This document shows positions 1-64,000 of a stretch of DNA of 64,000 nucleotides, piece after piece. This stretch comes from Chara braunii (lineage: Eukaryota > Plantae > Charophyceae), in the NCBI GenBank assembly GCA_003427395.1, contig BFEA01000018.1, positions 1,584,098 through 1,648,097 on the forward strand. The letters run 5' to 3'. The translations under genes were made by a program, and so were the position numbers. The notes under the pieces were generated by a model that did not search any database, had not been told where the DNA came from, and saw only the letters and a program-made list of their open reading frames with translations. The first letter of the stretch is position 1, and every line of letters starts with the position of its first letter.

Positions 1-1563
1 GTTTTTCTTCTCTTCCAAGAGAAGTCAACTGATTCGCCCAGCACAGTGCACAATTCAAACGTTCTTCTTTTCTTACACACCATCCAATGGTCTGCTCAGG
101 GCATACTCACGCCAGGACTTTCGAACGTGATTGCAGTTATACGCATCCAGGGCTTGCCGGAATTGCGGCCAGACATATTTAGGAAAGTGCTAGTGTGAGT
201 GTCGCTTCAGGTGTTGGCCCTTCAGCTTTCATTGTGTGCTGGAGCGGATCCCAGACTCACCTGTTCAAGCAGATTGCCAAAAAAAACTGCATGTACTCAA
301 GTTCCGCTTGAGCTCCTCCTCAACTCAGTCGCTAAACTTCTGGAGCCCAACTGAATGTGCTCAAGCTCAGTGTCAACCTGCGAAGCTCAAGGCCTTCCCA
401 AACTAAATGTGCTTAACTTAATTCCAATCGCGCGACCAACCCCCGTCTCGACCAGCTCCTATCCCCACCAACCTCCATCCCGACCAAAGCACATCTCAAC
501 CTGCACGGGAACGAGCCGAACTCTCGTCTTCAAGTTGGCCGGGAGAATATATACAGATAGATAGAGAGATAGAAAGATAGAGAGAGATAGATAGAGAGAT
601 AGATACCGGGCACTTCTCTATGGCGACATATATGCGATTATATATTGTCACAAAGGTATCAGAGCGCATGTATATATATATATATGTATATAGTTACAGA
701 GGAGCTGCCCGGTGAACAGTAGAGAAAGAGAAGGGGGGACTGTGAGATATCGTTTCGTCGAGGGGGCTGTGACAGATTGTTTCGTCGGAGTTTCACCGAC
801 TCATCAGGAGGCTGAACCCTCTACAGTCTCCAGAGTCCCCTAACCCATGACACTGTTCTGTTAAGTGATAATCAACCTGAACCCCAAATGCGGTTTGGCA
901 CCAACCACTGCCCCAGCACAACTGATACCCTCCAGAGGTGGGCACCAACCACTGCCGTCGAGGGTCTTACCTGCGACGATACTACAAAGCAGGGTATCGC
1001 CTCACCCACACCAGACGGAAGACTGTATCAGACTACTATAGGTACCCACCCAATCAGCCAGTCAGAAAATCCCGAACGAAACAAAGGGCCTCGCTCCACT
1101 ACTCACAACATATGCAAGTTGAGAATGAATCCTCCCCAAGGACATGGGAAGATACACGTCATATTTTGTATTTTTGTGCATATGGTGAACAGTGGAGCGA
1201 GGCCCAAGGAACGGTCTCTGCCACAGAGAATACGCTCCTCCACACACACCGCTGGCACTAGAGGCTAAACACATTATAGATATATATTATCGTCAAACAG
1301 AACTGCCCCGTAAACCGTCGCCAGAGAGGGAGAAGAGGACAACAAACGAGGGGCTATATATAGCTGCACTTCCAACTGCATTGTGAGTCTCGGCTTCTTG
1401 TTGAGGGCAGCAAACTCAGCACACGCTCCCAAGTGGCACGAGGACTCGATCCCACGAGCATACCGCGCGCAAATTTTTCGACTCGCGATTTTTTTCGCGC
1501 GCAAATTTTTGACGCATTTTGGACTCTCAAGTTCTTTTCCCGATCCGCGCGCAAATTTGAACT

Positions 1564-1664
1564 GGGGCTAGGTCCCACTTGCACGAATTAAGAGATACTA
1601 ACCGTAGATCGCAAAAGATCAACGGCCGAGATCTCCTAATTTGCGCAAGTGGGACCTTGCCCCC
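1564..1664. repeat. ~100 bp near-palindrome (hairpin / MITE-like)
   Basis: ggggctaggtcccacttgcacgaatta...taatttgcgcaagtgggaccttgcccc; the inner arms ccgtagatc/gatcaacgg also pair. Confidence 0.75.
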
Positions 1665-2152
1665 GATCTGTGAACTCGATTTTCCCTAGAGGAGGCCAGT
1701 TCGATCGAGCTGGATGCTCTCAGGGCATACTCACACGACAGCACTTTCTTCGACGCAATGTATCGACTGCAGTCACGGCTTTCAAAGCAGGATGCATCTG
1801 ACCGTAATTGCGTTCACGGCTCGCTCGAAAACGTCATTGGTGTAAACATGCTCTCAAGAGGGGAGCACGACTGTCACATGCCTTCACGCTAAGCCAACGC
1901 CCCCTTGTGAGACTTAGACGAAGGCCAAGGAAGGCCGTACTGGCACTCGGGACTTTTCGGGGACGGAACTCGACCGTAAGTAGGACCAAATACATTACAG
2001 AACGTCGCCGTGTAAGGATGTTCAGGATGTCGTAAAAGTCGTCGCGTCAAGTGTGAAACCACCTTAGCCGTTTTTTTTTCCATGGCGCAGAACAGCAACT
2101 TCGGCCATGTTAACAAGGGTACAAAAAAATAGACCCTGCTCTCACCAATGAA

Positions 2153-2247
2153 GGGATCGAGTGATCGAAGATTCCTGACCGATCGAGGGATCGAAGATTC
2201 CTGACCAATCGAGGGATCGAAGATTTCGACCGATCGAGGGATCGAGG
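2153..2247. repeat. ~26 bp tandem repeat (gatcgagggatcgaagattcctgacc)
   Basis: 3-4 adjacent copies are visible. Confidence 0.8.
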
Positions 2248-2261
2248 ACCACCTTCCGTCC

Positions 2262-2670
2262 CTTCTTTTGCTCTGTAATCAGATCCAAATTGCAGTGCAA
2301 TGCTGCAGTCAGCTGCAAATTGCATTCCTACCCCTCACTCGAGTCGTCTCTTTTCGCTCCGTTTCCGGTCCCGTTCCTCCCTTCGGGTCGATTGATCTTC
2401 TTTTGCTCTGTAATCAGATCCAAATTGCAGTGCAGTGCTGCAGTCAGCTGCAAATTGCATTCCTACCCCTCACTCGAGTCGTCTCTTTTCGCTCCATTTC
2501 CGGTCCCGTTCCTCCCTTCGGGTCGATTGATCTTCTTTTGCTCTGTAATCAGATCCAAATTGCAGTGCAGTGCTGCAGTCCGCTGCAAATTGCATTCCTA
2601 CCCCTCACTCGAGTCGTCTCTTTTCGCTCCATTTCCGGTCCCGTTCCTCCCTTCGGGTCGATTAATCTTC
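2262..2670. repeat. 135 bp tandem repeat, 3 near-identical copies plus a decayed fourth near 2810
   Basis: ttttgctctgtaatcagatcc starts at 2266, 2401 and 2536. Confidence 0.95.
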
Positions 2671-3712
2671 ATTATTGGAGTATTCTTCAGTTGAGTATAG
2701 ATAGTGCTTCCAGTGCAGTCTTCCATTTAGGACACGTGGCTGTCTCCATTTCCTGCGCCTTTCCTCCCTTCTGGTCGTTAAGCTCCATTGTCGGAGTATG
2801 CAGAGTATTCAACTGCAAACTGCATTCCTACCCCTCACTCGATAAGTCCTCCCTTTCAGTCGATTCTTCCGTTCAGTATACGCGTGACTCTCTCCATTCC
2901 CGGCGCCATTCCTCCCTCCGGGTCGATAAGCTTCATTGCGTATGCAGAGAGTCTTCAACTGACACCTCTTCCATCGAGTCTACCATCAAGTATACAGCCG
3001 GCCATTAGACCTAAGCCTTCTCCGTTCGCACTTCAGGACACACCCAACGATTTCGATAGCGACCACCACTTCACATGGGATAAAATTTGCGCAACGCCAA
3101 TGACAGATCCCGATTAAGATTTCCACAGATCTCCACAGGCCTCCACAGATCCCGATGCCGACAGGATTCGAAGAGAAACGACCCACTTCACATGTGACAA
3201 CAATGCACGACGCCAACGACAGATCCCGACTAAGATTTCCACAGATCTCCACAGACCTCGATCCCAGTAGGACTCGGAGAGACGGTGGGCACAGACATTG
3301 TTGTTGGCCACCGCCGGTATTGCCCTCGAGTATCTGAGAGGTGGGAGCATTCGTGTGACAGTATGAGAGGGGGGGAGGAAGTGCCATTCACGATAATTCC
3401 TCAACTGGACACCGTGGGAGGCGCTACAAATATCTGCAGAAGTGATAAGCTTGGTCCAGCAGCTGATAAGGATACGCACTGGAATAGTTCCGACAGCCGG
3501 AAGGTCCCGATACCGCCCGTGTTAGTCATGCTCTCGAAATCCCGCGATCTTCCGCCCGCTGGCTGATCCTTACCACGGCAAAGAGCCGCGCGATCTTCCG
3601 CCCGCTGCTGGCTGGTTGCGACGCTTCCGCGCGCGAGCGCTCAAGCACACTTGAGCTTCAATCTCTTATGGACACATTGGGGAGGGGACATAAAATCCAA
3701 CGAGCAAGCGAA

Positions 3713-3756
3713 ACAGAGAGAGAGAAAGAGAGGAACAGAGGAGAAGAACGAAGAGA

Positions 3757-3829
<73 letters not shown>
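3713..3829. repeat. (GA)n microsatellite
   Basis: Read directly from the sequence. Confidence 0.95.
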
Positions 3830-3832
<3 letters not shown>

Positions 3833-4136
3833 CTGCATATCGATCTCTCAACCCAAGAGAAGCACTGAGCGTTTCCCGACCAGAATTGCCTAAAAAAATG
3901 AACACTTTTATTATTCAATCAGAATCAACCCCGATTAATTACGACCATTAAAAGCACAAATCCCTCATTTCATTCTCGATCTATAACTCAATCAACTATC
4001 TAAGACATCACTCCAGCCGTTAAAAACACACCAACAACAACAACAATCATTCGTCCTCACCACCTGTCAATCTCTCAATTCAGGCGTTTGTCAAGCACAC
4101 CCTCCAAATCATACGACCAATTCAACGAGAGGAAAC

Positions 4137-4198
4137 CAATCAATCAATCAATCAGTCAATCAATCAATCAATCAGTCAATCAATCAATCAATCAATCA
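4137..4198. repeat. (TCAA)n microsatellite
   Basis: Read directly from the sequence. Confidence 0.95.
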
Positions 4199-4531
4199 GC
4201 GCCTCACGACTGCTCGGGAGCTGCTCTCGAAATCTTCGAGGCCGTCGTACAACTTAACAAACGCTCTCAGTTAGAGACACAGAGAGATATACTGTTCTTT
4301 CTGTAAGTCGAGCCCTCGGTCCCATCCAGCCACACAAACTGTCAAGAGCTCATCGCACTCGTTCATCGAAATTACTGACTTGGTGAAAAACGAAAACAAA
4401 TAATCAAATGCAAATCCTCAGAAAATCATTGCGGAACAAACTGCCAATTGATCTTCACAACAGGTTTCTCGACGCAAAACCCTCTCGCGGAAAATCCTCC
4501 TCCTAATAATTCGCTGGGAGGGTATAGGTAA

Positions 4532-4595
4532 ACTTCTTCTTCTTCTTCTCCTTCTTCTTCTTCTTCTCCTTCTTCTTCTTCTTCTTCTTCTTCTT
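4532..4595. repeat. (CTT)n microsatellite
   Basis: Read directly; a second copy of the local block lies at ~4680-4780. Confidence 0.9.
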
Positions 4596-6427
4596 TCACC
4601 CGTCACACATCCTCCTCGGAACCACATATAGCCACCGTTTGCCACAGTTTGCCACAGTTTGCCGCCGGGAGGGTCTAGGTAACCTTCTTCTTCTTCTTCT
4701 TCTTCTTTCCGTTTGCCACCGTTTGCCACCGTTTCCCCCCTCACACATCCTCCTCGAAACCACACATAGCCACCGTTTGCCGTCGTTTTCTCAAGAAAAC
4801 GCGCGCATACTCAAGCAACTCCTTTCCTGACAAATCCGAATTATTGGAAAATCTCGAACTGGAAGTCGTCAAAATGGCCTTGCTTCAGTTGAGGTAGAAA
4901 CATCCCAGTCTATGAAGTCTATTTCATGCCACGTCATGAGTATATATATATATATATAAGCCTGCATATATAAGCCCGTTTCTCCCCGCTTCTTATTGCG
5001 AAATAATCTCTCTCAAAGCGTCTCCCAATCACGACTTCGGCCCCCTCTAGGAATCCAGCCAGGTTCACCCGCCCGCCCGTCCGCCCCTTCCCTCCCCCCT
5101 CCCCCCCTCCGGCCCCAAAAAAAGGCGCCAGAGGGCACATTGTATTGTACTCTGCCAATTTTAATCATCATCCACCAGCCAGTGAGAGAAAAAAAAAAAG
5201 AGAGGTCGATAACAGGAGAGGAGCGCAGCCGCTCCAATCCCCCTTGCTCTCGATAAGCTTAGCCGGAAAATCTACATCCGCAGGGTGAGGACGAACAAAC
5301 CTACTGCTCACTACGATCGTGCAAGCGGGTAGTGAAAATCCGAAGAAGACTAGTTAAGAGAGTCAAACATCAAAGGCAAAACAAGTCACGAGGGTCAAAG
5401 CCGCCGGGGGTCCCGCCAGCTCAGACCCCTTCACCACCTCCCCCCCTCCCCCCCCCTCCATACGATACGACTGGCCATGCTCTCAAAAGGGGGACTATAT
5501 GCCCTCCCCCTGCTCTTGCGAAAGGGCACGCTTGCTGCTGAGGGGCTGCATCGCAAATCCAACTACAAATAGGGGTCAAAGATGCAAAAATCGCAATTTC
5601 CGTCCCAAGGGACGGGAGAAGAATCTCTATCCCGACAGTAGGAATTAAGGTCACAAATCCTCCTCCGTTAATCGCACCCCGTTCAGCAAGAGGAGGTCGG
5701 GACTTCAACAAAAACACCCTGTTAAAAACCGCCAGATATGCTCCGTTTAGTACGACCATGTAGCAAGGCCAGCACCTCCGGATTGCCACCACCACTATGT
5801 CCCCCCTTTCCCTCTCGACAAACCTGCAATCCACCAACCACACTGAAGAGCGAGCGTCAAGGTAATATCACTCAAACTGACTACCATCTTCACCCCAATA
5901 GAGCACCCGGCCATTATCGCTGCATCTCTTCTTAGACTAAGAGTTGCCCCAAATACAGCTATAAAGACCGGGCGTTTGATTCGGTTGACGACGGGTAGGA
6001 ACCTTTCTGGCACATCCCCACTCACCGTACTCAGCATTGGAAGCTCAATCGAACAGTGCCAAGTTTGAGAACGCCCTAACTACTCAGCATTTAAAACCAC
6101 CGTAATCCCGCAGACACAGGCGATTGCAGCAGAGCATGGGCACAGCCATCGTCATGATCATCCGCTGACGGCAGCACCTGACAAACAACGAAAACGGCAA
6201 CGAAGACGACAAAGACGACAAAAAGAAGATGGCGATGGCGATGGCGATGGCGATGGCGATGGCGATGACAGCGACGGCGATGGCGATGAAGACGAGGAGT
6301 TGATGAAGAGACCAGGGCCGCTGTGGCCCTTTGCACGACAGGGACGGCGATGACGATGGCGATGGCGACGGCGATAACAGCGAAGCATGTACTCAACAAT
6401 GCAACGAGTTCTCTCTCCTCCTCCCTT

Positions 6428-7678
6428 TCAAACGACGGCTCCACGAACGAGGGCAACTAAGATGCCCAGCAGTATCACGAGGAGCGCAAGGAAGATGTAC
6501 AGCATTTGCGGACGTGAGAGAATACCCCCTCCCTCTCTCCTGATTTCCGTACAGCGGGCTATGGAGTCTGCCGAGACGGAGAGAACCACACTGGAATCTG
6601 CAGAGAACTCCATCGCGGTCACAAACACCATATGCGCCTTTCGGTCCCGCCATCTGACAGCTAAGCTCTCCGCATCCACGACGATCAGCTCCCCTTCGCA
6701 AGATCCTCCTGCTAACCACGCCCCATTCCCGCTGACGCAGAAAGCCGACAAGGGGTCCTGACACACCTTCCGACTTTTGACAATCTCCCAAGTCTTCGTG
6801 CTCCAGGCGACCACGTGTCCCTCCGCTGCTCCCGCGCTCACGAGCGTCGTGTACAGCAGCGAACCCTTCCCTCCTCCCCCTCCTCCCTCCTCCCCGCACC
6901 TCCTGGCAAATCGGCAATAGCCAATTCTAGACCGGTTGTTCTTCGACCCCGCGCGGGCAGAAGACGAGGCGACGGCGGGAGGGGAGAGAGAAGCAACCAC
7001 CTTTTTCTTGCTGACGGACCACACACGGCAAGGACCACCCTCCTGTGCCATGGCGACCAACGACCCGTCGGGACTGAAGTCCAGGTCCTTGATTGGCAGC
7101 CCAACCTCGGGATCGTCGGTGCTGGAAGAAGGGGAGGGGGGGGAGGAGCAAGAGTCCAGCAGAAGATCCATAGCCGGCCAACTGAAAACCAGAAGCCGAC
7201 CATCGGTTCCACCTAGGGCTAAGCAGCTGCCATCACCGCTGAAAACCATCGCTTTCTGCTCCGAAAGCTCGGCCCTCAGTGCCGCCGGCGTCTCCATCGC
7301 CGAGAAAACCATGGATCCATTCCGCCGATACCGAATACCGAAGGCGCTAAAACCGGTGGTCGTAGCGACGAGCAAGACCTGACCCTGAGGATGAACGACC
7401 AGACGCAAGGGAGGATCTTCACCTGTGGAAATCCACTGAATTTCTTGAGATAGAAAATGCGACTGGACATCGTAGTGCGCTACGACCAGTCCGTTCCGCA
7501 CCCCGTGTTTCGCGCTCCCTCCCCCGCCGCCGAAGATGGCGTGTCCGGAAAGAGCGACAGCTGTCCTGCTCTGTCGCTCTGGTAAGGCCGACGCGCCCTT
7601 CTTCCCGCCCAGCCACGAGGCACAATAAAGAGGAACATCATATTTGCGAGAGCAGTTATCGCGGGGAGCACGCCCCAT
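6428..7678 (-). CDS. SEC12: SEC12-like / PREB WD40 guanine-nucleotide exchange factor for Sar1, 416 aa, single coding exon
   Basis: ATG at 7678. N-terminal YDVPLY, K-loop GGGGGSAKHGVRN, WD40 blades (FSGDGSCLALGGTDG, DLDFSPDG, AHMVFVTAMEFS...SVSADS) and a C-terminal transmembrane helix (LYIFLALLVILLGILVALV). A 5'UTR intron at 7857-8403 is possible (inferred). Confidence 0.9.
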   Translation of the reverse strand: MGRAPRDNCSRKYDVPLYCASWLGGKKGASALPERQSRTAVALSGHAIFGGGGGSAKHGVRNGLVVAHYDVQSHFLSQEIQWISTGEDPPLRLVVHPQGQVLLVATTTGFSAFGIRYRRNGSMVFSAMETPAALRAELSEQKAMVFSGDGSCLALGGTDGRLLVFSWPAMDLLLDSCSSPPSPSSSTDDPEVGLPIKDLDFSPDGSLVAMAQEGGPCRVWSVSKKKVVASLSPPAVASSSARAGSKNNRSRIGYCRFARRCGEEGGGGGGKGSLLYTTLVSAGAAEGHVVAWSTKTWEIVKSRKVCQDPLSAFCVSGNGAWLAGGSCEGELIVVDAESLAVRWRDRKAHMVFVTAMEFSADSSVVLSVSADSIARCTEIRREGGGILSRPQMLYIFLALLVILLGILVALVRGAVV

Positions 7679-8160
7679 TTGCAAGTGAGTGCTCGATCAC
7701 TCGCCGGCCGCCCCAAACTTGTAGCGACAGCGACGTCGAAAGCGATGACAAGACGAGAGACAGCCGGCTTAAAGCAGCTAAGAGAAGCAATAAAATACGT
7801 CTAAACCCCGAGAAGAGAAGAAGGGAAGACAAAACAGAGAAAGAGAGATGTGCGCACTGAAGGACGGGTGAGTGGTCACGATAGACCTTCCGCGCCAAAC
7901 CCGGAGAAGAAAGGCTTAGGCCGGAAAATACGGCAGGAATCAGTACATGAAAGTATGTCTGTGAATGTGCATGTGTGTGAGTGTGGGTGTGGGGTTGTGT
8001 GTGAGAGAGAGACAGAGAAAGACAGGCGCGAGGAAGGGGACCGGCAAAATCGATGGCAAGGTACCAGCAGGCAGGAGGTAGCTGGAATTAAGAGAAGACA
8101 AAGTAATTGGGAAGGAACGGGAGGGGTGAGGAGGGTTGGGGGGGGAGGGGGNGGGAGGGG

Positions 8161-8198
<38 letters not shown>

Positions 8199-8542
8199 AG
8201 AAAAGAGGGATCGGAGAAGAAAAAAGAGAGGCAGGAAACGCGAGAATGAAGATGAGCAGAATGGACTCCTATGGGTGGTCGGCTAATAGAGATACAAGTA
8301 CACTCGTCAATTATTAGCTTCAGGTAAGAGTGAGACCGTAACCCCGAAAAATGAGAAAATGTTATAAAATAAAACTGAAAACTGCGAGCTAGCGTGCGCG
8401 TACCTTTTTGCGCCGTCGCTTGTTGTTCTAGAGAGCTTGCACGTGATTGATTCAATCTCCTGAACGAGAAGTCAACGGCGAGAAGGAGAAGGCACAGAGA
8501 GAGACAAACAGGCACGGCGGGAACAAAGAAAGAGAAAAAAAG

Positions 8543-8547
<5 letters not shown>

Positions 8548-8616
<69 letters not shown>
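8548..8616. repeat. (GA)n microsatellite upstream of SEC12
   Basis: Read directly; another lies at 8163-8195. Confidence 0.95.
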
Positions 8617-8618
<2 letters not shown>

Positions 8619-10729
8619 GTTGATTGTACAGGTAGGCGGAACGCGGCCAACAGAAGGAAGAAAGCCGAGGACGAAAAAGGCAGCAGAGGGAAAGGAGGGG
8701 AGGGAAGGGAAGGGTGAGGAACCGGTTCGCGATCCGACAAGTGGAACCCTAATTTCGTTCTTCCATTGCTAATTTCAGTTGATTTCAATTGCCGATTTCC
8801 ATTTGGCAATTCGATTGTAATTCCGATTTCAACTTCGACTTCAATTCCAAGGAGGGAGTAGTGACGGGGAAACAGCGGGGAAAACACGTGCGGCTACCAG
8901 GAGCGCAGTGGATACGAAAGCTGAACAGAAAAGAATGTCCCCTGGTATTACGGGATTGTGAAAATTGACACCCCACTACGGTAGGGTTGATGTTCTCTTG
9001 ACCCCACCCTTCCGCCACGCCCGGCATCAATTCAACCGGTACGGAAGGCTGCTATTCCCTCCACGCCCTCCACATCCTCCACATCGTCACACCACACGTC
9101 CAATAGCCATCCCAGCAATCCAGGCGTATGAGAACTCGGACCATTGGGACTGTATCTGATTTGAATAGTCCAATAGCCACATCGACTGGGCGGAGTAGTC
9201 CCCATGTGAAACTGCTCTCACGTCCGCGGGTAAGTTCCTGCGGTAGCGGATCTTCCGTTAGTTGACATACAATCCCGTGGCTGGAGGAACGAGGCCCCCG
9301 GTTGTGATCGTCGACGGCTCAATCCTCTTCGGGACACGAGTACCAACGAAAACTTTCATGCATGTAAGAGGTCGGTTGGCACGTTTCGCCGAGGGCTAAT
9401 GTAGCCTCAACATCCAGAATGTAACTTGGAACTGACTGAAAAGGCCCCATAGCTTTATAAAAAAAAAAAAAGGCCCCACGAAAAAAAAAAAGGCCCCACA
9501 AGGGCCTCGCCACACCACTCTCTCCAGAAATTTTCCCGAAAAAAAAAAACAAATTCTCTCCAGACAGATATGTCTGAAAAAGACAAAAGTGTGGGGGGTG
9601 CATCCTGGCCATCTTCAAGGGGGAAGTTCATTATCATTTTGCACTTCGCCTAAACTGCGTTCTCCACCCAGCTTCAGGCCTATCGCGACGCTTGTGCACC
9701 TGCCCGAGCCCCACTTCAGCTGGGCGGCTGTGGCGGCAACCTGCCCACCCGTAGCTGTCCAGGAGAATCCGCTGGTGCTGGAAAAATGCCAGCGTACAGG
9801 AACACACGGGCTGGCAGGTGGTAGCCCCCATCTTTTCATGTTTTCACTCTCTACCTGGGCAGAAGAATTGTCCATTTGAGATCATACCGTCCAATTGGCG
9901 ATACTTTCTTCTTCAGCCCGGTGCTGTCTCTCCAGGCAGGAATGCAACTTGGTTAACCTCGAAATAGCGGCCACTTGATGTGGTCTTCTTGTGAAGGCAA
10001 GCTGTACCGAGAGATCAGAGGTGGGGAGACACTGTACTCCGATCGACTATACCGAACTAGGGCGCTCGTGTCTTCATCCCATTTTCGCAGATGAAAAAAA
10101 CCATCAGCGCTGCGACACTACGATAGGTTGACGAAAGAGATATAGAGATCTTCTGCCCGGCGGGTGTTCGCCAGGTAGAATTGACGAGGATCAGTCTCGA
10201 GTCGATGGCATCTTGTCAATGTTCTCAGAGTAGATAGACTAGGCGGGGCTCCGGTATGGGGGACAGGACACTCATCCGCTCGTTACTCACGAGTGGGAAC
10301 ACCACTTGCGCGATGGTGCGAGCGTTACCTGTCGAACGAAAGCACGGACGGCCGTTGGCCGGCAGCGTTGCCGGTGTAGGTGTCAACAAGAAAAGCGTAC
10401 CGCTAATTAGGGTTAGCGCAGCTGGAAATTCGAATTAGCGCTACAACTTAGCGGAGCTACGAACTAGCGCTAATCCTACCGCCGCCACTTGTCCCCCTCT
10501 CCAAGTTCCGCAGCTACAACTTTGCGGAGCTCGTATCCCAACGCTCGTAATGAATGGTACAGTGGTTTTCAGGGAGCCAATTGAACGGTATAATCTCTGA
10601 ACCCTTGCTCTCGTATCCCACCACTCGGACCTTCCTGCTTCTGCTTCTCTCTCTAGTGCCCCCCCTACGGAGCCATGGATGACGGTACTGCAACAGACCC
10701 TCCGGTGCATCCCCCCCTGGACCCGGCCT

Positions 10730-11990
10730 TCAGGGAGCGAGTCCGGGACATGCTGGAGGCCTGTTACCTAGACGGCCGACTGCCAGACAATGGCCCTTAT
10801 CACTCGCGTCTAAGAGTTGATCCGCAAATCAAGATGATCTAGGACGAATGGTTGAAGGAACGAGCAGTACTGTTGGTTTTTTAAAACGAATCTGGGGTGC
10901 TTTCGCTCCCGGTTAAAAAACAGATGGTGAGGGTTTATGAGGCGACCTGGGTTAGAGCAGGATTACTGCCAGACGATTACAAAAAGGGTTGCTTCATCCA
11001 CGAAGGCAGAAACTTGGCAACCTATATTACAGTTTCCAAGCAGCATACCGACTGGATGAAAAGTGTAGGATACGACAAAATCGATTTTGAGAACGAGACT
11101 TACCGGGTCGATTTCCGTTCCTACCTTCCGCCAAATGAAATGGAGCAACTCAAGGAAACGATGAAATATATATTTTTTTGGATTCGTTGTCAAAACGTTC
11201 CAATCATGCCTATCTTTCACCTCCGATTTCATATTGAGAATTCTATAGGTAAGATTCTCAAAATGCATTACTATCAACCTGACAAAGATGAACCCTCGAT
11301 CTCGAATGTCCGATTCGATCTAGAATCCTCTGATCGATTCTCGTTTCATCCCCCCCTCACAATTGAGTTGTCGGAGCAGGAAACAGTCGTGGTGGACGTG
11401 GTTAACGCATTCACTCCATACTGTTCCCATTGCCGCTGGTGGTTTCACACGGATGAGGAATGTAGGAATCGGGCCAGAAATCGGGAGCACGTAGGAAATG
11501 AAGGCCAACTGCTGGATCGCCGTTGGCGTCAGCCGCGAAAAAAAATGGTTGCAAGTCGTAGGAGTGAGGATTTCTACTCCTTCCCCCCGAGCCCGTCCTA
11601 CACCACCTACTTCAACAACAAGTTGTACGATGTCGTCCCTCACCCGAGCCAGGCCTGGCGCCCAACGGGCAGAGCCAGGATCCCATCAGGTGTGGACGAG
11701 CAGGTGGAAAAGGCTACACCGGAAGCACTCGTGAAAATGCGCAGATCCCAGAGGGAGGATCTCATCGAGATTGATTTCGCCCGGGAGGAAAAACCACAAA
11801 ATGAGCCCACTAACAATAATGTGGACCTGAATGAGGACGCGATGGATGTGGTGACCATAGATGATAATAATCCTCTCACACTTACCGTAGTTGGAGATCA
11901 AGATCGCTCAGCCTCTCTCAAGGGAGGCAAACAAAAAAGTCCTTCAAACGAGCTCGCAGGCTTGAGGCTGAGGAAGAGTCTGATACACGT
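10730..11990 (+). pseudogene. LINE ORF1, 5' part
   Basis: FWIRCQNVP...IGKILKM and the CX2CX4HX4C motif CSHCRWWFHTDEEC; upstream in-frame remnant DEWLKERAVLLVF; cut by LTR C at 11991. Confidence 0.8.
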
Positions 11991-12424
11991 TATCGGAGCA
12001 GAAACCCTTACAAGGGTATCTGCTCAGGTTTTTCAATGTCGGACGTTGTCCGACTTTTTCGTTAAATTAAGGGACTTGACGAGATTGACGTCTGCCAAAA
12101 GTTTATTCAGACCCGACCTATGACTGAGAGACTAAAAGTTTTCGAGTTTTAGTTCAGACGTCTGTGACGTCCAAGATTAGCAACAATAACTGGAAGTGTT
12201 TCGCTTTGTTGAGACCGCAGAGGCACGCGGACGAGGGAACGCTAAGGCTAGACCTATTCTACCTAAAATAACAGTCGCGCGATTCAGGGCCTAAGTAGGT
12301 TGAAAAGGGGTCGCCGCAACGGAAGTTAGAGCCGCGGCACGAAGGGAATAGGAAGTCTTATTTTTGTTGGGTCCGCGGGGGTTTCGCGCCGAGGTCCAGA
12401 GGGAATGGCGTTATGGCCCGCTGA

Positions 12425-12640
12425 GTAGGGCAGTTGTTAAGGCCATGGGCCGCTAACCTGGTCAGCCAACCACGGTAACAGGCAAAGCCTGCTAAGCACT
12501 GGAGGGCGGACTCCTGCGCATAGCAGCCCTTCATATAGAAGGGTTTCTCCTCTCTCAACGTGAGAAAGGAGCTCGCCCAGTAGGTACTACCATCAAACTG
12601 TCACCCCACAGACTCAGGGATCGAGCCTCGACGACGACAC
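12425..12640 (+). pseudogene. Degenerate tRNA-like modules (Ser-GCT-like ~12425-12495; Asp-GTC-like ~12571-12640)
   Basis: agttgttaaggccatgggccgctaacc; ctgtcac anticodon loop followed by agactcagggatcgagcctcgacgacgac. Confidence 0.4.
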
Positions 12641-12751
12641 CGTTGGGCTAGCTCCTTTTTTGGAGCAGCCCATTGCAAAACAATCGAGCGCGGCCGATTT
12701 CGGCCGCGCGATCACGAGATCATGCGGCAGAAATCCGTCGCGCGGATCTGT

Positions 12752-12811
12752 ATGGCCCTTGTGCAAAGATAACACGCATAAATCGAGAGATGGCCCAATT
12801 TTTTTTTTTTT
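12752..12811 (+). pseudogene. U6 snRNA 3' half embedded in LTR C
   Basis: atggcccttgtgcaaagataacacgcataaatcgagagatggcccaattttt vs plant U6 ATGGCCCCTGCGCAAGGATGACACGCATAAATCGAGAAATGGTCCAAATTTTT. Confidence 0.9.
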
Positions 12812-14159
12812 CTGATTCCCCTAAGGGAATCGAACTCTGGTTTGTGTACCAGAAGAGGGGCAGGGGGGATGCCAGCTGCGCTGGCAGAGGCTATTGTGGC
12901 CGTTGGCTTATGCCAACGACATTAAAAAAAAAAAAAAAAAAAACTAAATGCTACAGACGGAGCGCCAGATGGCGCAACGAGACGTGATGGGGACTTGAAG
13001 TCCCCAGAAGGAGCTGCAGGCGCCCGTTTTCACGGGCAGCCTGGCAGGTAAGTTCGTTTCTTTGTTTGTTTATTTTGTTTTGCTTTTCTTTTGGATTTTT
13101 TTCGTTTTTTTTTTAAGATTTCATTTAAGATTTTTCTTTTTTCTTTTTGTCTTATTCTAGAAGATTCCCCTTCCCCTCATTCCCTTTCTTATCGTGGCGT
13201 AGTTGAAGTTGCGCCCGTTCACTTTTGGAAACGGGCTGCAACTTCCAACGACGCGCCCGAACCTGGCGTTGTTGGCAGTCGGGTGTGGGCGCTCGCTGCC
13301 GCAGGGGAAAGAAAACCCTATAGAGCTTGACTCTAAAAAATAAAAATAAAAGGGTTGAGGGCAGTTGCTCATGGGAAAACGAGCAGCCTGTGTTTGAATT
13401 TGGTTGGGGTCGTGGGCTGTATACAGGCACAGGTAGGAAGGGGGGGGGTTGAAAAGGCTGAGAGAGAGAGAGAGAAACGGGAGCGTTGGGAGGAGGAGGG
13501 CCTACTCCTCCCAACACTGACAACTGTCCTCCCCGTTTTCAGGGGAGGGTAGAGGAAGAAGGGAAAAAGGGAAAAAGAAAAAGCCACGACCACGAATGTG
13601 GCCGCGGTTATGATCAGATATAGGCCAAACTGGCCTGAATGTGACTCAGGCCAGAGGCTGGGGAAATGGAGGGTCAGTGACGTGAACTTGGCTGGAAACA
13701 ACCATTTTTCCACTGAACCTGCACTCAGTGTGAGGCTGAGTGCAGGGAAAAGGGAAAAAAAAGAGGGGGGCAGTTGAGTACAACTGCCACCCTAAGTGTG
13801 TGACTGAGGTGAGACAGCCTCAGTCCGTTGATCTGGCTCAGATCAACGGACCCAGGCAAGTGACGAATTTTATCTAGGGGCAGCTGAGGCTGTTGCTGCC
13901 CTTCTCAGCCACTACAAAAGAGGCAGTTGTCCCCCTGCTGCCTCACACTTGCCTCCAACTGACAGTGTGTGACAGCACACTTGCCTCATTGCTGGAGTGT
14001 TTGAGAGGAGGCAGGAGCGCTGCTGGAGGACAGCAAAGGAGCGTCGGACAAGGAGGAGGACAACCACAGCCAAGGCAGGGAGCACTCTGCTCCCCTCCCT
14101 TTTGGCTCGCGCTGGTCCAACGGGGCGGAGCCAAGGACGTTGCGGGACTACGGCGGTAG

Positions 14160-14420
14160 CTCTGGTTTTAACAGCGGTGGTGTGGAAGCGTTGCCGAATT
14201 TTTGTGGTGACAGCCCTGGTTTTAACGACGGTCGTGCGGAAGCCCTGCCGAATTTTTGCGATGGCAGCTTTGGTTTTAACAGCGGTGGTGCGGAAGCGCT
14301 GCCGAATTTGCGCGCGGCGACACTTAATTTTCTTTTGGCGGGGAAGTACTGCAGGATTTGCGACACGGCGGCACTTGATTTTCTTTTGGCAGGGAAATGC
14401 TGCCGGATTGGTGGCGCGAC
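14160..14420 (+). repeat. ~54 bp tandem array containing GGAAGCGCTGCCGAATTT
   Basis: tggttttaac...ggaagcg(t/c)tgccgaattt three times, plus decayed copies. Confidence 0.85.
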
Positions 14421-15380
14421 ACCATTTTTTTAATTTTATTTTATTTTTCCTCTGGTGTGGAAATGTTGTTGGACTAGCGACACGACAACAGGGATTTGCG
14501 GCACGATAGCGGCAAAGTTTTTTTCTTCTTATGGCACGACGTCTATTTTGTTTAATGAGGTTATGCTACTAGAGTTGGAGTGTGCGGTGGCGACAACGTG
14601 ACATGGTGGAAGCTGGCGCGCGCGACACTATGAAATTTGCGTGAGGAGTGAATGTTGGTGGCGTAGGACCATCAGGGACCACGTGGGACCAGTTGGGACA
14701 GACGTGGTGCCAGTTGGGACTATCTTGGAAACAACCTTTTTTTTGGGGACTCGTGGGACTTGACGCCATTGAATCTGGGACTACCGCGTGTGGGACTTGC
14801 GAGTCGGGAACAAATTGGGACAAGCAGTTGGCTTGAGACTGCAATTTTCTTTGGTGACAAGTATATTCTTTCTTGGATTTCTTGAGTGAGCCAGGGCGCG
14901 TTCGACACCACTTCACTGAAGGTCAGTCAGTTGATTGACTCGGATTTCCCTTCACACCAGTGTGAACCCACACTTTGCTTTACCCTGTTTATTGAATGTT
15001 CGTTAAAAAGGCACAGGAAAGTCGTGCATATCGTGCATGTGAATGGAAAGGTCTGACTTGGGCATAGGATTGCACTGATTTTTTTTTTGAACTTGTTGTC
15101 TTTGCGTGTTGTGCAGGTAGGTAGAAGGATACTTGCAAAGGAGATTGATTATGCCTATTTGAGAAAATGGAAAAGGAATGTCTTTTTCTGACTACTCACC
15201 TGCCTCCATGCCATGAAGGGTTGGTTGTTTTGAAAAATGTCAATTTTGTGCGCATCGTAAAACGAATTCGAATCAAATTAAGCAGATAAGGTCAAACGAA
15301 CGTAGTTTTTTTCCAAATATTGACCATTTTTTTCCTAAATGACTTTTATCTGTCTAAATGTTTCTCATTCTCTATCTTTC

Positions 15381-15832
15381 GAGAGAAGGTTAACAACAGT
15401 CGTATTTTTCATCACCACTTCAGGATGCAACCTCCCTAAACAGGTGGTTTTCATGGTCTTCAAACCTTTCACCACTTCAGGACCATTCAAGTCTGAAAAT
15501 CCTGAGTGGTCCTGAAGTGGTGAAAGCTCCGAAGACCCTGAAAACCACCTGTTTAGGCAGTCTGCATCCTCAAGTGATGAAGGGTGGTTTTCACGGTCTT
15601 CAGACCTTTCACCACTTCAGGACCATTCATGATTTTCAGACTGCACAAAACTCTCACTTGACCACTTCAAGACACCCTTCACCACTTCAGGATGCAGCCT
15701 GCCTAAATAGGTGGTTTTCAGGGTCTTCGGACCTTTCACCACTTCAGGACCATTCAGGATTTTCAGACTGCCCAAAACTTTTACTTCATAATTTTCATTC
15801 CTGAATTTTCATCTACCCGATAACCGCTTGTG
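15381..15832. mobile_element. Non-autonomous DNA transposon with 8 bp TSD and asymmetric ends GAGAGAAGGTTAA...TAACCGCTTGTG
   Basis: TSD TATCTTTC at 15373-15380 and 15833-15840; internal accacttcag repeats. Confidence 0.9.
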
Positions 15833-17019
15833 TATCTTTCCTAACTATTTTCGTTCGAGTTACCTTGGGCAAGAGACGAAGGAAACAACTGAAAATCTAC
15901 TTATGGTGAACACATTCTCTTTCTTCAGGAAACATCTGGGGCGGGTGTTCGTTGCTTTAGGAGTCGGCCCTGTTATCGACCCAGAGTGGACCATTCAACG
16001 GGGGGGTACTTTGCCGATTCGGTGAAGATGACCCGACTTCTGAGATCCGAGTCTTGTGCTTGGGCGAGGAGGAGGAGGAGTACCCCATACCACTTCCTAG
16101 AGGGAGAGGCATACAACACCTCAAGCAATGCCCCTGATCAAGAATCATCCGCCAAACAGTGTCATCCAAGAAAATTGAGAAGTGTATGGAGACGGGTATG
16201 TGCGTGTTCAATCTTAAGTCAGCGATAGGATGAAATGAATAACTTTGGCAGCGCATCTCATCGAGTCAAAACTAAGGTTGTCCGACATCCATGTCAGCTG
16301 CAAATTGTTGTCTAAAGCCAACTTCTCGTTGGCGGTTGTATGATTTTTGTGGAGATCGACATGGGGTGGTCGAGTTTTATTTTGATCTTGGGTATCTAAT
16401 GATGATTTTGACTCTTTCGATTATCATTGCAGATGGGATATACATTCCTATCGACTAAGTAACAGTTTCTTTTGGTATAACCATGTGTGATTGTTATAAC
16501 TTTTTTTTGACTCGTGTTGAAAGGGGCAAGGAGGTTTCACGATTGGTTGAGACCATCCTTGTCGACCGGCGTACGGTCCGTACTTAGGAGATCAACGCCC
16601 TAAGGAACGGACGACGTCCAGGTTCAATAGGCGTTTTAATCGCGCGTACCTATACTACAGCGAGCGAGCAAACGCCCTCGGCCGACCCACCTCTGCAATT
16701 GCATGTAAAAGCTTCCGCACGTGGGTCGGTAGCTCAGCAGGGATACGCCCCTAAGGGTTGGTGACAACCCCTTAGGGAAGGCAAGCTTATGCCCCACGGG
16801 AACCTATCCTGTCGTAGGGGACCGCAGGATGTACAGCTGGCGCACCCAGCTAGAACGACGAAGGAACGACGCGACCTCGCACCCGTCTCATCGGTTAGCG
16901 AGATTATTTCGCGTCGTTCCCAAGTTGTCTCTTATGTTATGTTTAAACTCCTGCGTGACATGGTCGGGAGGGCTCCCGCCTCTTTCGCGAGAAAAAGGCG
17001 GGGGCCGATGCGCTCGACA

Positions 17020-17611
17020 ACTCTGCAACTCCTCAGATGGTTCAGAAGTAGATTGTCAACAGGAAGAACCAGCTTCGACCTCAAATGTTCAAGCTGACAC
17101 CTTTCCCAAAACCCTGGGCCTGAGTGACGGTACGGGTATAACGACGATAGAAAAATGAGACTCAATCTTCAAGTATCTAGTATCGATTTTTTATATTCCA
17201 TCGAATCAAGGCCCAATGGTCTTGATCTTCAAAGATGATGAAGGACGCAAATCCTTCCCCGTTACCATCTCCACAGATGACCCCTCAGAACAATCGGTGG
17301 TGGTCACCGCTAAATAGACAGTTCATAATAAGTTCAGAAGCCGACTGATTCCAGACTTGAAACTCACCCGCCACTTACTATTGAACACTACAGGGCGAAA
17401 ACTGACTTTTTTTAATGCTTTCATGGATGCACGGCCCCTGAGCAAGGATCAGCTCAAGGAACTCGACATTTCTTACAACCCCCTGTCTCAACTCGCCAAT
17501 CATGAGAACTCAGGATTGAAGGACATCCATATGATAGATGGGGTGAATGCAACCACCCTCACACGTTGCCTGAGGCAATCCTCTAATAAGAACATCTTGT
17601 TCTCACCGTAA
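17020..17611 (+). pseudogene. LINE ORF1, 3' part resuming after solo LTR C
   Basis: ...EEESDT|LCNSSDGSEV continuity across the LTR; reading frame with scattered stops. Confidence 0.6.
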
Positions 17612-17830
17612 CTGAGCTTCCACACTTAGACTGAACTGGTCATCACCAAAGCCTGGGGCTGCAGACACAGTGGCAAGGCGGAGGAAATCGGACGACCATA
17701 AGGGAGCATCTGATCGGATCCAGCCTGCAACGGGTCGAGTAGGTGCAAATGCGAAATAAATTGTTCTTTGCCACATGAAATATTCATGGTTTATGTAATA
17801 CCAATAACAGAAACAAGAGAGCACGCTGAA

Positions 17831-18559
17831 ACCACCAGTACCCCCAGTGTTGGGAAATTACAATGCCTTGGCCAGTTCCCGAACTTTTCGGGGTGGGACA
17901 CAGGGTCGACAATGTCCCATAAATCTGAATTTTATAGTGAGGGAAAAGGGGGGAAAAAAATGTTTTCTTTACTGCAATGATGGAGGGTTGGGTAATCCAG
18001 GAGGCCGTGCTCACAATCTTTCTCCACATAATGCACCTTACAGGTAAGGCGGTTACATTAATCTGAATGTTACTGTTTTCTTTTTTTTGTTGGTCGTGTG
18101 TTTCTTATAAGTCCCCTGTCAGTGAATTGCTCAAGTTGTCTGTGATCTTCTCAAGCTGTGTTTTGTCAGAGGATTGTAAGTCTCATCACACTGACACTTA
18201 GGGGAATGTATCCAGCCATTTTCACGGCCGGATCCATGTGCCCGTTTTTTTTCCTTTTTATTCTCTTTTTGGAATTTGACAACCTGGCCACGGGGCTGAG
18301 ATGCCCTCATTGAGGGCACACTCATACTACCACTTTCAAGAATGTATACAACTGCAATCACGGTCACAACGTTGTTTCTTTTTTTTTTTTAATTCTTTTC
18401 CGAGGTTCACAGCCGCAACTTTTCTTCTTATTTTTTGTTTTCTTTTTGTTATTTCCGTAAGAGGACCAGAAAGAAAACCGAGTGGTACCCAGGCTCGACA
18501 AAACTCGGAGCGCAGTGAAATTCAGGGTCGACAAAAACAGACTCGGAGGTACTGGTGGT
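17831..18559. mobile_element. TTAA-flanked MITE, TIR ACCACCAGTACC
   Basis: tgaa|accaccagtacc...ggtactggtggt|ttaa; removing it restores the LINE ORF2 frame. Confidence 0.88.
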
Positions 18560-21279
18560 TTAAGGACATGGATGTTTGAAAATGATGTTAAGATCCTCCT
18601 GCTTCAAGAAACTAAACTTAATGAAGAGAAACTTAGTAAGATGAGACAATGGTGGACTGACTTTCAACTGTGGGCCCCAACAATGGGGACCAGAGGTGTC
18701 ACAACCATCCTTTTCCGTCAAGATTTATTGGTAGAGATAATCGACTCAGCCTTTGATGTCTGGGGCCGCTGGTGTTGGGTTAAGATCGAGATTGACTCGG
18801 ACTCAGAGCCATGGACTTTCATGTCACCATACTTGTCGGTCTGCTACAGAGAGTGCTCGCGATTCATTGCAGAACTTCCTAAAATCCTACCGGATACCCA
18901 CAATCTGATCTTGGGGGCAGACTGGAATACCATCTTGAACCCTGGACTTGATTCGCTTGTAGTCAGGTCCTTGAAACGAGACTCATGCCTCTTACACGAA
19001 CTGATTGAGACTAATGACCTGGTTGATGTGTATAGAGCATTAAATCCAGATTCAGCGGGTTACACATGGTTTGGTCCAACGCAAGGGGTTGCATCTGCCC
19101 TGCGGTTGGACTTTGCTCTATTAAGGGGTATCCCTTGGGATAATTGCCTCGACGCTAAAGTCGGAGTTTCACCTTTGTCCGATTACTCCCGAGTTATCTT
19201 CGAGACCCAATTTGGGGGTGACCCAGATAGAGGCCCCGGTCTTTTCATATTAAATGTCACTCACTTAGGAGACCCGTCGTTGATAGAATGGCTAAACAGG
19301 ATTGTCAAGAACTGGGAAAAGACAACAGACCTCTGTGAAACCCCCCAACTCTTGTATGGAGTAATGGAAGCTCAGCAGGAAGCCTGCAACACTTATTCAA
19401 GACCCAAGAACGAGAAACTGAATAGGCAAATCAAACAATGGCATTCCGAGGTGGCACAGGTAGAGAGTCGCCTGGGTGTTCATCCAGTCTCAAACCATTA
19501 CTGGTTGCAGAAGCGGAGTAAAGCCCTAAAAAACTTGAAAATCCATGAAATTAAAACTGAGGAACAACGTAAAGAGTGGTTGCGGATCAACGACGTGACT
19601 CACTGTGATAAAATGACTAAAGAGTCATTCCGAGCTCTAATGAAATCAGTGGCTAAACCTCTTATGAAGGAACTTGAACACCCCTTTTCGCTGACTGCAC
19701 CCATCGCTGAAACATCGGTCCAAATGTGCCAATATGCCAAAGAATACTTCAGCGATATTTTCACCACCCGTCGTCCTTATGACTCCCCAGATACAGATTT
19801 AAGAGATTATTCGAATTATGGAATCTCTCCGATAGACACCTTCCACCGCATGCGGCCCTGGATTTGGACAGACCTCTCACCGTTGAGGAACTCGAAGTGG
19901 CGACATATGCGATGGCCAAGGGCAAAGCCCCAGGCCCGGATGGGCTGCCAATAGAATTCATCATATCCCTCTGGAGATTTTTCGGTCCAACCCTCATGGA
20001 GATCTTCAACAAGGTACTGGAGGGATAACTCCTCCCTAGTTCTATGGTAGCTGGTGTTATTTCTCTACAGTACAAGAAAGGAAGCAAAAAGGATATATGG
20101 AACTGACGATCAATTTCATTACTGAATGCCGCCTATAAGTTATTAGCTAAGGCTATTACACTCAGACTGGCTAACCACCTACCCCTCCTAACCGGCCAGA
20201 AACAAGGAGCTTTCGTGAAAGGACGATCTATCCATGAAAACATTCTCACTACTCTGCAGGCCATTGAAATTATAGTCAAAGACAAAAAGGACATCGCAGT
20301 TATTCTCCTCGACATAGAGAAAACCTACGATAACGTGGGTTGGACTTTCGTCCATGCGATTTGGCCCGAACATTTGCTCCTAGGTGCAAGCAATGTACTC
20401 CAGTGCGACCACGACAGTCATGGTGAATGGCAAAAAATCAAACTCTTTCCGCCTTACCCAGTCGCTTCATCAGGGGTGCCCGTTGACCCCCTTGCTCTTT
20501 GTAGTTCATCTCAAAGTTCTGTTGGATAACTTCAGACACAATCCACATATTTCAATCCTTAGGATTGACAGGGGACTCGAGTGGAAAATAGGAGTTATTG
20601 CAGATGACCTTACAGTTTGCGCGGAAAACGCCCCGTGTGTGCTTGCCGAAGTGCAAAATGTTCTAACTACGTATTGCGAATTATCAGAAGGTTCGGTCAA
20701 TTGGTCCAAATCCTCTTATCTATTGCCCCCCCCTTACCAGTTGTGTGTAGAATAGGGCATGAAATCGATCCCAGGGGACTCGTCCGAACGCTTCTTGGGA
20801 GTCCAAGTATTTCTTACAGACTGCTCAAATTTTCAAGACCAATTACTTGAAGAAAAGGTAATGTCACGCATCGCTAAGTGGAATCGCCCTTGCCTCTCAT
20901 CTCTGTTCGGTAGATCCCTTCTATTAACCGCAACTGATTTCTCAACCCTCTGGTTTTTCTTGGTCGTTCACTTGTTGGGAGACAAGGTCTGCATGGCCAT
21001 CAAAGCCAAGCCGAGGAAGCTTGTGTGGAAACCGACAACATCAGAGGACCAAGGTTACCTGACCAAAGTAGCTCGGGAAGCAGTGACCTTCCCCAAAGAC
21101 GAAGGCGGACTGGGGATTTTGGAACCGAGACGACAAAATTTGGCCCTACTGGCCAGATGGCCAATTCGAGCCCTCTCGGACACTGTGGACAAATTATGGA
21201 CTGCTATGGGCGAATATATCTTGGGTAAAGAATGAAATTTGGGCAATCACGCTGACATTTGGTGGTGTTTCATCCTGGA

Positions 21280-21397
21280 TTTTCAGGGTCTTTGGACCTT
21301 TCACCACTTCAGAACCATTCAGGATTTTCAGACTGCCCAAAACTCCCACTTCAGAATTTTCATTCCTGAATTTTCAGCTACCCGATAACCGCTTGTG
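21280..21397. mobile_element. 3' fragment of the 8-bp-TSD element inside LINE ORF2
   Basis: Near-identical to 15716-15832 and ends ataaccgcttgtg; the 5' part and TSD are missing. Confidence 0.8.
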
Positions 21398-23076
21398 GAC
21401 AGATGGTACTGCCCTTCTGGAGATAACTCGAAGCAGGTATACTACAGACTTATTAAAGGAATTGATCCAAATACTCCCATACTTCAGACCTGGATCACAG
21501 ATTGCGGTGCGACCGATGATCTCCCCCTTCGTTTCGACTCAGAGAGCTCTCCCTCCCAGAGTCTTCTGCTGGAGGAATGCAAAGTTGATCTGAATCCAGA
21601 CCAACATGGAATAACCCACCCAGTAGTCAAATTTAAAGGTACCCCTCTGGCTGAACTCAAACTTGTACCCCTCAAGCTGAACTCCAACTGGATCCCACGA
21701 GGTGGCACTGACTTACTTCGACTCAACAAAGACAGTCTTCGATTCCAATGCATATGTACACATCCAAAATAGGCGCAGAACTTCTCAGAAAACAGTCACC
21801 TAATAGTCCTTTCAAGCTTTTGCCCAAATACAGACAGGAACAAACACTTATCGCATATGGGAAAAACATTCAGGTCAAGCATTGGAAACTACTCAAGGTT
21901 ATGACCTCAGTCAAACTGGGAAGTTTACTGTAGCAACAGGCCATGCTGGTGATTGCCTCCGCTGCGTTTCTGGTGGGTAGAGACATGGATGTCCTTGCAA
22001 GTTGTGTCCGCTGTTAGTGGGCATGAGAAACCAACAGGCATCTCTGGCTGGATTGCCCATTCACAAAACGAATCTGGTCCTGGTGGGGCAAACACTGGTC
22101 GAAGCTTCCCAAGGCATCCTTTGATTGGTCGGACGTGTTCATCCTTTCTGACATCTCTTCAACCGCCAATATGGGCGACTCAAAGGCCTGCTATGTGGCT
22201 CAAACCTTCAGAGGCATTCTGTTGCCAACCATCTGGGGTGAAAGGAACTTGCATGTCTTTCGACAAGAGCGTTATGCAAATGTGCAACTCAAAGCTACAA
22301 TTCGAGCTACATGTTGACAATGCATCTGGGCAGATAGGTTCCTGAGACCAAAAGGCGGATCAAGCAGAAATGAACTGCCTGGTTCTGGAGCACCTGGGGC
22401 ATGAGACAGTGTCTGGTTAAGCCTGGAAACAATGGGAGACGCGTACGTTCCCCGTGGTTAACTCTGAAGTCTTTTCGAACTCTTCTTAACTTCTAAAGCT
22501 GGATATATCTCGCAGGGACAATAGCCCCCCCCCCCTTTTTTTGCACTTGTATGCTTCTTTCACTCTCTCTGCGAGTTGGCCCACAAAAGGAATGTTGGGT
22601 CCGTTTTCCAGTTGGTGATTAAAACAGGTTTAGTTTAAATTGTTAAGTTCAGTAGGACTATGCTCTGCACAGTCTGTAATACTAAGGTAGTCATAAAAAA
22701 CCAACTCTGATATTTTGGCACTTAGATCTTGAATTCTATCAGTGAGGTTAGCAGACCACTCTTTTCGAACCACCTGTTGGCTGAAAGGTCTTAACAGAGG
22801 TAAGGAGTGAAAGACCTTTCTTCAATTTTGTGGTTGTTTTGCTTTCGTTGCAGTTCCAGGGGTTGGTCCCCTTCAGAGCTTCTCCCTATAAGCAAAACTG
22901 GTTAATGCTCCGAGAAGGCTTCGTTTCCGGGTAGACTGTGAGGACCCCGACCTCTGGTTTCTATGATAATATAAGCCTTGGGCACTGAGTATGTGTTTAA
23001 GAAAAAAAATGTGTACCTACCCGTAGCTCGAGGCTCATGAAGGTTCGGGATACTGTAGGCTGAGCGCAGGCCTTAA

Positions 23077-24089
23077 ACCACCAGTACCTCGCCCAACTTG
23101 AAAAAGCCAACACGGTCGTTAACATGCCACGTTGGGCGGGGTACCCACCAACGAACGANNNNNNNNNNNNNNNNNNNNNNNNNNNNNNNNNNNNNNNNNN
23201 NNNNNNNNNNNNNNNNNNNNNNNNNNNNNNNNNNNNNNNNNNNNNNNNNNNNNNNNNNNNNNNNNNNNNNNNNNNNNNNNNNNNNNNNNNNNNNNNNNNN
23301 NNNNNNNNNNNNNNNNNNNNNNNNNNNNNNNNNNNNNNNNNNNNNNNNNNNNNNNNNNNNNNNNNNNNNNNNNNNNNNNNNNNNNNNNNNNNNNNNNNNN
23401 NNNNNNNNNNNNNNNNNNNNNNNNNNNNNNNNNNNNNNNNNNNNNNNNNNNNNNNNNNNNNNNNNNNNNNNNNNNNNNNNNNNNNNNNNNNNNNNNNNNN
23501 NNNNNNNNNNNNNNNNNNNNNNNNNNNNNNNNNNNNNNNNNNNNNNNNNNNNNNNNNNNNNNNNNNNNNNNNNNNNNNNNNNNNNNNNNNNNNNNNNNNN
23601 NNNNNNNNNNNNNNNNNNNNNNNNNNNNNNNNNNNNNNNNNNNNNNNNNNNNNNNNNNNNNNNNNNNNNNNNNNNNNNNNNNNNNNNNNNNNNNNNNNNN
23701 NNNNNNNNNNNNNNNNNNNNNNNNNNNNNNNNNNNNNNNNNNNNNNNNNNNNNNNNNNNNNNNNNNNNNNNNNNNNNNNNNNNNNNNNNNNNNNNNNNNN
23801 NNNNNNNNNNNNNNNNNNNNNNNNNNNNNNNNNNNNNNNNNNNNNNNNNNNNNNNNNNNNNNNNNNNNNNNNNNNNNNNNNNNNNNNNNNNNNNNNNNNN
23901 NNNNNNNNNNNNNNNNNNNNNNNNNNNNNNNNNNNNNNNNNNNNNNNNNNNNNNNNNNNNNNNNNNNNNNNNNNNCTGTGATGTACTACCTGTTGTCTGA
24001 GGCTTGGCAATAAAGTCCGAGGCTCGGGAATCATCGGGCTACCGGTAGTTCGAGCCTCGGACTTGATAGCTGAGCGAGGTACGAATGGT
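23077..24089. mobile_element. TTAA-flanked MITE (same family as 17831) spanning an N gap, inside the end of a related copy (to 24114)
   Basis: ttaa|accaccagtacctcgc ... gcgaggtacgaatggt|ttaa; a second end ggcactggtggt|ttaa at 24114; another left end at 25349. Confidence 0.75.
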
Positions 24090-24123
24090 TTAACAACGGG
24101 TAGGCACTGGTGGTTTAATTACG

Positions 24124-24230
24124 GGCCTCGTTTCTCAATTTATGTGTGCCATCCTTGCACAGGGGCCACGCCATCCTTGCACAGGGGCTATGCTAATCTC
24201 TTCTCCACCGTTCCAATTTTTATGGATGCC
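24124..24230 (-). pseudogene. U6 snRNA pseudogene with an internal ~22 nt duplication
   Basis: The reverse complement matches U6 (ATAAAAATTGGAACG...GATTAGCAT.GCCCCTG.GCAAGGATG.CAC.CATAAATTGAGAAA); gccatccttgcacaggggc occurs twice; no USE seen. Confidence 0.9.
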
Positions 24231-24289
24231 TAAAAAAAAACAAAAAAAACTTATGGGCCTCATATCACCTACTTTTTTTTCTTTTGGGG

Positions 24290-24680
24290 GCGATAAAATT
24301 TTCGATATGCCCCTAAAAGTTTGATTTATTTGCGTCTTGCCCCTCGAATGGCCCACTTAACCTGTCGTGTCCTTAGGGCCTCTGAACTTTCCTGTAGGCC
24401 CCTTTCAGTGAGGGGTGCAAATTTCCAGCATGCCCTTGTGGCCGTTGGTAGCACTCGCGGTCGTTCCCCTGGCCCTGCGAAGGGAACTACCGGGGCATGT
24501 TGAAAATTTGGGACCGGTACCGATAGGGGCATATTGCACATTATTCAGGTTCAAACAATGCCAGAGGTTTTTTGGAAACTTCAATCGTTGTTGGAAAGAC
24601 GTGACAAGATAAGTCGGCCATGAGAGGGGCGCACCAGAAATAAATCAAACTTTCAGGGGCGTATCGAAATTTTCTATTTT
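24290..24680. repeat. ~40 bp inverted repeats flanked by the direct repeat atatcacctacttt (MITE-like)
   Basis: aattttcgatatgcccctaaaagtttgatttattt / aaataaatcaaactttcaggggcgtatcgaaattt. Confidence 0.55.
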
Positions 24681-26317
24681 TTTTTTATAGATATCACCTA
24701 CTTTAGGAAACCTAATAAGTCAATAATATGATAACATATATCAACATTTACCTTAAATTACTAGGACCTTATTCTTCTATGTTATATTCAAGAAGATGTA
24801 CATGATTTATGGTTTTTATTTGTTTATTCTTGACAGTGATGACTATTTACTTAGCAACTTGGGTAGTACTATCGGATTTCGGATGCGCATTGCACCAAAG
24901 ATTAGGTACAAAGTGCATATATCCTTATGGTTTGTGGAAAAACAACCATCTGTATGCAAAATTTGTCATATCGATTGTTCCCCCGGCCATTATTCAGTAA
25001 TCAAATACTTTGTTGTAATAACTTTCACTGATGTTTTGCAATTTTCAAAAGCGACTTCGTCACAAAAAATAGTTTCATGAAAATAAGCCTCTAGCGAGGC
25101 ATGTAACTGAATGGGATAATTGACTTGAAAAGTTGAAAAGTCCACAACGTTTTAAATTTTTGTTCCATTTGTCGAAAATAAGACTACTTGCATAGTTTGT
25201 TTGCAGTAGCCTAGTAGAGTAGGTACATCGCTGAACTCTGGAAATGGGGAGTTCGAACTCTAGTAGATGAGTGAAAAACTATAGTTATGAAATACTTAGG
25301 GTTGATCCATCATCATGATATTTTTTTTTTTTGTTATTTTTTTTTTAAACCACCACTACCTCCGGACGTATTTTCGTAAAGACGAAAAATAATTGCACGA
25401 AGTTTTTGCAGATCTGCAAGTCTGAGGATGATAAGAGTATCCCCCTGATTGAGGTCTTTATAGACCGATGACTCCGTTCTATTGGTGGGGAGCTCCACCT
25501 CCTGGAAATAGAGTCCAGCGCCTCTGACTTTACAATTACATCAATTCAATGTGTTGCCATTTGCTGAAGATCGGGTCCGATGCCTCTGTTATTAGGAGAG
25601 ATTCTTGCAATCTTCAACTCAATATGGTTGCCAGATATGCTATATACACCTGGTCTATCTTTCCTAAATTGTCTTCATCCTCCTAAGGCAACTCTGTAGC
25701 TGATCACTCCTATATTACAACTCTTGTTAATCAAGGTGGGTGATAGTCAAGGGATTTCTAACCCATCACCCATGAACACACTGTCGGTGCGGATACCCTT
25801 ACAAGTGTACTCGCACTGGGTCTTTGCAGTTGACAGGGAAATGGGTCGATTCATAATTAATGGGAAGACCCCGCGAGTCGCAGGGGTTCGCAGATTAAAG
25901 ATTCGGCGGTAACATCTAGGATTAGAGAGTGTGTGGGCGCGCAGGTTTGAGACGCGCGTGATTTTTCCCTCTTTGATCGCAATGGAGGACGAGGCGTGGA
26001 CTTGGTCGACGTGCTTCATCATAACAGTTGTTTGTTTTGATTAAACTGACTAACCTATGGGGGTTCTTTCCTCTAGTTCCGCATGGTACAGTGGACGGTT
26101 CGGTGAGCCTGTGTGGACTTACGAGGGATCCAGATGATGAGACCTGATGGATCTGGCAAAGGACGGGTAGCCGCGGCGAGGCCGGTAGGCCGACGCGAGT
26201 TTTGGGGTGGTCTTCTGTGCAATTGTGTGCCGGGAAGTGGCATAGGGTGTTTCCTTGGACCCAAAAACCGTGCGCTACCTCTTTATTAGGAGATTCGAGC
26301 CCACTGGTATCGGGCTT

Positions 26318-26390
26318 GGGCTTAGCCCTATAGGTTACGGCATTAGGCTGACACTACGAAGGTTCGGGGATCGAGGCCAGCGGGCGTCGG
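26318..26390 (+). pseudogene. Degenerate tRNA-like module in LTR A
   Basis: tagccctataggttacggc (D-arm-like), ctgacac loop, aaggttcggggatcgag (T-arm-like). Confidence 0.4.
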
Positions 26391-27118
26391 CGCAGCAACA
26401 TGGAGCGAAACATGAGGGGTTGAGGGCCCGGAAGGGCTAACCCCCTCGGTTTTGTTAGCAGGTGTGGCGGCGGGCCCAATCCACGGGAACCTCCCTTTCC
26501 CCGTTTTGTTTCTTTATTTATTTTTTTCTTTTTTTATATACCTCTTGTTATTTTTGTTTTAGTTTCCATCTTTTTGCTCGCGTCCTGCTTCGGGACGCGA
26601 TACCGGGATGGTTATAAGGTGGCGTGGAGAGTGTTGTTTTCGTGGGGATGCCTGAAGTGCAATTACAGACTGTGCTCGTGGCTGCGCAGGAGCTACCGTA
26701 ATCATGCCCCGTTCTACCTCGGGACGTGGTGCCGCGGACGGTGCGGGGTCTAGGGGCTTAGCCTAGTAGGGATACCCATGAACTGTTGAAACGTAGGCCC
26801 GCATCTGAGCTCAGGCGGGGGGCTGTCCCCCTTGGTTTTGGTGAAGGACACGGGGATGGGGCCCTGAAATTTTAGTTTTGCTCTATGTCTTCCCGTTGTC
26901 TTTTGTCTTTTCTTTTTGGATTTACCTCGTCGCGTCTGTACTTGGGCGCGATGTTGTGAGTAGATGCACCCGTGTTGAAATACAGGCCGTGTTCGAACCC
27001 AGATGATGAAACTTGATTTGTAAAAACAGGTATCCTAAATTGCCTGGGACCGGGGCAGGCTGACCCCGTGACCCCGGTGCTGGCCCTTGGGAAAGCCGCG
27101 GGGCGTCGCCCCTGCCAC

Positions 27119-27220
27119 GTCCTTTAGGGCATCCGTTAAAATTGGAACAGTATAAAGAAGATTAGCTTGACCCCGGCCGTAGGGCTGATGCATGTGAGTA
27201 AAGAGTAGGGGTATATTTTT
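27119..27220 (+). pseudogene. Full-length degenerate U6 snRNA copy embedded in LTR A
   Basis: gtcctttagggcatccgttaaaattggaacagtataaagaagattagcttgacccc...tattttt vs U6 GTCCCTTCGGGGACATCCGATAAAATTGGAACGATACAGAGAAGATTAGCATGGCCCC. Confidence 0.85.
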
Positions 27221-30200
27221 CTACGTACCGGTTGTGCTACCCGGCTTTCCTTTTCGGTGTCGGAGTGACCGCTAAGTAGACTGCGTTGAGGAGCTGTGTG
27301 CGGAAGACTACGTCGGGGGCGATATAGAGGGAAGGAAGGGAATGCACCTGGATGGGTTCCGGCGACAGATGCACCCACAGGCAGAGAGGAGGTAGACGTG
27401 TTGCTGCGGTGTGCGGATGGTTCGTCGGGAGGGGGTATAGGGGTGACAGGCCAGTTGAACCGTCTGACTCACCATAGCTAGGCCCTGCCGCAGTTCCCTC
27501 GGGGCAGCGCGCAACGACCGAGTGAACTAGGACGGGGGTTGCGCCAGGTGCAAGTGGAGCCAGCGGGCAGGCCGCAGCGAGCCAAGGAGCGAGCAGCGAG
27601 CGGCCGGAGTGAAGTGCCATCGAGCAAAGTAGGCAGCGCTGAGGCAGGCCGAAAGGGGGGACGGGGGCCGGTGCGCGTGAGTCTGGAGCCGGGAGTCGGG
27701 TGTTTTGTTTTTGTCTTATTTTGGTCGCATCCGTTTTGCAGAAGTCGAAGTACAGGATCGGGCGCTGACGGGCGAGTTACGGTGCGGTCGTGGGAACGCG
27801 TAGAGCGGAGGTAGTGTTGACATCAACAGGAGTGGGCGAAGGGATGGGCAGAAAGGATGTATAGGGACGAAGTTTGGGGCAGGGTGCATGCGGGGTATGG
27901 GCAGCGAACTCTGGCACAATAGGGAGATCGGGGCAGACAGGAAGCGGCGGAGTGACGCGCACGAAGGCAGGCGGTGGTGGTGCGGGCGACTGTCGGGTTA
28001 GCGCTGGAGAGGGCCGACCGGGAAGCGACGGGCGTTAGACAGGAAGGGATAAGAGGATGAATCACGCGCTAATTAGCTCCTGATACATTCGAAGGAGAGG
28101 AGACAAGGGGAAGACCGGGGTTGGACGTCGGCTGTGTAAAGTGCGACCGGGGCGGAACAGACAAGCAGCGAAAAAGAAGGGTGAATCTGGACAGGATAGG
28201 GTGCCGGGTGCACTTGGAGAGTAGGGCAATGCAGCGGACGAGGAGATGAACATGGCAGACGATGGAACCCGTAGTCCGCTCCTCCCTTATCACGCTTAAA
28301 AGAGAAGGGAGGCGATCCCGGGGTTTTTGCTCCGGGCGAGTCGATTGGCAAGGTCAGATTGAGGAGGAAATCAGTGTAATAGAAAGTAGATGAGAGAGGT
28401 GTTGCGCGGTGGAGTCGGGAAGGGAGACATAAAAAATCGCCATTTTCGCCCGTTAGTAGGCAAAAACGAGCAAAGGGGGGGGGGATACGAAACGGGGGTT
28501 TACAGCCATTGCGAGTGCGATTTAGTAGTCAGACAGGCGAGAAAACTAGTAGTGTTAGAAAGGGTAGGGAAAGGGTTAGTAGGAAAAAGGGTGCACGTTG
28601 AGCTGTGGAAGGGGAAGAAGTGGAGAGGCAAAATCCCGATCCTTGATGGAATCGGGTAAAGCAAAGGCGTAGACGGGGGTCTTAGGACAGGGCGAACCCA
28701 ATGGTGCCGAGCGAAAGTAAATGGCGAATGACGGAGGGTGAGTGAGTAAGAGAGCTGACCAGTGCCGACGAGGGAGGCGGGGAAGAAGCCGAGTGAGGAG
28801 ATTTTTCCCTTTCCTTTTCTGCTAAGCAATTGACTTTGTACTGGCATACGCCATATCTCCTCTACTGCTATAGCTATATTCGGGGTGTCGATTCCGTACT
28901 GCTACGATTGTTGCAAGGCACTGCGTACACCACCCTCTAGGCTCCAAGTTGTGACTTCGCCCATCTACCACTGCGGTGTTTGCTGCGACTAGTGACGTTC
29001 TTGTGACCAAGCTTGACTAGCTGGGGATAAGCCGCGAGGCTGAGTAACTGCCTACGGGCTTGAGTACTACCCAGCCCATTGCGCAGGCGGTCAAGGACAG
29101 CTGCGAGTGTTGCGGCAGGCTGCGACTATCGCTGAGAGGTGGGCCGCCGCTGCGAAGGTGATCCGTGGAGGGGGCCGTTGGGACGGCGGGGCTGTTGCCC
29201 TTAGCCGTGTGCGAGCCTGCTGATAGAGGTTGCTGCAGTTTGAACCCGATTGGTGTTGCTGTTGCCTGATGGTGCTTTGGATTGATGTGGGCCACAGCGC
29301 CTAGCTGCTGCATATAGCGACTTGTGCACGTTGTTCTGGGAGGATTACCGCGGTCATCATAAGGGAACAATATTGTAAGAGTGAAGGAAAGGCTGACAAT
29401 TGCTACTGCCAACTGTTGGCCGCAGCTTACTACGGCCAGCCACTGTGAGGGGAAGCTGTTGTTTGTTGGTTGGGTCCGGATGCCGCTTCTCTTAGGCTGC
29501 GGACTGTGTGTTCGGTGGGGGTGAGGAACCGGTGAAGGACGAGGTTGCTGCATACTGTGGTTGTTGCTGACGGCGCAGCGGCTGCCGGCTGTTGTAACTG
29601 GGCGCAGATTGCAGCTGCTATGGGCTGCTGTTACAGGCGACTAAGACTACTGTTGTCGACCATCGCCGGGTGCTGCTGCTGCCTGCAGCTAGTGTTGTGT
29701 GCTCCTGCATACCACCGTAGGAGGTGGCCGGTTGTTACAGGCTGCTGGGCAGCGGGGATTGGGCAGAGGAGGTTAGTGCTGTGATTTGGGAGGTCGACAA
29801 AAAGTGAACCTTGACGATTGATTGACGAGTTGACCAAGCTGTTATATTTTGGCTGCCATTGCGGGGCCCTCGGGCGATCCAAGATATCGAGGCCCTCTCC
29901 AGTGAGCTTGAGAGCACCCATCTTGTATCTGAGAGTCTCAAACCTTCTGGTTCTACCCTTCTTACTCTAAGTCTAGTCTCGATCTGAGAGGAAGGCGGTA
30001 GGCGGGATTGCAACCCGTAGGACCGCATCAAGACTCTGTGGGGAGTCAACCCACCGATTGCGGGAGCTCTGCCAGAACTCAGGAGGAGTTCAAATTCTGG
30101 AGGCAGGGAACTGACAGGTAACCCTCCATTCCCCTTTATAAACCCAGTTATAATCCCTATCTGTATCCCCCATTGCATCGTTGACTGAATATATGAAGTG

Positions 30201-30380
30201 CAGCCCTACTTTATTTTTGGTTTGGCTTTCAGGACACTGGGTCAGATTAAGTTAAGGAATGTTTGTTCAACTTCAGTTTCAACTTCGTTGATTGTGTGAA
30301 ATCATACTGTTAAAAGAAACTGCATCTGAGAAAGGCAGGATGGAGGGCTGTTTTGGTTGAGGGTGGAATGGGCCATCAAG

Positions 30381-31320
30381 ACTGGGAAGTCCCCTTAAGT
30401 TTGGGGAGACCCAGTGCTTTGTTTTTTTTTTTGTTTTGATTGAAGCACTAGACCCTTCTATAAGTTTAGGGGGTCTGATTGCTTTGGACATTGGGATGTC
30501 CCCATAAGTTTGGGGAGATCTAGTGCTGTGTTTTGCATGAAGGGTCAGGCTTTTCTATAAGTTTAGGTGGCCTGACTGCTCTGACTTGTGAAGGGTTTGA
30601 TTGTGCTCGATTTTCAGGGACTCGGGGCATTCAATAAGTTTTGGTGCCTTGGGTTGCCTTGTTTTCACTGGGTTTTATTTGTTTCTTTGGTTTCTGAACG
30701 AGGAGGTCTGAGTTGTTCTATAAGTTTAGGTGGCTCAGCCTCTTCCTTCTTTTTATTCTGAAGAAGTAATCTTGGCAAAGGGCAGACCCTTCTGTAAGTT
30801 CAGGGGGTCTGACTCGATGCTACACACATGATGATTCAGAGAGAAATGAAAATTGGCAGAGAGTTAGATCCGTCTGTAAGTTCAGGGGGTCTGGCTCAAA
30901 GCCTCGTACATGCTGGAACCTAATGGTTATAACTTAGCTATACTTTACTACTATTCTATCTAAGAACGAGCTAATCAGACTATTCTATAAGTTTAGGTAG
31001 TCTGACTATAGCCTATCGCAACTTGAAGAGAGTATAACTAAGAATAAAACCGGTGGTAAACTGGGGCAGACTGAACTTAAGTTAGTTCAGTCATATGCAG
31101 CCTTAGAAGACAAAGGTGAAAACAAATATATACAACTTGGATATCTTAAACGGTTCAGGGCGACTAGAGTGGTTTAGTCATGCGCCCAAATAAGAGAAAA
31201 GTTGTTGTGCCATATGTTTGTGTATACTTTGGCTAAGATGGATTCATTCCATAAGTTTGGGTGGCCCGACTTTAGGCCTGGCTAAGGTAAGGTTCATTCC
31301 ATAAGTTTGGGTGTCCTTAC
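30381..31320 (+). repeat. Array of ~12 stem-loops with a TAAGTT loop (LTR A)
   Basis: For example gactgaact-taagtt-agttcagtc, cagacccttctg-taagtt-cagggggtctg and tcccca-taagtt-tgggga. Confidence 0.9.
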
Positions 31321-31619
31321 CTTATGCCTTATGTAAGCTGGGTACAAGGGATTAAATCATTAAAAGGTCATGAACTATTGTTTGTTCAGGTATACTTTGG
31401 GATGGTGAGAGTACTTACCTTTGTGGTCTGGCTTGCATGTGACTGAGTGAGGCCACTACTTAGTATGAGTTTCAGGTTGATAGGTAGTTGCTTTAGCTGC
31501 TCGTCACGTGCTAGAGCCATAAGAGTTAGTGTCAATTCCTGCATTTTCTGTAGTAACTTTTTTTTACTTAGGTCAATTCTCGCATTTTCTGGGATCTTTT
31601 CTTAAACTTGGCTTTGTAT

Positions 31620-32165
31620 AAATCTTGGCAAGCTACTTTCTCTACGGGAAGCGCTGCCAAAATTTCTACAAATCCAAGAAGTTCGTCAAATTTTTGACTT
31701 GTCAAAAGTTCAATTTTGTCTTTTCTTTTATCTGACTTAGTAAAAATCTGGGAAGTCTCCTTTTCTAAAGGGAGTGTTGCCCAATTTTTTGTTAATTCAG
31801 GAGGTTAGACAAAATTGGACTTTGAGAAGTCAAAGTTGCTTTCAAATTCTCGACTTAGTCTTGTATAAATTTTGAAATAACACTTTTCTAGAGGGAGTGC
31901 TGCCGAAATTTCTGCAAAACTAAGGAGTTAGTTAAATCTTGTATAAAGTTGAACTCAAGTTGTCTTTTGAAGTTCATATCTGACTTAGTATAAATCTGGG
32001 AAGCCTCCCTTTCTAAACGGAGTGCTGCCCAAATTTTTACTAATTCAGGGAGTTAGACAAAATTGGACTTTCCAGAATTAAAGTTTATTTCTGCTTTCAT
32101 ATTTGGACTTATATAAATTCTGGAAAAACACTTTTCATATGGGAAGCGCTGCCGAAATTTTATTA
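31620..32165 (+). repeat. ~124 bp degenerate tandem repeat, 5 copies, core GGGARGYGCTGCCSAAATTT (LTR A)
   Basis: Cores near 31646, 31770, 31893, 32019 and 32141. Confidence 0.85.
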
Positions 32166-34902
32166 GTTTAAAGGAGATCGATTATATTTTGACAGGTGGC
32201 GATTTTGATAGTCCACTCTGAATGGAGGAAAATTTTGCCATATTGCTTAGGGGTAGGTTTAGACATAGTTAACTAGGATGATTTGGGTAAGATCACGATA
32301 TGAAGATTGTTCTCCATGAACTTATAGATTTAGCCTGGGGCATTGACCTGTCATGTGTTACAGACCCTCTTGATCGTTTGATTCAATATCCGGACTAGAT
32401 TCAGCTTGATCCCTTGAGGATCATCATCTGTTATCATTGATAACAGGTCGGTTGCCGATTCGTCGGTCTACGATTCAATTCCAACTCACCCTCCACACTC
32501 AACCTAAAAGGCTTTAGCCCTGGTGATTTCATTGTTACATTGAGGTTTCACCCGGACTTTTATTGAATGGCCATTTAACAAAGGTACTGAGTATTTAATT
32601 AAGGTTGGTTGGACAGGAGGTTGGGGCTTGCATGGCTAAAGCGAGGGGTATGAGTGCAGAGAATGGTTGGGGTTGACTCCGTGTAGTGCGTGGACTGTTG
32701 TTTGACTCTTCGATGTGATTGCAGGTATGTGCTGTGGCTTAGATCCTGGATTTGACTGCCTGCGATCGCATATATACATATGGTTGTGAGGAACCCCACT
32801 GAGACCGTGAGAAGTGATCGTCACAAACTTACCCCTTTGTATATGTATACATGGGTGTACTTGGGATGAATGTCTGCATGGGCTAAAGGGGCCCGTACTA
32901 AAAGCCTACTCAGAGGTTAAGACTGAGAGGCATAGGGAACGCCCTTCCTTTTATTTGTTTTGCTTTTTGGGGGTTTTCTTAGTCGGACGTTGGTCCTGGG
33001 TCCTTGTCCAGGACATCCCAAGCCCGAGGCTCTGCAGGGGAGGGATTCCCCCCTCGCACAGAGCCTATTTCCATTGCCCGTCGAGGCACCCCACCTTGAA
33101 GGCGGACATGTCGCATGGGCTGAACGGCATGTCCTTCAGCCGTTCAATATCGTGTGGGGTCCCCTCACGATATATTCATTCAGCCATTCAATATCGCGAG
33201 GCCGGACCCACGTTTACCACGTATGGTTGACATCGTTGGTTGGTATGAGACTGACCCACAACTGCGCGACTTTATATTAGAATCCCGCGCGAGGTGTTTC
33301 GCCGCCCTGGTGTTTAAAAGTTATGGGATCAAAAGGGGTCAGCACACACGCGCGAACGCTTGGGATTACTATAGGCCGCTGGCATCACCCGAAAGGGGAG
33401 GGTACCCCAAGGCTTTGTTTTCTTTTGGGATAAAGGGAACCTTCGGTCTATTTATGCTTTTTAGATGTTTATGGTTGGACGTTGTAGTCCGTGGCAGCCG
33501 TCAAAGTCAACCCCCCTGACTTTTGTTCAGGTTTGGAAAGGGGCTCATCTCCACGGCAGTAAGAAACGACTGCCACCACAAGTATGGACCTGTGTACCAC
33601 CCGCTCTGCACAGAGTGCAGAAGAGGGTGTGTGATATTCAACCGCACATGGCGGTTGTCCAGCGTCGAGAGATTAACCCTCAAGGCGCGTGTCAACCGAC
33701 ACTTGAGTGTCGAATGCGACCCTCGAGATTAACGAGGACCGCATGAATATGGGTACTACATGGTACGCCATCATTGCGACTGCTTGCGTACGTTCGCATT
33801 GCTAGCCGATATGAGTAGGCCCTGCGTCCGTGCGGTTTTATACTAAGTCTATCGCGCGACGCTTATCCGATTTTCGCATTGGAAAGTTATAGGATGGCTA
33901 TCGAGGGGCTAGGAGCGTTGTCACATTGTTTGTGTTGTGTCATTTCGTATGTGTGTGTATGTGTGTTTTATCTTTGTGTTTTGTTGGAATGGTGTGCGCG
34001 TGGTGTGTGGGATGTGTCCTAGTCGACCGACGACGGGCCGCGCTTAGGACTTCAGCCCCCCAAGATGTCGGTTCGTGTGCGGGCCCGATAGAGGCGTATT
34101 ACCACGCGTACCCTCTATGCTACAACGAACGAGAAACGCCCTCGGCTGGTCCACCTCTGCGATTGCAACTGATTAACTTTTGTACTGTAGACTGGTAGCT
34201 CGACGGGGATAAGCCCACCGAAGGGAGGTGGCAACTCCCGTAAGGTGGAGGTAGGTCGTGCCTCGCGTAGGCCCTATCCTCTCGTAGGGGCTCGCGAGAG
34301 GTATGGCTGGCGCACTCAGCCGGAGTGGGTTGCGGAAGCTCCACATGTATATTTACGACGAAGGATTTAAACCAACTCCTGCGTTGTCAGTGCAAATACA
34401 CTTACAAGGGTATCCACCCTGTTTTTTGCATGTGACAGAAAATAGGCTTAATTTAAAGTTTGAGTGTACCGCACGAGTTGCAGCAGTGTCTGCTGTTTAT
34501 ATTGACTGGGTGGTTGACTAGAGTAGAGAGTGTAGGGGCGCGCAAACTTGAGGCGCTCGTGGTATTATTATTATTATTTTTATTTATTTATTATTATTTT
34601 TTTTTAATGACCGAAGAGTCGGCGTGATCGCCGGTTAAACTTTTATTTATTTACTTCTGATTTAAATTAGGTTTAATTGATATGATAATTTTTGGTATGT
34701 CTGACCGAGACACGCGCGCGGGCGTGGAGATCGGCCTCGACAAACAGTGAGATTTCTGCATGATAAAGGGGTGCTCGACATCGAAGGCTGGTGGGGCGAG
34801 GACCCGGTTTTTAATTAGTTTCCGTGTTTAGGCTTTATTTCTAATTTTTTTTACTTTATTGTTACCTTCTGCCTTTGTTGGTAATCGGTTTTGAGACCGA
34901 CA

Positions 34903-34965
34903 GGTCAGGTTTAGTTGGTATGCCATTGAGCTGTTGGAAAACAGACCCGAGTTCGGGCTCCCTCG
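34903..34965 (+). pseudogene. Degenerate tRNA(Pro-like) module in LTR B
   Basis: ggtttagttggtatg...gacccgagttcgggctc. Confidence 0.4.
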
Positions 34966-34995
34966 TGTTCGGTACGCTGNCGGAATTTCTTTGTC

Positions 34996-35508
34996 CCGCC
35001 TGTCTTGAAACAGACATGGACCGAGGAGTTCAANGGGCTTGCGAACTGGTGGGTAGACCGAAGGGGCCTGTAAGATAATGGATCGTGCCCGGGCATAGTG
35101 GCTTGAAAGCTGTCCGAGGCGCTGTTGAGGGACCGCGGCGGTGNCGNGGCAAGCTGCGGGTCNCGGGGAACCCCTCCTCCACTTTGGTTTTCAAAGTTCT
35201 CAATTGAGTATTTGTTACTACCGCGGGGATCTGCATTAAGGGTTGTTTTGTCCTAAACCCTGCCTATGAGCCCGTAGTAGGCCCGCGGCCCCGCCTCCGG
35301 GATGTTTTGTGTATGGGTCATCGGTTGTGGGCCTGAAAAGTGGCCAGCGTTTGCTTGAGCCGAGTGAACAAGGAGGTGGGCCCCCTGTAGAGGTGCGCAC
35401 TAATAGTTGTCGGACGGCTCGCTCGACGGGCTTGGGCATAGGGGCGAAAGACTAATCGGACTGTCCGGTGGCCGATTCCATCTGAAGTTTTCCTTAGGAT
35501 AGCTGCAG
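34996..35508 (+). pseudogene. LSU (25S/28S) rRNA-derived segment embedded in LTR B
   Basis: cctgtcttgaaaca..tggaccgaggagt (cf. CCCGTCTTGAAACACGGACCAAGGAGT) and ttgggcataggggcgaaagactaatcg...gaagttttccttaggatagctg (cf. TTGGGTATAGGGGCGAAAGACTAATCG...GAAGTTTCCCTCAGGATAGCTG), in the correct order. Confidence 0.88.
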
Positions 35509-38500
35509 TTGTTGAACAACTTATGTGTCGTTACAGGGTCCGCTACTGTAGACAGCAGTGTTAGCTGTAGACGCGGTAAGAACAAGAGAGGGTTAAACGA
35601 ACCCCATTGTAGTAGCCTCACATGAAGTTGCACCTCGGTCATAAAGCCGGCCGGACTCATCTGGCAGTGCGGGGCGCTATCGATCGTTGCCTACGTGAAA
35701 GGAGGGGGTTGAGTTAGTAGTACGAGGAAGTAGAGAGCCGCCGCAGCAGAGTAGCAAGAGAGGGGCCGAACCTGGCCGCCGGGCTGTACTGGGTACGATC
35801 GAAGTAGATGTGGCCAGGGACTGTCGGGCAGCAAAGATGGCCCGTCGAGGCTACGGGAACGCTGCGCTAGCTGCGAAGGGCAAAACCGGGCAGCGCTGCG
35901 CGACAGCGGGCAGAAGTGGGATAGCAAGGCTGCGGGTGTCTAGCGCTGAGCCGGTGAAGAGTGGAGGAGCGGAGTTTGCAGCAAACGGAGGGAGGAGTAA
36001 AAGTGGGAATGAATTCGGGTGTGTTTCCGCGCCAGATTCATTCGAAGGAAGGAGCTATGGAGCGAACGGGCAGGGCGCAGTCTGGGAAACGTAGCTCTCT
36101 CGATCCTCAGCGGAATCGAGAGGGGTAAGATGCTACCCCGGGGTTTTGACCCCGGGCGAATCCGTTCGTGAAGTCACTTTCAGAGGGGAGTGTGTAGCAT
36201 CAGCGTTAGAAGGAAAAGTCGTGGGTGGAGGGATGGCGAGGAGGCAAGCACGGTGTGGCAAGAACAGGTGTATCTTGCCCGATTACTGATGAAAACGGGT
36301 GAACTTAGACTCTATTCCGAAGTTCTTGAACCTCGCGAATCTGTCTGTGGAGTCGGTTTTCGCGTTGGAGTCTCGGTCTCGACACTACGCGAGTTATGGG
36401 CTGCGCCTGAAGAAGGAGATGGAGGGAGTGTGAAAGTGAGGGATTGATAAAGTCTGGTGAAAAGAGAAATGGGGAAAAGATGCTAATCCTGGGGTTTGGG
36501 GGCTGGCGAACTAGATTGGGAGGTTAGTTTTAGGAAGAGAGTTAGCGCAGAGGAGCGGAGTATTAAAAGAGAAGGTGAGGTCGACGGGAAAGTGAACAGG
36601 GATAGGCGTCTGCGCCAGGTGCATCCGCAGTCGAAGGGGAGAAGACGACGAATCTCACCCGTTTCTCAACGAAAACAGGTGGGAGAAAGTGCTACTCTGA
36701 CATTTTTTTGTAGGGCGAACGCGTTGGTGTTGCTAAATTTGAAGGATAGTCAGTAGGATAAGAGTTAGAGGAAAGATAGACTGCGAGGAGTAAGGAGGAA
36801 AGAAGGCAGATGAATCTGGACTGGAAAGTGCGTGGAGTCATGGAGATGGTCGGAGTGGTGAAGGAAGGAAAACTCGATATCTGCCCCGATACCCAACAGA
36901 ATCGGGCAGATCAAGATTCGTTCTGGAGGTTTCAAGTGCTTGCGATTCTGAATCTACAGCTAGATTAGAAGGAGAGTTAGTGAAATAGAAGCGAAAGTAA
37001 GGTGCATGGAAGGTGTCAGGGGGAGAAACGGGCAATCGTGCTCAATCGCTGCTAAGACTCGAACGAGGAAAGGAGTTAAAGCCGTGACTTTGAATCAGGC
37101 GAGCGCAGTAACCATTAAAGCTGCGGAGAAACGATGTCACAACGATGAATTTATCTCTCCGCGCTCTAGCAAAAGATTCATTCCCATCCGGCCCGACTCA
37201 GCAAGACAGTCAGGGTCCGTTGGGCGACAAAACCCAGGTCGTGACTGACCTCGAGCTCTAGTAGTGCTTCCGGCCGCTGCGTCGGTGCTGACCTCCTCCT
37301 CAACAGTAAGATGTTTGGTTAAAGACCAGTAGAGGACGGGGGCTGCGTCAACAAAGGCAAAAGGATTACGTGGAGCAGATCGGGCCGGTCGAAGGAGTAT
37401 AGCGGGCAGTTAATGTATTATTCCGCTTTATAACAGAGGGTTCATTCTTGTTTGCTTTTCCCTCAGGTACTGTGTGTGCATAAGAGCGAGGCAGGCGTGC
37501 GGGGGCTGGGACACAGGAGGAATAAGCGAATAAGAGGGAGAGAAGTTACTTACCTGGGCAGAGAGGGAAATGGGACCAGGAGGCTGCCACCCACAGAGCC
37601 AAACACGTCAAAGACAGGGACTGCTCGGTTCGGGATGACCATGTTGACTGTCGGTGACGGCGGACGTTAGGCGAAGTGACTCTTGGCTCAATGGGTAGTG
37701 GAAACCAGTAGTCTGCGGAGCTAAGTAGGTCATGTGCTACTTCGCACAGTGTTGGATGTGTGGGCGTCCGCGCCCCACCATTGCCCTGCTGCCTGAGGTT
37801 CGCTTGCCTTGCATGTAGTTCTTTGCGGGTTGATGTGTTCGCTGTGCGGTATGGCCGTGTTGAAAGTGTTGTCCTATGTTTTGCTATTTTATTGTCGGGC
37901 TGTTCCTCCGCCGGCCGTGCCCTCCCGGTACATACTGTAGGTTACCGTGCTGCTGATGCAGCTAGTTGCTATCGTGTCGGGGCACAGTCTGTGTGCTTAT
38001 ATTGAACCTCGACTGGTGTGGCTGTTGTAGGCTTAGGCAGCTGCTGTGTTTTAAGGCTGCTGTATGCTACTGCCTGCCACAGCCCGCCGTTGCCAACTAT
38101 TATGACAACTGTAGACTGTGCAAAAGTTGTTGCTGGCCATTGTTGGCTATGGCAGGCCATGAAAGTTTGATACATACTACAGCGTACTACAGCCGGCCAC
38201 TGCGTATTACTCCACATTACTGCGACATTGTTGTATACTACGGGCCTACTGCAGGCGTCTGTGCGTCATCGTTGAGAGGGTGGTGAACCGCTGTTGGTTG
38301 AGCACTATTATTGACGTTATGCATCACTACTGCACNTGACCGAGGCTANTGATGTGCACCGTTNACTGAGGCACGACAATACGTAGGTTGGAATACTGTA
38401 ATTTGTTGAGATACAGTTCGGCCAGCGCGCTATTGGGTCTATTGTGGGGGCGCCGCAAACAGGAGGTGTAGTTGGACTGTGAGGGGAGTTAAATGCTGNG

Positions 38501-39099
38501 AAGTGGGGGNTCGTCAGGAGGGTGAGTTCGACNGTTTGACTTCAGGTTGACCAAGCGATTGTTACATTGGTCGCCATTGCGGGGCCCTTAGGCGTTGGAA
38601 GATAACAAGGCCCTCTCCCGCGAGTCTGAGTGCAACTCCCTTGGATTTGAGAGTCTTAACGTTTCTACTTCTGCCTTTCTTACTCTAAGTCTAGTCTGTT
38701 GGTTCTGAGAGGAAGGCGGCAGGCGGGATTGCAACCCGTAGGACCGCAACAAGACTCTGTGGGGAGTCATCCCACCGATTGCGGGAGCTCTGCCGGAACT
38801 CAGGAGGAGTTATGGAGGCAGGGAACTGACAGGTAACCATTGCTTTCCCTCTATAAACACAGTTATAATCCCTATCTGTATTTCCCATTACATCTCTGAC
38901 TGAGTATATGGTGTGCAACCTTACTTTGACTTTTGTTTGACTTTCAGGACGCTGAATCAGACTAAGTAAAGGAATGTCTGCTCAATCTCAGGTTCAACTT
39001 TATTTTGTTGTATGAAATCGGATTGCTGAAAGGAATTGCATCTGGGGAAGGCAGGATGGAGGACTGTTTTGATTGAGGGTTTGACTGGGTCATTAAGGC

Positions 39100-40080
39100 T
39101 AGGAAGTCCCCACAAGTTTGGGGAGACTCAGTGCTTTGTTTATTTTGGTTCGTATGGAGCGTCAGACCCTTCTATAAGTTTAGGGGGTCTGATTGCTCAT
39201 GAAGGGTCAGGCTGTTCTATAAGCTTAGGTGGTCTGACTGCTCGGACTTGTGAGGGCTGCTTGTGTTTGACTTTTTCAGAGACCAAGCTCGTTCTGTAAG
39301 TTCAGGTGCCTTGGTCACCTTGGTTATTTTGGGTTTTTCCCTGTTTATTTGGTTCTGAACGAGGAGGTCTAAGTCGTTCTATAAGTTTAGGTGGCTTAGC
39401 CTCTTCCTGTTTTTTTTTTGATAAAACGAACCTGACAGAGGGCAGATCGTTCTATAAGTTCAAGTGATCTAGCCCAATGTCACGCACATATTGGATCAGA
39501 GAGGAACGAATTAGGCAGAGAGCCAGACTGTTCGCTAAGTTCAGGTGGTCCGACTGAAAGCCTCGCACATGTTGGAACCCAAAGGTTATAACTTGGCTAT
39601 ATTTTGTTATTAGTCAATTTAAGAACAGGCTAGTCAGACCGTTTTATAAGTTTAGGTGGTCTGACTATAGCCTATCACAACTTGAAGAAAGTATAATTAA
39701 AAATATAACTGGTGGTAAGTTGGGGCAGACTGAACTTAAGTCAGTTCAACCCTATGTAGACTTAGAAGGCTAAGTGCAGACAATTATATATACCTTGGAT
39801 ATCTTAAACAGTTCAGGGCGACTAGATGGGTCTAGTCATATGCCCAAAGAAGAGAGAAGTAGTTGTGCCCTCTGTTAATGTATACTCTTTGACAAGTTAG
39901 GCTCATAAATGTAGGAATACTACTGGGAAGTTGGTGGGCTTATCATGAGCTAGGTTGGGGCGGTTGGTGGTCTTGGGATCCCGTAGAAAATGCATCTTTG
40001 ATGCCTTGGGTATAAACTACAACTTGTATTCATTCAGTCATTTCATTTCGGTTGAATCCATAAGTTTGGGTGGTCCGACC
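39100..40080 (+). repeat. TAAGTT hexaloop stem-loop array (LTR B)
   Basis: ~10 hairpins, e.g. tagtcagaccgtttta-taagtt-taggtggtctgacta. Confidence 0.88.
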
Positions 40081-40379
40081 TTATGCCTTATGTAAGTTGG
40101 GTACAAGGGATTAAATCATTGAAAGGTCATGAACTATTGTTTGTTCAGGTATACTTTGGGATGGTGAGAGTACTTACCTTTGTGATCTGGCCTGCACGCG
40201 GCTGAGTGAGATCACTACTTATATGAGTTTCAGTTTGATAGGTAGTTGTTTTAGCTGCCCGCCGTGTGCTAGAGCCATAGGAGTTAGTTTCAATCCCTGC
40301 ATTTTCTGTGATAGTTTTTTTTACTTAGGTCAATTCTTGAATTTTTTGGGATCATTTTTTTGTACTTGGCCTTGTATAA

Positions 40380-40920
40380 ATCTTGACAAGCTACTTTCTC
40401 TATGGCAAACGCTGCCAAAATTTCTACAAATCCAAGGAGTTAGTCAATTTTTGACTTGTTAAAGTTCAACTTGTCTTTTCCTTATATCTGACCTAGTAAA
40501 AATCTGGAAAGTCTCCTTTTCTAAAGGGAGTGCTGCCCAAATTTTTGCTAATTCAGGGAGTTAGACAAAATTTGGATTTTGAGAAGTCAAAGTTACTTTC
40601 AAATTCCAGACATAGCCTCGTATGAATTTTGGAAAAACACTTTTCTAAAAGGTGTGCTGCCGAAATTTCTGCAAAACTAGGGAGTTGGTCAAATCTTGTC
40701 TAAGTTGAACTCAAGTTTTCTTTTGAGTTCATATCTGACTTAGTGTAAATCTGGGAAGTCTCTCTCTCTAAAGGGAGTGCGGCCCAAATTTTTACTAATT
40801 AAGGGAGTTAGACAAAATTTGACTTTCCAGAGTTAAAGATTATTTCTGCTTTCATATTCAGACTTATATAAATTCTGAAAAGACACTTTTTCTACGGGAA
40901 GCGCTGCCGAAATTTTCTTA
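40380..40920 (+). repeat. ~124 bp repeat, 5 copies (LTR B)
   Basis: Cores near 40405, 40526, 40651, 40772 and 40896. Confidence 0.85.
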
Positions 40921-40928
40921 GTTTAGAG

Positions 40929-41366
40929 CTGTGTAGTATCGTGCTCGGGTTCGGTGACCGAACCCGAACGTTCGGGACCGAACGCGAACGAGCGCCAAAA
41001 CTTTCCGAACACGAACGTAAAAATATTTAAAAAAAAAAAAAAAAAAAANNNNNNNNNNNNNNNNNNNNNNNNNNNNNNNNNNNNNNNNNNNNNNNNNNNN
41101 NNNNNNNNNNNNNNNNNNNNNNNNNNNNNNNNNNNNNNNNNNNNNNNNNNNNNNNNNNNNNNNNNNNNNNNNNNNNNNNNNNNNNNNNNNNNNNNNNNNN
41201 NNNNNNNNNNNNNNNNNNNNNNNNNNNNNNNNNNNNNNNNNNNNNNNNNNNNNNNNNNNNNNNNNNNNNNNNNNNNNNNNGAACACGTTCGGGTGGCGTT
41301 CGGCCGAACACCCGAACATGTTCGGACGTTCGGAAAAGCTCCGAACATGTTCGGTGTGCTACACAG
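40929..41366. mobile_element. hAT-like MITE (contains an N gap)
   Basis: TIR CTGTGTAG...CTACACAG; 8 bp TSD GTTTAGAG at 40921-40928 and 41367-41374; CCGAAC/GTTCGG subterminal repeats. Confidence 0.88.
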
Positions 41367-41397
41367 GTTTAGAGGAGATAAATTGTATTTTGACAAG

Positions 41398-41664
41398 AGA
41401 CGATTCTGACGATCGTAGGAAGATCGTAGCCCGAACCTCTAAGAATCGGCCAAGGTCAGGCGGCCCGCCTCTCTTTACCCCCTCCTTCCAGATAAGCCGA
41501 CGGGCTCTAACCCACACGTATGCCCCTTCCCGGAAAACCTCTCCCTTCTCCACGCTCATCCAATAAGGAGTCACCCTGGGGTCTCCCGGAACTAAAACCC
41601 TCTCGGCGTCACTGACCTCTATCGATTCCACCACCCCGTTTTCACTGAGCATGAACTTCACCAT
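41398..41664 (-). pseudogene. Accessory ORF family alpha, truncated copy
   Basis: GAYVWV...GRFLEVRATIFL aligns with GEFVWV...GRSLEVTAVIFI of 41642-42328. Confidence 0.6.
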
Positions 41665-42328
41665 CTGCTATCATCCTTCTAAAGACCCACCTGCGATATT
41701 TTTCGGGAGAGAGAGTGAAGGGTTCTTCTAGAGACCTTAGTCTCCGAAAAATACCCCAGAGTTTTCTGCGCGGCGGAATACCCTGATTGATGCAATGCGT
41801 ATACAATATCCACAGGGCCCTGAAGGTAAGCCCCAAACTCCTGCCCCTCTCTAGAAGACACACTATCTTTCCCTCGATTGCTCTAGGGAACAGGTAAGAC
41901 GACACCCTCACAGTTAACGGGTAACTTGACCTCGGAAGCTCTCTTTCCCTTGCGAACCTCTCCCTTTTCATGGACACGAATGCAAATCGCTCTCTAACCC
42001 TACTTATCCACTCCCCTCTCACGTCTCTCGCCTCTCGCAACAATTTTTCCAGCCCACCCCCTTGTCCCAGAATTAGGGGTACTACAAGCTTCGTCAAAGC
42101 CTCCGGTGCAATGAAAATAACCGCGGTTACCTCAAGACTCCGCCCAAGACCTTGGCCTTCTACTTCTTTGGATTCTACCCACACGAATTCCCCACTAACC
42201 GTGGACCTCCCCCCTTCTATCCTTTCCCAATCAGGGACTTCCCCGTTGCTAGGGAATAGCCTAAGGGCCTCATGGTCCTCTAAAGAGGACTCTAAGAAGC
42301 ATCCCTGCTCTCTATCATGGAACACCAT
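41642..42328 (-). CDS. Accessory ORF family alpha, 228 aa, unknown function
   Basis: Intact ATG ORF; motifs IFIAPEA, ELPR, VSSYLF and LWILYTHC are shared with paralogs. Confidence 0.65.
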   Translation of the reverse strand: MVFHDREQGCFLESSLEDHEALRLFPSNGEVPDWERIEGGRSTVSGEFVWVESKEVEGQGLGRSLEVTAVIFIAPEALTKLVVPLILGQGGGLEKLLREARDVRGEWISRVRERFAFVSMKRERFARERELPRSSYPLTVRVSSYLFPRAIEGKIVCLLERGRSLGLTFRALWILYTHCINQGIPPRRKLWGIFRRLRSLEEPFTLSPEKYRRWVFRRMIADGEVHAQ

Positions 42329-42332
42329 TCAT

Positions 42333-43075
42333 TTAGAACATTCTCTGCAGTACCCCGAAGACCCTTTGGTATCCGTAGTCCCTTCCCCCCTTGCGGTCCC
42401 GGGTAGACTCCCTAAAGATCCCCGCACGAATCCTCCATGCCTTGATCCCGTATGGTGCCGGGTTATCCACGCAATAGGTGTAGTACCAATGGAGCGACCT
42501 AACAGGGAGCTGCCACCCCCTTTCTCGCACTATGGACCGCACAACCCTCTCGTATCGCTCCTCCTTCCCGGTCACCCTTCGAAAAACGAACGACGGGAAT
42601 ATGGCTCTGATGCACCCTGTGGCGCGGGGGTACTCTTCGTCTCGCGCGCAGATCACCCTTACCTCAACGGGTGGGTAGTGTCTAAGGGGTTCCGCCTCAA
42701 AGATCTGCCTCAAAATCGGACCCGCTTGTGCCTCCCAATGATCCGCACGGTACCAACCCAGGACCAAGTGAGTGACGTAATCGACCCAGGCCTCCTTACT
42801 TAAGTAGACAGTTCCTTCCGCATGGATCACTGGTCGCCTGGGTCTCTTCCCGCTTAGGGGCCTGTTCTGGGACCACCTGTCCCCCTCCCAAGTTCCTACC
42901 GCGAAACGAGCCCAAAGAAAAACCCCTCGTTCTAATTTTAACCCTCTCTCGCGACCGGCTAGATACCTCTCCGTGCGATGGTCTAAGGGGACGATGAAGC
43001 ACTCCCTGTCTTTGCTTAAATCCGCCTTCTCTATCCGAACCCCTTCTTCCTCAGTACCCTCTATGATCCTAACTA
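42333..43075 (-). pseudogene. Accessory ORF family alpha (stop or frameshift in the N-terminal part)
   Basis: GVFLWA...VYLSKEAW...EEYPR...FPSFVFRRV...LHWYYTYC. Confidence 0.6.
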
Positions 43076-43434
43076 TCCCCTTGGACTATCTCTTCTATGA
43101 TTTGAACCAGCACTTTCCAATCGTCCGACCCGTCCAGGAAAGCGTCCGGAATAGTGGGAACAGGCCTACCCCCTCGTGAATACGTCCTACACCCCAACGA
43201 GTAGAAGTAGTTAATCTCGTAAGCCCCCAGCAGTTGCCTCTCGAGCTGTGCGTGACCGACCGCTTCCTCCCAGCTATCCAAATATCCTGCCTCTCTATCA
43301 ACACCCTCTTCTACGTACAAGGCTATGTCGAAGTGGCTGGTCCACCAGTAGAAGGTATAGCACCACACATTTACCCCGCCTCGATCACCTACACTAATTC
43401 TTGCGGGTTCAAACTCCAAAGGCCTCAAGCTCAT
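43069..43434 (-). CDS. Accessory ORF family beta, copy 2
   Basis: MSL...VNVWCYTF...YVEEG...YFYSLG.RTY.RGGRP.P.I.DA.LDG. Confidence 0.6.
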   Translation of the reverse strand: MSLRPLEFEPARISVGDRGGVNVWCYTFYWWTSHFDIALYVEEGVDREAGYLDSWEEAVGHAQLERQLLGAYEINYFYSLGCRTYSRGGRPVPTIPDAFLDGSDDWKVLVQIIEEIVQGDS

Positions 43435-43790
43435 GTATTCGCCGCTCTCACAACTCTCTCCACAATCCGTACTAACACTTTTCATTCATCCGCCCCATCG
43501 AGATAAGCGTCCGAAATTACCGGCGCCGGGCGACCACCTCTGGGGTAGGTTCGATATCCTAGCGAGTAGAAATACTTGTACCCGTCACCCCTCAATTCCT
43601 CCCGCGAACCGCGGGAGTGGCGTATCGCCTCTTCCCACCCACGAAGGAAGTCCTCTCCTTGATCTTGTCCTTCCTCTACATAGACACCCACATCAAAGTC
43701 ACCCGTCCATAGTCGAAAGGAGTAACACCAAACGTCAACACTTCCGTACGTACACACGCTAATCCATTTTGGAACGGCTTCTAGGCTCAT
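43431..43790 (-). pseudogene. Accessory ORF family beta, copy 1 (W-to-stop at 43482-43484)
   Basis: Clearly paralogous to copy 2; its TGA overlaps the next ATG (ATGA at 43431-43434). Confidence 0.6.
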
Positions 43791-45949
43791 ACAGTATAAT
43801 CAAAGGAAAATTCCCTAAGTTCATATTTCCTTTTGGCCACTCGAGAGACCACCTCTATCCCGCAAGGAAAAGAAGCCTGTGAGCTCAGAAGGATCAAATG
43901 GACCAGAGAAGGAACGCCGTCTCACTCGGCTACCTTCCTGTCCTCCCCCGCTGAGTGACTCCTCCCCACTCCCGGCCTAGAGACTAGCCGCGGACACAGG
44001 TTATCCCCGAGGAAGGGTGGCAACCCCCTCCCCGGAGTCGGACTGAAATCACACACTCGGGTCCGATGTCCCTCACTGAACCAACCTCTAGTCCTTAGTT
44101 AGCCTATCCGGTACCACGCCTCTACCCGGCCCACCTCAAGCGTGGAATTACCCGGGTCCCAGGACAAGATCCACCTATTTATCAGAAATCACTAGCTTAT
44201 CTACTCCCTCCCCACTCTCCTCATCGTGAACTCTTCGCACTTCGTTTCCTTCTTCCTTTTCCGCCTCCCGCTGCCTCTTTTCTCTCTTGGAATCACTGGA
44301 AAATCGGAAAGTTAGAAAAAAAATGGGGTGAGAAGAGCGGAGCTTTAGGAAGAGGCTCTCAGGTAAGGTTGATAAGTATACGTACCTTGAGTCTTCAATA
44401 TTCGTTATCATAGGCCCAATAGTCCCCCAATTTCGAGTCCGAGAAATCGGCTAGACACCGGTCCACCCAGGGTGCGGCCTCCGACCACTCGTCCAAGGTC
44501 CCCCAAGTACCCCCTTCTTCTCTAACGCCCTCGCTAAGATGGGTCGGTGTGTCTCTTTCTCCCATTCGCCCCGGTACCCGTAACACCACTCTCCTCTCCC
44601 CCAAGTCCCGAACCGGTCCCGTTTGAGAGTTCCGCTCCCTTTTGGGAGTTGGAACCGTCGTCAGCCCTCGCGGGTCGAGAACCGAAGCCCCTATCCCTTC
44701 TCTAGACACCCTCTTTCGTGCGGGACTTTGCCCCCGGGTGGGTGCCCTCCACAACCCGTGCGGATCAAGAATACTTGGCGACCCCCTTGGGTCCCAAATA
44801 GACAGCGCCCCCGGACCCTCTCGGCCCTCTCTCTCCTCTTTCCCTCTCCACCTTTCTCTCTCTACCCCTTAAGCAGACCCCCTTACACTATTTTCCCGGA
44901 CTGTTCTTCTTCCCACCCTTTTGTTGTTCTTCACCCTCATTCAGACCCCTCAAGCAAACTGTGCACCCCCTTAATTTTTAAGTTTTTAGAAATAAACATG
45001 CGCAAAAACCAAGCACACAAAAAGAAACTGACCTGCTTTACCCCTCGAAGGCCGGAAGCGGGAGNCGANATCGNAAGCNNGCCGGAGCGGACCTGCAAAA
45101 AAGCCAAGGAGACAAGCCCAATACCCAAAGCCCCTCGCACCCGACAAGCCCAACAACAGCCCCTCNCCCCCCAATAAAACTCTCGCCGATGCCGCTTGAG
45201 AAGAACCNCNTAGANCCNGATGAAGACTACCTTGAAGCCGTNTGCCGAAGGACTTGATGCCGAAAATTTGCAGAACGCCCCAGACTCTCCCTACCGCTGC
45301 CTGTCACGCTGGTCCTCCCNTTACACCGNGTCCTTTGAGCNGGCCNCGGCCGCGGGAGAAANGCTCATCCNTNGCAACGGCGCCNCTTTGTCCGNCAACT
45401 CTNCCGGNTCCCCTTGCCAACGTTCCCCCAACGATGCCCCGNCCCTTTNTGATANCGGCCCTCNCCCCGTATTCCTACGTTCGACCCGCCCGCTAAAANG
45501 TTCCCTATANNGAGGNCCGAATCGAGCCCCGAGGTGTTTGAGATCGCGCCCGAGAGGAGAGAGGGGGATGCGNNATCNCGGTTGGNGAACTCTGTCGGAC
45601 CCAATTCGGGCCTTAAGCAGGGAGTCGGCTGTGCATATTCAAAGTAAACTTAGCTTGACAGTCACTTGGNGCANAAGTCAAAAGCNGCCCAGGACTTTAT
45701 GAGCNAGTTCGNANCGNGTCGCGGCCANCCTTCGACTGACCCGTAGCGGACAGGGTGTCCCGGCACAGACCTGCGGAAATTGGAACCAAAAGCAACTCCA
45801 ACAAATGCCAAGAAAGTGTACTGCGGTGGGCTCGAGAGCATCGCCAGCCGCGTAGAGGTCCTGACTCGGAATCGGAGATGAGACCGGTTGTAAACTAAGA
45901 CCCAGACGAGCCGACTGCTGGACAGAGTGTAAACTCGGGTGAGGGGCGA

Positions 45950-46170
45950 GAGTAAACTGCAATGGTTCGGTCGCCCACCCGACTTCGACTCGAAACGCGA
46001 CAAAAGGTGAAAATGCGGATTTAAGCGAGAAGCCAAATAGCTTAGCCACCGACACGACTTCGACTCGAAACGGGACAAAAAGATGAGAATGCGGGTTTAA
46101 ATGAGAAGTCAAAGTAAACTGTAATAGCTTAGCCACCGACCCGACTTCGACTCGAAATGGATCAAAGGTA
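45950..46170. repeat. ~70-85 bp tandem repeat (cgacttcgactcgaaa core), 3 copies
   Basis: Cores near 45980, 46055 and 46142. Confidence 0.8.
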
Positions 46171-46439
46171 AAAAAAAACAAGCTCAAGTGAGACTCCGGG
46201 CGGAGGTGATCTCGCACAGACTTGTCAAAGTTTCCTGACCGATTCGTTCAGCCGGCCTCTGCTCCCCTGCTTCTACCTTAAGCCCGGCGAGCGGAGGTCC
46301 GCTGCTGAGCTTCCGCCCCCACCCTGACCTCGGATCAGATACAAAAAGAAAGGAAAAATAGATGCCGCTCGAACACTCCTCGAGGCGTTCCCGAGCTGCC
46401 GGCCCTTCCTCCCACTTTTTCTGTCCCCTCCCTTCCCCT

Positions 46440-46580
46440 TTTTCCCCCTACTCCTCTCCCTTTTTCGCTCTCTGTCTCTCTCCCTCTCTTTCTCTCTCTT
46501 TTTCCCGCTTCTCTCTCTCTCTCTCTTTCTCTCCCTCTCTCTCTTTCTCTCTCTCGCTCTTTCTTTCTCTCTCGATCTCA

Positions 46581-46620
<40 letters not shown>

Positions 46621-46710
46621 ACTCTCTCTCCCTCTCTCTCTCTCTCTCTTCTTCCTCTCTCTTTCTCTCTCTCTCTTTCTTCTTTCTTTTCTCTCCTCCT
46701 TTCTCCCCCT
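46440..46710. repeat. (CT)n-rich tract
   Basis: Read directly from the sequence. Confidence 0.9.
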
Positions 46711-49289
46711 AGTTTTTTCGTTTCCCTGCGCCCGACACCCTCTCGTCAGTAAGCAAGGTAATTCGAAAAACAACAAACTCCCGCCAGCATAACTCTTCGC
46801 TCTTCTCAGTGGTGTGGTGTCGCCGTAAGACCTCCGGCCTCTCTCAGGTGACACTTCTGAATTTCTTCCTCTTTGCTGGGCCTCTGCGGCGCAAGCTCCG
46901 AGCTCGAAACTTGGAGACAGAGATCCCTGAAGTGCTCCTCCCTGCAGCTAGTAGGCGATCGCGGTGCTAAGGGACCTACGCAGGTTCGGTTCGGCGAGTG
47001 ACCTTTCTGCATTAGTGCGTGCGAGCACTCAGTCGTGGTATGTCCCGAGCTCTCTCCAGTCCGCCAGGCCGCACGTCCGTCGTTCCCTGTTCGAGAGTAG
47101 CGCTTCCGAGCTTTTTGAAGAGGCGCGCCACCTCCGCCTCCCAGGGTAACTCTTTCCCCCAGATTCTCTCGCCTCCCGTGCACTGTGCTGCCCGGGCATC
47201 TGAAGCGCCCTGCAGGACGACACCTCATCCCCTGTCTCCTCGTCAGTCCTAGGGCCAGACGACGACGTAACTCCGTGCGCAGGGCGTACGTTTGCTCCAC
47301 ACGCACGTGGCGAACGGTCCCGGGCGCCTACCCCCTTGCCTCGCCGTCGATCGCCGCTCCTCCTTTTGTGGAGCACCTATGGTTACTTCCGAGCAACCCC
47401 GCCCCGCGGCAGGCCCGCCTCGCTCTCCCTCTTTCGGGAAAAGCTAACGCCTCTTGAGCGCTGCCCGCGAGACCGCACGACTACGGCTTCCCCCGGATCG
47501 TTCCGGCCCGTGCTCACCTCGCTTGCACCGTCCTCTTCCTTCCTGGCACTGTCGCTCGGTGATTGCTTTGAACTCGTGCGCATACTCCCGTACTCCTCCG
47601 CGCTGGCCCGCGGGGTCGTTCGCACGTGCAGCACCGACTGATGGGGGCAAGTGCGCGTGTACGTGCGTTCTCCCTCGTGCGCGATCCCCTCTCCTTCCCT
47701 GGCGCTTACTTATATACTCCTTTCTCCCCTCCGTCGATCCGTCCTTCTTTTTTCCCCTCCAATCACCACCCCTCCTACTTTCCTGGTCGTACTTCTCACT
47801 CTCCCCGTTCTCCCGCCAGTTGCTTGTCAAATTTTTAGCTATTTTTCGTCAAATCTTCAATCTCCCGCCTCCCCAGTTCCCAAGATCGCATCCTCCGCAT
47901 GGAACTCAGGCGGGAATCAGAACCTTGGCCTCGATCTCTAGCTCCAGCGTCCCCGCAGGTGACGAGTACCAACGACCGATTCTCATCCAGGTGCGCGAGC
48001 AACTCACACTTCCCCCTTTTTGAGCGGTTACCAAGAAACTCAAGGCGCAAGAAGCCGAAAAATTCCAAGTCCCGCCTTCTTTTCCTAATCCCTCTCTGTT
48101 TCCCTCCTTCTCCTCTTTACTGATCCCTCACGTAGATCCCTCCCAGTAGGGTTCCTCGTACTTCTGGTAACGGACTGACGGAGTTCGTATCTGTGATCCC
48201 GATTCACCCCCTCCACTTTGTTCGTAGATTCCCCGATCCTTTGCTCACTCGGCCGTGAGTGCATCTCCCCGTGAACACCGTTCACATTCCGTGGTCCTCG
48301 AACCGCCGCCCTTGATGCCACCTGGGCCACCCCCCTTCGGCGGTTGACAAGAAGCCTGCGGCGCTCTTTTCATCCTCATACGGTTAGAACTCAGATATAC
48401 CAGCTCATTTTTTTTTCCCTCTTTTCAAGATATCTACGCCCAGGCTTTGGCGTGGATGGTTGGGGAGGGTAGCTACCCACTGTACTGCAATCGAGCACCC
48501 TGAGCTTCGAGAGACCATGCAGACTCACAGGAAAACGCTTCCTTTCACAAAGATTTACCATTTGGCCCTACTGTATCGACACAGTTCCTCCTGCTTCCAA
48601 AAAAAAAACAGGCCAACAGCGGACTCCGGACTCATAGCCAAAAACCCGAGTTCCCCGTGCCAATCTCTCTTCCGGGGGCGGCCACACCGGAGCCGCGGGT
48701 TTGTTCCCAAGTCTCATAATGCCCCAGTTCACGCTAGGTAAAAATGCCGGCCCCACTCAACCGCCCTCCTTCAAGCCGAGGTGACCCCCACGTCCTTTTC
48801 TCAGTCGAACCCCTTCGCTACAGGCGTGCCCTTCTCCCTTCGAACGTCTTGCTCTCGGATCCACGAGTCGCGGCTCTCCACCTCCCTCCTTGTTTTCCAA
48901 GATGGCTCGCCCCTTTCTCCTGCCTCTGCAATTTCCTGACCTTCCTCCTTCGCCCCCCTAGTTGGCAAATGCACGTGCGAGCTCTCCGCCTTCAACCGTC
49001 TTTCCTGCTTCCTTCAAGCAGGTGAGTCGTGGCCCCACCTACTTCGCTCGCAACCTGCCCACTGTAGACCCCCAAATCCGCTGACGGGGAAGTTGTCATC
49101 GCTCCGGGACCCATCAAGTTGCAGCCACTATCCTTGCCTTGACTGCCTTTTCGTCGAACGTTGCTTTCGCTGCAGCGGGTAATGGTGGAGAGGCCCGGCC
49201 TCTTCTCGTAGTCAAACCCGGCCCCTCACGGGTTCCTTCTCTCCGGATCTCTTGCGGACCATCCCAAAGTCCACCGGCAATCCAGCTTT

Positions 49290-49560
49290 TTAGTTGGCAT
49301 CGTACGATTCCTTCAGTACAGGGTGCACAATCAGCTCTGGACTGTAGCTCTTAATCACCGGGCCCGCATCTTTGGCACAAAAGACACGTGCTTTTGCTGC
49401 AAAATATGGAGTCTCGGTGTATTCCCTGCAACCTCCCACAACAGCTATCTCACCTGCCTGGCCTTTGTGTTTCCCTGGGGATAATTGTGGAACAAATGCC
49501 CGAATCGCGGACAAGACACTTTCGAGGCTGCTCCACAGCATCCTTGCGTCTATTTGCCCC
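49290..49560 (-). pseudogene. NAXD: Captured fragment of ATP-dependent NAD(P)H-hydrate dehydratase (NAXD/CARKD)
   Basis: [33 protein letters not shown][deletion][29 protein letters not shown], matching the plant NAXD N-terminal half. Confidence 0.9.
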
Positions 49561-50554
49561 ACCTTGGCTTGTTCCGCTTCAACTTCTTCTCCCCTTCTCT
49601 TTTCTTCTCCCTTCACCTCCTGACTCTTAGTTGTTCGTTCTGCGCCGGCAATTCTCCCATTCGATCGATGGCCAGCTGCCGTCTCTGACGAATCGAACTG
49701 CAGTGCCGCGCCAGTCGGCTGATCCCTCGAAATAATGCTTGTGGTTGCAATATTTCATCGAATGGTGTAAATCAGAGTTTTGGCAGGAACAAATCGCGCC
49801 TCGCCGCTCCACAATGAATTTTGCGCGTGCTCGCATCAATCCCCTTTCTTCTTTTTCTCGTGAGGCCTCCTATCCCGGTGCTTGGCCCCTCATTCACCCC
49901 ACTGCTTTTGACTCGGCCAAGGTCCATTCTGACTTGCGCCGCCCGCCCCGTATTCTCTGTCTTTGACTCCAAAACTCCAATCTTTTTGGATCCGCCCGAG
50001 CCTGCTTGCGACCAAGGCGGGGACCGCTACTCCAGCCGATTGAAAGGGTTAGCATGAAGGCCCGAAGGCCCGAGGACATCAAAAACATCATACCTGCATG
50101 CATGCATACGTCAAAACCAAGCAAAAAAACAGCAACGAAGGAAAAAACGTTTTCCATTTTTAAAGAAAAAAACCATCGGCTGGTAGGCAGTCGCCCGACA
50201 ACCAGCCCACACCCCATTTCTCGACGTCCCCGGCGAGTCTCTTTCGTGACCCCTTTCTTTTTAACCACTGCCCCTAACCCAATGCTTACCCATGAAAAGT
50301 TTCTTCCGTTCCATCTCATTTCCCCGGTTAGGCTTCGTTGTATTTCTCTTTTTACTAGACTCGACCCTACCGTTTAGCCGCAACGCCTTCAATGACCCAC
50401 GACACATGACACCAGTGTATGGTACAATACCCTCCCAGGATTACGACCCATCGCCCCTTACGACACCCGTTTCTCTAACTGTGGTACATTATGGCGTATC
50501 ACCTTTCCCGGGACACGTTTTCCTAACTATGGTACACCATTCTTCTCCCCTTCT

Positions 50555-52439
50555 CTATGCCCGTCTCCGTCTCCTCATCCTCCTCTCGCGCCTCTCTCTC
50601 TTCCGTTTTCTCTCCTTTCTCTCCCGTTTGAGTCTCAGGGCCATTCTTGACGCATTCCTCCTGTCGCTCAACCTGTATTCCCTTAATCGGCCAGCATCTC
50701 CGTCATCCTCTCTCGGTCGTTTCGTCTTCCTAGGGGTTTTTGGTAGGGTAGGTTTTCGGACCTTATATCCTTTCTTTGGTGGTCGAGAAGAGGCTCTTTG
50801 TTTGGAGGTCTCCCTTTTTTCGTGCGTCGCAGTCACCTCTGTGTCAATAGCCTCCTTTCCTTTCCGCTCCGGCTCCTCCCCAAGGGTCCCTCTTGATCGG
50901 AAGATTTTGAGGCGAGCCCCTGCTATAGGATCCCGTAGCCTACTCCCATCTAGTTCAGTGAGCATATAAGCCCCCCCATCCAATCTCTTTAGGACCCTAT
51001 ACAGCCCCATCCATCGGTTTGCCAATTTCCGGCTCCAGGTCTTTTCAAGTGACGAATCGTACATCAGCACTAGGTCGTTAACCCCTATCGGCGCCTTTCG
51101 GACCCACAGATTTTTGTCCCACCTATCCTTACTTTTTACTGTCTCTCTCTCTCTCGACATTCTCGCTAGCCGTGGTCATCCTAGTATCAAAGTTCTCGGC
51201 TATTTTTTGTATCCGTGCCTCCAACAATTCACCCCTAGACATGTTGGCTTTCCATGAGACGCTCGTCCAAGTGTCAATGTGGAATTCGATGGTAGAGGAC
51301 AATGCCTACCGAACCAGAGGGTGTAAGGAGGATACCCCGTACTGGATTTGACCGTGATATTATCGGCCCAAACTGCGTACCGCAAATACCTCGGCCACTG
51401 TTCCGCGCGCCCTTTGCACCATTTCGCTAGAGCGTCCACAAGAGTCTGGTGACCCCGTTCTACCGGCGCGTTGCTTTGGGGGTGATAAGCGGTCGTATAG
51501 GCTGCCCCTATTCCCACCTTTTCCAATAACACTTTTACCTTTTGGCTCAAGAACTTTGCGCCTCTATCCATAACTATTCCCCCGACACACCCGTACCGCG
51601 CGATATATTCAAGGAGAAATTCACTTACCTCCTCAGCTGTCTTCTTTTTAATGGCCTTTGCCTCTACGAACCCGGTGAGGTCATCCCGAGCGTTGATTAT
51701 ATACCGAAGTCCGCCGACCCCTTTTCGGCATGGTTACTAAATCTATGTGGACCTTCTCTCCCGAAACCGTGGGAAGCGATGGAACTAAGGGTTCCTTGTA
51801 TCGAACCGTTGCCCTCTTCTGGCAAGCCTCACATGTTGAACAATACTTTTCCACTTCCGTGTATTGCTTGTCCCACCAATAAAGCCTACGGACCTTATCG
51901 AAAGTACCCTTCACCCCCCTGTGACCTCCAACGACCCCATCGTGTAACTCCTCTATGACCGCCCTTCTCTCCTCCGGATCGCACAACACCCTCATGGGTA
52001 TCGCAAACTTAGTGGGTCTTTTGAAGAGATGGCCTCCCCGCAGACAATACCCCAGCGCCTCTTGCTGGATTCTTCCAGTCCCTGTTTCCCTACCGGCCAA
52101 GTACAGTCCTATGTCTCGGTACTTCCCGTCGTAGAGATTTGCGAGAAAAGTCATTGGGCCCCCTTCTTCCCCTCGGCTGCTTCCCGCTATTTGTGGCCTA
52201 TTAGCGGCGACTTTCATTGTCTCCTCTTTGGCCATTGTCACTTCTTCCTCCTTAAGCCTAGGTAGGTCCTCCTCACGAATGGGAAGCCGGGACAATCCGT
52301 CTGCGACCTGGTTCTTAGTCCCCGATATCCTCTCGACCCTATAGTCGTAAAGCCTAATATGAATAATCCAGCGTGCGATGGTCGGATCGGTCAGCGATAA
52401 ATATTTTTGGAGGACAGCGGCCACTGCTGTCGGGTTCAC
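50555..52439 (-). pseudogene. Gypsy RNase H C-terminus plus integrase (frameshifted)
   Basis: LHDGVVGGHRG...CSTCEAC (HHCC), HIDLV, DRGAKF, YHPQSNAPVERGH, GPY-like RWMGLYRV; no chromodomain. Confidence 0.92.
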
Positions 52440-52454
52440 CCTGAGAAGAAATTG

Positions 52455-54190
52455 TCACCCGTATAGGTAATGACGGAAAGCCTTTAGGCAATGCAGTACC
52501 CCTAACACCTCCTTTTTGAATTGGCTATAATTTCTCTCGGCGGGGTTCAAGGTCCGGCTTTCGAATCGCAACGGTCTCTCTTTCCCCTCTCCGTCCTTTT
52601 GTGACAGGAGGCCTCCCACCGAGTGAGGTCCCGCGTCCGTGGAAACTATAAAGGGGCGATGCTCCTCATCTTCGAAGAAAGGAACTCCTAGGACCTCTCC
52701 GACTTCGCGGAACTCCCCCTTTAAGGCTTCCATGGCTGCGACCTGTTCTTCTCCCCAAACCCATCCTTCCGATTTCCTAAGGAGTCTCCGAAGGGGTTCT
52801 GCTTTCTCTCCATAGGCTTTTATGAAGATTCTCCAGTAGCCCACAACCCCTAGAAACTGTCGGACTTCCGTTATGGACTTAAGCGGTGACGGCCAGGTCA
52901 TCAATTTCACTAATTTTTCGGGGTCGGGCCTTCGCCCATCCTTATCGCAAATGAACCCCAGTATCTTGATGGAGGACACGCCCCAACGACTCTTAGCTCC
53001 GCTTACCGTGAGGTTGGCATCATCTAACTTCTCAAGGACGTTTCTGACATCACTCATGTGGTCGGCCACGAATTTTGTCACCCCCGGGAAGACCTCCGTC
53101 TCATCCCGTTCGACCGACCCTTTTATCGGGAAGTCATCTAGGAAGACCTCCACCTTCTCCGGTATGAACTCCTTGAGGACCGTGATCATGGCCCTTTGGA
53201 ACACCGCTACCCCATTCGTCCAACCCATTGGTACCACCATCATTTGAACCAGCCCTAAAGGCGTATGCATGGCGGTCATGTGCTTGTCTCGGTAATCTAA
53301 AGGAATCTCATCATACGCCGAGAAGAGGTTGCAGATAGAATATATTGAGTGATCTGCCGGTCCTTCAGCTAGCAAGTCGGCTTCAGGTATGGACCCCACG
53401 TCTCTTATGGTGACCGCATTGGTCCTTTGGAGGTTTTGAATCCATCTCAGTTTGTTGCTACCCCCCTTCCTCAGAAAGAACCACTTATTGGAGTAGGCAC
53501 TCTCACAAGGTTCCGCGACGAACGTCCTGATCTTTTCCTTGATGAAGGCTACTATCTCCTCTTTCTCCTTTTGAGCGTACTTCCACTGAGGGCTATCCTT
53601 CCAAGGCACGTGCGGGACCGTGTGGATCCGGGCCGGCTTAGCATACCTTGGGTCGATTCTCCCTCTCTCCGAGTCATCAAAGGCAATGACCTTATCGCAG
53701 TCCCTTAAGGTCATGGCTATGAACTCTTTCTCTTTCTCCGTGAGATTCCCATCCCCTATATCCATCTTGGCCAACCTATCGGCCGTTATCCTTTGCCCTT
53801 CGGTCTCTTTCCTTTTCCTGATGATATCAGCGATCTCCTCCTCCGATATCGTAGCTTCCCTCGTTCTATCCCGGCTGACCGCGGCGGGCTTTACTTTCTC
53901 CGCCACGGTTTTGTGCTTCTTAACTCTGCCGGCTAGGGGGATACCTCCAAAAAAGACATACTCACGCATCCACCGAACTCCTCCTCCTCGTCCTCCTTCT
54001 CGTACCCCATACCGTTAATGAAAATCCTATCCCCTACGTCCTCGACCTTCAATTGGTCCCCCTTGGGACCCCTATCCGCCAAGGGCACCTCCTCCAGACG
54101 GACTCGGCACACCCTCGACTGACTCCCCTTGCGTCTAGCAATGCTGGTCCGGTTACGTTCATCTTGCGCGTCTACGGTCCTTAGGACTAC
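52455..54190 (-). pseudogene. Gypsy reverse transcriptase plus RNase H
   Basis: LRWIQNLQRTNAVTIRD, PMGWTNGVAVFQ, FLDD, FLGVVGYWRIFI, TDAG, ERNYSQFKKEVL. Confidence 0.95.
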
Positions 54191-57100
54191 TCAGATTTCA
54201 TCAGGACTTTGGATCGAGAGGGTCTGACTTCCATCCGGCAAATCAACCGTGGTCGCGTGTACTGCGCTCAGCCAGGTCCTTTCGAGGATCAATTCGGAGA
54301 AGCACTCTTTTATTGAAAAGATCGGGACTGTGGCCTCTACGCCAGCGACTTCAATCACGGGACTATGACACACTCCTTCCGCCGGTTGCAGCTTGTTATC
54401 AGCCCCTACCATTGACATCGATACCCCTCGATCTATCTCCAAACCCAGTTCCCGGGAGTCCCTACACACCGTAGACTCGGACCCGTTATCCACTAGGGCC
54501 CTTATTTTCTTCCCACTTACCACTGCCTGGAGCTGGCCGCTACCTAACACGTAGAATTTCTTGGCCTCTTCTCCCGAGAAGAAGTTGGCAGGTAGTTCCT
54601 CCATGGTAACGCGGGAGGCCTGTACTTCTTCCTTGGCTGGACCCTCCACCGGTACCGTGGGCCCCCATGCGAGCGGGACTCTTACCTTCCTCGTGATGCT
54701 TAGGAGTTTTTCCCTGGCGCTTTTCCTGGCGGCTAGATATTCCAAAAGTGTGCACTGCATAGGATGCATCAGGGTCCTCCTAAGGGGGGCTACTGTGTCT
54801 ATCTCATCCAGAGTGCACTTCATTTTGAACTTTTTGGGCCCCTTTTTTTTAGGCGATTTGGGTGAGGTGGGCTCTTCCTTCTTTTCCTCCACCGCTTTTG
54901 CATCAGCCATCGGTTGGTCATTGTCGCCGCTCCTTACTTCCGTACCCTCCGTCACGTTAGCTTGGCTCTCAGACGTCTCGGTCCCAACCTGCGTTCTCAC
55001 CCTTAGGCAAGACCTCTCTTCCTCGGGCTGGGTTTCTATAAACTTAATGCTTGACACCTGGGGTTCCCTAATGGACACCCCCCCCGATGACTCCGTCATT
55101 TGGATATGGGTTGTGTTGGAGGAGCTCCCGACTTCCGGTTTCTTCCCCAACCTAGCCTCCTGGAGGGCCATCCTTTTGTCTACGTTCACCTTCATTGATG
55201 GGTAAAAGGAGACCGCCTCTCCGCTATCTCCCCACACAACCCACTTGTTCTCATTCAGTTTGACCACCCCCAATCTTAAGGCCTCCGTGAGATAAGGGCA
55301 GTCCCTCTTGATGTGATTTTCTTCATTGCAGTAGACACACCCGTTTCGAGCTTGTGGGTTGTTGGGGCGCGGACCCCCTTGTGTGGCCGTCGCTATAGGC
55401 GCAGGTGGAGTCGGTGGCGGTGGTGCCGGCGGCGGTGATGCCCTAACCTCCGGTCGTGGCCCAAAAGTCCTTGCTTGAGGGGTGTCTCCCCATCTTCCAT
55501 CCCTAGCATCCTTCCAATGGGAACTCCCCCTATCGGAACCACGATTCCCCCCTATCTCCCGGTCGTTCCTCCAACCTCCTTGGCCACTTGATTCGTTCCT
55601 CCATCCGGTCGGCCGTTCTCCCCACCGGGGACCAGGTGGCCCCGGGGGCGGTCTATCGTTCCCCCTCGGACCATCGTTCCGCGTGCCTCGGATGTTGCAG
55701 AGTGTCATGTCCAAGGTCTCCTTCATGTAATCCCTCACATCTACTCCTCCCTCCGTGAAAACCACCTCCGTGACTTTATCGAAATAGGCAGAATCCCTCA
55801 GGGCCTTCTCAAGGACCTCTTTCCTATTTTTCTCGGGCAGGTGTAGCATGAACATCACGCACCTATCTACTTCAGATAGCATACCCCTATCCACTAGGGC
55901 TTGGGACAGGCGCTTGAACCTACGGGTGAAGGCTACCAAGCTCTCCCGTTCCCCCCTTGTGATTCGTCACAAGCCCTCCACGGTCGGGATCTGGTCATCA
56001 CAGGCGAAAGTCTGCAATAGGCTCGCCTTGAAGGTCCTCCACTGTCCGTCTGAGGGGTAGATAGCCCGAATCGCGGGGTGTAACTCGGGGTCCGAGTGCT
56101 GGATAAAATAGTCGATCCACTCCCTTTCGGAGAATCTTTTACGGTAAGCATAACTCTCTCATTTCTCCACGAACCCAGTCACATCCCGTCCGTCGAAGAA
56201 AAGTGTCTCCAGACCTAGGTTGACATCGTAATAAGGGACTCGTCGGTTGTCGTATCGGCGAAAATAGGGACCTTCCATTGGGCCATCGATTGCCGGGTCG
56301 TACGGCTTGTACCACGAGGGATCCGACTCCTCCACCCGGCCCCGGGGTCTAGGCGGTTCCCAGGGGTCTTCCCCGTAGCGGCCTCGCTCATCCAGCCAAT
56401 CCGTCTCCCACCGAGCGGGGCCCTGCCCCCTAAAGCTCCTCCAGGCCTCCACCCCCTGATTTCTGCCCGTTATCTCGTCGGGAACCCGGACAGCATCCGT
56501 TTCTCTTACGACCCATCTTCGTGGCCTACTACCTGCCTCCGCCGGCCTCTTGTCTCTAAAGTCCCTTCTACTCGGTCCCCCCTCCTCTTCTCTCCTCGGT
56601 GGCCGGTAACCCAACCTATCTCTTGAAAATTCGAGAGCTTCTCCCATTCTTGTGTCAGGTAAATCCGCCCACCGAGACTCTATAGGAAGGCCCCTCGAGC
56701 CCTCGATCTCCCCTTCTCGCGTAGGCATTCGCATCTCCGTGCCAGTTCTCGGCCCCACTAGAGAGAAGGTTAATAGATGTCTTTATTTTCATGTTATTTT
56801 CAGCTGCTTCAGACGGGTGTGAGGTACTTGGATGGGAAAACCTGAAACTACTTTCAAAAGCTTCAACCACTTCAGGTCATTTCAGAGGTTTCAAATTCCC
56901 AACCGGAACTCCTGTAATGACTTGAAGTGGCTGAAGCTTTTGAAAGCGGTTTCAGGTCCCCCTATCCAAGCATTTGGATGGGGGGACCTGAAACCGCTTT
57001 TAGAAGCTTCAGCCATTGCATATTATTTCAGAGGTTTCAGATCTCCCCACCTGAAACTCCTTAAATGATCTGAAGTAGCTGAAAATCTGAAAGCGGTTTA

Positions 57101-58280
57101 AGAGGTTCCCATCCAACCATTTGGATGGGGGGACCTGAAACCTCTTTCAGAAGCTTCAGCCACTTCAGATCATTTCAAAGGTTTCAGGTCTCTCCATCTG
57201 AANNNNNNNNNNNNNNNNNNNNNNNNNNNNNNNNNNNNNNNNNNNNNCATCTGAAACTCCTGAAATAATCTGAAGTGGCTGAAAATTTGAAAGCGGTTTC
57301 AGATTCCCCCATCCAACCATTTGGATGGGGGGACCTGAAACCACTTTCAGAAGCTTCAACCACTTCAGATCATGTCAGAGGTTTCAGGTCTCCCCATCTG
57401 AAACTTCTGAAATAATATGAAGCTGCTGAAAATCTGAAAGCGGTTTGAGATGCATCAATCCAACCATTTGGATGGGGGGACCTGAAACCGCTTTCAGAAG
57501 CTTAAACCACTTCAGTTTTTTTCAGAGGTTTCAGGCCTCCCCACCTGAAACTCCTGAAATGACTTGAAGTGGCCCACAACAACGTTGATCAAAACAAAAA
57601 CAGGCAAAAAAAAAAAAAAAAAAAAACATAAAATATTACCCCAAAACCAGCTGTAACTCCTGAAATGGCATGAAGTGTCTTCATGTCATTCCAGTGTTTT
57701 CAGGCTTCTCCTAACAGACTTCAGGATCTTTCATTCTGAAATTTCAGGAGGTCGTTAACCACTTGTGCCCCACTAAGACCTGCCTTTCACCGGTGACGGC
57801 CTCCGGCCCCCTTTCGACCCATCTCCGTGGCCTACCGCCGGCTTCAGCTGACCTTCCTTCTTTTAAGTCCCTCCTGTCCTGACACTCCTCTTCCTCCCTC
57901 CTAAGTGGTCGATACCCCTGTCTATCTCTAGGAAATTCCCGTGCTTCCTCCAACCTTGCTTCCGCATCCATTAGGTCCGCCCACCGGGATTCCACCGGAA
58001 CGCCTCTTGCGGCCTCGGTGACCCCTTCGTTTACCGACACCCGTGGCCCCACATCCCTGTGCACTCGCATTTCCGTGCCAGCTCTTTGCCCCTTTGAGGC
58101 ATGTCTCTCTCCCGAAGCCATTTCCGGAACCCCCTCGGCCCTATCTAGCGTCTCTGCTCCCTCTGTCATTTTTTCCACTACCCTACTTAGACTGGCCCCC
58201 AACTCGGGGCTATTCACTATCCCCCTTCTTTCAGTGGTTTCCGGCGGACTAGCGAGACCAGCCTCTACTTCACTCTCCAT
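54191..58280 (-). pseudogene. Gypsy gag plus aspartic protease, interrupted by a MITE at 56761-57767 and by stops
   Basis: FFDGRDVTGFVE, the zinc knuckle CVYCNEENHIKRDC and the protease ALVDNGSE...LILERTWL; the frame runs RQVLVG|PRTG across the MITE. Confidence 0.9.
56761..57767. mobile_element. 8-bp-TSD asymmetric-end DNA transposon (relative of 15381-15832)
   Basis: TSD CCCCACTA at 56753-56760 and 57768-57775; ends GAGAGAAGGTTAA / TTAACCACTTGTG; internal palindromic repeats. Confidence 0.92.
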
Positions 58281-58472
58281 GCACCCTTATTGACAATTTC
58301 TAGTCGCCTCCCTCACTATCGTCCGCGTTACCTTCCGGCTCGTCCCCTTCACTACTGTCTGCGGTATCTTCCGAGTTCTCTTCTTCCTCCGATCCCCCAT
58401 TCTCCACACTAGAATCCTCGTCAGCACCCTCTCCCTCCGACTCCTCGCTGGTCACCGTCCACCAAGAATCCC

Positions 58473-59189
58473 TCAGTTTCTTCTCCTCGCTGGCGGCCAA
58501 CGCAAGATTCGCATCTCCAGGTCCGAGATGCCCCTAATCCCTTCTTGCGCACACCTCCTAATCAAGTCCCTGTCCACATCACCAGCTTGTCCAGAGAACA
58601 GGGGCTTGATGAACTCTCCAACGCGCGCCCACCACTCGAAGTCGGTGTCCTCTCTCGACTCCCAGCACTGGGTGAATAGCTCGTGCCCTCCTTCTTCACC
58701 CAGTGGGAATTTTTCTATCACCTGACCCCTCAATCGGACTCTTCTCACGGTCTCGTCGTCCGCATAGAGTAGTCGATAGGCCCAGGTAGGGATAGTCCAA
58801 GTTCTCCCGTGGGCTGCCCTTGGAACATCCGTCCTCCCTCGGTACTCTACCCTATCAATCACGGGGCCCTCCGGGCCACCCCCTCTCAATCTCCTTACTC
58901 GTTCCAGGGCCCTTTTGGCGATGCCTAGAGGATCTTTCCCTTCCGCCAATTCAGTTGCGAAGATTAGCCGGGCGTCAGGGGACAAAAACATTTCCGCCTT
59001 TCTCGTACAATTGTTCCCCTCGGACGCCACTAAAAACCTGACCACTGTCTCCTGCTCGTAAATTTCGAAGAACTCGGTAGTCACTTCTCCTTCCCCTCTC
59101 ACTCTCGGGAGAGTTACTCCATATCGTCCTCCCCACGTCCGAGCTCTTTCTATGGTACCAACGGGGTCCCCCCTCTCGTACCGAATCAT
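58473..59189 (-). CDS. Accessory ORF family alpha, 238 aa, upstream of gag
   Basis: VTLPR, MFLSPDA, TDVPR, IPTWAY, GHELFTQC. Confidence 0.65.
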   Translation of the reverse strand: MIRYERGDPVGTIERARTWGGRYGVTLPRVRGEGEVTTEFFEIYEQETVVRFLVASEGNNCTRKAEMFLSPDARLIFATELAEGKDPLGIAKRALERVRRLRGGGPEGPVIDRVEYRGRTDVPRAAHGRTWTIPTWAYRLLYADDETVRRVRLRGQVIEKFPLGEEGGHELFTQCWESREDTDFEWWARVGEFIKPLFSGQAGDVDRDLIRRCAQEGIRGISDLEMRILRWPPARRRN

Positions 59190-59198
59190 CCGGGGTCT

Positions 59199-59675
59199 TC
59201 ACCTTACGTCGGCCAACCTTGCGGCGGCCGCTGCAAGTGAGTCCTCGCACCTGGTGTGTCCAGTCTCTTCGTCCTCTTCCGGTGTTCGGCGCAAAACCTC
59301 TTTGTACTCTGCCGACCTATCCCAAAATCGGGTCTCCACAAGGTGCGTCCTAGACGTCAGCGGTGTTCCTAGATATCTAGAATCTTCTTTGAATCTTCTC
59401 TCTACCTCTAGCAAAGGTTCCCTCCAAGCCCTTGAGGATCTTATTCCACTTACGTCTCTAATGTGGATTGAAAAGTTGGCTAGTGTGGTCCAACTCCTTC
59501 TTTTCCACAAGGCCAGGCGTCGGACCTCTACTAGAAACTCCTTCTCGGCGCGGGCCATTCGGTCCTCTCCCAATTCTGGGTTAAGCTCCGCACTCCCCTC
59601 GACCCTAACCTCGCTAACGTCCTCGCAGGTCTCTAATTCCCAACGAATCATATTGGAGACGAACGAGGCTCTCAT
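59199..59675 (-). CDS. Accessory ORF, 158 aa, unknown function
   Basis: ATG ORF packed between neighbours with 4-9 nt gaps; same Arg/Glu/Trp-rich composition. Confidence 0.5.
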   Translation of the reverse strand: MRASFVSNMIRWELETCEDVSEVRVEGSAELNPELGEDRMARAEKEFLVEVRRLALWKRRSWTTLANFSIHIRDVSGIRSSRAWREPLLEVERRFKEDSRYLGTPLTSRTHLVETRFWDRSAEYKEVLRRTPEEDEETGHTRCEDSLAAAAARLADVR

Positions 59676-59848
59676 CCCCTCACCCCGTGAGAAGATCTAT
59701 CGTGACCTCGTCGAGGATAGCGATTGTGGTCGTCTCAAGTAGCTTGATTCTAGCTAAGGACCCAGACCTAGCTCTCCTTTCTTCCTCCCAGCACAGAGCG
59801 AGGATCCGGTGAAACTCTTCCCTCACTCTATCCAACCCCACAAGCCCC

Positions 59849-60627
59849 TCAAGGTCCGGCTCGTTCATCTCCTAACTTCCGTCGACGACACACAATAGCT
59901 ATCCGAATCAAATTTGAGGGGTCGAACCCCGCTAGCTCTCCCTCGCAGATCTTTCCGAAGTATCTCCACGATATCTTAGACTCCCTCACGTGCCGACCCC
60001 ACCTTTCAAAGGCGTAACCCAGGTCCTCTAGAGTCGACCAATCGTCTCTATAGGGATCCCAAAAACACCAAGTTAACAAGGTATGGAGGTCCGATCTTGT
60101 GAACCTGAACTCACTTAGGATGGAAATCCTTCTTTCTACTGCCCTCTTAGCAGCTTTGGAGGGGTAGACCCGCTCAAAAATGAAACGGGGGACCTCCACC
60201 GGCTCACTGGAGAGGAACCGTGGTATTTCTTCCCAACCCCCGCAGGTCACTAGATACTCCTCGTCGCACCCTTCGTGAGGCCTCAATTCCTCTACTAACT
60301 CTCCTAGCCGGCCTCTCACGGCTCGAGCGTCCCAGAGAGGGTCTTGCCCAATCCGTAAGCTACGCGCTATCTCCACAAGGCCTTCCTTGGAAAGGAATAT
60401 TCGGGTTTCTCCAACTACGACCTTCCCCTCGCGACTCACTGCAAACCGTATGAAAGCCTTACCTCGCCGGATTTCCCCTTCTTCTCGCAGGAGAGTCCTA
60501 GTTGGCTCAATCAGTCTGGCCCTAGGTAGAGTGACACTGACAACCTCCCCGGTATCCTCTATGGGCTCTATGGACGCCCAAAGAGTCCTCGGGATCCCCC
60601 TTATAATCGGCCCTCGAAACCCCGCCG
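59849..60627 (-). CDS. Accessory ORF family alpha (open frame, no ATG seen at the 5' end)
   Basis: VTLPR, IFLSKEG, EEIPR, VPRFIFERV, DLHTLLTWC. Confidence 0.6.
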
Positions 60628-60748
60628 GTTAGACACCTGCTCTTCTCCGAAGAGGCGGGCGTACGGAACGTCCGCGACGAGGGATCAGAGTCCCTCAAAC
60701 TCTCTCAACCTCCCAAATATGGCGGATAGCTCACTCCTTGGGAGAATT

Positions 60749-60761
60749 CCCGCGTCCACGC
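60749..60761 (-). promoter_or_regulatory. Primer-binding site position, complementary to its own LTR (putative self-priming)
   Basis: GCGTGGACGCGGG lies directly after the LTR end and pairs with CCTGCGTCCACGC at 61358-61370. Confidence 0.6.
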
Positions 60762-61820
60762 TCTCGAGCGCATCGGTCCGGCACCTCACGCGGCAGCGCG
60801 GGACCCTCTCGGCAGCGTCATGCAGGAGTTGGACCAACCTCGTCGCGAACACACCAATGGAGCTTCCTTAGGCCGCTCCGGCCAAGTGCTCCAGCCATAC
60901 CTCTCGCGAGCCCCTACGACAGGATAGGGCTTACGCGAGGCACAACTTACCTCCACCTTACGAGAGCTGTCACCTCCCTTCGGTGGGCGTATCCCTGCCG
61001 AGCTACCAGTCCACAGTACGAAAGCTAATCAGTTGCAATCGCAGAGGTGGACCAGCCGAGGGCGTTTCTCTTTCGCTGTAGCATAGGGGGTAAGAGTGGT
61101 AATACGCCTATCGGACCCGCACGCGAATCGACATCTTGGGGGGCTGGGGTCCCAAGCGCGGCTCGTCGTCGGTCGACTAGGACGCATCCCACACGCCACG
61201 CGCACACCACTTTACAAACACAAAAATAAAACACACACACACACAAAACAACACAACACAAACAACGCGACAACGCTCCTAGCCCCTCGGTAGCCAACCC
61301 ATAACTTTCCAATGCGGAAATCAGATAGGCGTCACACACGAGACTCAGTATAAAACCGCGTGGACGCAGGGCCTACTCGCATTTGACTCGCAATGCAAAC
61401 GTGCACAAGCAGTCGCAATAATGGCGTACTATGTAGTGCCCATAATCAGGCGGTCTCTCGTGGATCCGAGTACCGCTTATGACACTCAAGTGTCAGACTC
61501 GAAGTGTCGTGAGGGTCTAATCCCTCACAACATTGCACGGCTAAAGGAATAGTCGTGCAGCCGCCACGGGACCTCCGACCTTTGGTCTGAGCGTCTCGGT
61601 AAGCAAGGCTAATAGGCTCTGCACGGGGGCAAATTCCTTCCCTGCAGAGTCTAGGGCTTGGGATGTCGTGGACAAGGACCTTGAATCCCGGCCCAGGACC
61701 AACGTCCGACTATAAAAATCTTCCAAAAAACAAAGGATAAAAGGGATCTCCCTTTTCTCTTAAATCATAACCTGGTTAACCCTGACACACGATCTCAGTA
61801 GGCCGCGCACATACCCAAGG

Positions 61821-61893
<73 letters not shown>

Positions 61894-64000
61894 CTTATTT
61901 ATATAGGACGATCACTTCTCACAGTCACAGTGGGACTCCTCTCAGCCATATATGTATGTAATCACAGGCAGCCACATCCAGAAGCCGAACCACAACCATA
62001 CCTGCAATCACATTAAAGATTCATCCAGAAGTCCACACACTGCACGGGGTCAACTTCAACCATTCCTTGCACTCATACCCCTCGCTTTAGCCATACAAGC
62101 GTCACTCGTGCAACTCTTAAATAAACACTCAGTACTTTTATTGGATGACCATTCAATAAAGCCCGGGTGAAAACACAACAAAACAGTTCAATCACAAGGC
62201 TAAAGCCTTTAGGTTGGGTGGCAGGAGTGAGTTGGAGTTGAATCGTAAACCGACGAATCGGCAACCGACCTGTTATCAGTGATAACAGAAGATGATCCTC
62301 GTGGGATCAGGCTGAAACTAGTCAAAGTCCTGAATCGAATGTCCAAGAAAGGCCTGTACCATAAGAAAGGTCAATGCCCAAGCTAAATCATCAGCATATG
62401 GGGAATAAACCTCCATAGCACATTCTCACTCGAAGTTACCTGCCAACTGAGTCCAAGCCTACCTCTAAGCCGGTGCCTAAAGCAAAGGTAGACTAATGGC
62501 AGGATCTGCCCTATTCAGGGTGGATCATCAAAATCGCCACCTGTCAAAATATAATCTATCTCCTCTAAACTAAGAAAATTTTGGCAGCGCTTCCCGTAGG
62601 AAAAATGCCTTTTCAGAATTTATATAAGTCCAAATATAGAAGCAGAAATAATATTTAACTCTTGAAAGTCCAATTTTGTCAAACTCCCTGAATTAGTAAA
62701 AATTTAGACAGCACTCCCTTTAGAAACGGACACTTCCCAGATTTATACTAAGTCAGATATGAACTCAAAAAACAACTCGAGTTCAATTTAGACAGGATTT
62801 AACTAACTCCTTAGTTTTGCAGAAATTTCGGCAGCACTTCCCGTAGAGAAAGTAGCTTGTCAAGATTTATACAAAGCCAAGTAAAAAAATGATCCCAGAA
62901 AATGCGAGAATTGATCTAAGTAAAAAAAACTTAACTCAGAAAATGCAGGAATTGAAACTAACTCCAACGGCTCCAGCACGTGGCGATCGACTAAAGCGAC
63001 TACCTATCAAATTGAAACTCAGACCAAGTAGTAGCCTCCCTCAGTCACATGCAGGCCAAACCACAAAGGTAAGTACTCTCGCCATCCCTTAGTCAACCTG
63101 AACAAACAATAGTTCATGATCTCTCAATGATTTAACCCTTTATACCCTGCTTACATAAGGCATAGGTCAGGCCACATGAACTTACAGAGCGCGTCCAACT
63201 TAGCCAGACCTAAAGTCAGAATACCTAAACTTATAGAGCATTCTGACTCAATCAAGTATACACAAACAAAGTGCACAACTACTCTTCTCTTCTTTGGGCA
63301 CGAGACTAAACTTCTCTAGTCGCCCTGAACTGTTTAAAGTATCCGGGTTATATATACCTGTCTTCCCCTTTGTCTTCTAAGGCTGCATATGATTGAACTA
63401 ACTTAAGTTCAGCCTGCCCCAGTTTACCATCGGTTTTATTCTTAATTATACTCTCTTCAAGTTGTGATAGGTTTTAGTCAGACCACCTAAACTTATAGAA
63501 TGATCTGATTCGCTCGTTCTTAAATAGAATAATAGTAAGGTATAGCCAAATTATAACCATTGGGCTCCAGCATGTGCGACGCTTCGAGTCAAACCCCCTG
63601 AACTTACAGAAGAGTCTGCCTCTCCACCTGATTTCTTTCTCTCTGAGCCTTCTTGTGTGTGGCATTGGGTTAGACCCCCTGAACTTACAGAAGGGCCTGC
63701 CCCTTTGTCAGGTCCATTCCTTTAAAATAAATGTAGGAAGAAACTGAGCCACCTAATTTTATAGAGCAGCTCAGTCCCCTCGTTCAGAAACCAAAGAAAC
63801 TGAGAAAACCCAAAAAAAAACAAGGCAACTCAAAGCACAAAAACTTATTGAATGCTTTAAGCCCCTGAAAATCAAATACAGTTAAACACTCCCAAGTCAG
63901 AGCAGTCAGGTCACCTAAACTTATAGAGCGTCCTGACCCTCCATGCAATTCACAGCACCGGGCCTCCCCAAACTTATGCGGACTTCCCAGCCTTCAGAGC
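60762..64000 (-). mobile_element. 5' LTR of element D (runs off the window)
   Basis: Reverse-complement homology to A; ends cgctcgaga (cf. cgctcgaca in C); contains (TA)n at 61823-61890, three 124-bp units at 62575-62870 and a hexaloop array at 63165-63990. Confidence 0.85.

Follow-up and report, generated by a model that had tools for sequence, protein, structure and literature searches.

A twelve-hairpin array with a shared UAAGUU loop in a Chara braunii LTR retrotransposon: a possible tag on unspliced genomic RNA

Introduction

Why would a long terminal repeat (LTR) carry the same six-letter loop, TAAGTT, on a dozen different hairpin stems within one kilobase? This question is raised by a stretch of 64,000 nt from contig BFEA01000018.1 of Chara braunii (hereafter, the window), for which the initial annotation, made from the letters alone, had proposed a multivalent RNA platform for protein binding, serving packaging, export, localisation or anti-silencing, with Gag or the accessory ORFs as candidate ligands. 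Our literature search, which covered papers outside subscription (and therefore neither the Chara genome paper nor its supplements), returned no description of such an array. According to a 2025 review, RNA export of green-lineage LTR retrotransposons has not been studied directly (PMC12786077), and packaging signals are described as not clearly defined even for Ty1 and Ty3 (PMC4974528). With its clearly delimited 31-nt motif, repeated twelve times and containing letters that do not vary, the array is a candidate on which the question of genomic-RNA selection becomes testable; an MS2-like multivalent tag of natural origin, together with its ligand, could, moreover, serve as a tool.

The Element Carrying the Array

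The window consists of eukaryotic repeat DNA, in which one long repeat recurs as regions A, B, and D, 78–89% identical (Table 1). The host element was identified from the ORFs of element D, a decayed Ty3/gypsy gag-pol on the minus strand, where Pfam recognises a CCHC knuckle followed in order by protease, reverse transcriptase, RNase H, and integrase. Its Pol is 93% identical to C. braunii CBR_g19212, and this species accounts for nearly all of the best 120 matches. The tail of the integrase frame (50555–50660, minus strand) is very rich in arginine, lysine, and glutamate and is unmatched in the homologues checked.

Copy A starts with TGTCGG and matches the 5′ end of B (25782–25965 against 34385–34566, 68%); after these first ~180 nt, the next ~4 kb of the two copies have diverged. 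At its other end, A matches D up to a stretch resembling a primer binding site (PBS) (33698–34382 against 61494–60822, 84%), and beyond ~60816 D runs in turn through this stretch, the accessory ORFs, and gag-pol. Since the 3′ end of A continues in D into the PBS-like stretch and gag-pol, the repeat is an LTR of ~8.6 kb, whose sense strand is the one that reads TAAGTT; the loops of array D indeed lie on the same strand as gag-pol, which confirms the label. As for the termini, A and B start with TG, a distant relative (C) ends with CA followed by TGG (TGACA), and D ends with CG followed by CTG. A search for a target-site duplication of A found none, and no 3′ LTR of D lies within the 64-kb window. 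All three copies are fragments, B being split at ~40928–41368 by an inverted-repeat insertion that contains an N gap and truncated after ~41410. B begins directly at the 3′ end of A (34384/34385), which lacks its last four letters; this abutment may be either a head-to-tail LTR–LTR junction or an insertion into the LTR tip.

In relative C, a donor-like CAG/GTAAGT lies near 13047, and strong hairpins are many but differ in their loops; a TAAGTT array is absent from it, so that the clade can do without one. The degenerate repeats behind array A, which share a motif with C, are likely distinct from the hairpins and an element at the level of DNA.

A fourth copy, L001, 80.6% identical to A, came from a pattern scan of metagenome contigs, in which one of 14 loci proved to be a true copy. 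The other 13 were rejected; these are tandem repeats unrelated to the element, which share no similarity with any part of the window and score no more than 15.7 bits with the model described below (R1). Unrelated short tandem repeats carry TAAGTT by chance at L006 5000–5420 and L010 4066–4167, and L010 and L013 hold AT-rich perfect hairpins on a TAAGTT loop. Viral contigs scanned with a two-hairpin pattern gave 0 matches. Copies were, thus, compared among A, B, D, and L001.

Table 1. Features of the element and of its hairpin arrays, as positions in the window.
Feature	Position	Strand	Remarks
Distant LTR relative C, ~5 kb	~11990–16960		shares 5′ terminal hairpin, 3′ end block, GAAG..CTGCCGAA motif (14239, 14293)
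LTR copy A, ~8.6 kb	25782–34384	+	solo or truncated, no gag-pol attached; ends matched to B (5′) and D (3′)
Conserved ~270-nt block of A	29850–30117	+	ends ACAG/GTAACC (30117/30118); conserved in A, B, L001, including the GT
TATAAA, 20 nt behind the candidate donor	30137–30142	+	kept in A, B, L001
Hairpin array A	30381–31320	+	12 hairpins, of which 9 are type I (bulged), 2 are type II (CCCC/GGGG), and 1 is type III (perfect stem)
Degenerate ~125/250-nt repeats behind array A	31595–32193	+	recurring GAAG..CTGCCGAA-type motif
LTR copy B	34385–41410	+	adjoins 3′ end of A; starts TGTCAG at 34385
Leader block of B	38568–38832	+	ends ACAG/GTAACC (38832/38833)
Hairpin array B	39095–40080	+	10 hairpins, loops 39113–40061; h3 deleted, h11 replaced by other sequence
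gag-pol of element D	50555–56782	−	decayed, several frames; Ty3/gypsy order (Pfam)
Accessory ORFs between LTR and gag	58473–60628	−	alpha 60628–59849; middle ORF 59696–59199; beta 59198–58473
3′ part of the 5′ LTR of D	60816–64000	−	ends ...TGACG, then PBS-like stretch ~60815–60798
Hairpin array D	63165–63995	−	10 hairpins, loops 63976–63184; runs off window end

Inventory and Architecture of the Hairpins

The window contains 59 occurrences of TAAGTT, whereas shuffles give 30.1 ± 5.0 and none of 100 shuffles reaches this count. Among the 447 hairpins with a six-nt loop and at most −12 kcal/mol on either strand of the window, 20 have TAAGTT and 11 its complement AACTTA, and these are the commonest six-nt loops in the window, a (TA)n microsatellite aside. 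The loops of array A start at 30396, 30461, 30505, 30558, 30635, 30721, 30795, 30877, 30988, 31078, 31252, and 31302, spaced 44–174 nt apart. Array A has 12 hairpins and arrays B and D have 10 each, so that the approximate counts of the initial annotation were exact, and all five closing stems that it listed (cta/tag, ctg/cag, cca/tgg, caa/ttg, act/agt) are present; nine further hairpins were scored in L001. The near-invariance that it claimed for the loop also stands, 36 of 41 loops over the four copies being exactly TAAGTT, a count that includes the 12 loops of A, picked for that very motif. Hairpin h9 of L001, in a shifted register, was left out of the pair counts; its h10 (a different stem, the loop with one change) is outside the 41 and entered only the retest of loop conservation; h11, present in two copies, is not polarisable.

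Three hairpin types recur across the copies. Type I (32 hairpins, 31 of them in one register) has an upper stem of 3–4 bp, one 5′ bulged pyrimidine, and a lower stem of 7–9 bp; type II (h1 and h3) is CCCC/GGGG, and the stem of type III (h10) is perfectly paired. Among the type I hairpins, U(−4) and G(+4) do not vary (31/31), and 29 of 31 have a pyrimidine at position −5; U(−4) can be taken as the fixed bulge or as a fixed partner in a wobble pair, both registers scoring alike. Some hairpins have decayed (B h7, B h8, D h12, and A h11). The first reading had noted neither these three types nor the constancy of U and G on the bulge side nor the splice-donor setting described below.

When the whole leader of A is folded, 10 of the 12 loops stay open; h2 prefers a longer alternative pairing and h11 is weak. 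The partner of h2 is the h4–h5 spacer (30585–30610), complementary to its 5′ arm and loop, which wins in the fold; this predicted pairing is possibly an alternative conformation, and just the first letters of the spacer are kept in the other copies.

We built a model from the array, R1, whose 25 strong matches in the window are all training hairpins of the three arrays, the next best reaching 13.9 bits (E 0.24); no strong match was found beyond the arrays, LTR C and gag-pol included. Rfam gave 0 matches at E ≤ 1 over 29800–31500 (no IRE, TAR, or other family).

Selection on Pairing and Loop

Pairing was assessed on a gap-free alignment of 31 type I rows, comprising 372 stem cells; the rows are related, so that the shuffle counts that follow are not probabilities. 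Paired cells make up 90.3%, against 76.5 ± 1.1 in shuffles and 24–49% in slid registers, and cells with a double change number 59 against 21.3, none of 500 shuffles reaching either value. Two further covariation measures did not exceed the shuffles (74/500 and 42/500). RNAalifold finds the same stem unaided, with double changes in 9 of 10 pairs. The outer stems do, as had been claimed, differ and still pair, and covariation is present beyond both shuffles and slid registers.

The comparison of orthologous hairpins points the same way: 13 double changes were counted in 309 cells where 2.7 were expected (P 6e-6), and 12 of the 13 keep the pair, the chance of doing so being 0.48–0.56 for each. 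Leaving out B h5 and D h12, possible gene conversions, there remain 8 against 1.5 expected. In the loops outside A, 6 changes were found in 174 bases, against 17.8 expected from the spacers, and a retest gave 7 in 180 (P 0.002); these counts use hand-set orthologues and replaced column counts that included misaligned columns of B. The letters of the upper and lower stems are no better conserved than the spacers. The stems, in other words, keep pairing and not sequence.

One has to consider here that the array may be a neutral relic, i.e., one hairpin unit duplicated in tandem, whose matched changes come from template switching or conversion and whose G-T pairs come from decay. Local duplication is indeed visible (h1–h2/h3–h4, as well as read joints going back 103 nt), B h5 alone holds 4 of the 10 polarised double changes to Watson–Crick pairs and may be a conversion, the lack of conservation of the stem letters would be expected, and the background of C>T over G>A changes given below also agrees with decay. 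Template switching, however, makes palindromes perfect, so that neither the bulge nor the U·G should have outlasted it, yet both persist in 31 of 31 hairpins; the loop changes at a third of the rate of the spacers; and the excess of double changes survives the removal of the two suspected conversions. The spacers are, moreover, mutually unrelated, and Tandem Repeats Finder, which would recognise a head-to-tail satellite, reports no array at 30381–31320 or 39095–40080. We, thus, consider a neutral origin unlikely and already disfavoured. From these comparisons, the array is a real feature under selection as RNA, and the invariant U(−4) and G(+4), set on stems that turn over, read as a sequence-plus-shape recognition code.

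RNA or DNA

In the type I stems, mismatches on the sense strand are G-U in 51 cases and A-C in 11, in agreement with the many sense-strand G-U pairs claimed at the outset, and 38 of 41 hairpins are more stable in sense than in antisense. Folding array A gives −360.4 kcal/mol (z −9.2) on the sense strand, against −261 (z −8.8) on the antisense one; both strands fold far beyond shuffles, so the z-score alone picks no strand, and it is the balance of G-U to A-C that does. Decay of methylated C in a DNA palindrome should yield G-U and A-C about equally. Polarised changes number 15 to G-U and 5 to A-C, with p 0.04, which becomes p 0.08 against the measured background (C>T 0.25, G>A 0.18); this test is, therefore, suggestive, and the invariant U and G weigh more. 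Methyl-C decay, which the initial annotation had feared might explain the G-T pairs wholly, does not account for a U·G kept in 31 of 31 hairpins nor for a ratio of 51:11, weak as the polarised test is.

The same data bear on a role in DNA, in which inverted half-sites (GTCAGAC...GTCTGAC-like) or cruciforms would be bound on chromatin by a transcription factor or an element protein. The array does lie in an LTR near other repeated motifs, and its antisense strand also folds far better than shuffles; the arms, however, change in sequence yet keep their complementarity, the conserved part is the unpaired centre, and the mismatches are of a kind tolerable on one strand only. We hold such a role to be very improbable.

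A Candidate Splice Donor Upstream of the Array

About 265 nt upstream of the array, a conserved block of ~270 nt ends at a likely GT donor; this block is likely the first (leader) exon. The TATAAA behind the donor could be either a TATA box or a poly(A) signal. AUG scarcity in the block (0, 1, and 1 against 3.5–4 expected) was set aside, as CAT is scarce too; downstream, the leader continues for 4.3 kb with 65 AUGs.

Reads came from three 2026 oligo-dT runs (X1–X3, of which X1 and X3 are stranded) and a contig set (X4), chosen by species label and mapped at 80% identity; their direction follows the mapping convention and agrees with the orientation of the GT. Few reads reach 99% identity or more (0/298, 17/7851, and 1/523), so the signal belongs to members of the family and not to these copies. 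Both stranded runs have their highest sense depth over the ~270-nt block and a fall of at least 20-fold at the conserved GT: across the GT of B, successive 31-nt bins have depths of 185, 80, 8, and 3.7 in X3 and of 90, 46, 13.5, and 5.6 in X1, and the pattern on A is the same. Over the array, sense depth is 1–2% of the block peak (3.4 in X3 and 0.8 in X1 on array B), and in these runs antisense depth on B is 0 for all 11 of 11 bins and on A does not exceed 0.62. Run X2 has both strands at similar depth over the array (11–52 vs. 16–36). A contig of 1763 nt in X4 runs from the leader block through the array, and one X4 contig extends 775 nt upstream of the block. The region is, thus, transcribed, family copies being read as sense RNA, which the initial annotation had left in doubt.

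Loose read ends at the GT comprise one well-supported sequence unlike the LTR, together with mixtures, none of those listed being poly(A). A search for the splice acceptor or joint gave 0 matches for the best loose end and no convincing candidate, and no transcription start or end site was called from the reads. As no acceptor was found, splicing rests on the depth step, which could be deepened by mapping loss at 80% identity over the more diverged array (spacers 77–81% identical vs. 81–86% for the leader block) or by relatives sharing just the 5′ block. A splice donor followed by an array-bearing intron is, then, likely, not proven.

Two conserved motifs lie behind the array. An acceptor-like TTGTTTGTTCAG/GT is found directly behind it in A, B, and D (31372–31391 in A); an intron between 30118 and 31389 would bracket array A exactly, but the stranded runs have no rise in sense depth there. 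Just behind the array is also TACTTACCT (31411–31420; B 40170, D 63068), which, read on the antisense strand, matches the 5′ splice-site consensus perfectly and on the sense strand is complementary to GUAAGU-type loops; X2 has high antisense depth in this region (31381–31722).

The donor context suggests another possibility, namely, that the array controls RNA processing, the loops acting as decoy 5′ splice sites that recruit U1 snRNP against splicing or 5′-LTR polyadenylation or the AAGU-capped stems being bound by an RNase III-type dsRNA-binding protein. UAAGU corresponds to positions +2 to +6 of the GUAAGU consensus, and 9 of the 31 type I hairpins have a G before the loop, giving GUAAGU; 20 of 31, however, have A at +1, which leaves just five letters able to pair with the 5′ end of U1. 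The succession of a donor and, 20 nt later, TATAAA inside an LTR resembles the R region of foamy virus, where U1 at the donor blocks 5′-LTR polyadenylation (PMC3694450), and AAGU tetraloops are known as substrate selectors of yeast RNase III (PMC10141212). Here, AAGU is closed by U·U and not by C-G, and the longest unbroken stacks measure 4–11 bp in all 12 hairpins of A, whereas RNase III measures 14–16 nt (PMC5714217); the stems are, therefore, too short for RNase III or Dicer. As this scheme also leaves the invariant bulge-side U and G unexplained, we find it improbable.

Accessory ORFs and RNA Export

Alpha and beta are paralogues (28%) confined to such elements. No homologue of alpha was found at E ≤ 0.001 among proteins of length 142–454; beta had 7 matches among 1.84 billion, of which 6 are close copies and the seventh, a weak match to a repeat protein, was judged spurious and left out. 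Neither protein has a Pfam family, a protein-atlas match, or a PDB sequence match (PDB 0), and no signature of an RNA binder appeared in the family, atlas, PDB, or model look-ups. Beta is charge-balanced (43 R+K, 39 D+E), and its AlphaFold model is unusable (pLDDT 41). A further element at 41642–43085 (minus strand) has a run of sense ORFs, with one distant paralogue of alpha/beta (E 3e-4).

These ORFs call to mind a licence of the Rev/RRE or CTE kind, in which a protein of the alpha/beta family made from spliced RNA, or a host export factor, would oligomerise on the hairpins and let the intron-retaining genomic RNA escape nuclear retention and decay. The position behind the donor is the same and fits this scheme as well as it fits Gag, the retained leader with its AUGs would be a real export and decay problem, and the element does encode lineage-restricted accessory paralogues. 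A loop with a single pyrimidine bulge recalls TAR and IRE; the known export elements, on the other hand, consist of one large fold and not of twelve separate same-loop hairpins, and what was found for beta (balanced charge, no match, unusable model) does not favour a binder. A gypsy-type precedent with such a protein exists in Cer1 CERV (PMC10309623), and, among LTR retrotransposons, the IAP RTE and the musD MTE serve RNA export (PMC12786077). An export licence is, in our opinion, possible, though doubtful.

Both ideas could be combined into a switch in the style of complex retroviruses, in which alpha and beta, made from spliced RNA, would bind the twelve TAR/IRE-like bulged hairpins of the LTR intron and drive both export and packaging of the unspliced genome. 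The loop and its bulged U would then form a new protein–RNA pair, and same-loop arrays might be a general, overlooked cis element of LTR retrotransposons. We mention this wider scheme as a speculation and would rather bet against it.

A Tag on Unspliced Genomic RNA

The position of the array behind a likely used donor narrows its candidate jobs to those of unspliced genomic RNA, i.e., packaging, export, and stability. Spliced RNAs would lose both the array and the primer site, which the genomic RNA alone would keep, so that the array could tell genome from message. Our preferred reading, to which we give a probability of roughly 40%, is that the array is a multivalent tag on this RNA, read most likely by the element's own Gag for packaging.

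Transcription would start in or upstream of the leader block, and most transcripts would splice out at the GT, which would rid them of the array and of all that follows it in the LTR, rich in AUGs, as well as of the primer site. The 1–2% of RNAs that keep the intron would display up to twelve identical loop-plus-bulge surfaces, on which several Gag molecules could bind cooperatively through their nucleocapsid knuckles; this binding would nucleate a particle on full-length RNA only.

We ranked Gag first because same-loop stem-loops with a 5′ bulge are the packaging-signal code of capsid proteins and because the packaging signals of Ty1 are at the 5′ end, within the first ~580 nt of the RNA (PMC4974528). 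Element D encodes a Gag with a CCHC knuckle, which speaks for this ligand; the location of the array within the LTR, with the primer site ~3 kb further downstream, differs from that of a classical Psi and speaks against packaging. The platform proposed by the initial annotation is, thus, upheld in part, as RNA-level, sense-strand, multivalent, and selected; anti-silencing and localisation gain no support, and alpha and beta, its other candidate ligands, gave no match to an RNA-binder family or fold in the look-ups above.

Other Features of the Window

The sole Rfam matches in the window are two U6 snRNA fragments above the gathering score, at 27119–27220 (plus strand) and 24140–24241 (minus strand); the first is a captured snRNA piece inside the diverged upstream part of LTR A. 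In the upstream LTR part of B, ~35000–35520 resembles what we take to be decayed large-subunit rRNA (no Rfam call at gathering score). Internally repeated, inverted-repeat (MITE-like) insertions are found at 56800–57700, 15400–15830, and 40928–41368, one of which splits a duplicated pre-gag segment of D. At 6428–7696 (minus strand) lies an intron-less 422-aa WD40 ORF with a C-terminal hydrophobic tail, presumably SEC12-like, although the exact protein was not found in the protein collection searched; a fragment at 49290–49754 (minus strand) resembles, we assume, NAD(P)HX dehydratase. Both are possibly captured or retro-copied host genes.

Comparison with Known Systems

Retroviral Psi is a compact set of unlike hairpins, beside or behind the primer site. 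The array resembles it in that its hairpins stand in a 5′ leader, likely behind the major donor and, thus, in unspliced RNA, in an element encoding a CCHC Gag; it differs in having twelve hairpins with one and the same loop, spread through ~950 nt of the LTR, and it lies neither adjacent to nor downstream of the primer binding site, as it ends ~3 kb upstream of the LTR end. The signals of Ty1 and Ty3 compare with the array in the same respects (PMC4974528). Closer in design are MS2 TR and the packaging signals of STNV, where many stem-loops share a loop motif and a 5′ bulge on differing stems, the MS2 hairpin being read by a loop-plus-5′-bulge recognition code (PMC6281560). The array does have a common loop motif on variable stems, but it is clustered in one kb of non-coding leader instead of dispersed, R1 having no strong match in gag-pol.

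Among export systems, Rev/RRE, CTE, IAP RTE, musD MTE, and Cer1 CERV likewise serve the intron-retaining genomic RNA of LTR elements, and here the accessory ORFs could supply the trans factor; these systems are single complex folds, none of them known from a plant-lineage element (PMC12786077; PMC10309623), and alpha and beta have no detected similarity to any known protein. The R region of foamy virus shares the context, with a donor inside the LTR and a hexamer resembling a poly(A) signal downstream; no same-loop array is described there (PMC3694450), and the LTR here is ~8.6 kb. AAGU-tetraloop hairpins, known as Rnt1p substrates and as a conserved motif in the UTRs of Jingmen viruses, also repeat an AAGU core in untranslated RNA (PMC10141212); in the array, this core is flanked by U and U in a hexaloop and not by C-G, a fixed bulge lies 3–4 bp below, there are twelve copies, and none of the 12 loops of A sits on a regular duplex of 14–16 bp or longer, as an RNase III or Dicer substrate would have it. 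Judged from its sequence, the array may, thus, work like a Psi or a set of packaging signals, yet it belongs to neither class, set apart from the first by its position and from the second by its lack of dispersal.

What the first reader, a model, noticed from the sequence alone, without database searches (positions are those of the whole stretch)
41398..60627. Expanded family of unknown accessory ORFs on both sides of gag-pol
Seen: at least five divergent paralogs (59849-60627, 58473-59189, 42333-43075, 41642-42328, 41398-41664) share an ordered signature: [IMV][FY][LI][SA]xE/D, then [ED][ILVY]PR, then a hydrophobic-[PS]-x-[FWY] block, then [LG][HW]xx[LYF]TxC. The truncated copy shows only the N-terminal part. 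Two lie upstream of gag and three or more downstream of pol, all in sense. No transmembrane env-like features or known domains were recognised. Inference: a diversified virus-like accessory gene family, e.g. silencing suppressors or ligands of the LTR motif arrays.
Basis: partly seen in the sequence, partly recalled or inferred. Interest (0 to 1): 0.85.

Follow-up and report, generated by a model that had tools for sequence, protein, structure and literature searches.

The report
Split nine-gene retrotransposon accessory block
A jumping gene of the alga Chara carries five related extra genes with no known relatives outside such elements; other copies show that they normally sit in one tightly packed row in front of the usual genes (not on both sides, as this broken copy suggests), and they likely encode helper proteins that would blunt the host's control of the element.

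Summary
The five ORFs are real paralogs: each scores 21-62 bits against a profile built without its own subfamily, shuffles at most 7.9. The 'both sides of gag-pol' layout fails. The 'truncated copy' (41416-41664) and an overlooked stretch just before the first upstream ORF (60616-60759) are the two ends of one gene that is whole in another copy. Of 27 relatives, 15 carry the domain 5' of their own gag/pol and none 3' of it. So this is one ~5.2-kb block of nine tightly abutting sense ORFs in front of gag of a Chara Ty3/gypsy element, here decayed and in two misplaced halves. A second Chara gypsy family expanded the same domain separately. No Pfam, PHROG, PDB or Atlas match; 24 of 27 relatives are named Chara braunii, 3 unnamed. 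A model (pTM 0.62) shows an alpha+beta domain plus helical bundle without invariant catalytic residues; best fold match is weak (chimallin N-domain, Z 5.7). Function is inferred (counter-defence adaptors). dN/dS was not measured. The scan reported this block earlier on other DNA of this genome (e1-10416625, e1-10416624).

The parts
43482..43790 (-). D0a, first ORF of the block, second small family; early stop in this copy
   Evidence: 54% identical to D0b; all laid contig depth differs from the window at the stop
43069..43434 (-). D0b, paralog of D0a (121 aa), unrelated to the main family
   Evidence: (hhalign probability 0.1)
42333..43076 (-). D1, paralog 1 of the main family; start codon lost in this copy
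   Evidence: (62.4 bits leave-out)
41642..42328 (-). D2, paralog 2 (228 aa), intact ORF
   Evidence: 21.1 bits leave-out; 68-78% identical to P0004-P0006
41416..41664 (-). D3 N-terminal piece (residues 1-83 of whole D3 in P0017)
   Evidence: 67 of 83 identical
60604..60759 (-). D3 C-terminal piece (residues 192-239 of P0017), with an internal stop in this copy; abuts U1
   Evidence: 37 of 48 identical
59849..60607 (-). U1, paralog 4; start codon lost in this copy
   Evidence: 50.5 bits leave-out; 63% to P0013
59680..59868 (-). U1a, 62-aa ORF filling the gap between U1 and U1b
   Evidence: no Pfam match; no relative among the 27 proteins
59199..59675 (-). U1b, 158-aa ORF unrelated to the main family
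   Evidence: 71-76% to P0005
58300..59189 (-). U2, paralog 5, with acidic tail; frameshifted near 58512 in this copy
   Evidence: P0001-P0003 and P0008 run on into the tail; 29.2 bits leave-out
57744..58280 (-). 5' part of gag (U3), cut off from the rest by an insertion
   Evidence: runs straight into gag in P0005, P0006, P0013
56770..57765 (.). insertion with 147-bp palindromic tandem array, flanked by a 9-bp duplication
54191..56782 (-). gag-protease, broken
   Evidence: zinc knuckle E 0.0074, aspartyl protease E 0.0015
50555..54014 (-). pol in Ty3/gypsy order RT, RNase H, integrase; broken into four frames
62542..64000 (-). 3' part of a long LTR ending in TGACA (runs off the window)
60822..62541 (-). 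PBS-like site and leader shared with a very abundant element family; joins D3 C-piece near 60762
38546..41414 (+). inverted LTR (ends 41395) plus decayed PBS-like site, meeting the D3 N-piece head to head; holds an insertion 40929-41366 with the N gap and an 8-bp duplication

Best explanation
This is a decayed Chara Ty3/gypsy retrotransposon whose nine tightly abutting extra ORFs, five of them paralogs, lie here in two separated halves but by the evidence of other copies form one block in front of gag, likely translated from the full-length RNA by stop-start reinitiation and likely encoding non-enzymatic binding proteins that would counter host silencing or defence. Shown: homology of the five; D3 is one gene in other copies; order D3-U1-gag and D2-U1b-U2-gag in gene models; junction gaps of -23 to +19 nt; separate expansion in a second gypsy family; conservation similar to gag. 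Inferred: the complete order D0a-D0b-D1-D2-D3-U1-U1a-U1b-U2-gag (pieced from overlapping evidence, no single intact copy read here); translation mode; function. The paralogs would act as adaptors: a variable alpha+beta domain that grips a host target and a helical bundle, in the last paralog followed by an acidic tail, that recruits or blocks a partner; duplication plus divergence to about 20-30% identity would widen the set of targets.
For: Leave-out homology 5 of 5. P0017 spans both D3 pieces, P0013 runs D3-U1-gag, P0005 and P0006 put D2 upstream of gag. Of 27 proteins: 15 have the domain 5' of own-family gag/pol, 0 have it 3' of own-family pol, 4 have it after other exons, 8 stand alone. 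Nine junctions have gaps of -23 to +19 nt, two are 4-nt stop/start overlaps (three junctions use start/stop positions seen in other copies). Summed block 5162 nt. Accessory ORFs diverge about as gag does in the same gene model: P0013 D3 77%, U1 63%, gag parts 47-58%; P0017 D3 77-81%, gag-pro 82%; P0008 U2 88%, gag-pro 79-89%; P0005 D2 71%, U1b 76%, gag 82-88%. No indel at 25% share in the D half. Paralogs group by element family in the tree, family B at 99/97. No invariant polar residue; the invariant columns are Gly, Leu, Pro. ATG is depleted in the D3C-U2 half (12 against 26.8+-3.9, 0 of 200 shuffles).
Against: No functional evidence of any kind. dN/dS could not be measured; gene models are spliced predictions that can join neighbouring elements (P0001-P0004 do). 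D0a, D0b and U1a have no relative among the 27 proteins, so their place rests on adjacency in this window. ATG depletion is weak in the D half (23 against 29.3+-3.9, 15 of 200), antisense ATG is equally low in both halves, and a 23-kb control region is also below its shuffles. No TGGGA within 90 nt at 0 of 9 junctions, so no calicivirus-type tether is seen. RNA: zero reads over the ORFs in X6 (upstream half) and X8 (both halves); X7 gives depth of about 1-3 on both strands, also over non-coding DNA.
Confidence: 0.42

Rival explanations
1. Same single 5' block, but the paralogs are sequence-specific binders of the element's own LTR/leader motif arrays (VANC-like demethylation or Rev/CERV-like RNA export).
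For: The LTR holds repeated short motifs (families D7, D9, D17). VANC proteins bind motifs arrayed in tandem in their own elements (PMC5735166, passages); CERV exports Cer1 genomic RNA (PMC10309623, abstract). D1 is basic (+13) and some Arg columns recur.
Against: Net charge runs from +13 to -12, with the four non-window representatives tested at -2 to -12. No DUF1985/DUF287 or other Pfam match. No nucleic-acid-binding family stands out in the fold lists. That this LTR is the element's own is inferred, not shown.
Confidence: 0.22
2. The paralogs are subunits of one hetero-oligomeric structure (protective shell, inclusion body or movement tubule) for the element's RNA or cDNA.
For: The only match that spans the whole N-domain is the N-terminal domain of phage chimallin: Z 5.7, rmsd 3.7, 111 residues, next unrelated N-domain row Z 4.2; that fold is rare (10.1101/2022.02.14.480162, passages). 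Translational coupling would suit fixed stoichiometry.
Against: Z 5.7 is under the tool's background of 7-8; identity 8%; chimallin's large C-terminal domain has no counterpart; model mean pLDDT 66; Foldseek has no match at E 0.001.
Confidence: 0.14
3. One reading: two arrays flank gag-pol within one LTR pair.
For: The window does show family members on both sides of gag-pol in the same sense with no copy of the long LTR between them; 4 of 27 gene models have the domain at their C-terminal end.
Against: D3 is one gene split between the two groups; in P0002 and P0003 the RT ahead of the domain is only about 31% identical to this element's RT, against 88% for a family member; 0 of 27 have the domain after own-family pol; the LTR beyond D3 is inverted.
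Confidence: 0.04
4. The ORFs are passengers: captured sequence duplicated in a long leader, kept open by chance or high GC.
For: Two of three RNA libraries show nothing over the ORFs; dN/dS not measured; the 53 best-supported differences scored between this copy and others are 43 nonsynonymous, 10 synonymous.
Against: Those differences are mostly private to this decayed copy. The domain is kept across paralogs at 20-30% identity and across two gypsy families, with foldable covariation (pTM 0.62), tight stop/start junctions and gag-like conservation.
Confidence: 0.06

Closest known systems
Plant Ty3/gypsy elements with a 5' sense extra ORF (Tekay 5' aORF; extra ORFs of the Ogre/Tat/Athila superclade; PMC6317226, PMC11728184, PMC7264820)
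   Same: LTR retrotransposon with conserved extra coding sequence of unknown function upstream of gag, long LTRs and long non-coding regions.
   Different: Nine ORFs instead of the one to three described in the passages read; five are tandem paralogs; no Pfam domain of the known extra ORFs; no chromodomain or additional RNase H detected.
Caulimoviridae polycistronic pregenomic RNA (CaMV TAV reinitiation, RTBV leaky scanning) and calicivirus AUGA stop-start (PMC5902531, passages)
   Same: Consecutive ORFs with gaps or overlaps of a few to about 40 nt ahead of the capsid/RT genes.
   Different: Has integrase and LTRs; no TAV, movement-protein or TURBS-like match found; translation mode untested.
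VANC anti-silencing proteins of VANDAL transposons (PMC5735166, passages)
   Same: Fast-diverging transposon accessory proteins, motif arrays in non-coding DNA of the element.
   Different: DNA transposon; DUF1985/DUF287 domains absent here; DNA binding not shown and charge pattern does not suggest it.
CERV of C. elegans Cer1 (PMC10309623, abstract)
   Same: Novel accessory protein of an LTR retrotransposon that can serve the element's own RNA and assemble into large structures.
   Different: Single protein from a spliced mRNA; no sequence relation found or tested directly.
Chimallin N-terminal domain (PDB 7sqt, 7sqq)
   Same: Weakly similar alpha+beta arrangement over the model's N-domain (Z 5.7, rmsd 3.7, 111 residues).
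   Different: Below background Z; 8% identity; chimallin's acetyltransferase-like domain is absent; phage protein.

Membership tests
Ty3/gypsy LTR retrotransposon | gag, protease, RT, RNase H, integrase in that order | tested here: met
Ty3/gypsy LTR retrotransposon | two direct LTRs with target-site duplication around this copy | tested here: inconclusive
   one sense LTR end with PBS-like site at 62542; the other LTR is inverted; no duplication found; copy is rearranged
Chromovirus (Tekay, Tcn1, Chlamyvir) | chromodomain after integrase | tested here: not met
   no chromo match at E 0.1 in the window's pol pieces or in P0014, P0019, P0022; RT phylogeny not run
Tat/Ogre/Retand | additional RNase H domain (PMC6317226 section 9) | tested here: inconclusive
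   none detected by Pfam at E 0.1, but pol is broken and no dedicated profile was used
env-like ORF | sense ORF between pol and 3' LTR with transmembrane segment (PMC7264820) | tested here: not met
   native position is 5' of gag; 19-residue hydropathy maximum under 1.1 in the family members tested except D2 (2.01), whose stretch aligns with a strand-helix of the soluble core
VANC | DUF1985 / DUF287 domains | tested here: not met
   0 of 21 members match them at E 1
VANC | binds a motif arrayed in its own element and removes methylation | not testable with these tools
   needs binding and expression assays
Termination-reinitiation cassette (calicivirus type) | stop/start overlap | tested here: met
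   4-nt overlaps at 2 of 9 junctions, all 9 within -23 to +19 nt
Termination-reinitiation cassette (calicivirus type) | upstream 18S-pairing tether (core motif recalled as UGGGA) | tested here: not met
   0 of 9 junctions; 0.28 expected per 90 nt
PC4/PUR/Whirly single-strand binders (resemblance recalled from the G-x-[IV]-[YF]-L-S-x-E-x-W motif) | beta-beta-beta-beta-alpha fold | tested here: inconclusive
   whole-protein model searched only; N-domain could not be folded alone
Chimallin | N-domain fold plus acetyltransferase-like C-domain, self-assembly | tested here: inconclusive
   N-domain Z 5.7, rmsd 3.7, 111 aligned; no C-domain counterpart in a 250-aa protein

The most novel reading that the evidence does not exclude
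These Chara elements are a complex, virus-like lineage of gypsy retrotransposons that translate nine accessory proteins from one RNA and use the five paralogs as subunits of a self-assembling compartment, built on a fold shared with the phage nuclear-shell protein chimallin, that hides the element's RNA or cDNA from host silencing.
Probability: 0.06. Interest if true: 0.92.

Novelty: new variant of a known kind. Interest (0 to 1): 0.55.

Why it matters
What the extra ORFs of plant LTR retrotransposons do is an open question (PMC7264820, PMC6317226). A block of nine coupled ORFs with an expanded, alignable, foldable protein family, repeated independently in two element families of one alga, is far beyond the one to three extra ORFs in the papers read. 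It offers many natural variants for selection tests, a clear translation question (how ribosomes reach gag behind nine ORFs) and proteins small enough to express and solve. The correction also matters for the scan: the flanking layout is an artefact of a broken copy and should not be carried forward.

Tried and rejected
No whole genome was held, so copies could not be read as DNA and dN/dS was not measured. U1 alone found 0 of 1189 candidates. Exact look-up: 0 of 10 window proteins in the collection. Atlas: no usable hit for U1 or P0023. PDB sequence search: nothing under E 0.2. Pfam and PHROGs on 21 members: no family hit by more than one member. Viral contigs and metagenome contigs: no relative. 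First model from 5 sequences unusable, pLDDT 37. Foldseek PDB and viral: 0 at E 0.001. PC4/PUR/Whirly chains were not among the listed rows; this does not exclude them. Homodimer job: no answer, score 0.00, alignment not used. No RNA holder listed in the run index. Rice-paddy run X5 touched only the repeat at 41290-41414. Syn/nonsyn count from laid contigs rejected as a selection test because it scores changes private to this dead copy. D0 pair and U1b are not members of the main family. His/Cys metal site rejected: absent in the second family. A clean LTR insertion into D3 rejected: similarity to P0017 ends at 41416, a PBS-like stretch lies between it and the LTR end, and no duplication was found. 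Literature searches for a description of this block found none; the Chara genome paper and its supplements were not seen and may bear on this.
Full report
Setting. The window is eukaryotic and repeat-rich. On the - strand, 56782-50555 holds a broken gag-protease-RT-RNase H-integrase run in Ty3/gypsy order. No whole genome was held. A profile of the five ORFs scored against 1.84 billion representatives gave 11 hits at E 0.001; 8 are Chara braunii gene models and 3 are unnamed. Two further searches with a nine-sequence profile added 16 proteins, all Chara braunii (only about 8000 candidates were scored in each). The host is therefore most likely Chara braunii (inference from 60-89% identical hits).

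Is the family real? Yes. Pairwise scores form a chain: five of ten pairs have shuffle z of 6.6-15.8 and the other five are at 2.1 or below. With relatives, each of the five subfamilies was left out in turn and scored against a profile of the rest: D1 62.4, D2 21.1, D3 51.4, U1 50.5, U2 29.2 bits; the best of 500 shuffles reached 5.0-7.9, one reversed sequence 9.8. A profile built only from a second Chara family found D1 at E 1.2e-9, and U1 and U2 as the next two of 1666 six-frame peptides (E 0.041, 0.19).

Is the layout real? No. P0017 begins with a whole D3. Its residues 1-83 match 41664-41416 (67 of 83 identical) and residues 192-239 match 60759-60616 (37 of 48), directly in front of U1. Residues 84-191 are absent from the window. 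P0013 runs D3, U1, then gag; P0005 runs D2, U1b, U2 end, gag; P0006 runs D2, gag. Counting all 27 proteins from their sequences and matches: 15 have the domain 5' of own-family gag or pol (5 of this family, 10 of the second), none has it 3' of own-family pol, 8 stand alone, and 4 (P0001-P0004) have it after other exons; in P0002 and P0003 the preceding RT is about 31% identical to this element's, so those look like chimeric models. Gene models are spliced predictions and can join neighbours, which limits this evidence. Beyond D3 the LTR is inverted and is followed by a decayed PBS-like stretch that meets D3 head to head. The N gap at 41049-41280 lies inside a small insertion with an 8-bp duplication, so it does not break continuity. 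The window order is LTR, PBS, leader, [D3 end, U1, U1a, U1b, U2, gag, pol, 5-kb stretch], [leader-like DNA, D0a, D0b, D1, D2, D3 start], inverted LTR. This can be two blocks of one element swapped, remnants of two tandem copies, or mis-assembly (42 single Ns at 45000-45800). I could not decide among these.

The native block. Joined in order, the ORFs D0a, D0b, D1, D2, D3, U1, U1a, U1b, U2 cover about 5162 nt, close to the 5105-letter nine-gene block that an earlier, unreviewed note of this scan placed between PBS and gag on another piece of this genome. That note gave me the nine-gene count and the single-RNA idea; the split-D3 and gene-order evidence is from my own calls. All nine junctions, including U2 to gag, have gaps of -23 to +19 nt, and two are 4-nt stop/start overlaps. 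Three of these junctions rely on start or stop positions where the window copy differs from 99-100% of the laid contig depth. The window copy is dead: lost starts in D1 and U1, an early stop in D0a, a stop in the D3 end, a frameshift in U2, an insertion in gag, frameshifts in pol.

Multi-copy and conserved. In DNA run X1, 17774 and 4641 contigs laid on the two stretches, with summed depth of about 260-2400 over the ORFs against 8-22 for single contigs, and 3e5-9e5 over the leader. This is no copy number, but it shows many copies and a far more abundant family sharing the leader. No indel reached 25% share in the D half; in the upstream half the listed indels inside ORFs were at 58512, 58870 and 59200 (one more row not shown). 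In four gene models the accessory ORFs diverge about as much as gag (figures under Best explanation). dN/dS was not measured. The 53 scored differences (from the 40 best-supported rows of each call, those inside ORFs) are 43 nonsynonymous and 10 synonymous against 29% expected at random; they describe decay of this copy, not selection.

A second family. P0010, P0012, P0014-P0016, P0018-P0027 come from another gypsy family with a different gag; P0010 has three copies of the domain ahead of gag-pol, P0014 two. In a tree of 23 domain rows (3 short rows left out), D1-D3 group together (91/88), U1 with U2 (99/95), and the second family with unnamed P0011 (99/97), midpoint root, long branches flagged. 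Separate tandem expansions are the simplest reading.

Structure. A five-sequence alignment gave no model (pLDDT 37). A 21-sequence alignment with P0011 first gave pLDDT 66, pTM 0.62, with 86-89 in the core blocks: strands at 24-85, two helices, two more strands to 153, then a helical bundle. This is a model of a relative, not of a window protein. Foldseek found nothing at E 0.001 in PDB or viral models. Against 48161 chains, 20 reached Z 5 and none Z 8; most listed rows are generic three-helix matches to residues 160-224, and the one full N-domain match is chimallin (Z 5.7, rmsd 3.7, 111 residues). The tool puts background at Z 7-8, so this is a lead only. The chimallin preprint calls that domain similar only to one uncharacterised protein (10.1101/2022.02.14.480162, passages). 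Invariant columns are Gly, Leu and Pro; no polar residue is invariant, which argues against an enzyme. Net charge runs from +13 to -12; U2 and the B1 subfamily end in acidic tails.

Expression and translation. Of three oligo-dT libraries, sampled at 6-13%, X6 (upstream half only) and X8 gave no reads over the ORFs; X7 gave mean depth 2.9 and 2.7 for first mates on + (the sense orientation in most stranded libraries) against 1.3 and 1.5 on -, also over non-coding flanks. This is compatible with weak transcription or DNA carry-over. Sense ATG is depleted in the upstream half (12 against 26.8, 0 of 200 shuffles) but only mildly in the D half (23 against 29.3, 15 of 200), and antisense counts are equal, so the leaky-scanning signal is weak here. 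The tight junctions resemble those of caulimovirus and calicivirus RNAs (PMC5902531, passages); no tether motif was found.

Mechanism. Most likely the block is read from the full-length RNA by reinitiation and the five paralogs are binding proteins in an arms race with the host. This rests on analogy and on the pattern of repeated duplication, deep divergence and retention; no target is known. Binding of the element's own motif arrays (VANC: PMC5735166, passages; CERV: PMC10309623, abstract) and assembly into a shell are the rivals.

Comparison and novelty. Extra ORFs in plant LTR retrotransposons are known, heterogeneous and mostly without function (PMC7264820, first third of the text; PMC6317226, passages and section 9; PMC11728184, passages). 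The passages read describe one to three per element. Four searches found no description of this block; the Chara genome paper and its supplements were not seen. I file it as a new variant of a known kind: a gypsy element with an unusually large 5' accessory block and an undescribed protein family. The scan has noted it twice on other DNA of this genome; new here are the refutation of the flanking layout, the leave-out homology test and a first usable model. Interest 0.55.

Noticed in passing
window 27119-27220 (+) and 24140-24241 (-): Two degenerate U6 snRNA-like copies above Rfam's gathering score; the first lies in DNA upstream of an LTR-like repeat, possibly captured.
   Followed up: no
window 35400-35510 (+): Stretch resembling large-subunit rRNA (recalled resemblance; Rfam at gathering threshold did not list it) inside the + strand element.
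   Followed up: no
window 49290-49754 (-): ORF with a sub-threshold match to NAD(P)H-hydrate dehydratase (E 0.075) in the 5-kb stretch after pol; may be a captured host gene fragment.
   Followed up: no
window 29829-41395 (+) and 62542-64000 (-): Three copies of a long LTR (77-89% alike) with arrays of short repeated motifs (families D7, D9, D17); the + strand element shows no gag-pol between its LTRs; 25782 and 34385 may be true LTR starts (68% alike over 180 nt), which would make the LTRs 6-7 kb.
   Followed up: partly
window 60760-61200: Leader segment with summed contig depth 1e5-9e5 and reads in all three RNA libraries; also present at 16556-16850 and 33698-34382.
   Followed up: partly
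window 57744-58280 and 56159-56782 (-): The N-terminal part of gag carries an internal duplication (52% identical) that is also present in P0005, P0006.
   Followed up: partly
window 40929-41366: Palindromic miniature insertion with short terminal inverted repeats and an 8-bp duplication, very high copy (depth 5e4), spanning the N gap.
   Followed up: partly
P0023, P0024, P0026, P0027: B1-subfamily proteins end in an acidic tail with a conserved Trp-Asp-Phe terminus, suggestive of a docking peptide.
   Followed up: no
window 18461-19954 (+) and 6428-7696 (-): Endonuclease-like ORF (Exo_endo_phos E 9.6e-5), probably a LINE, and a WD40 ORF.
   Followed up: no
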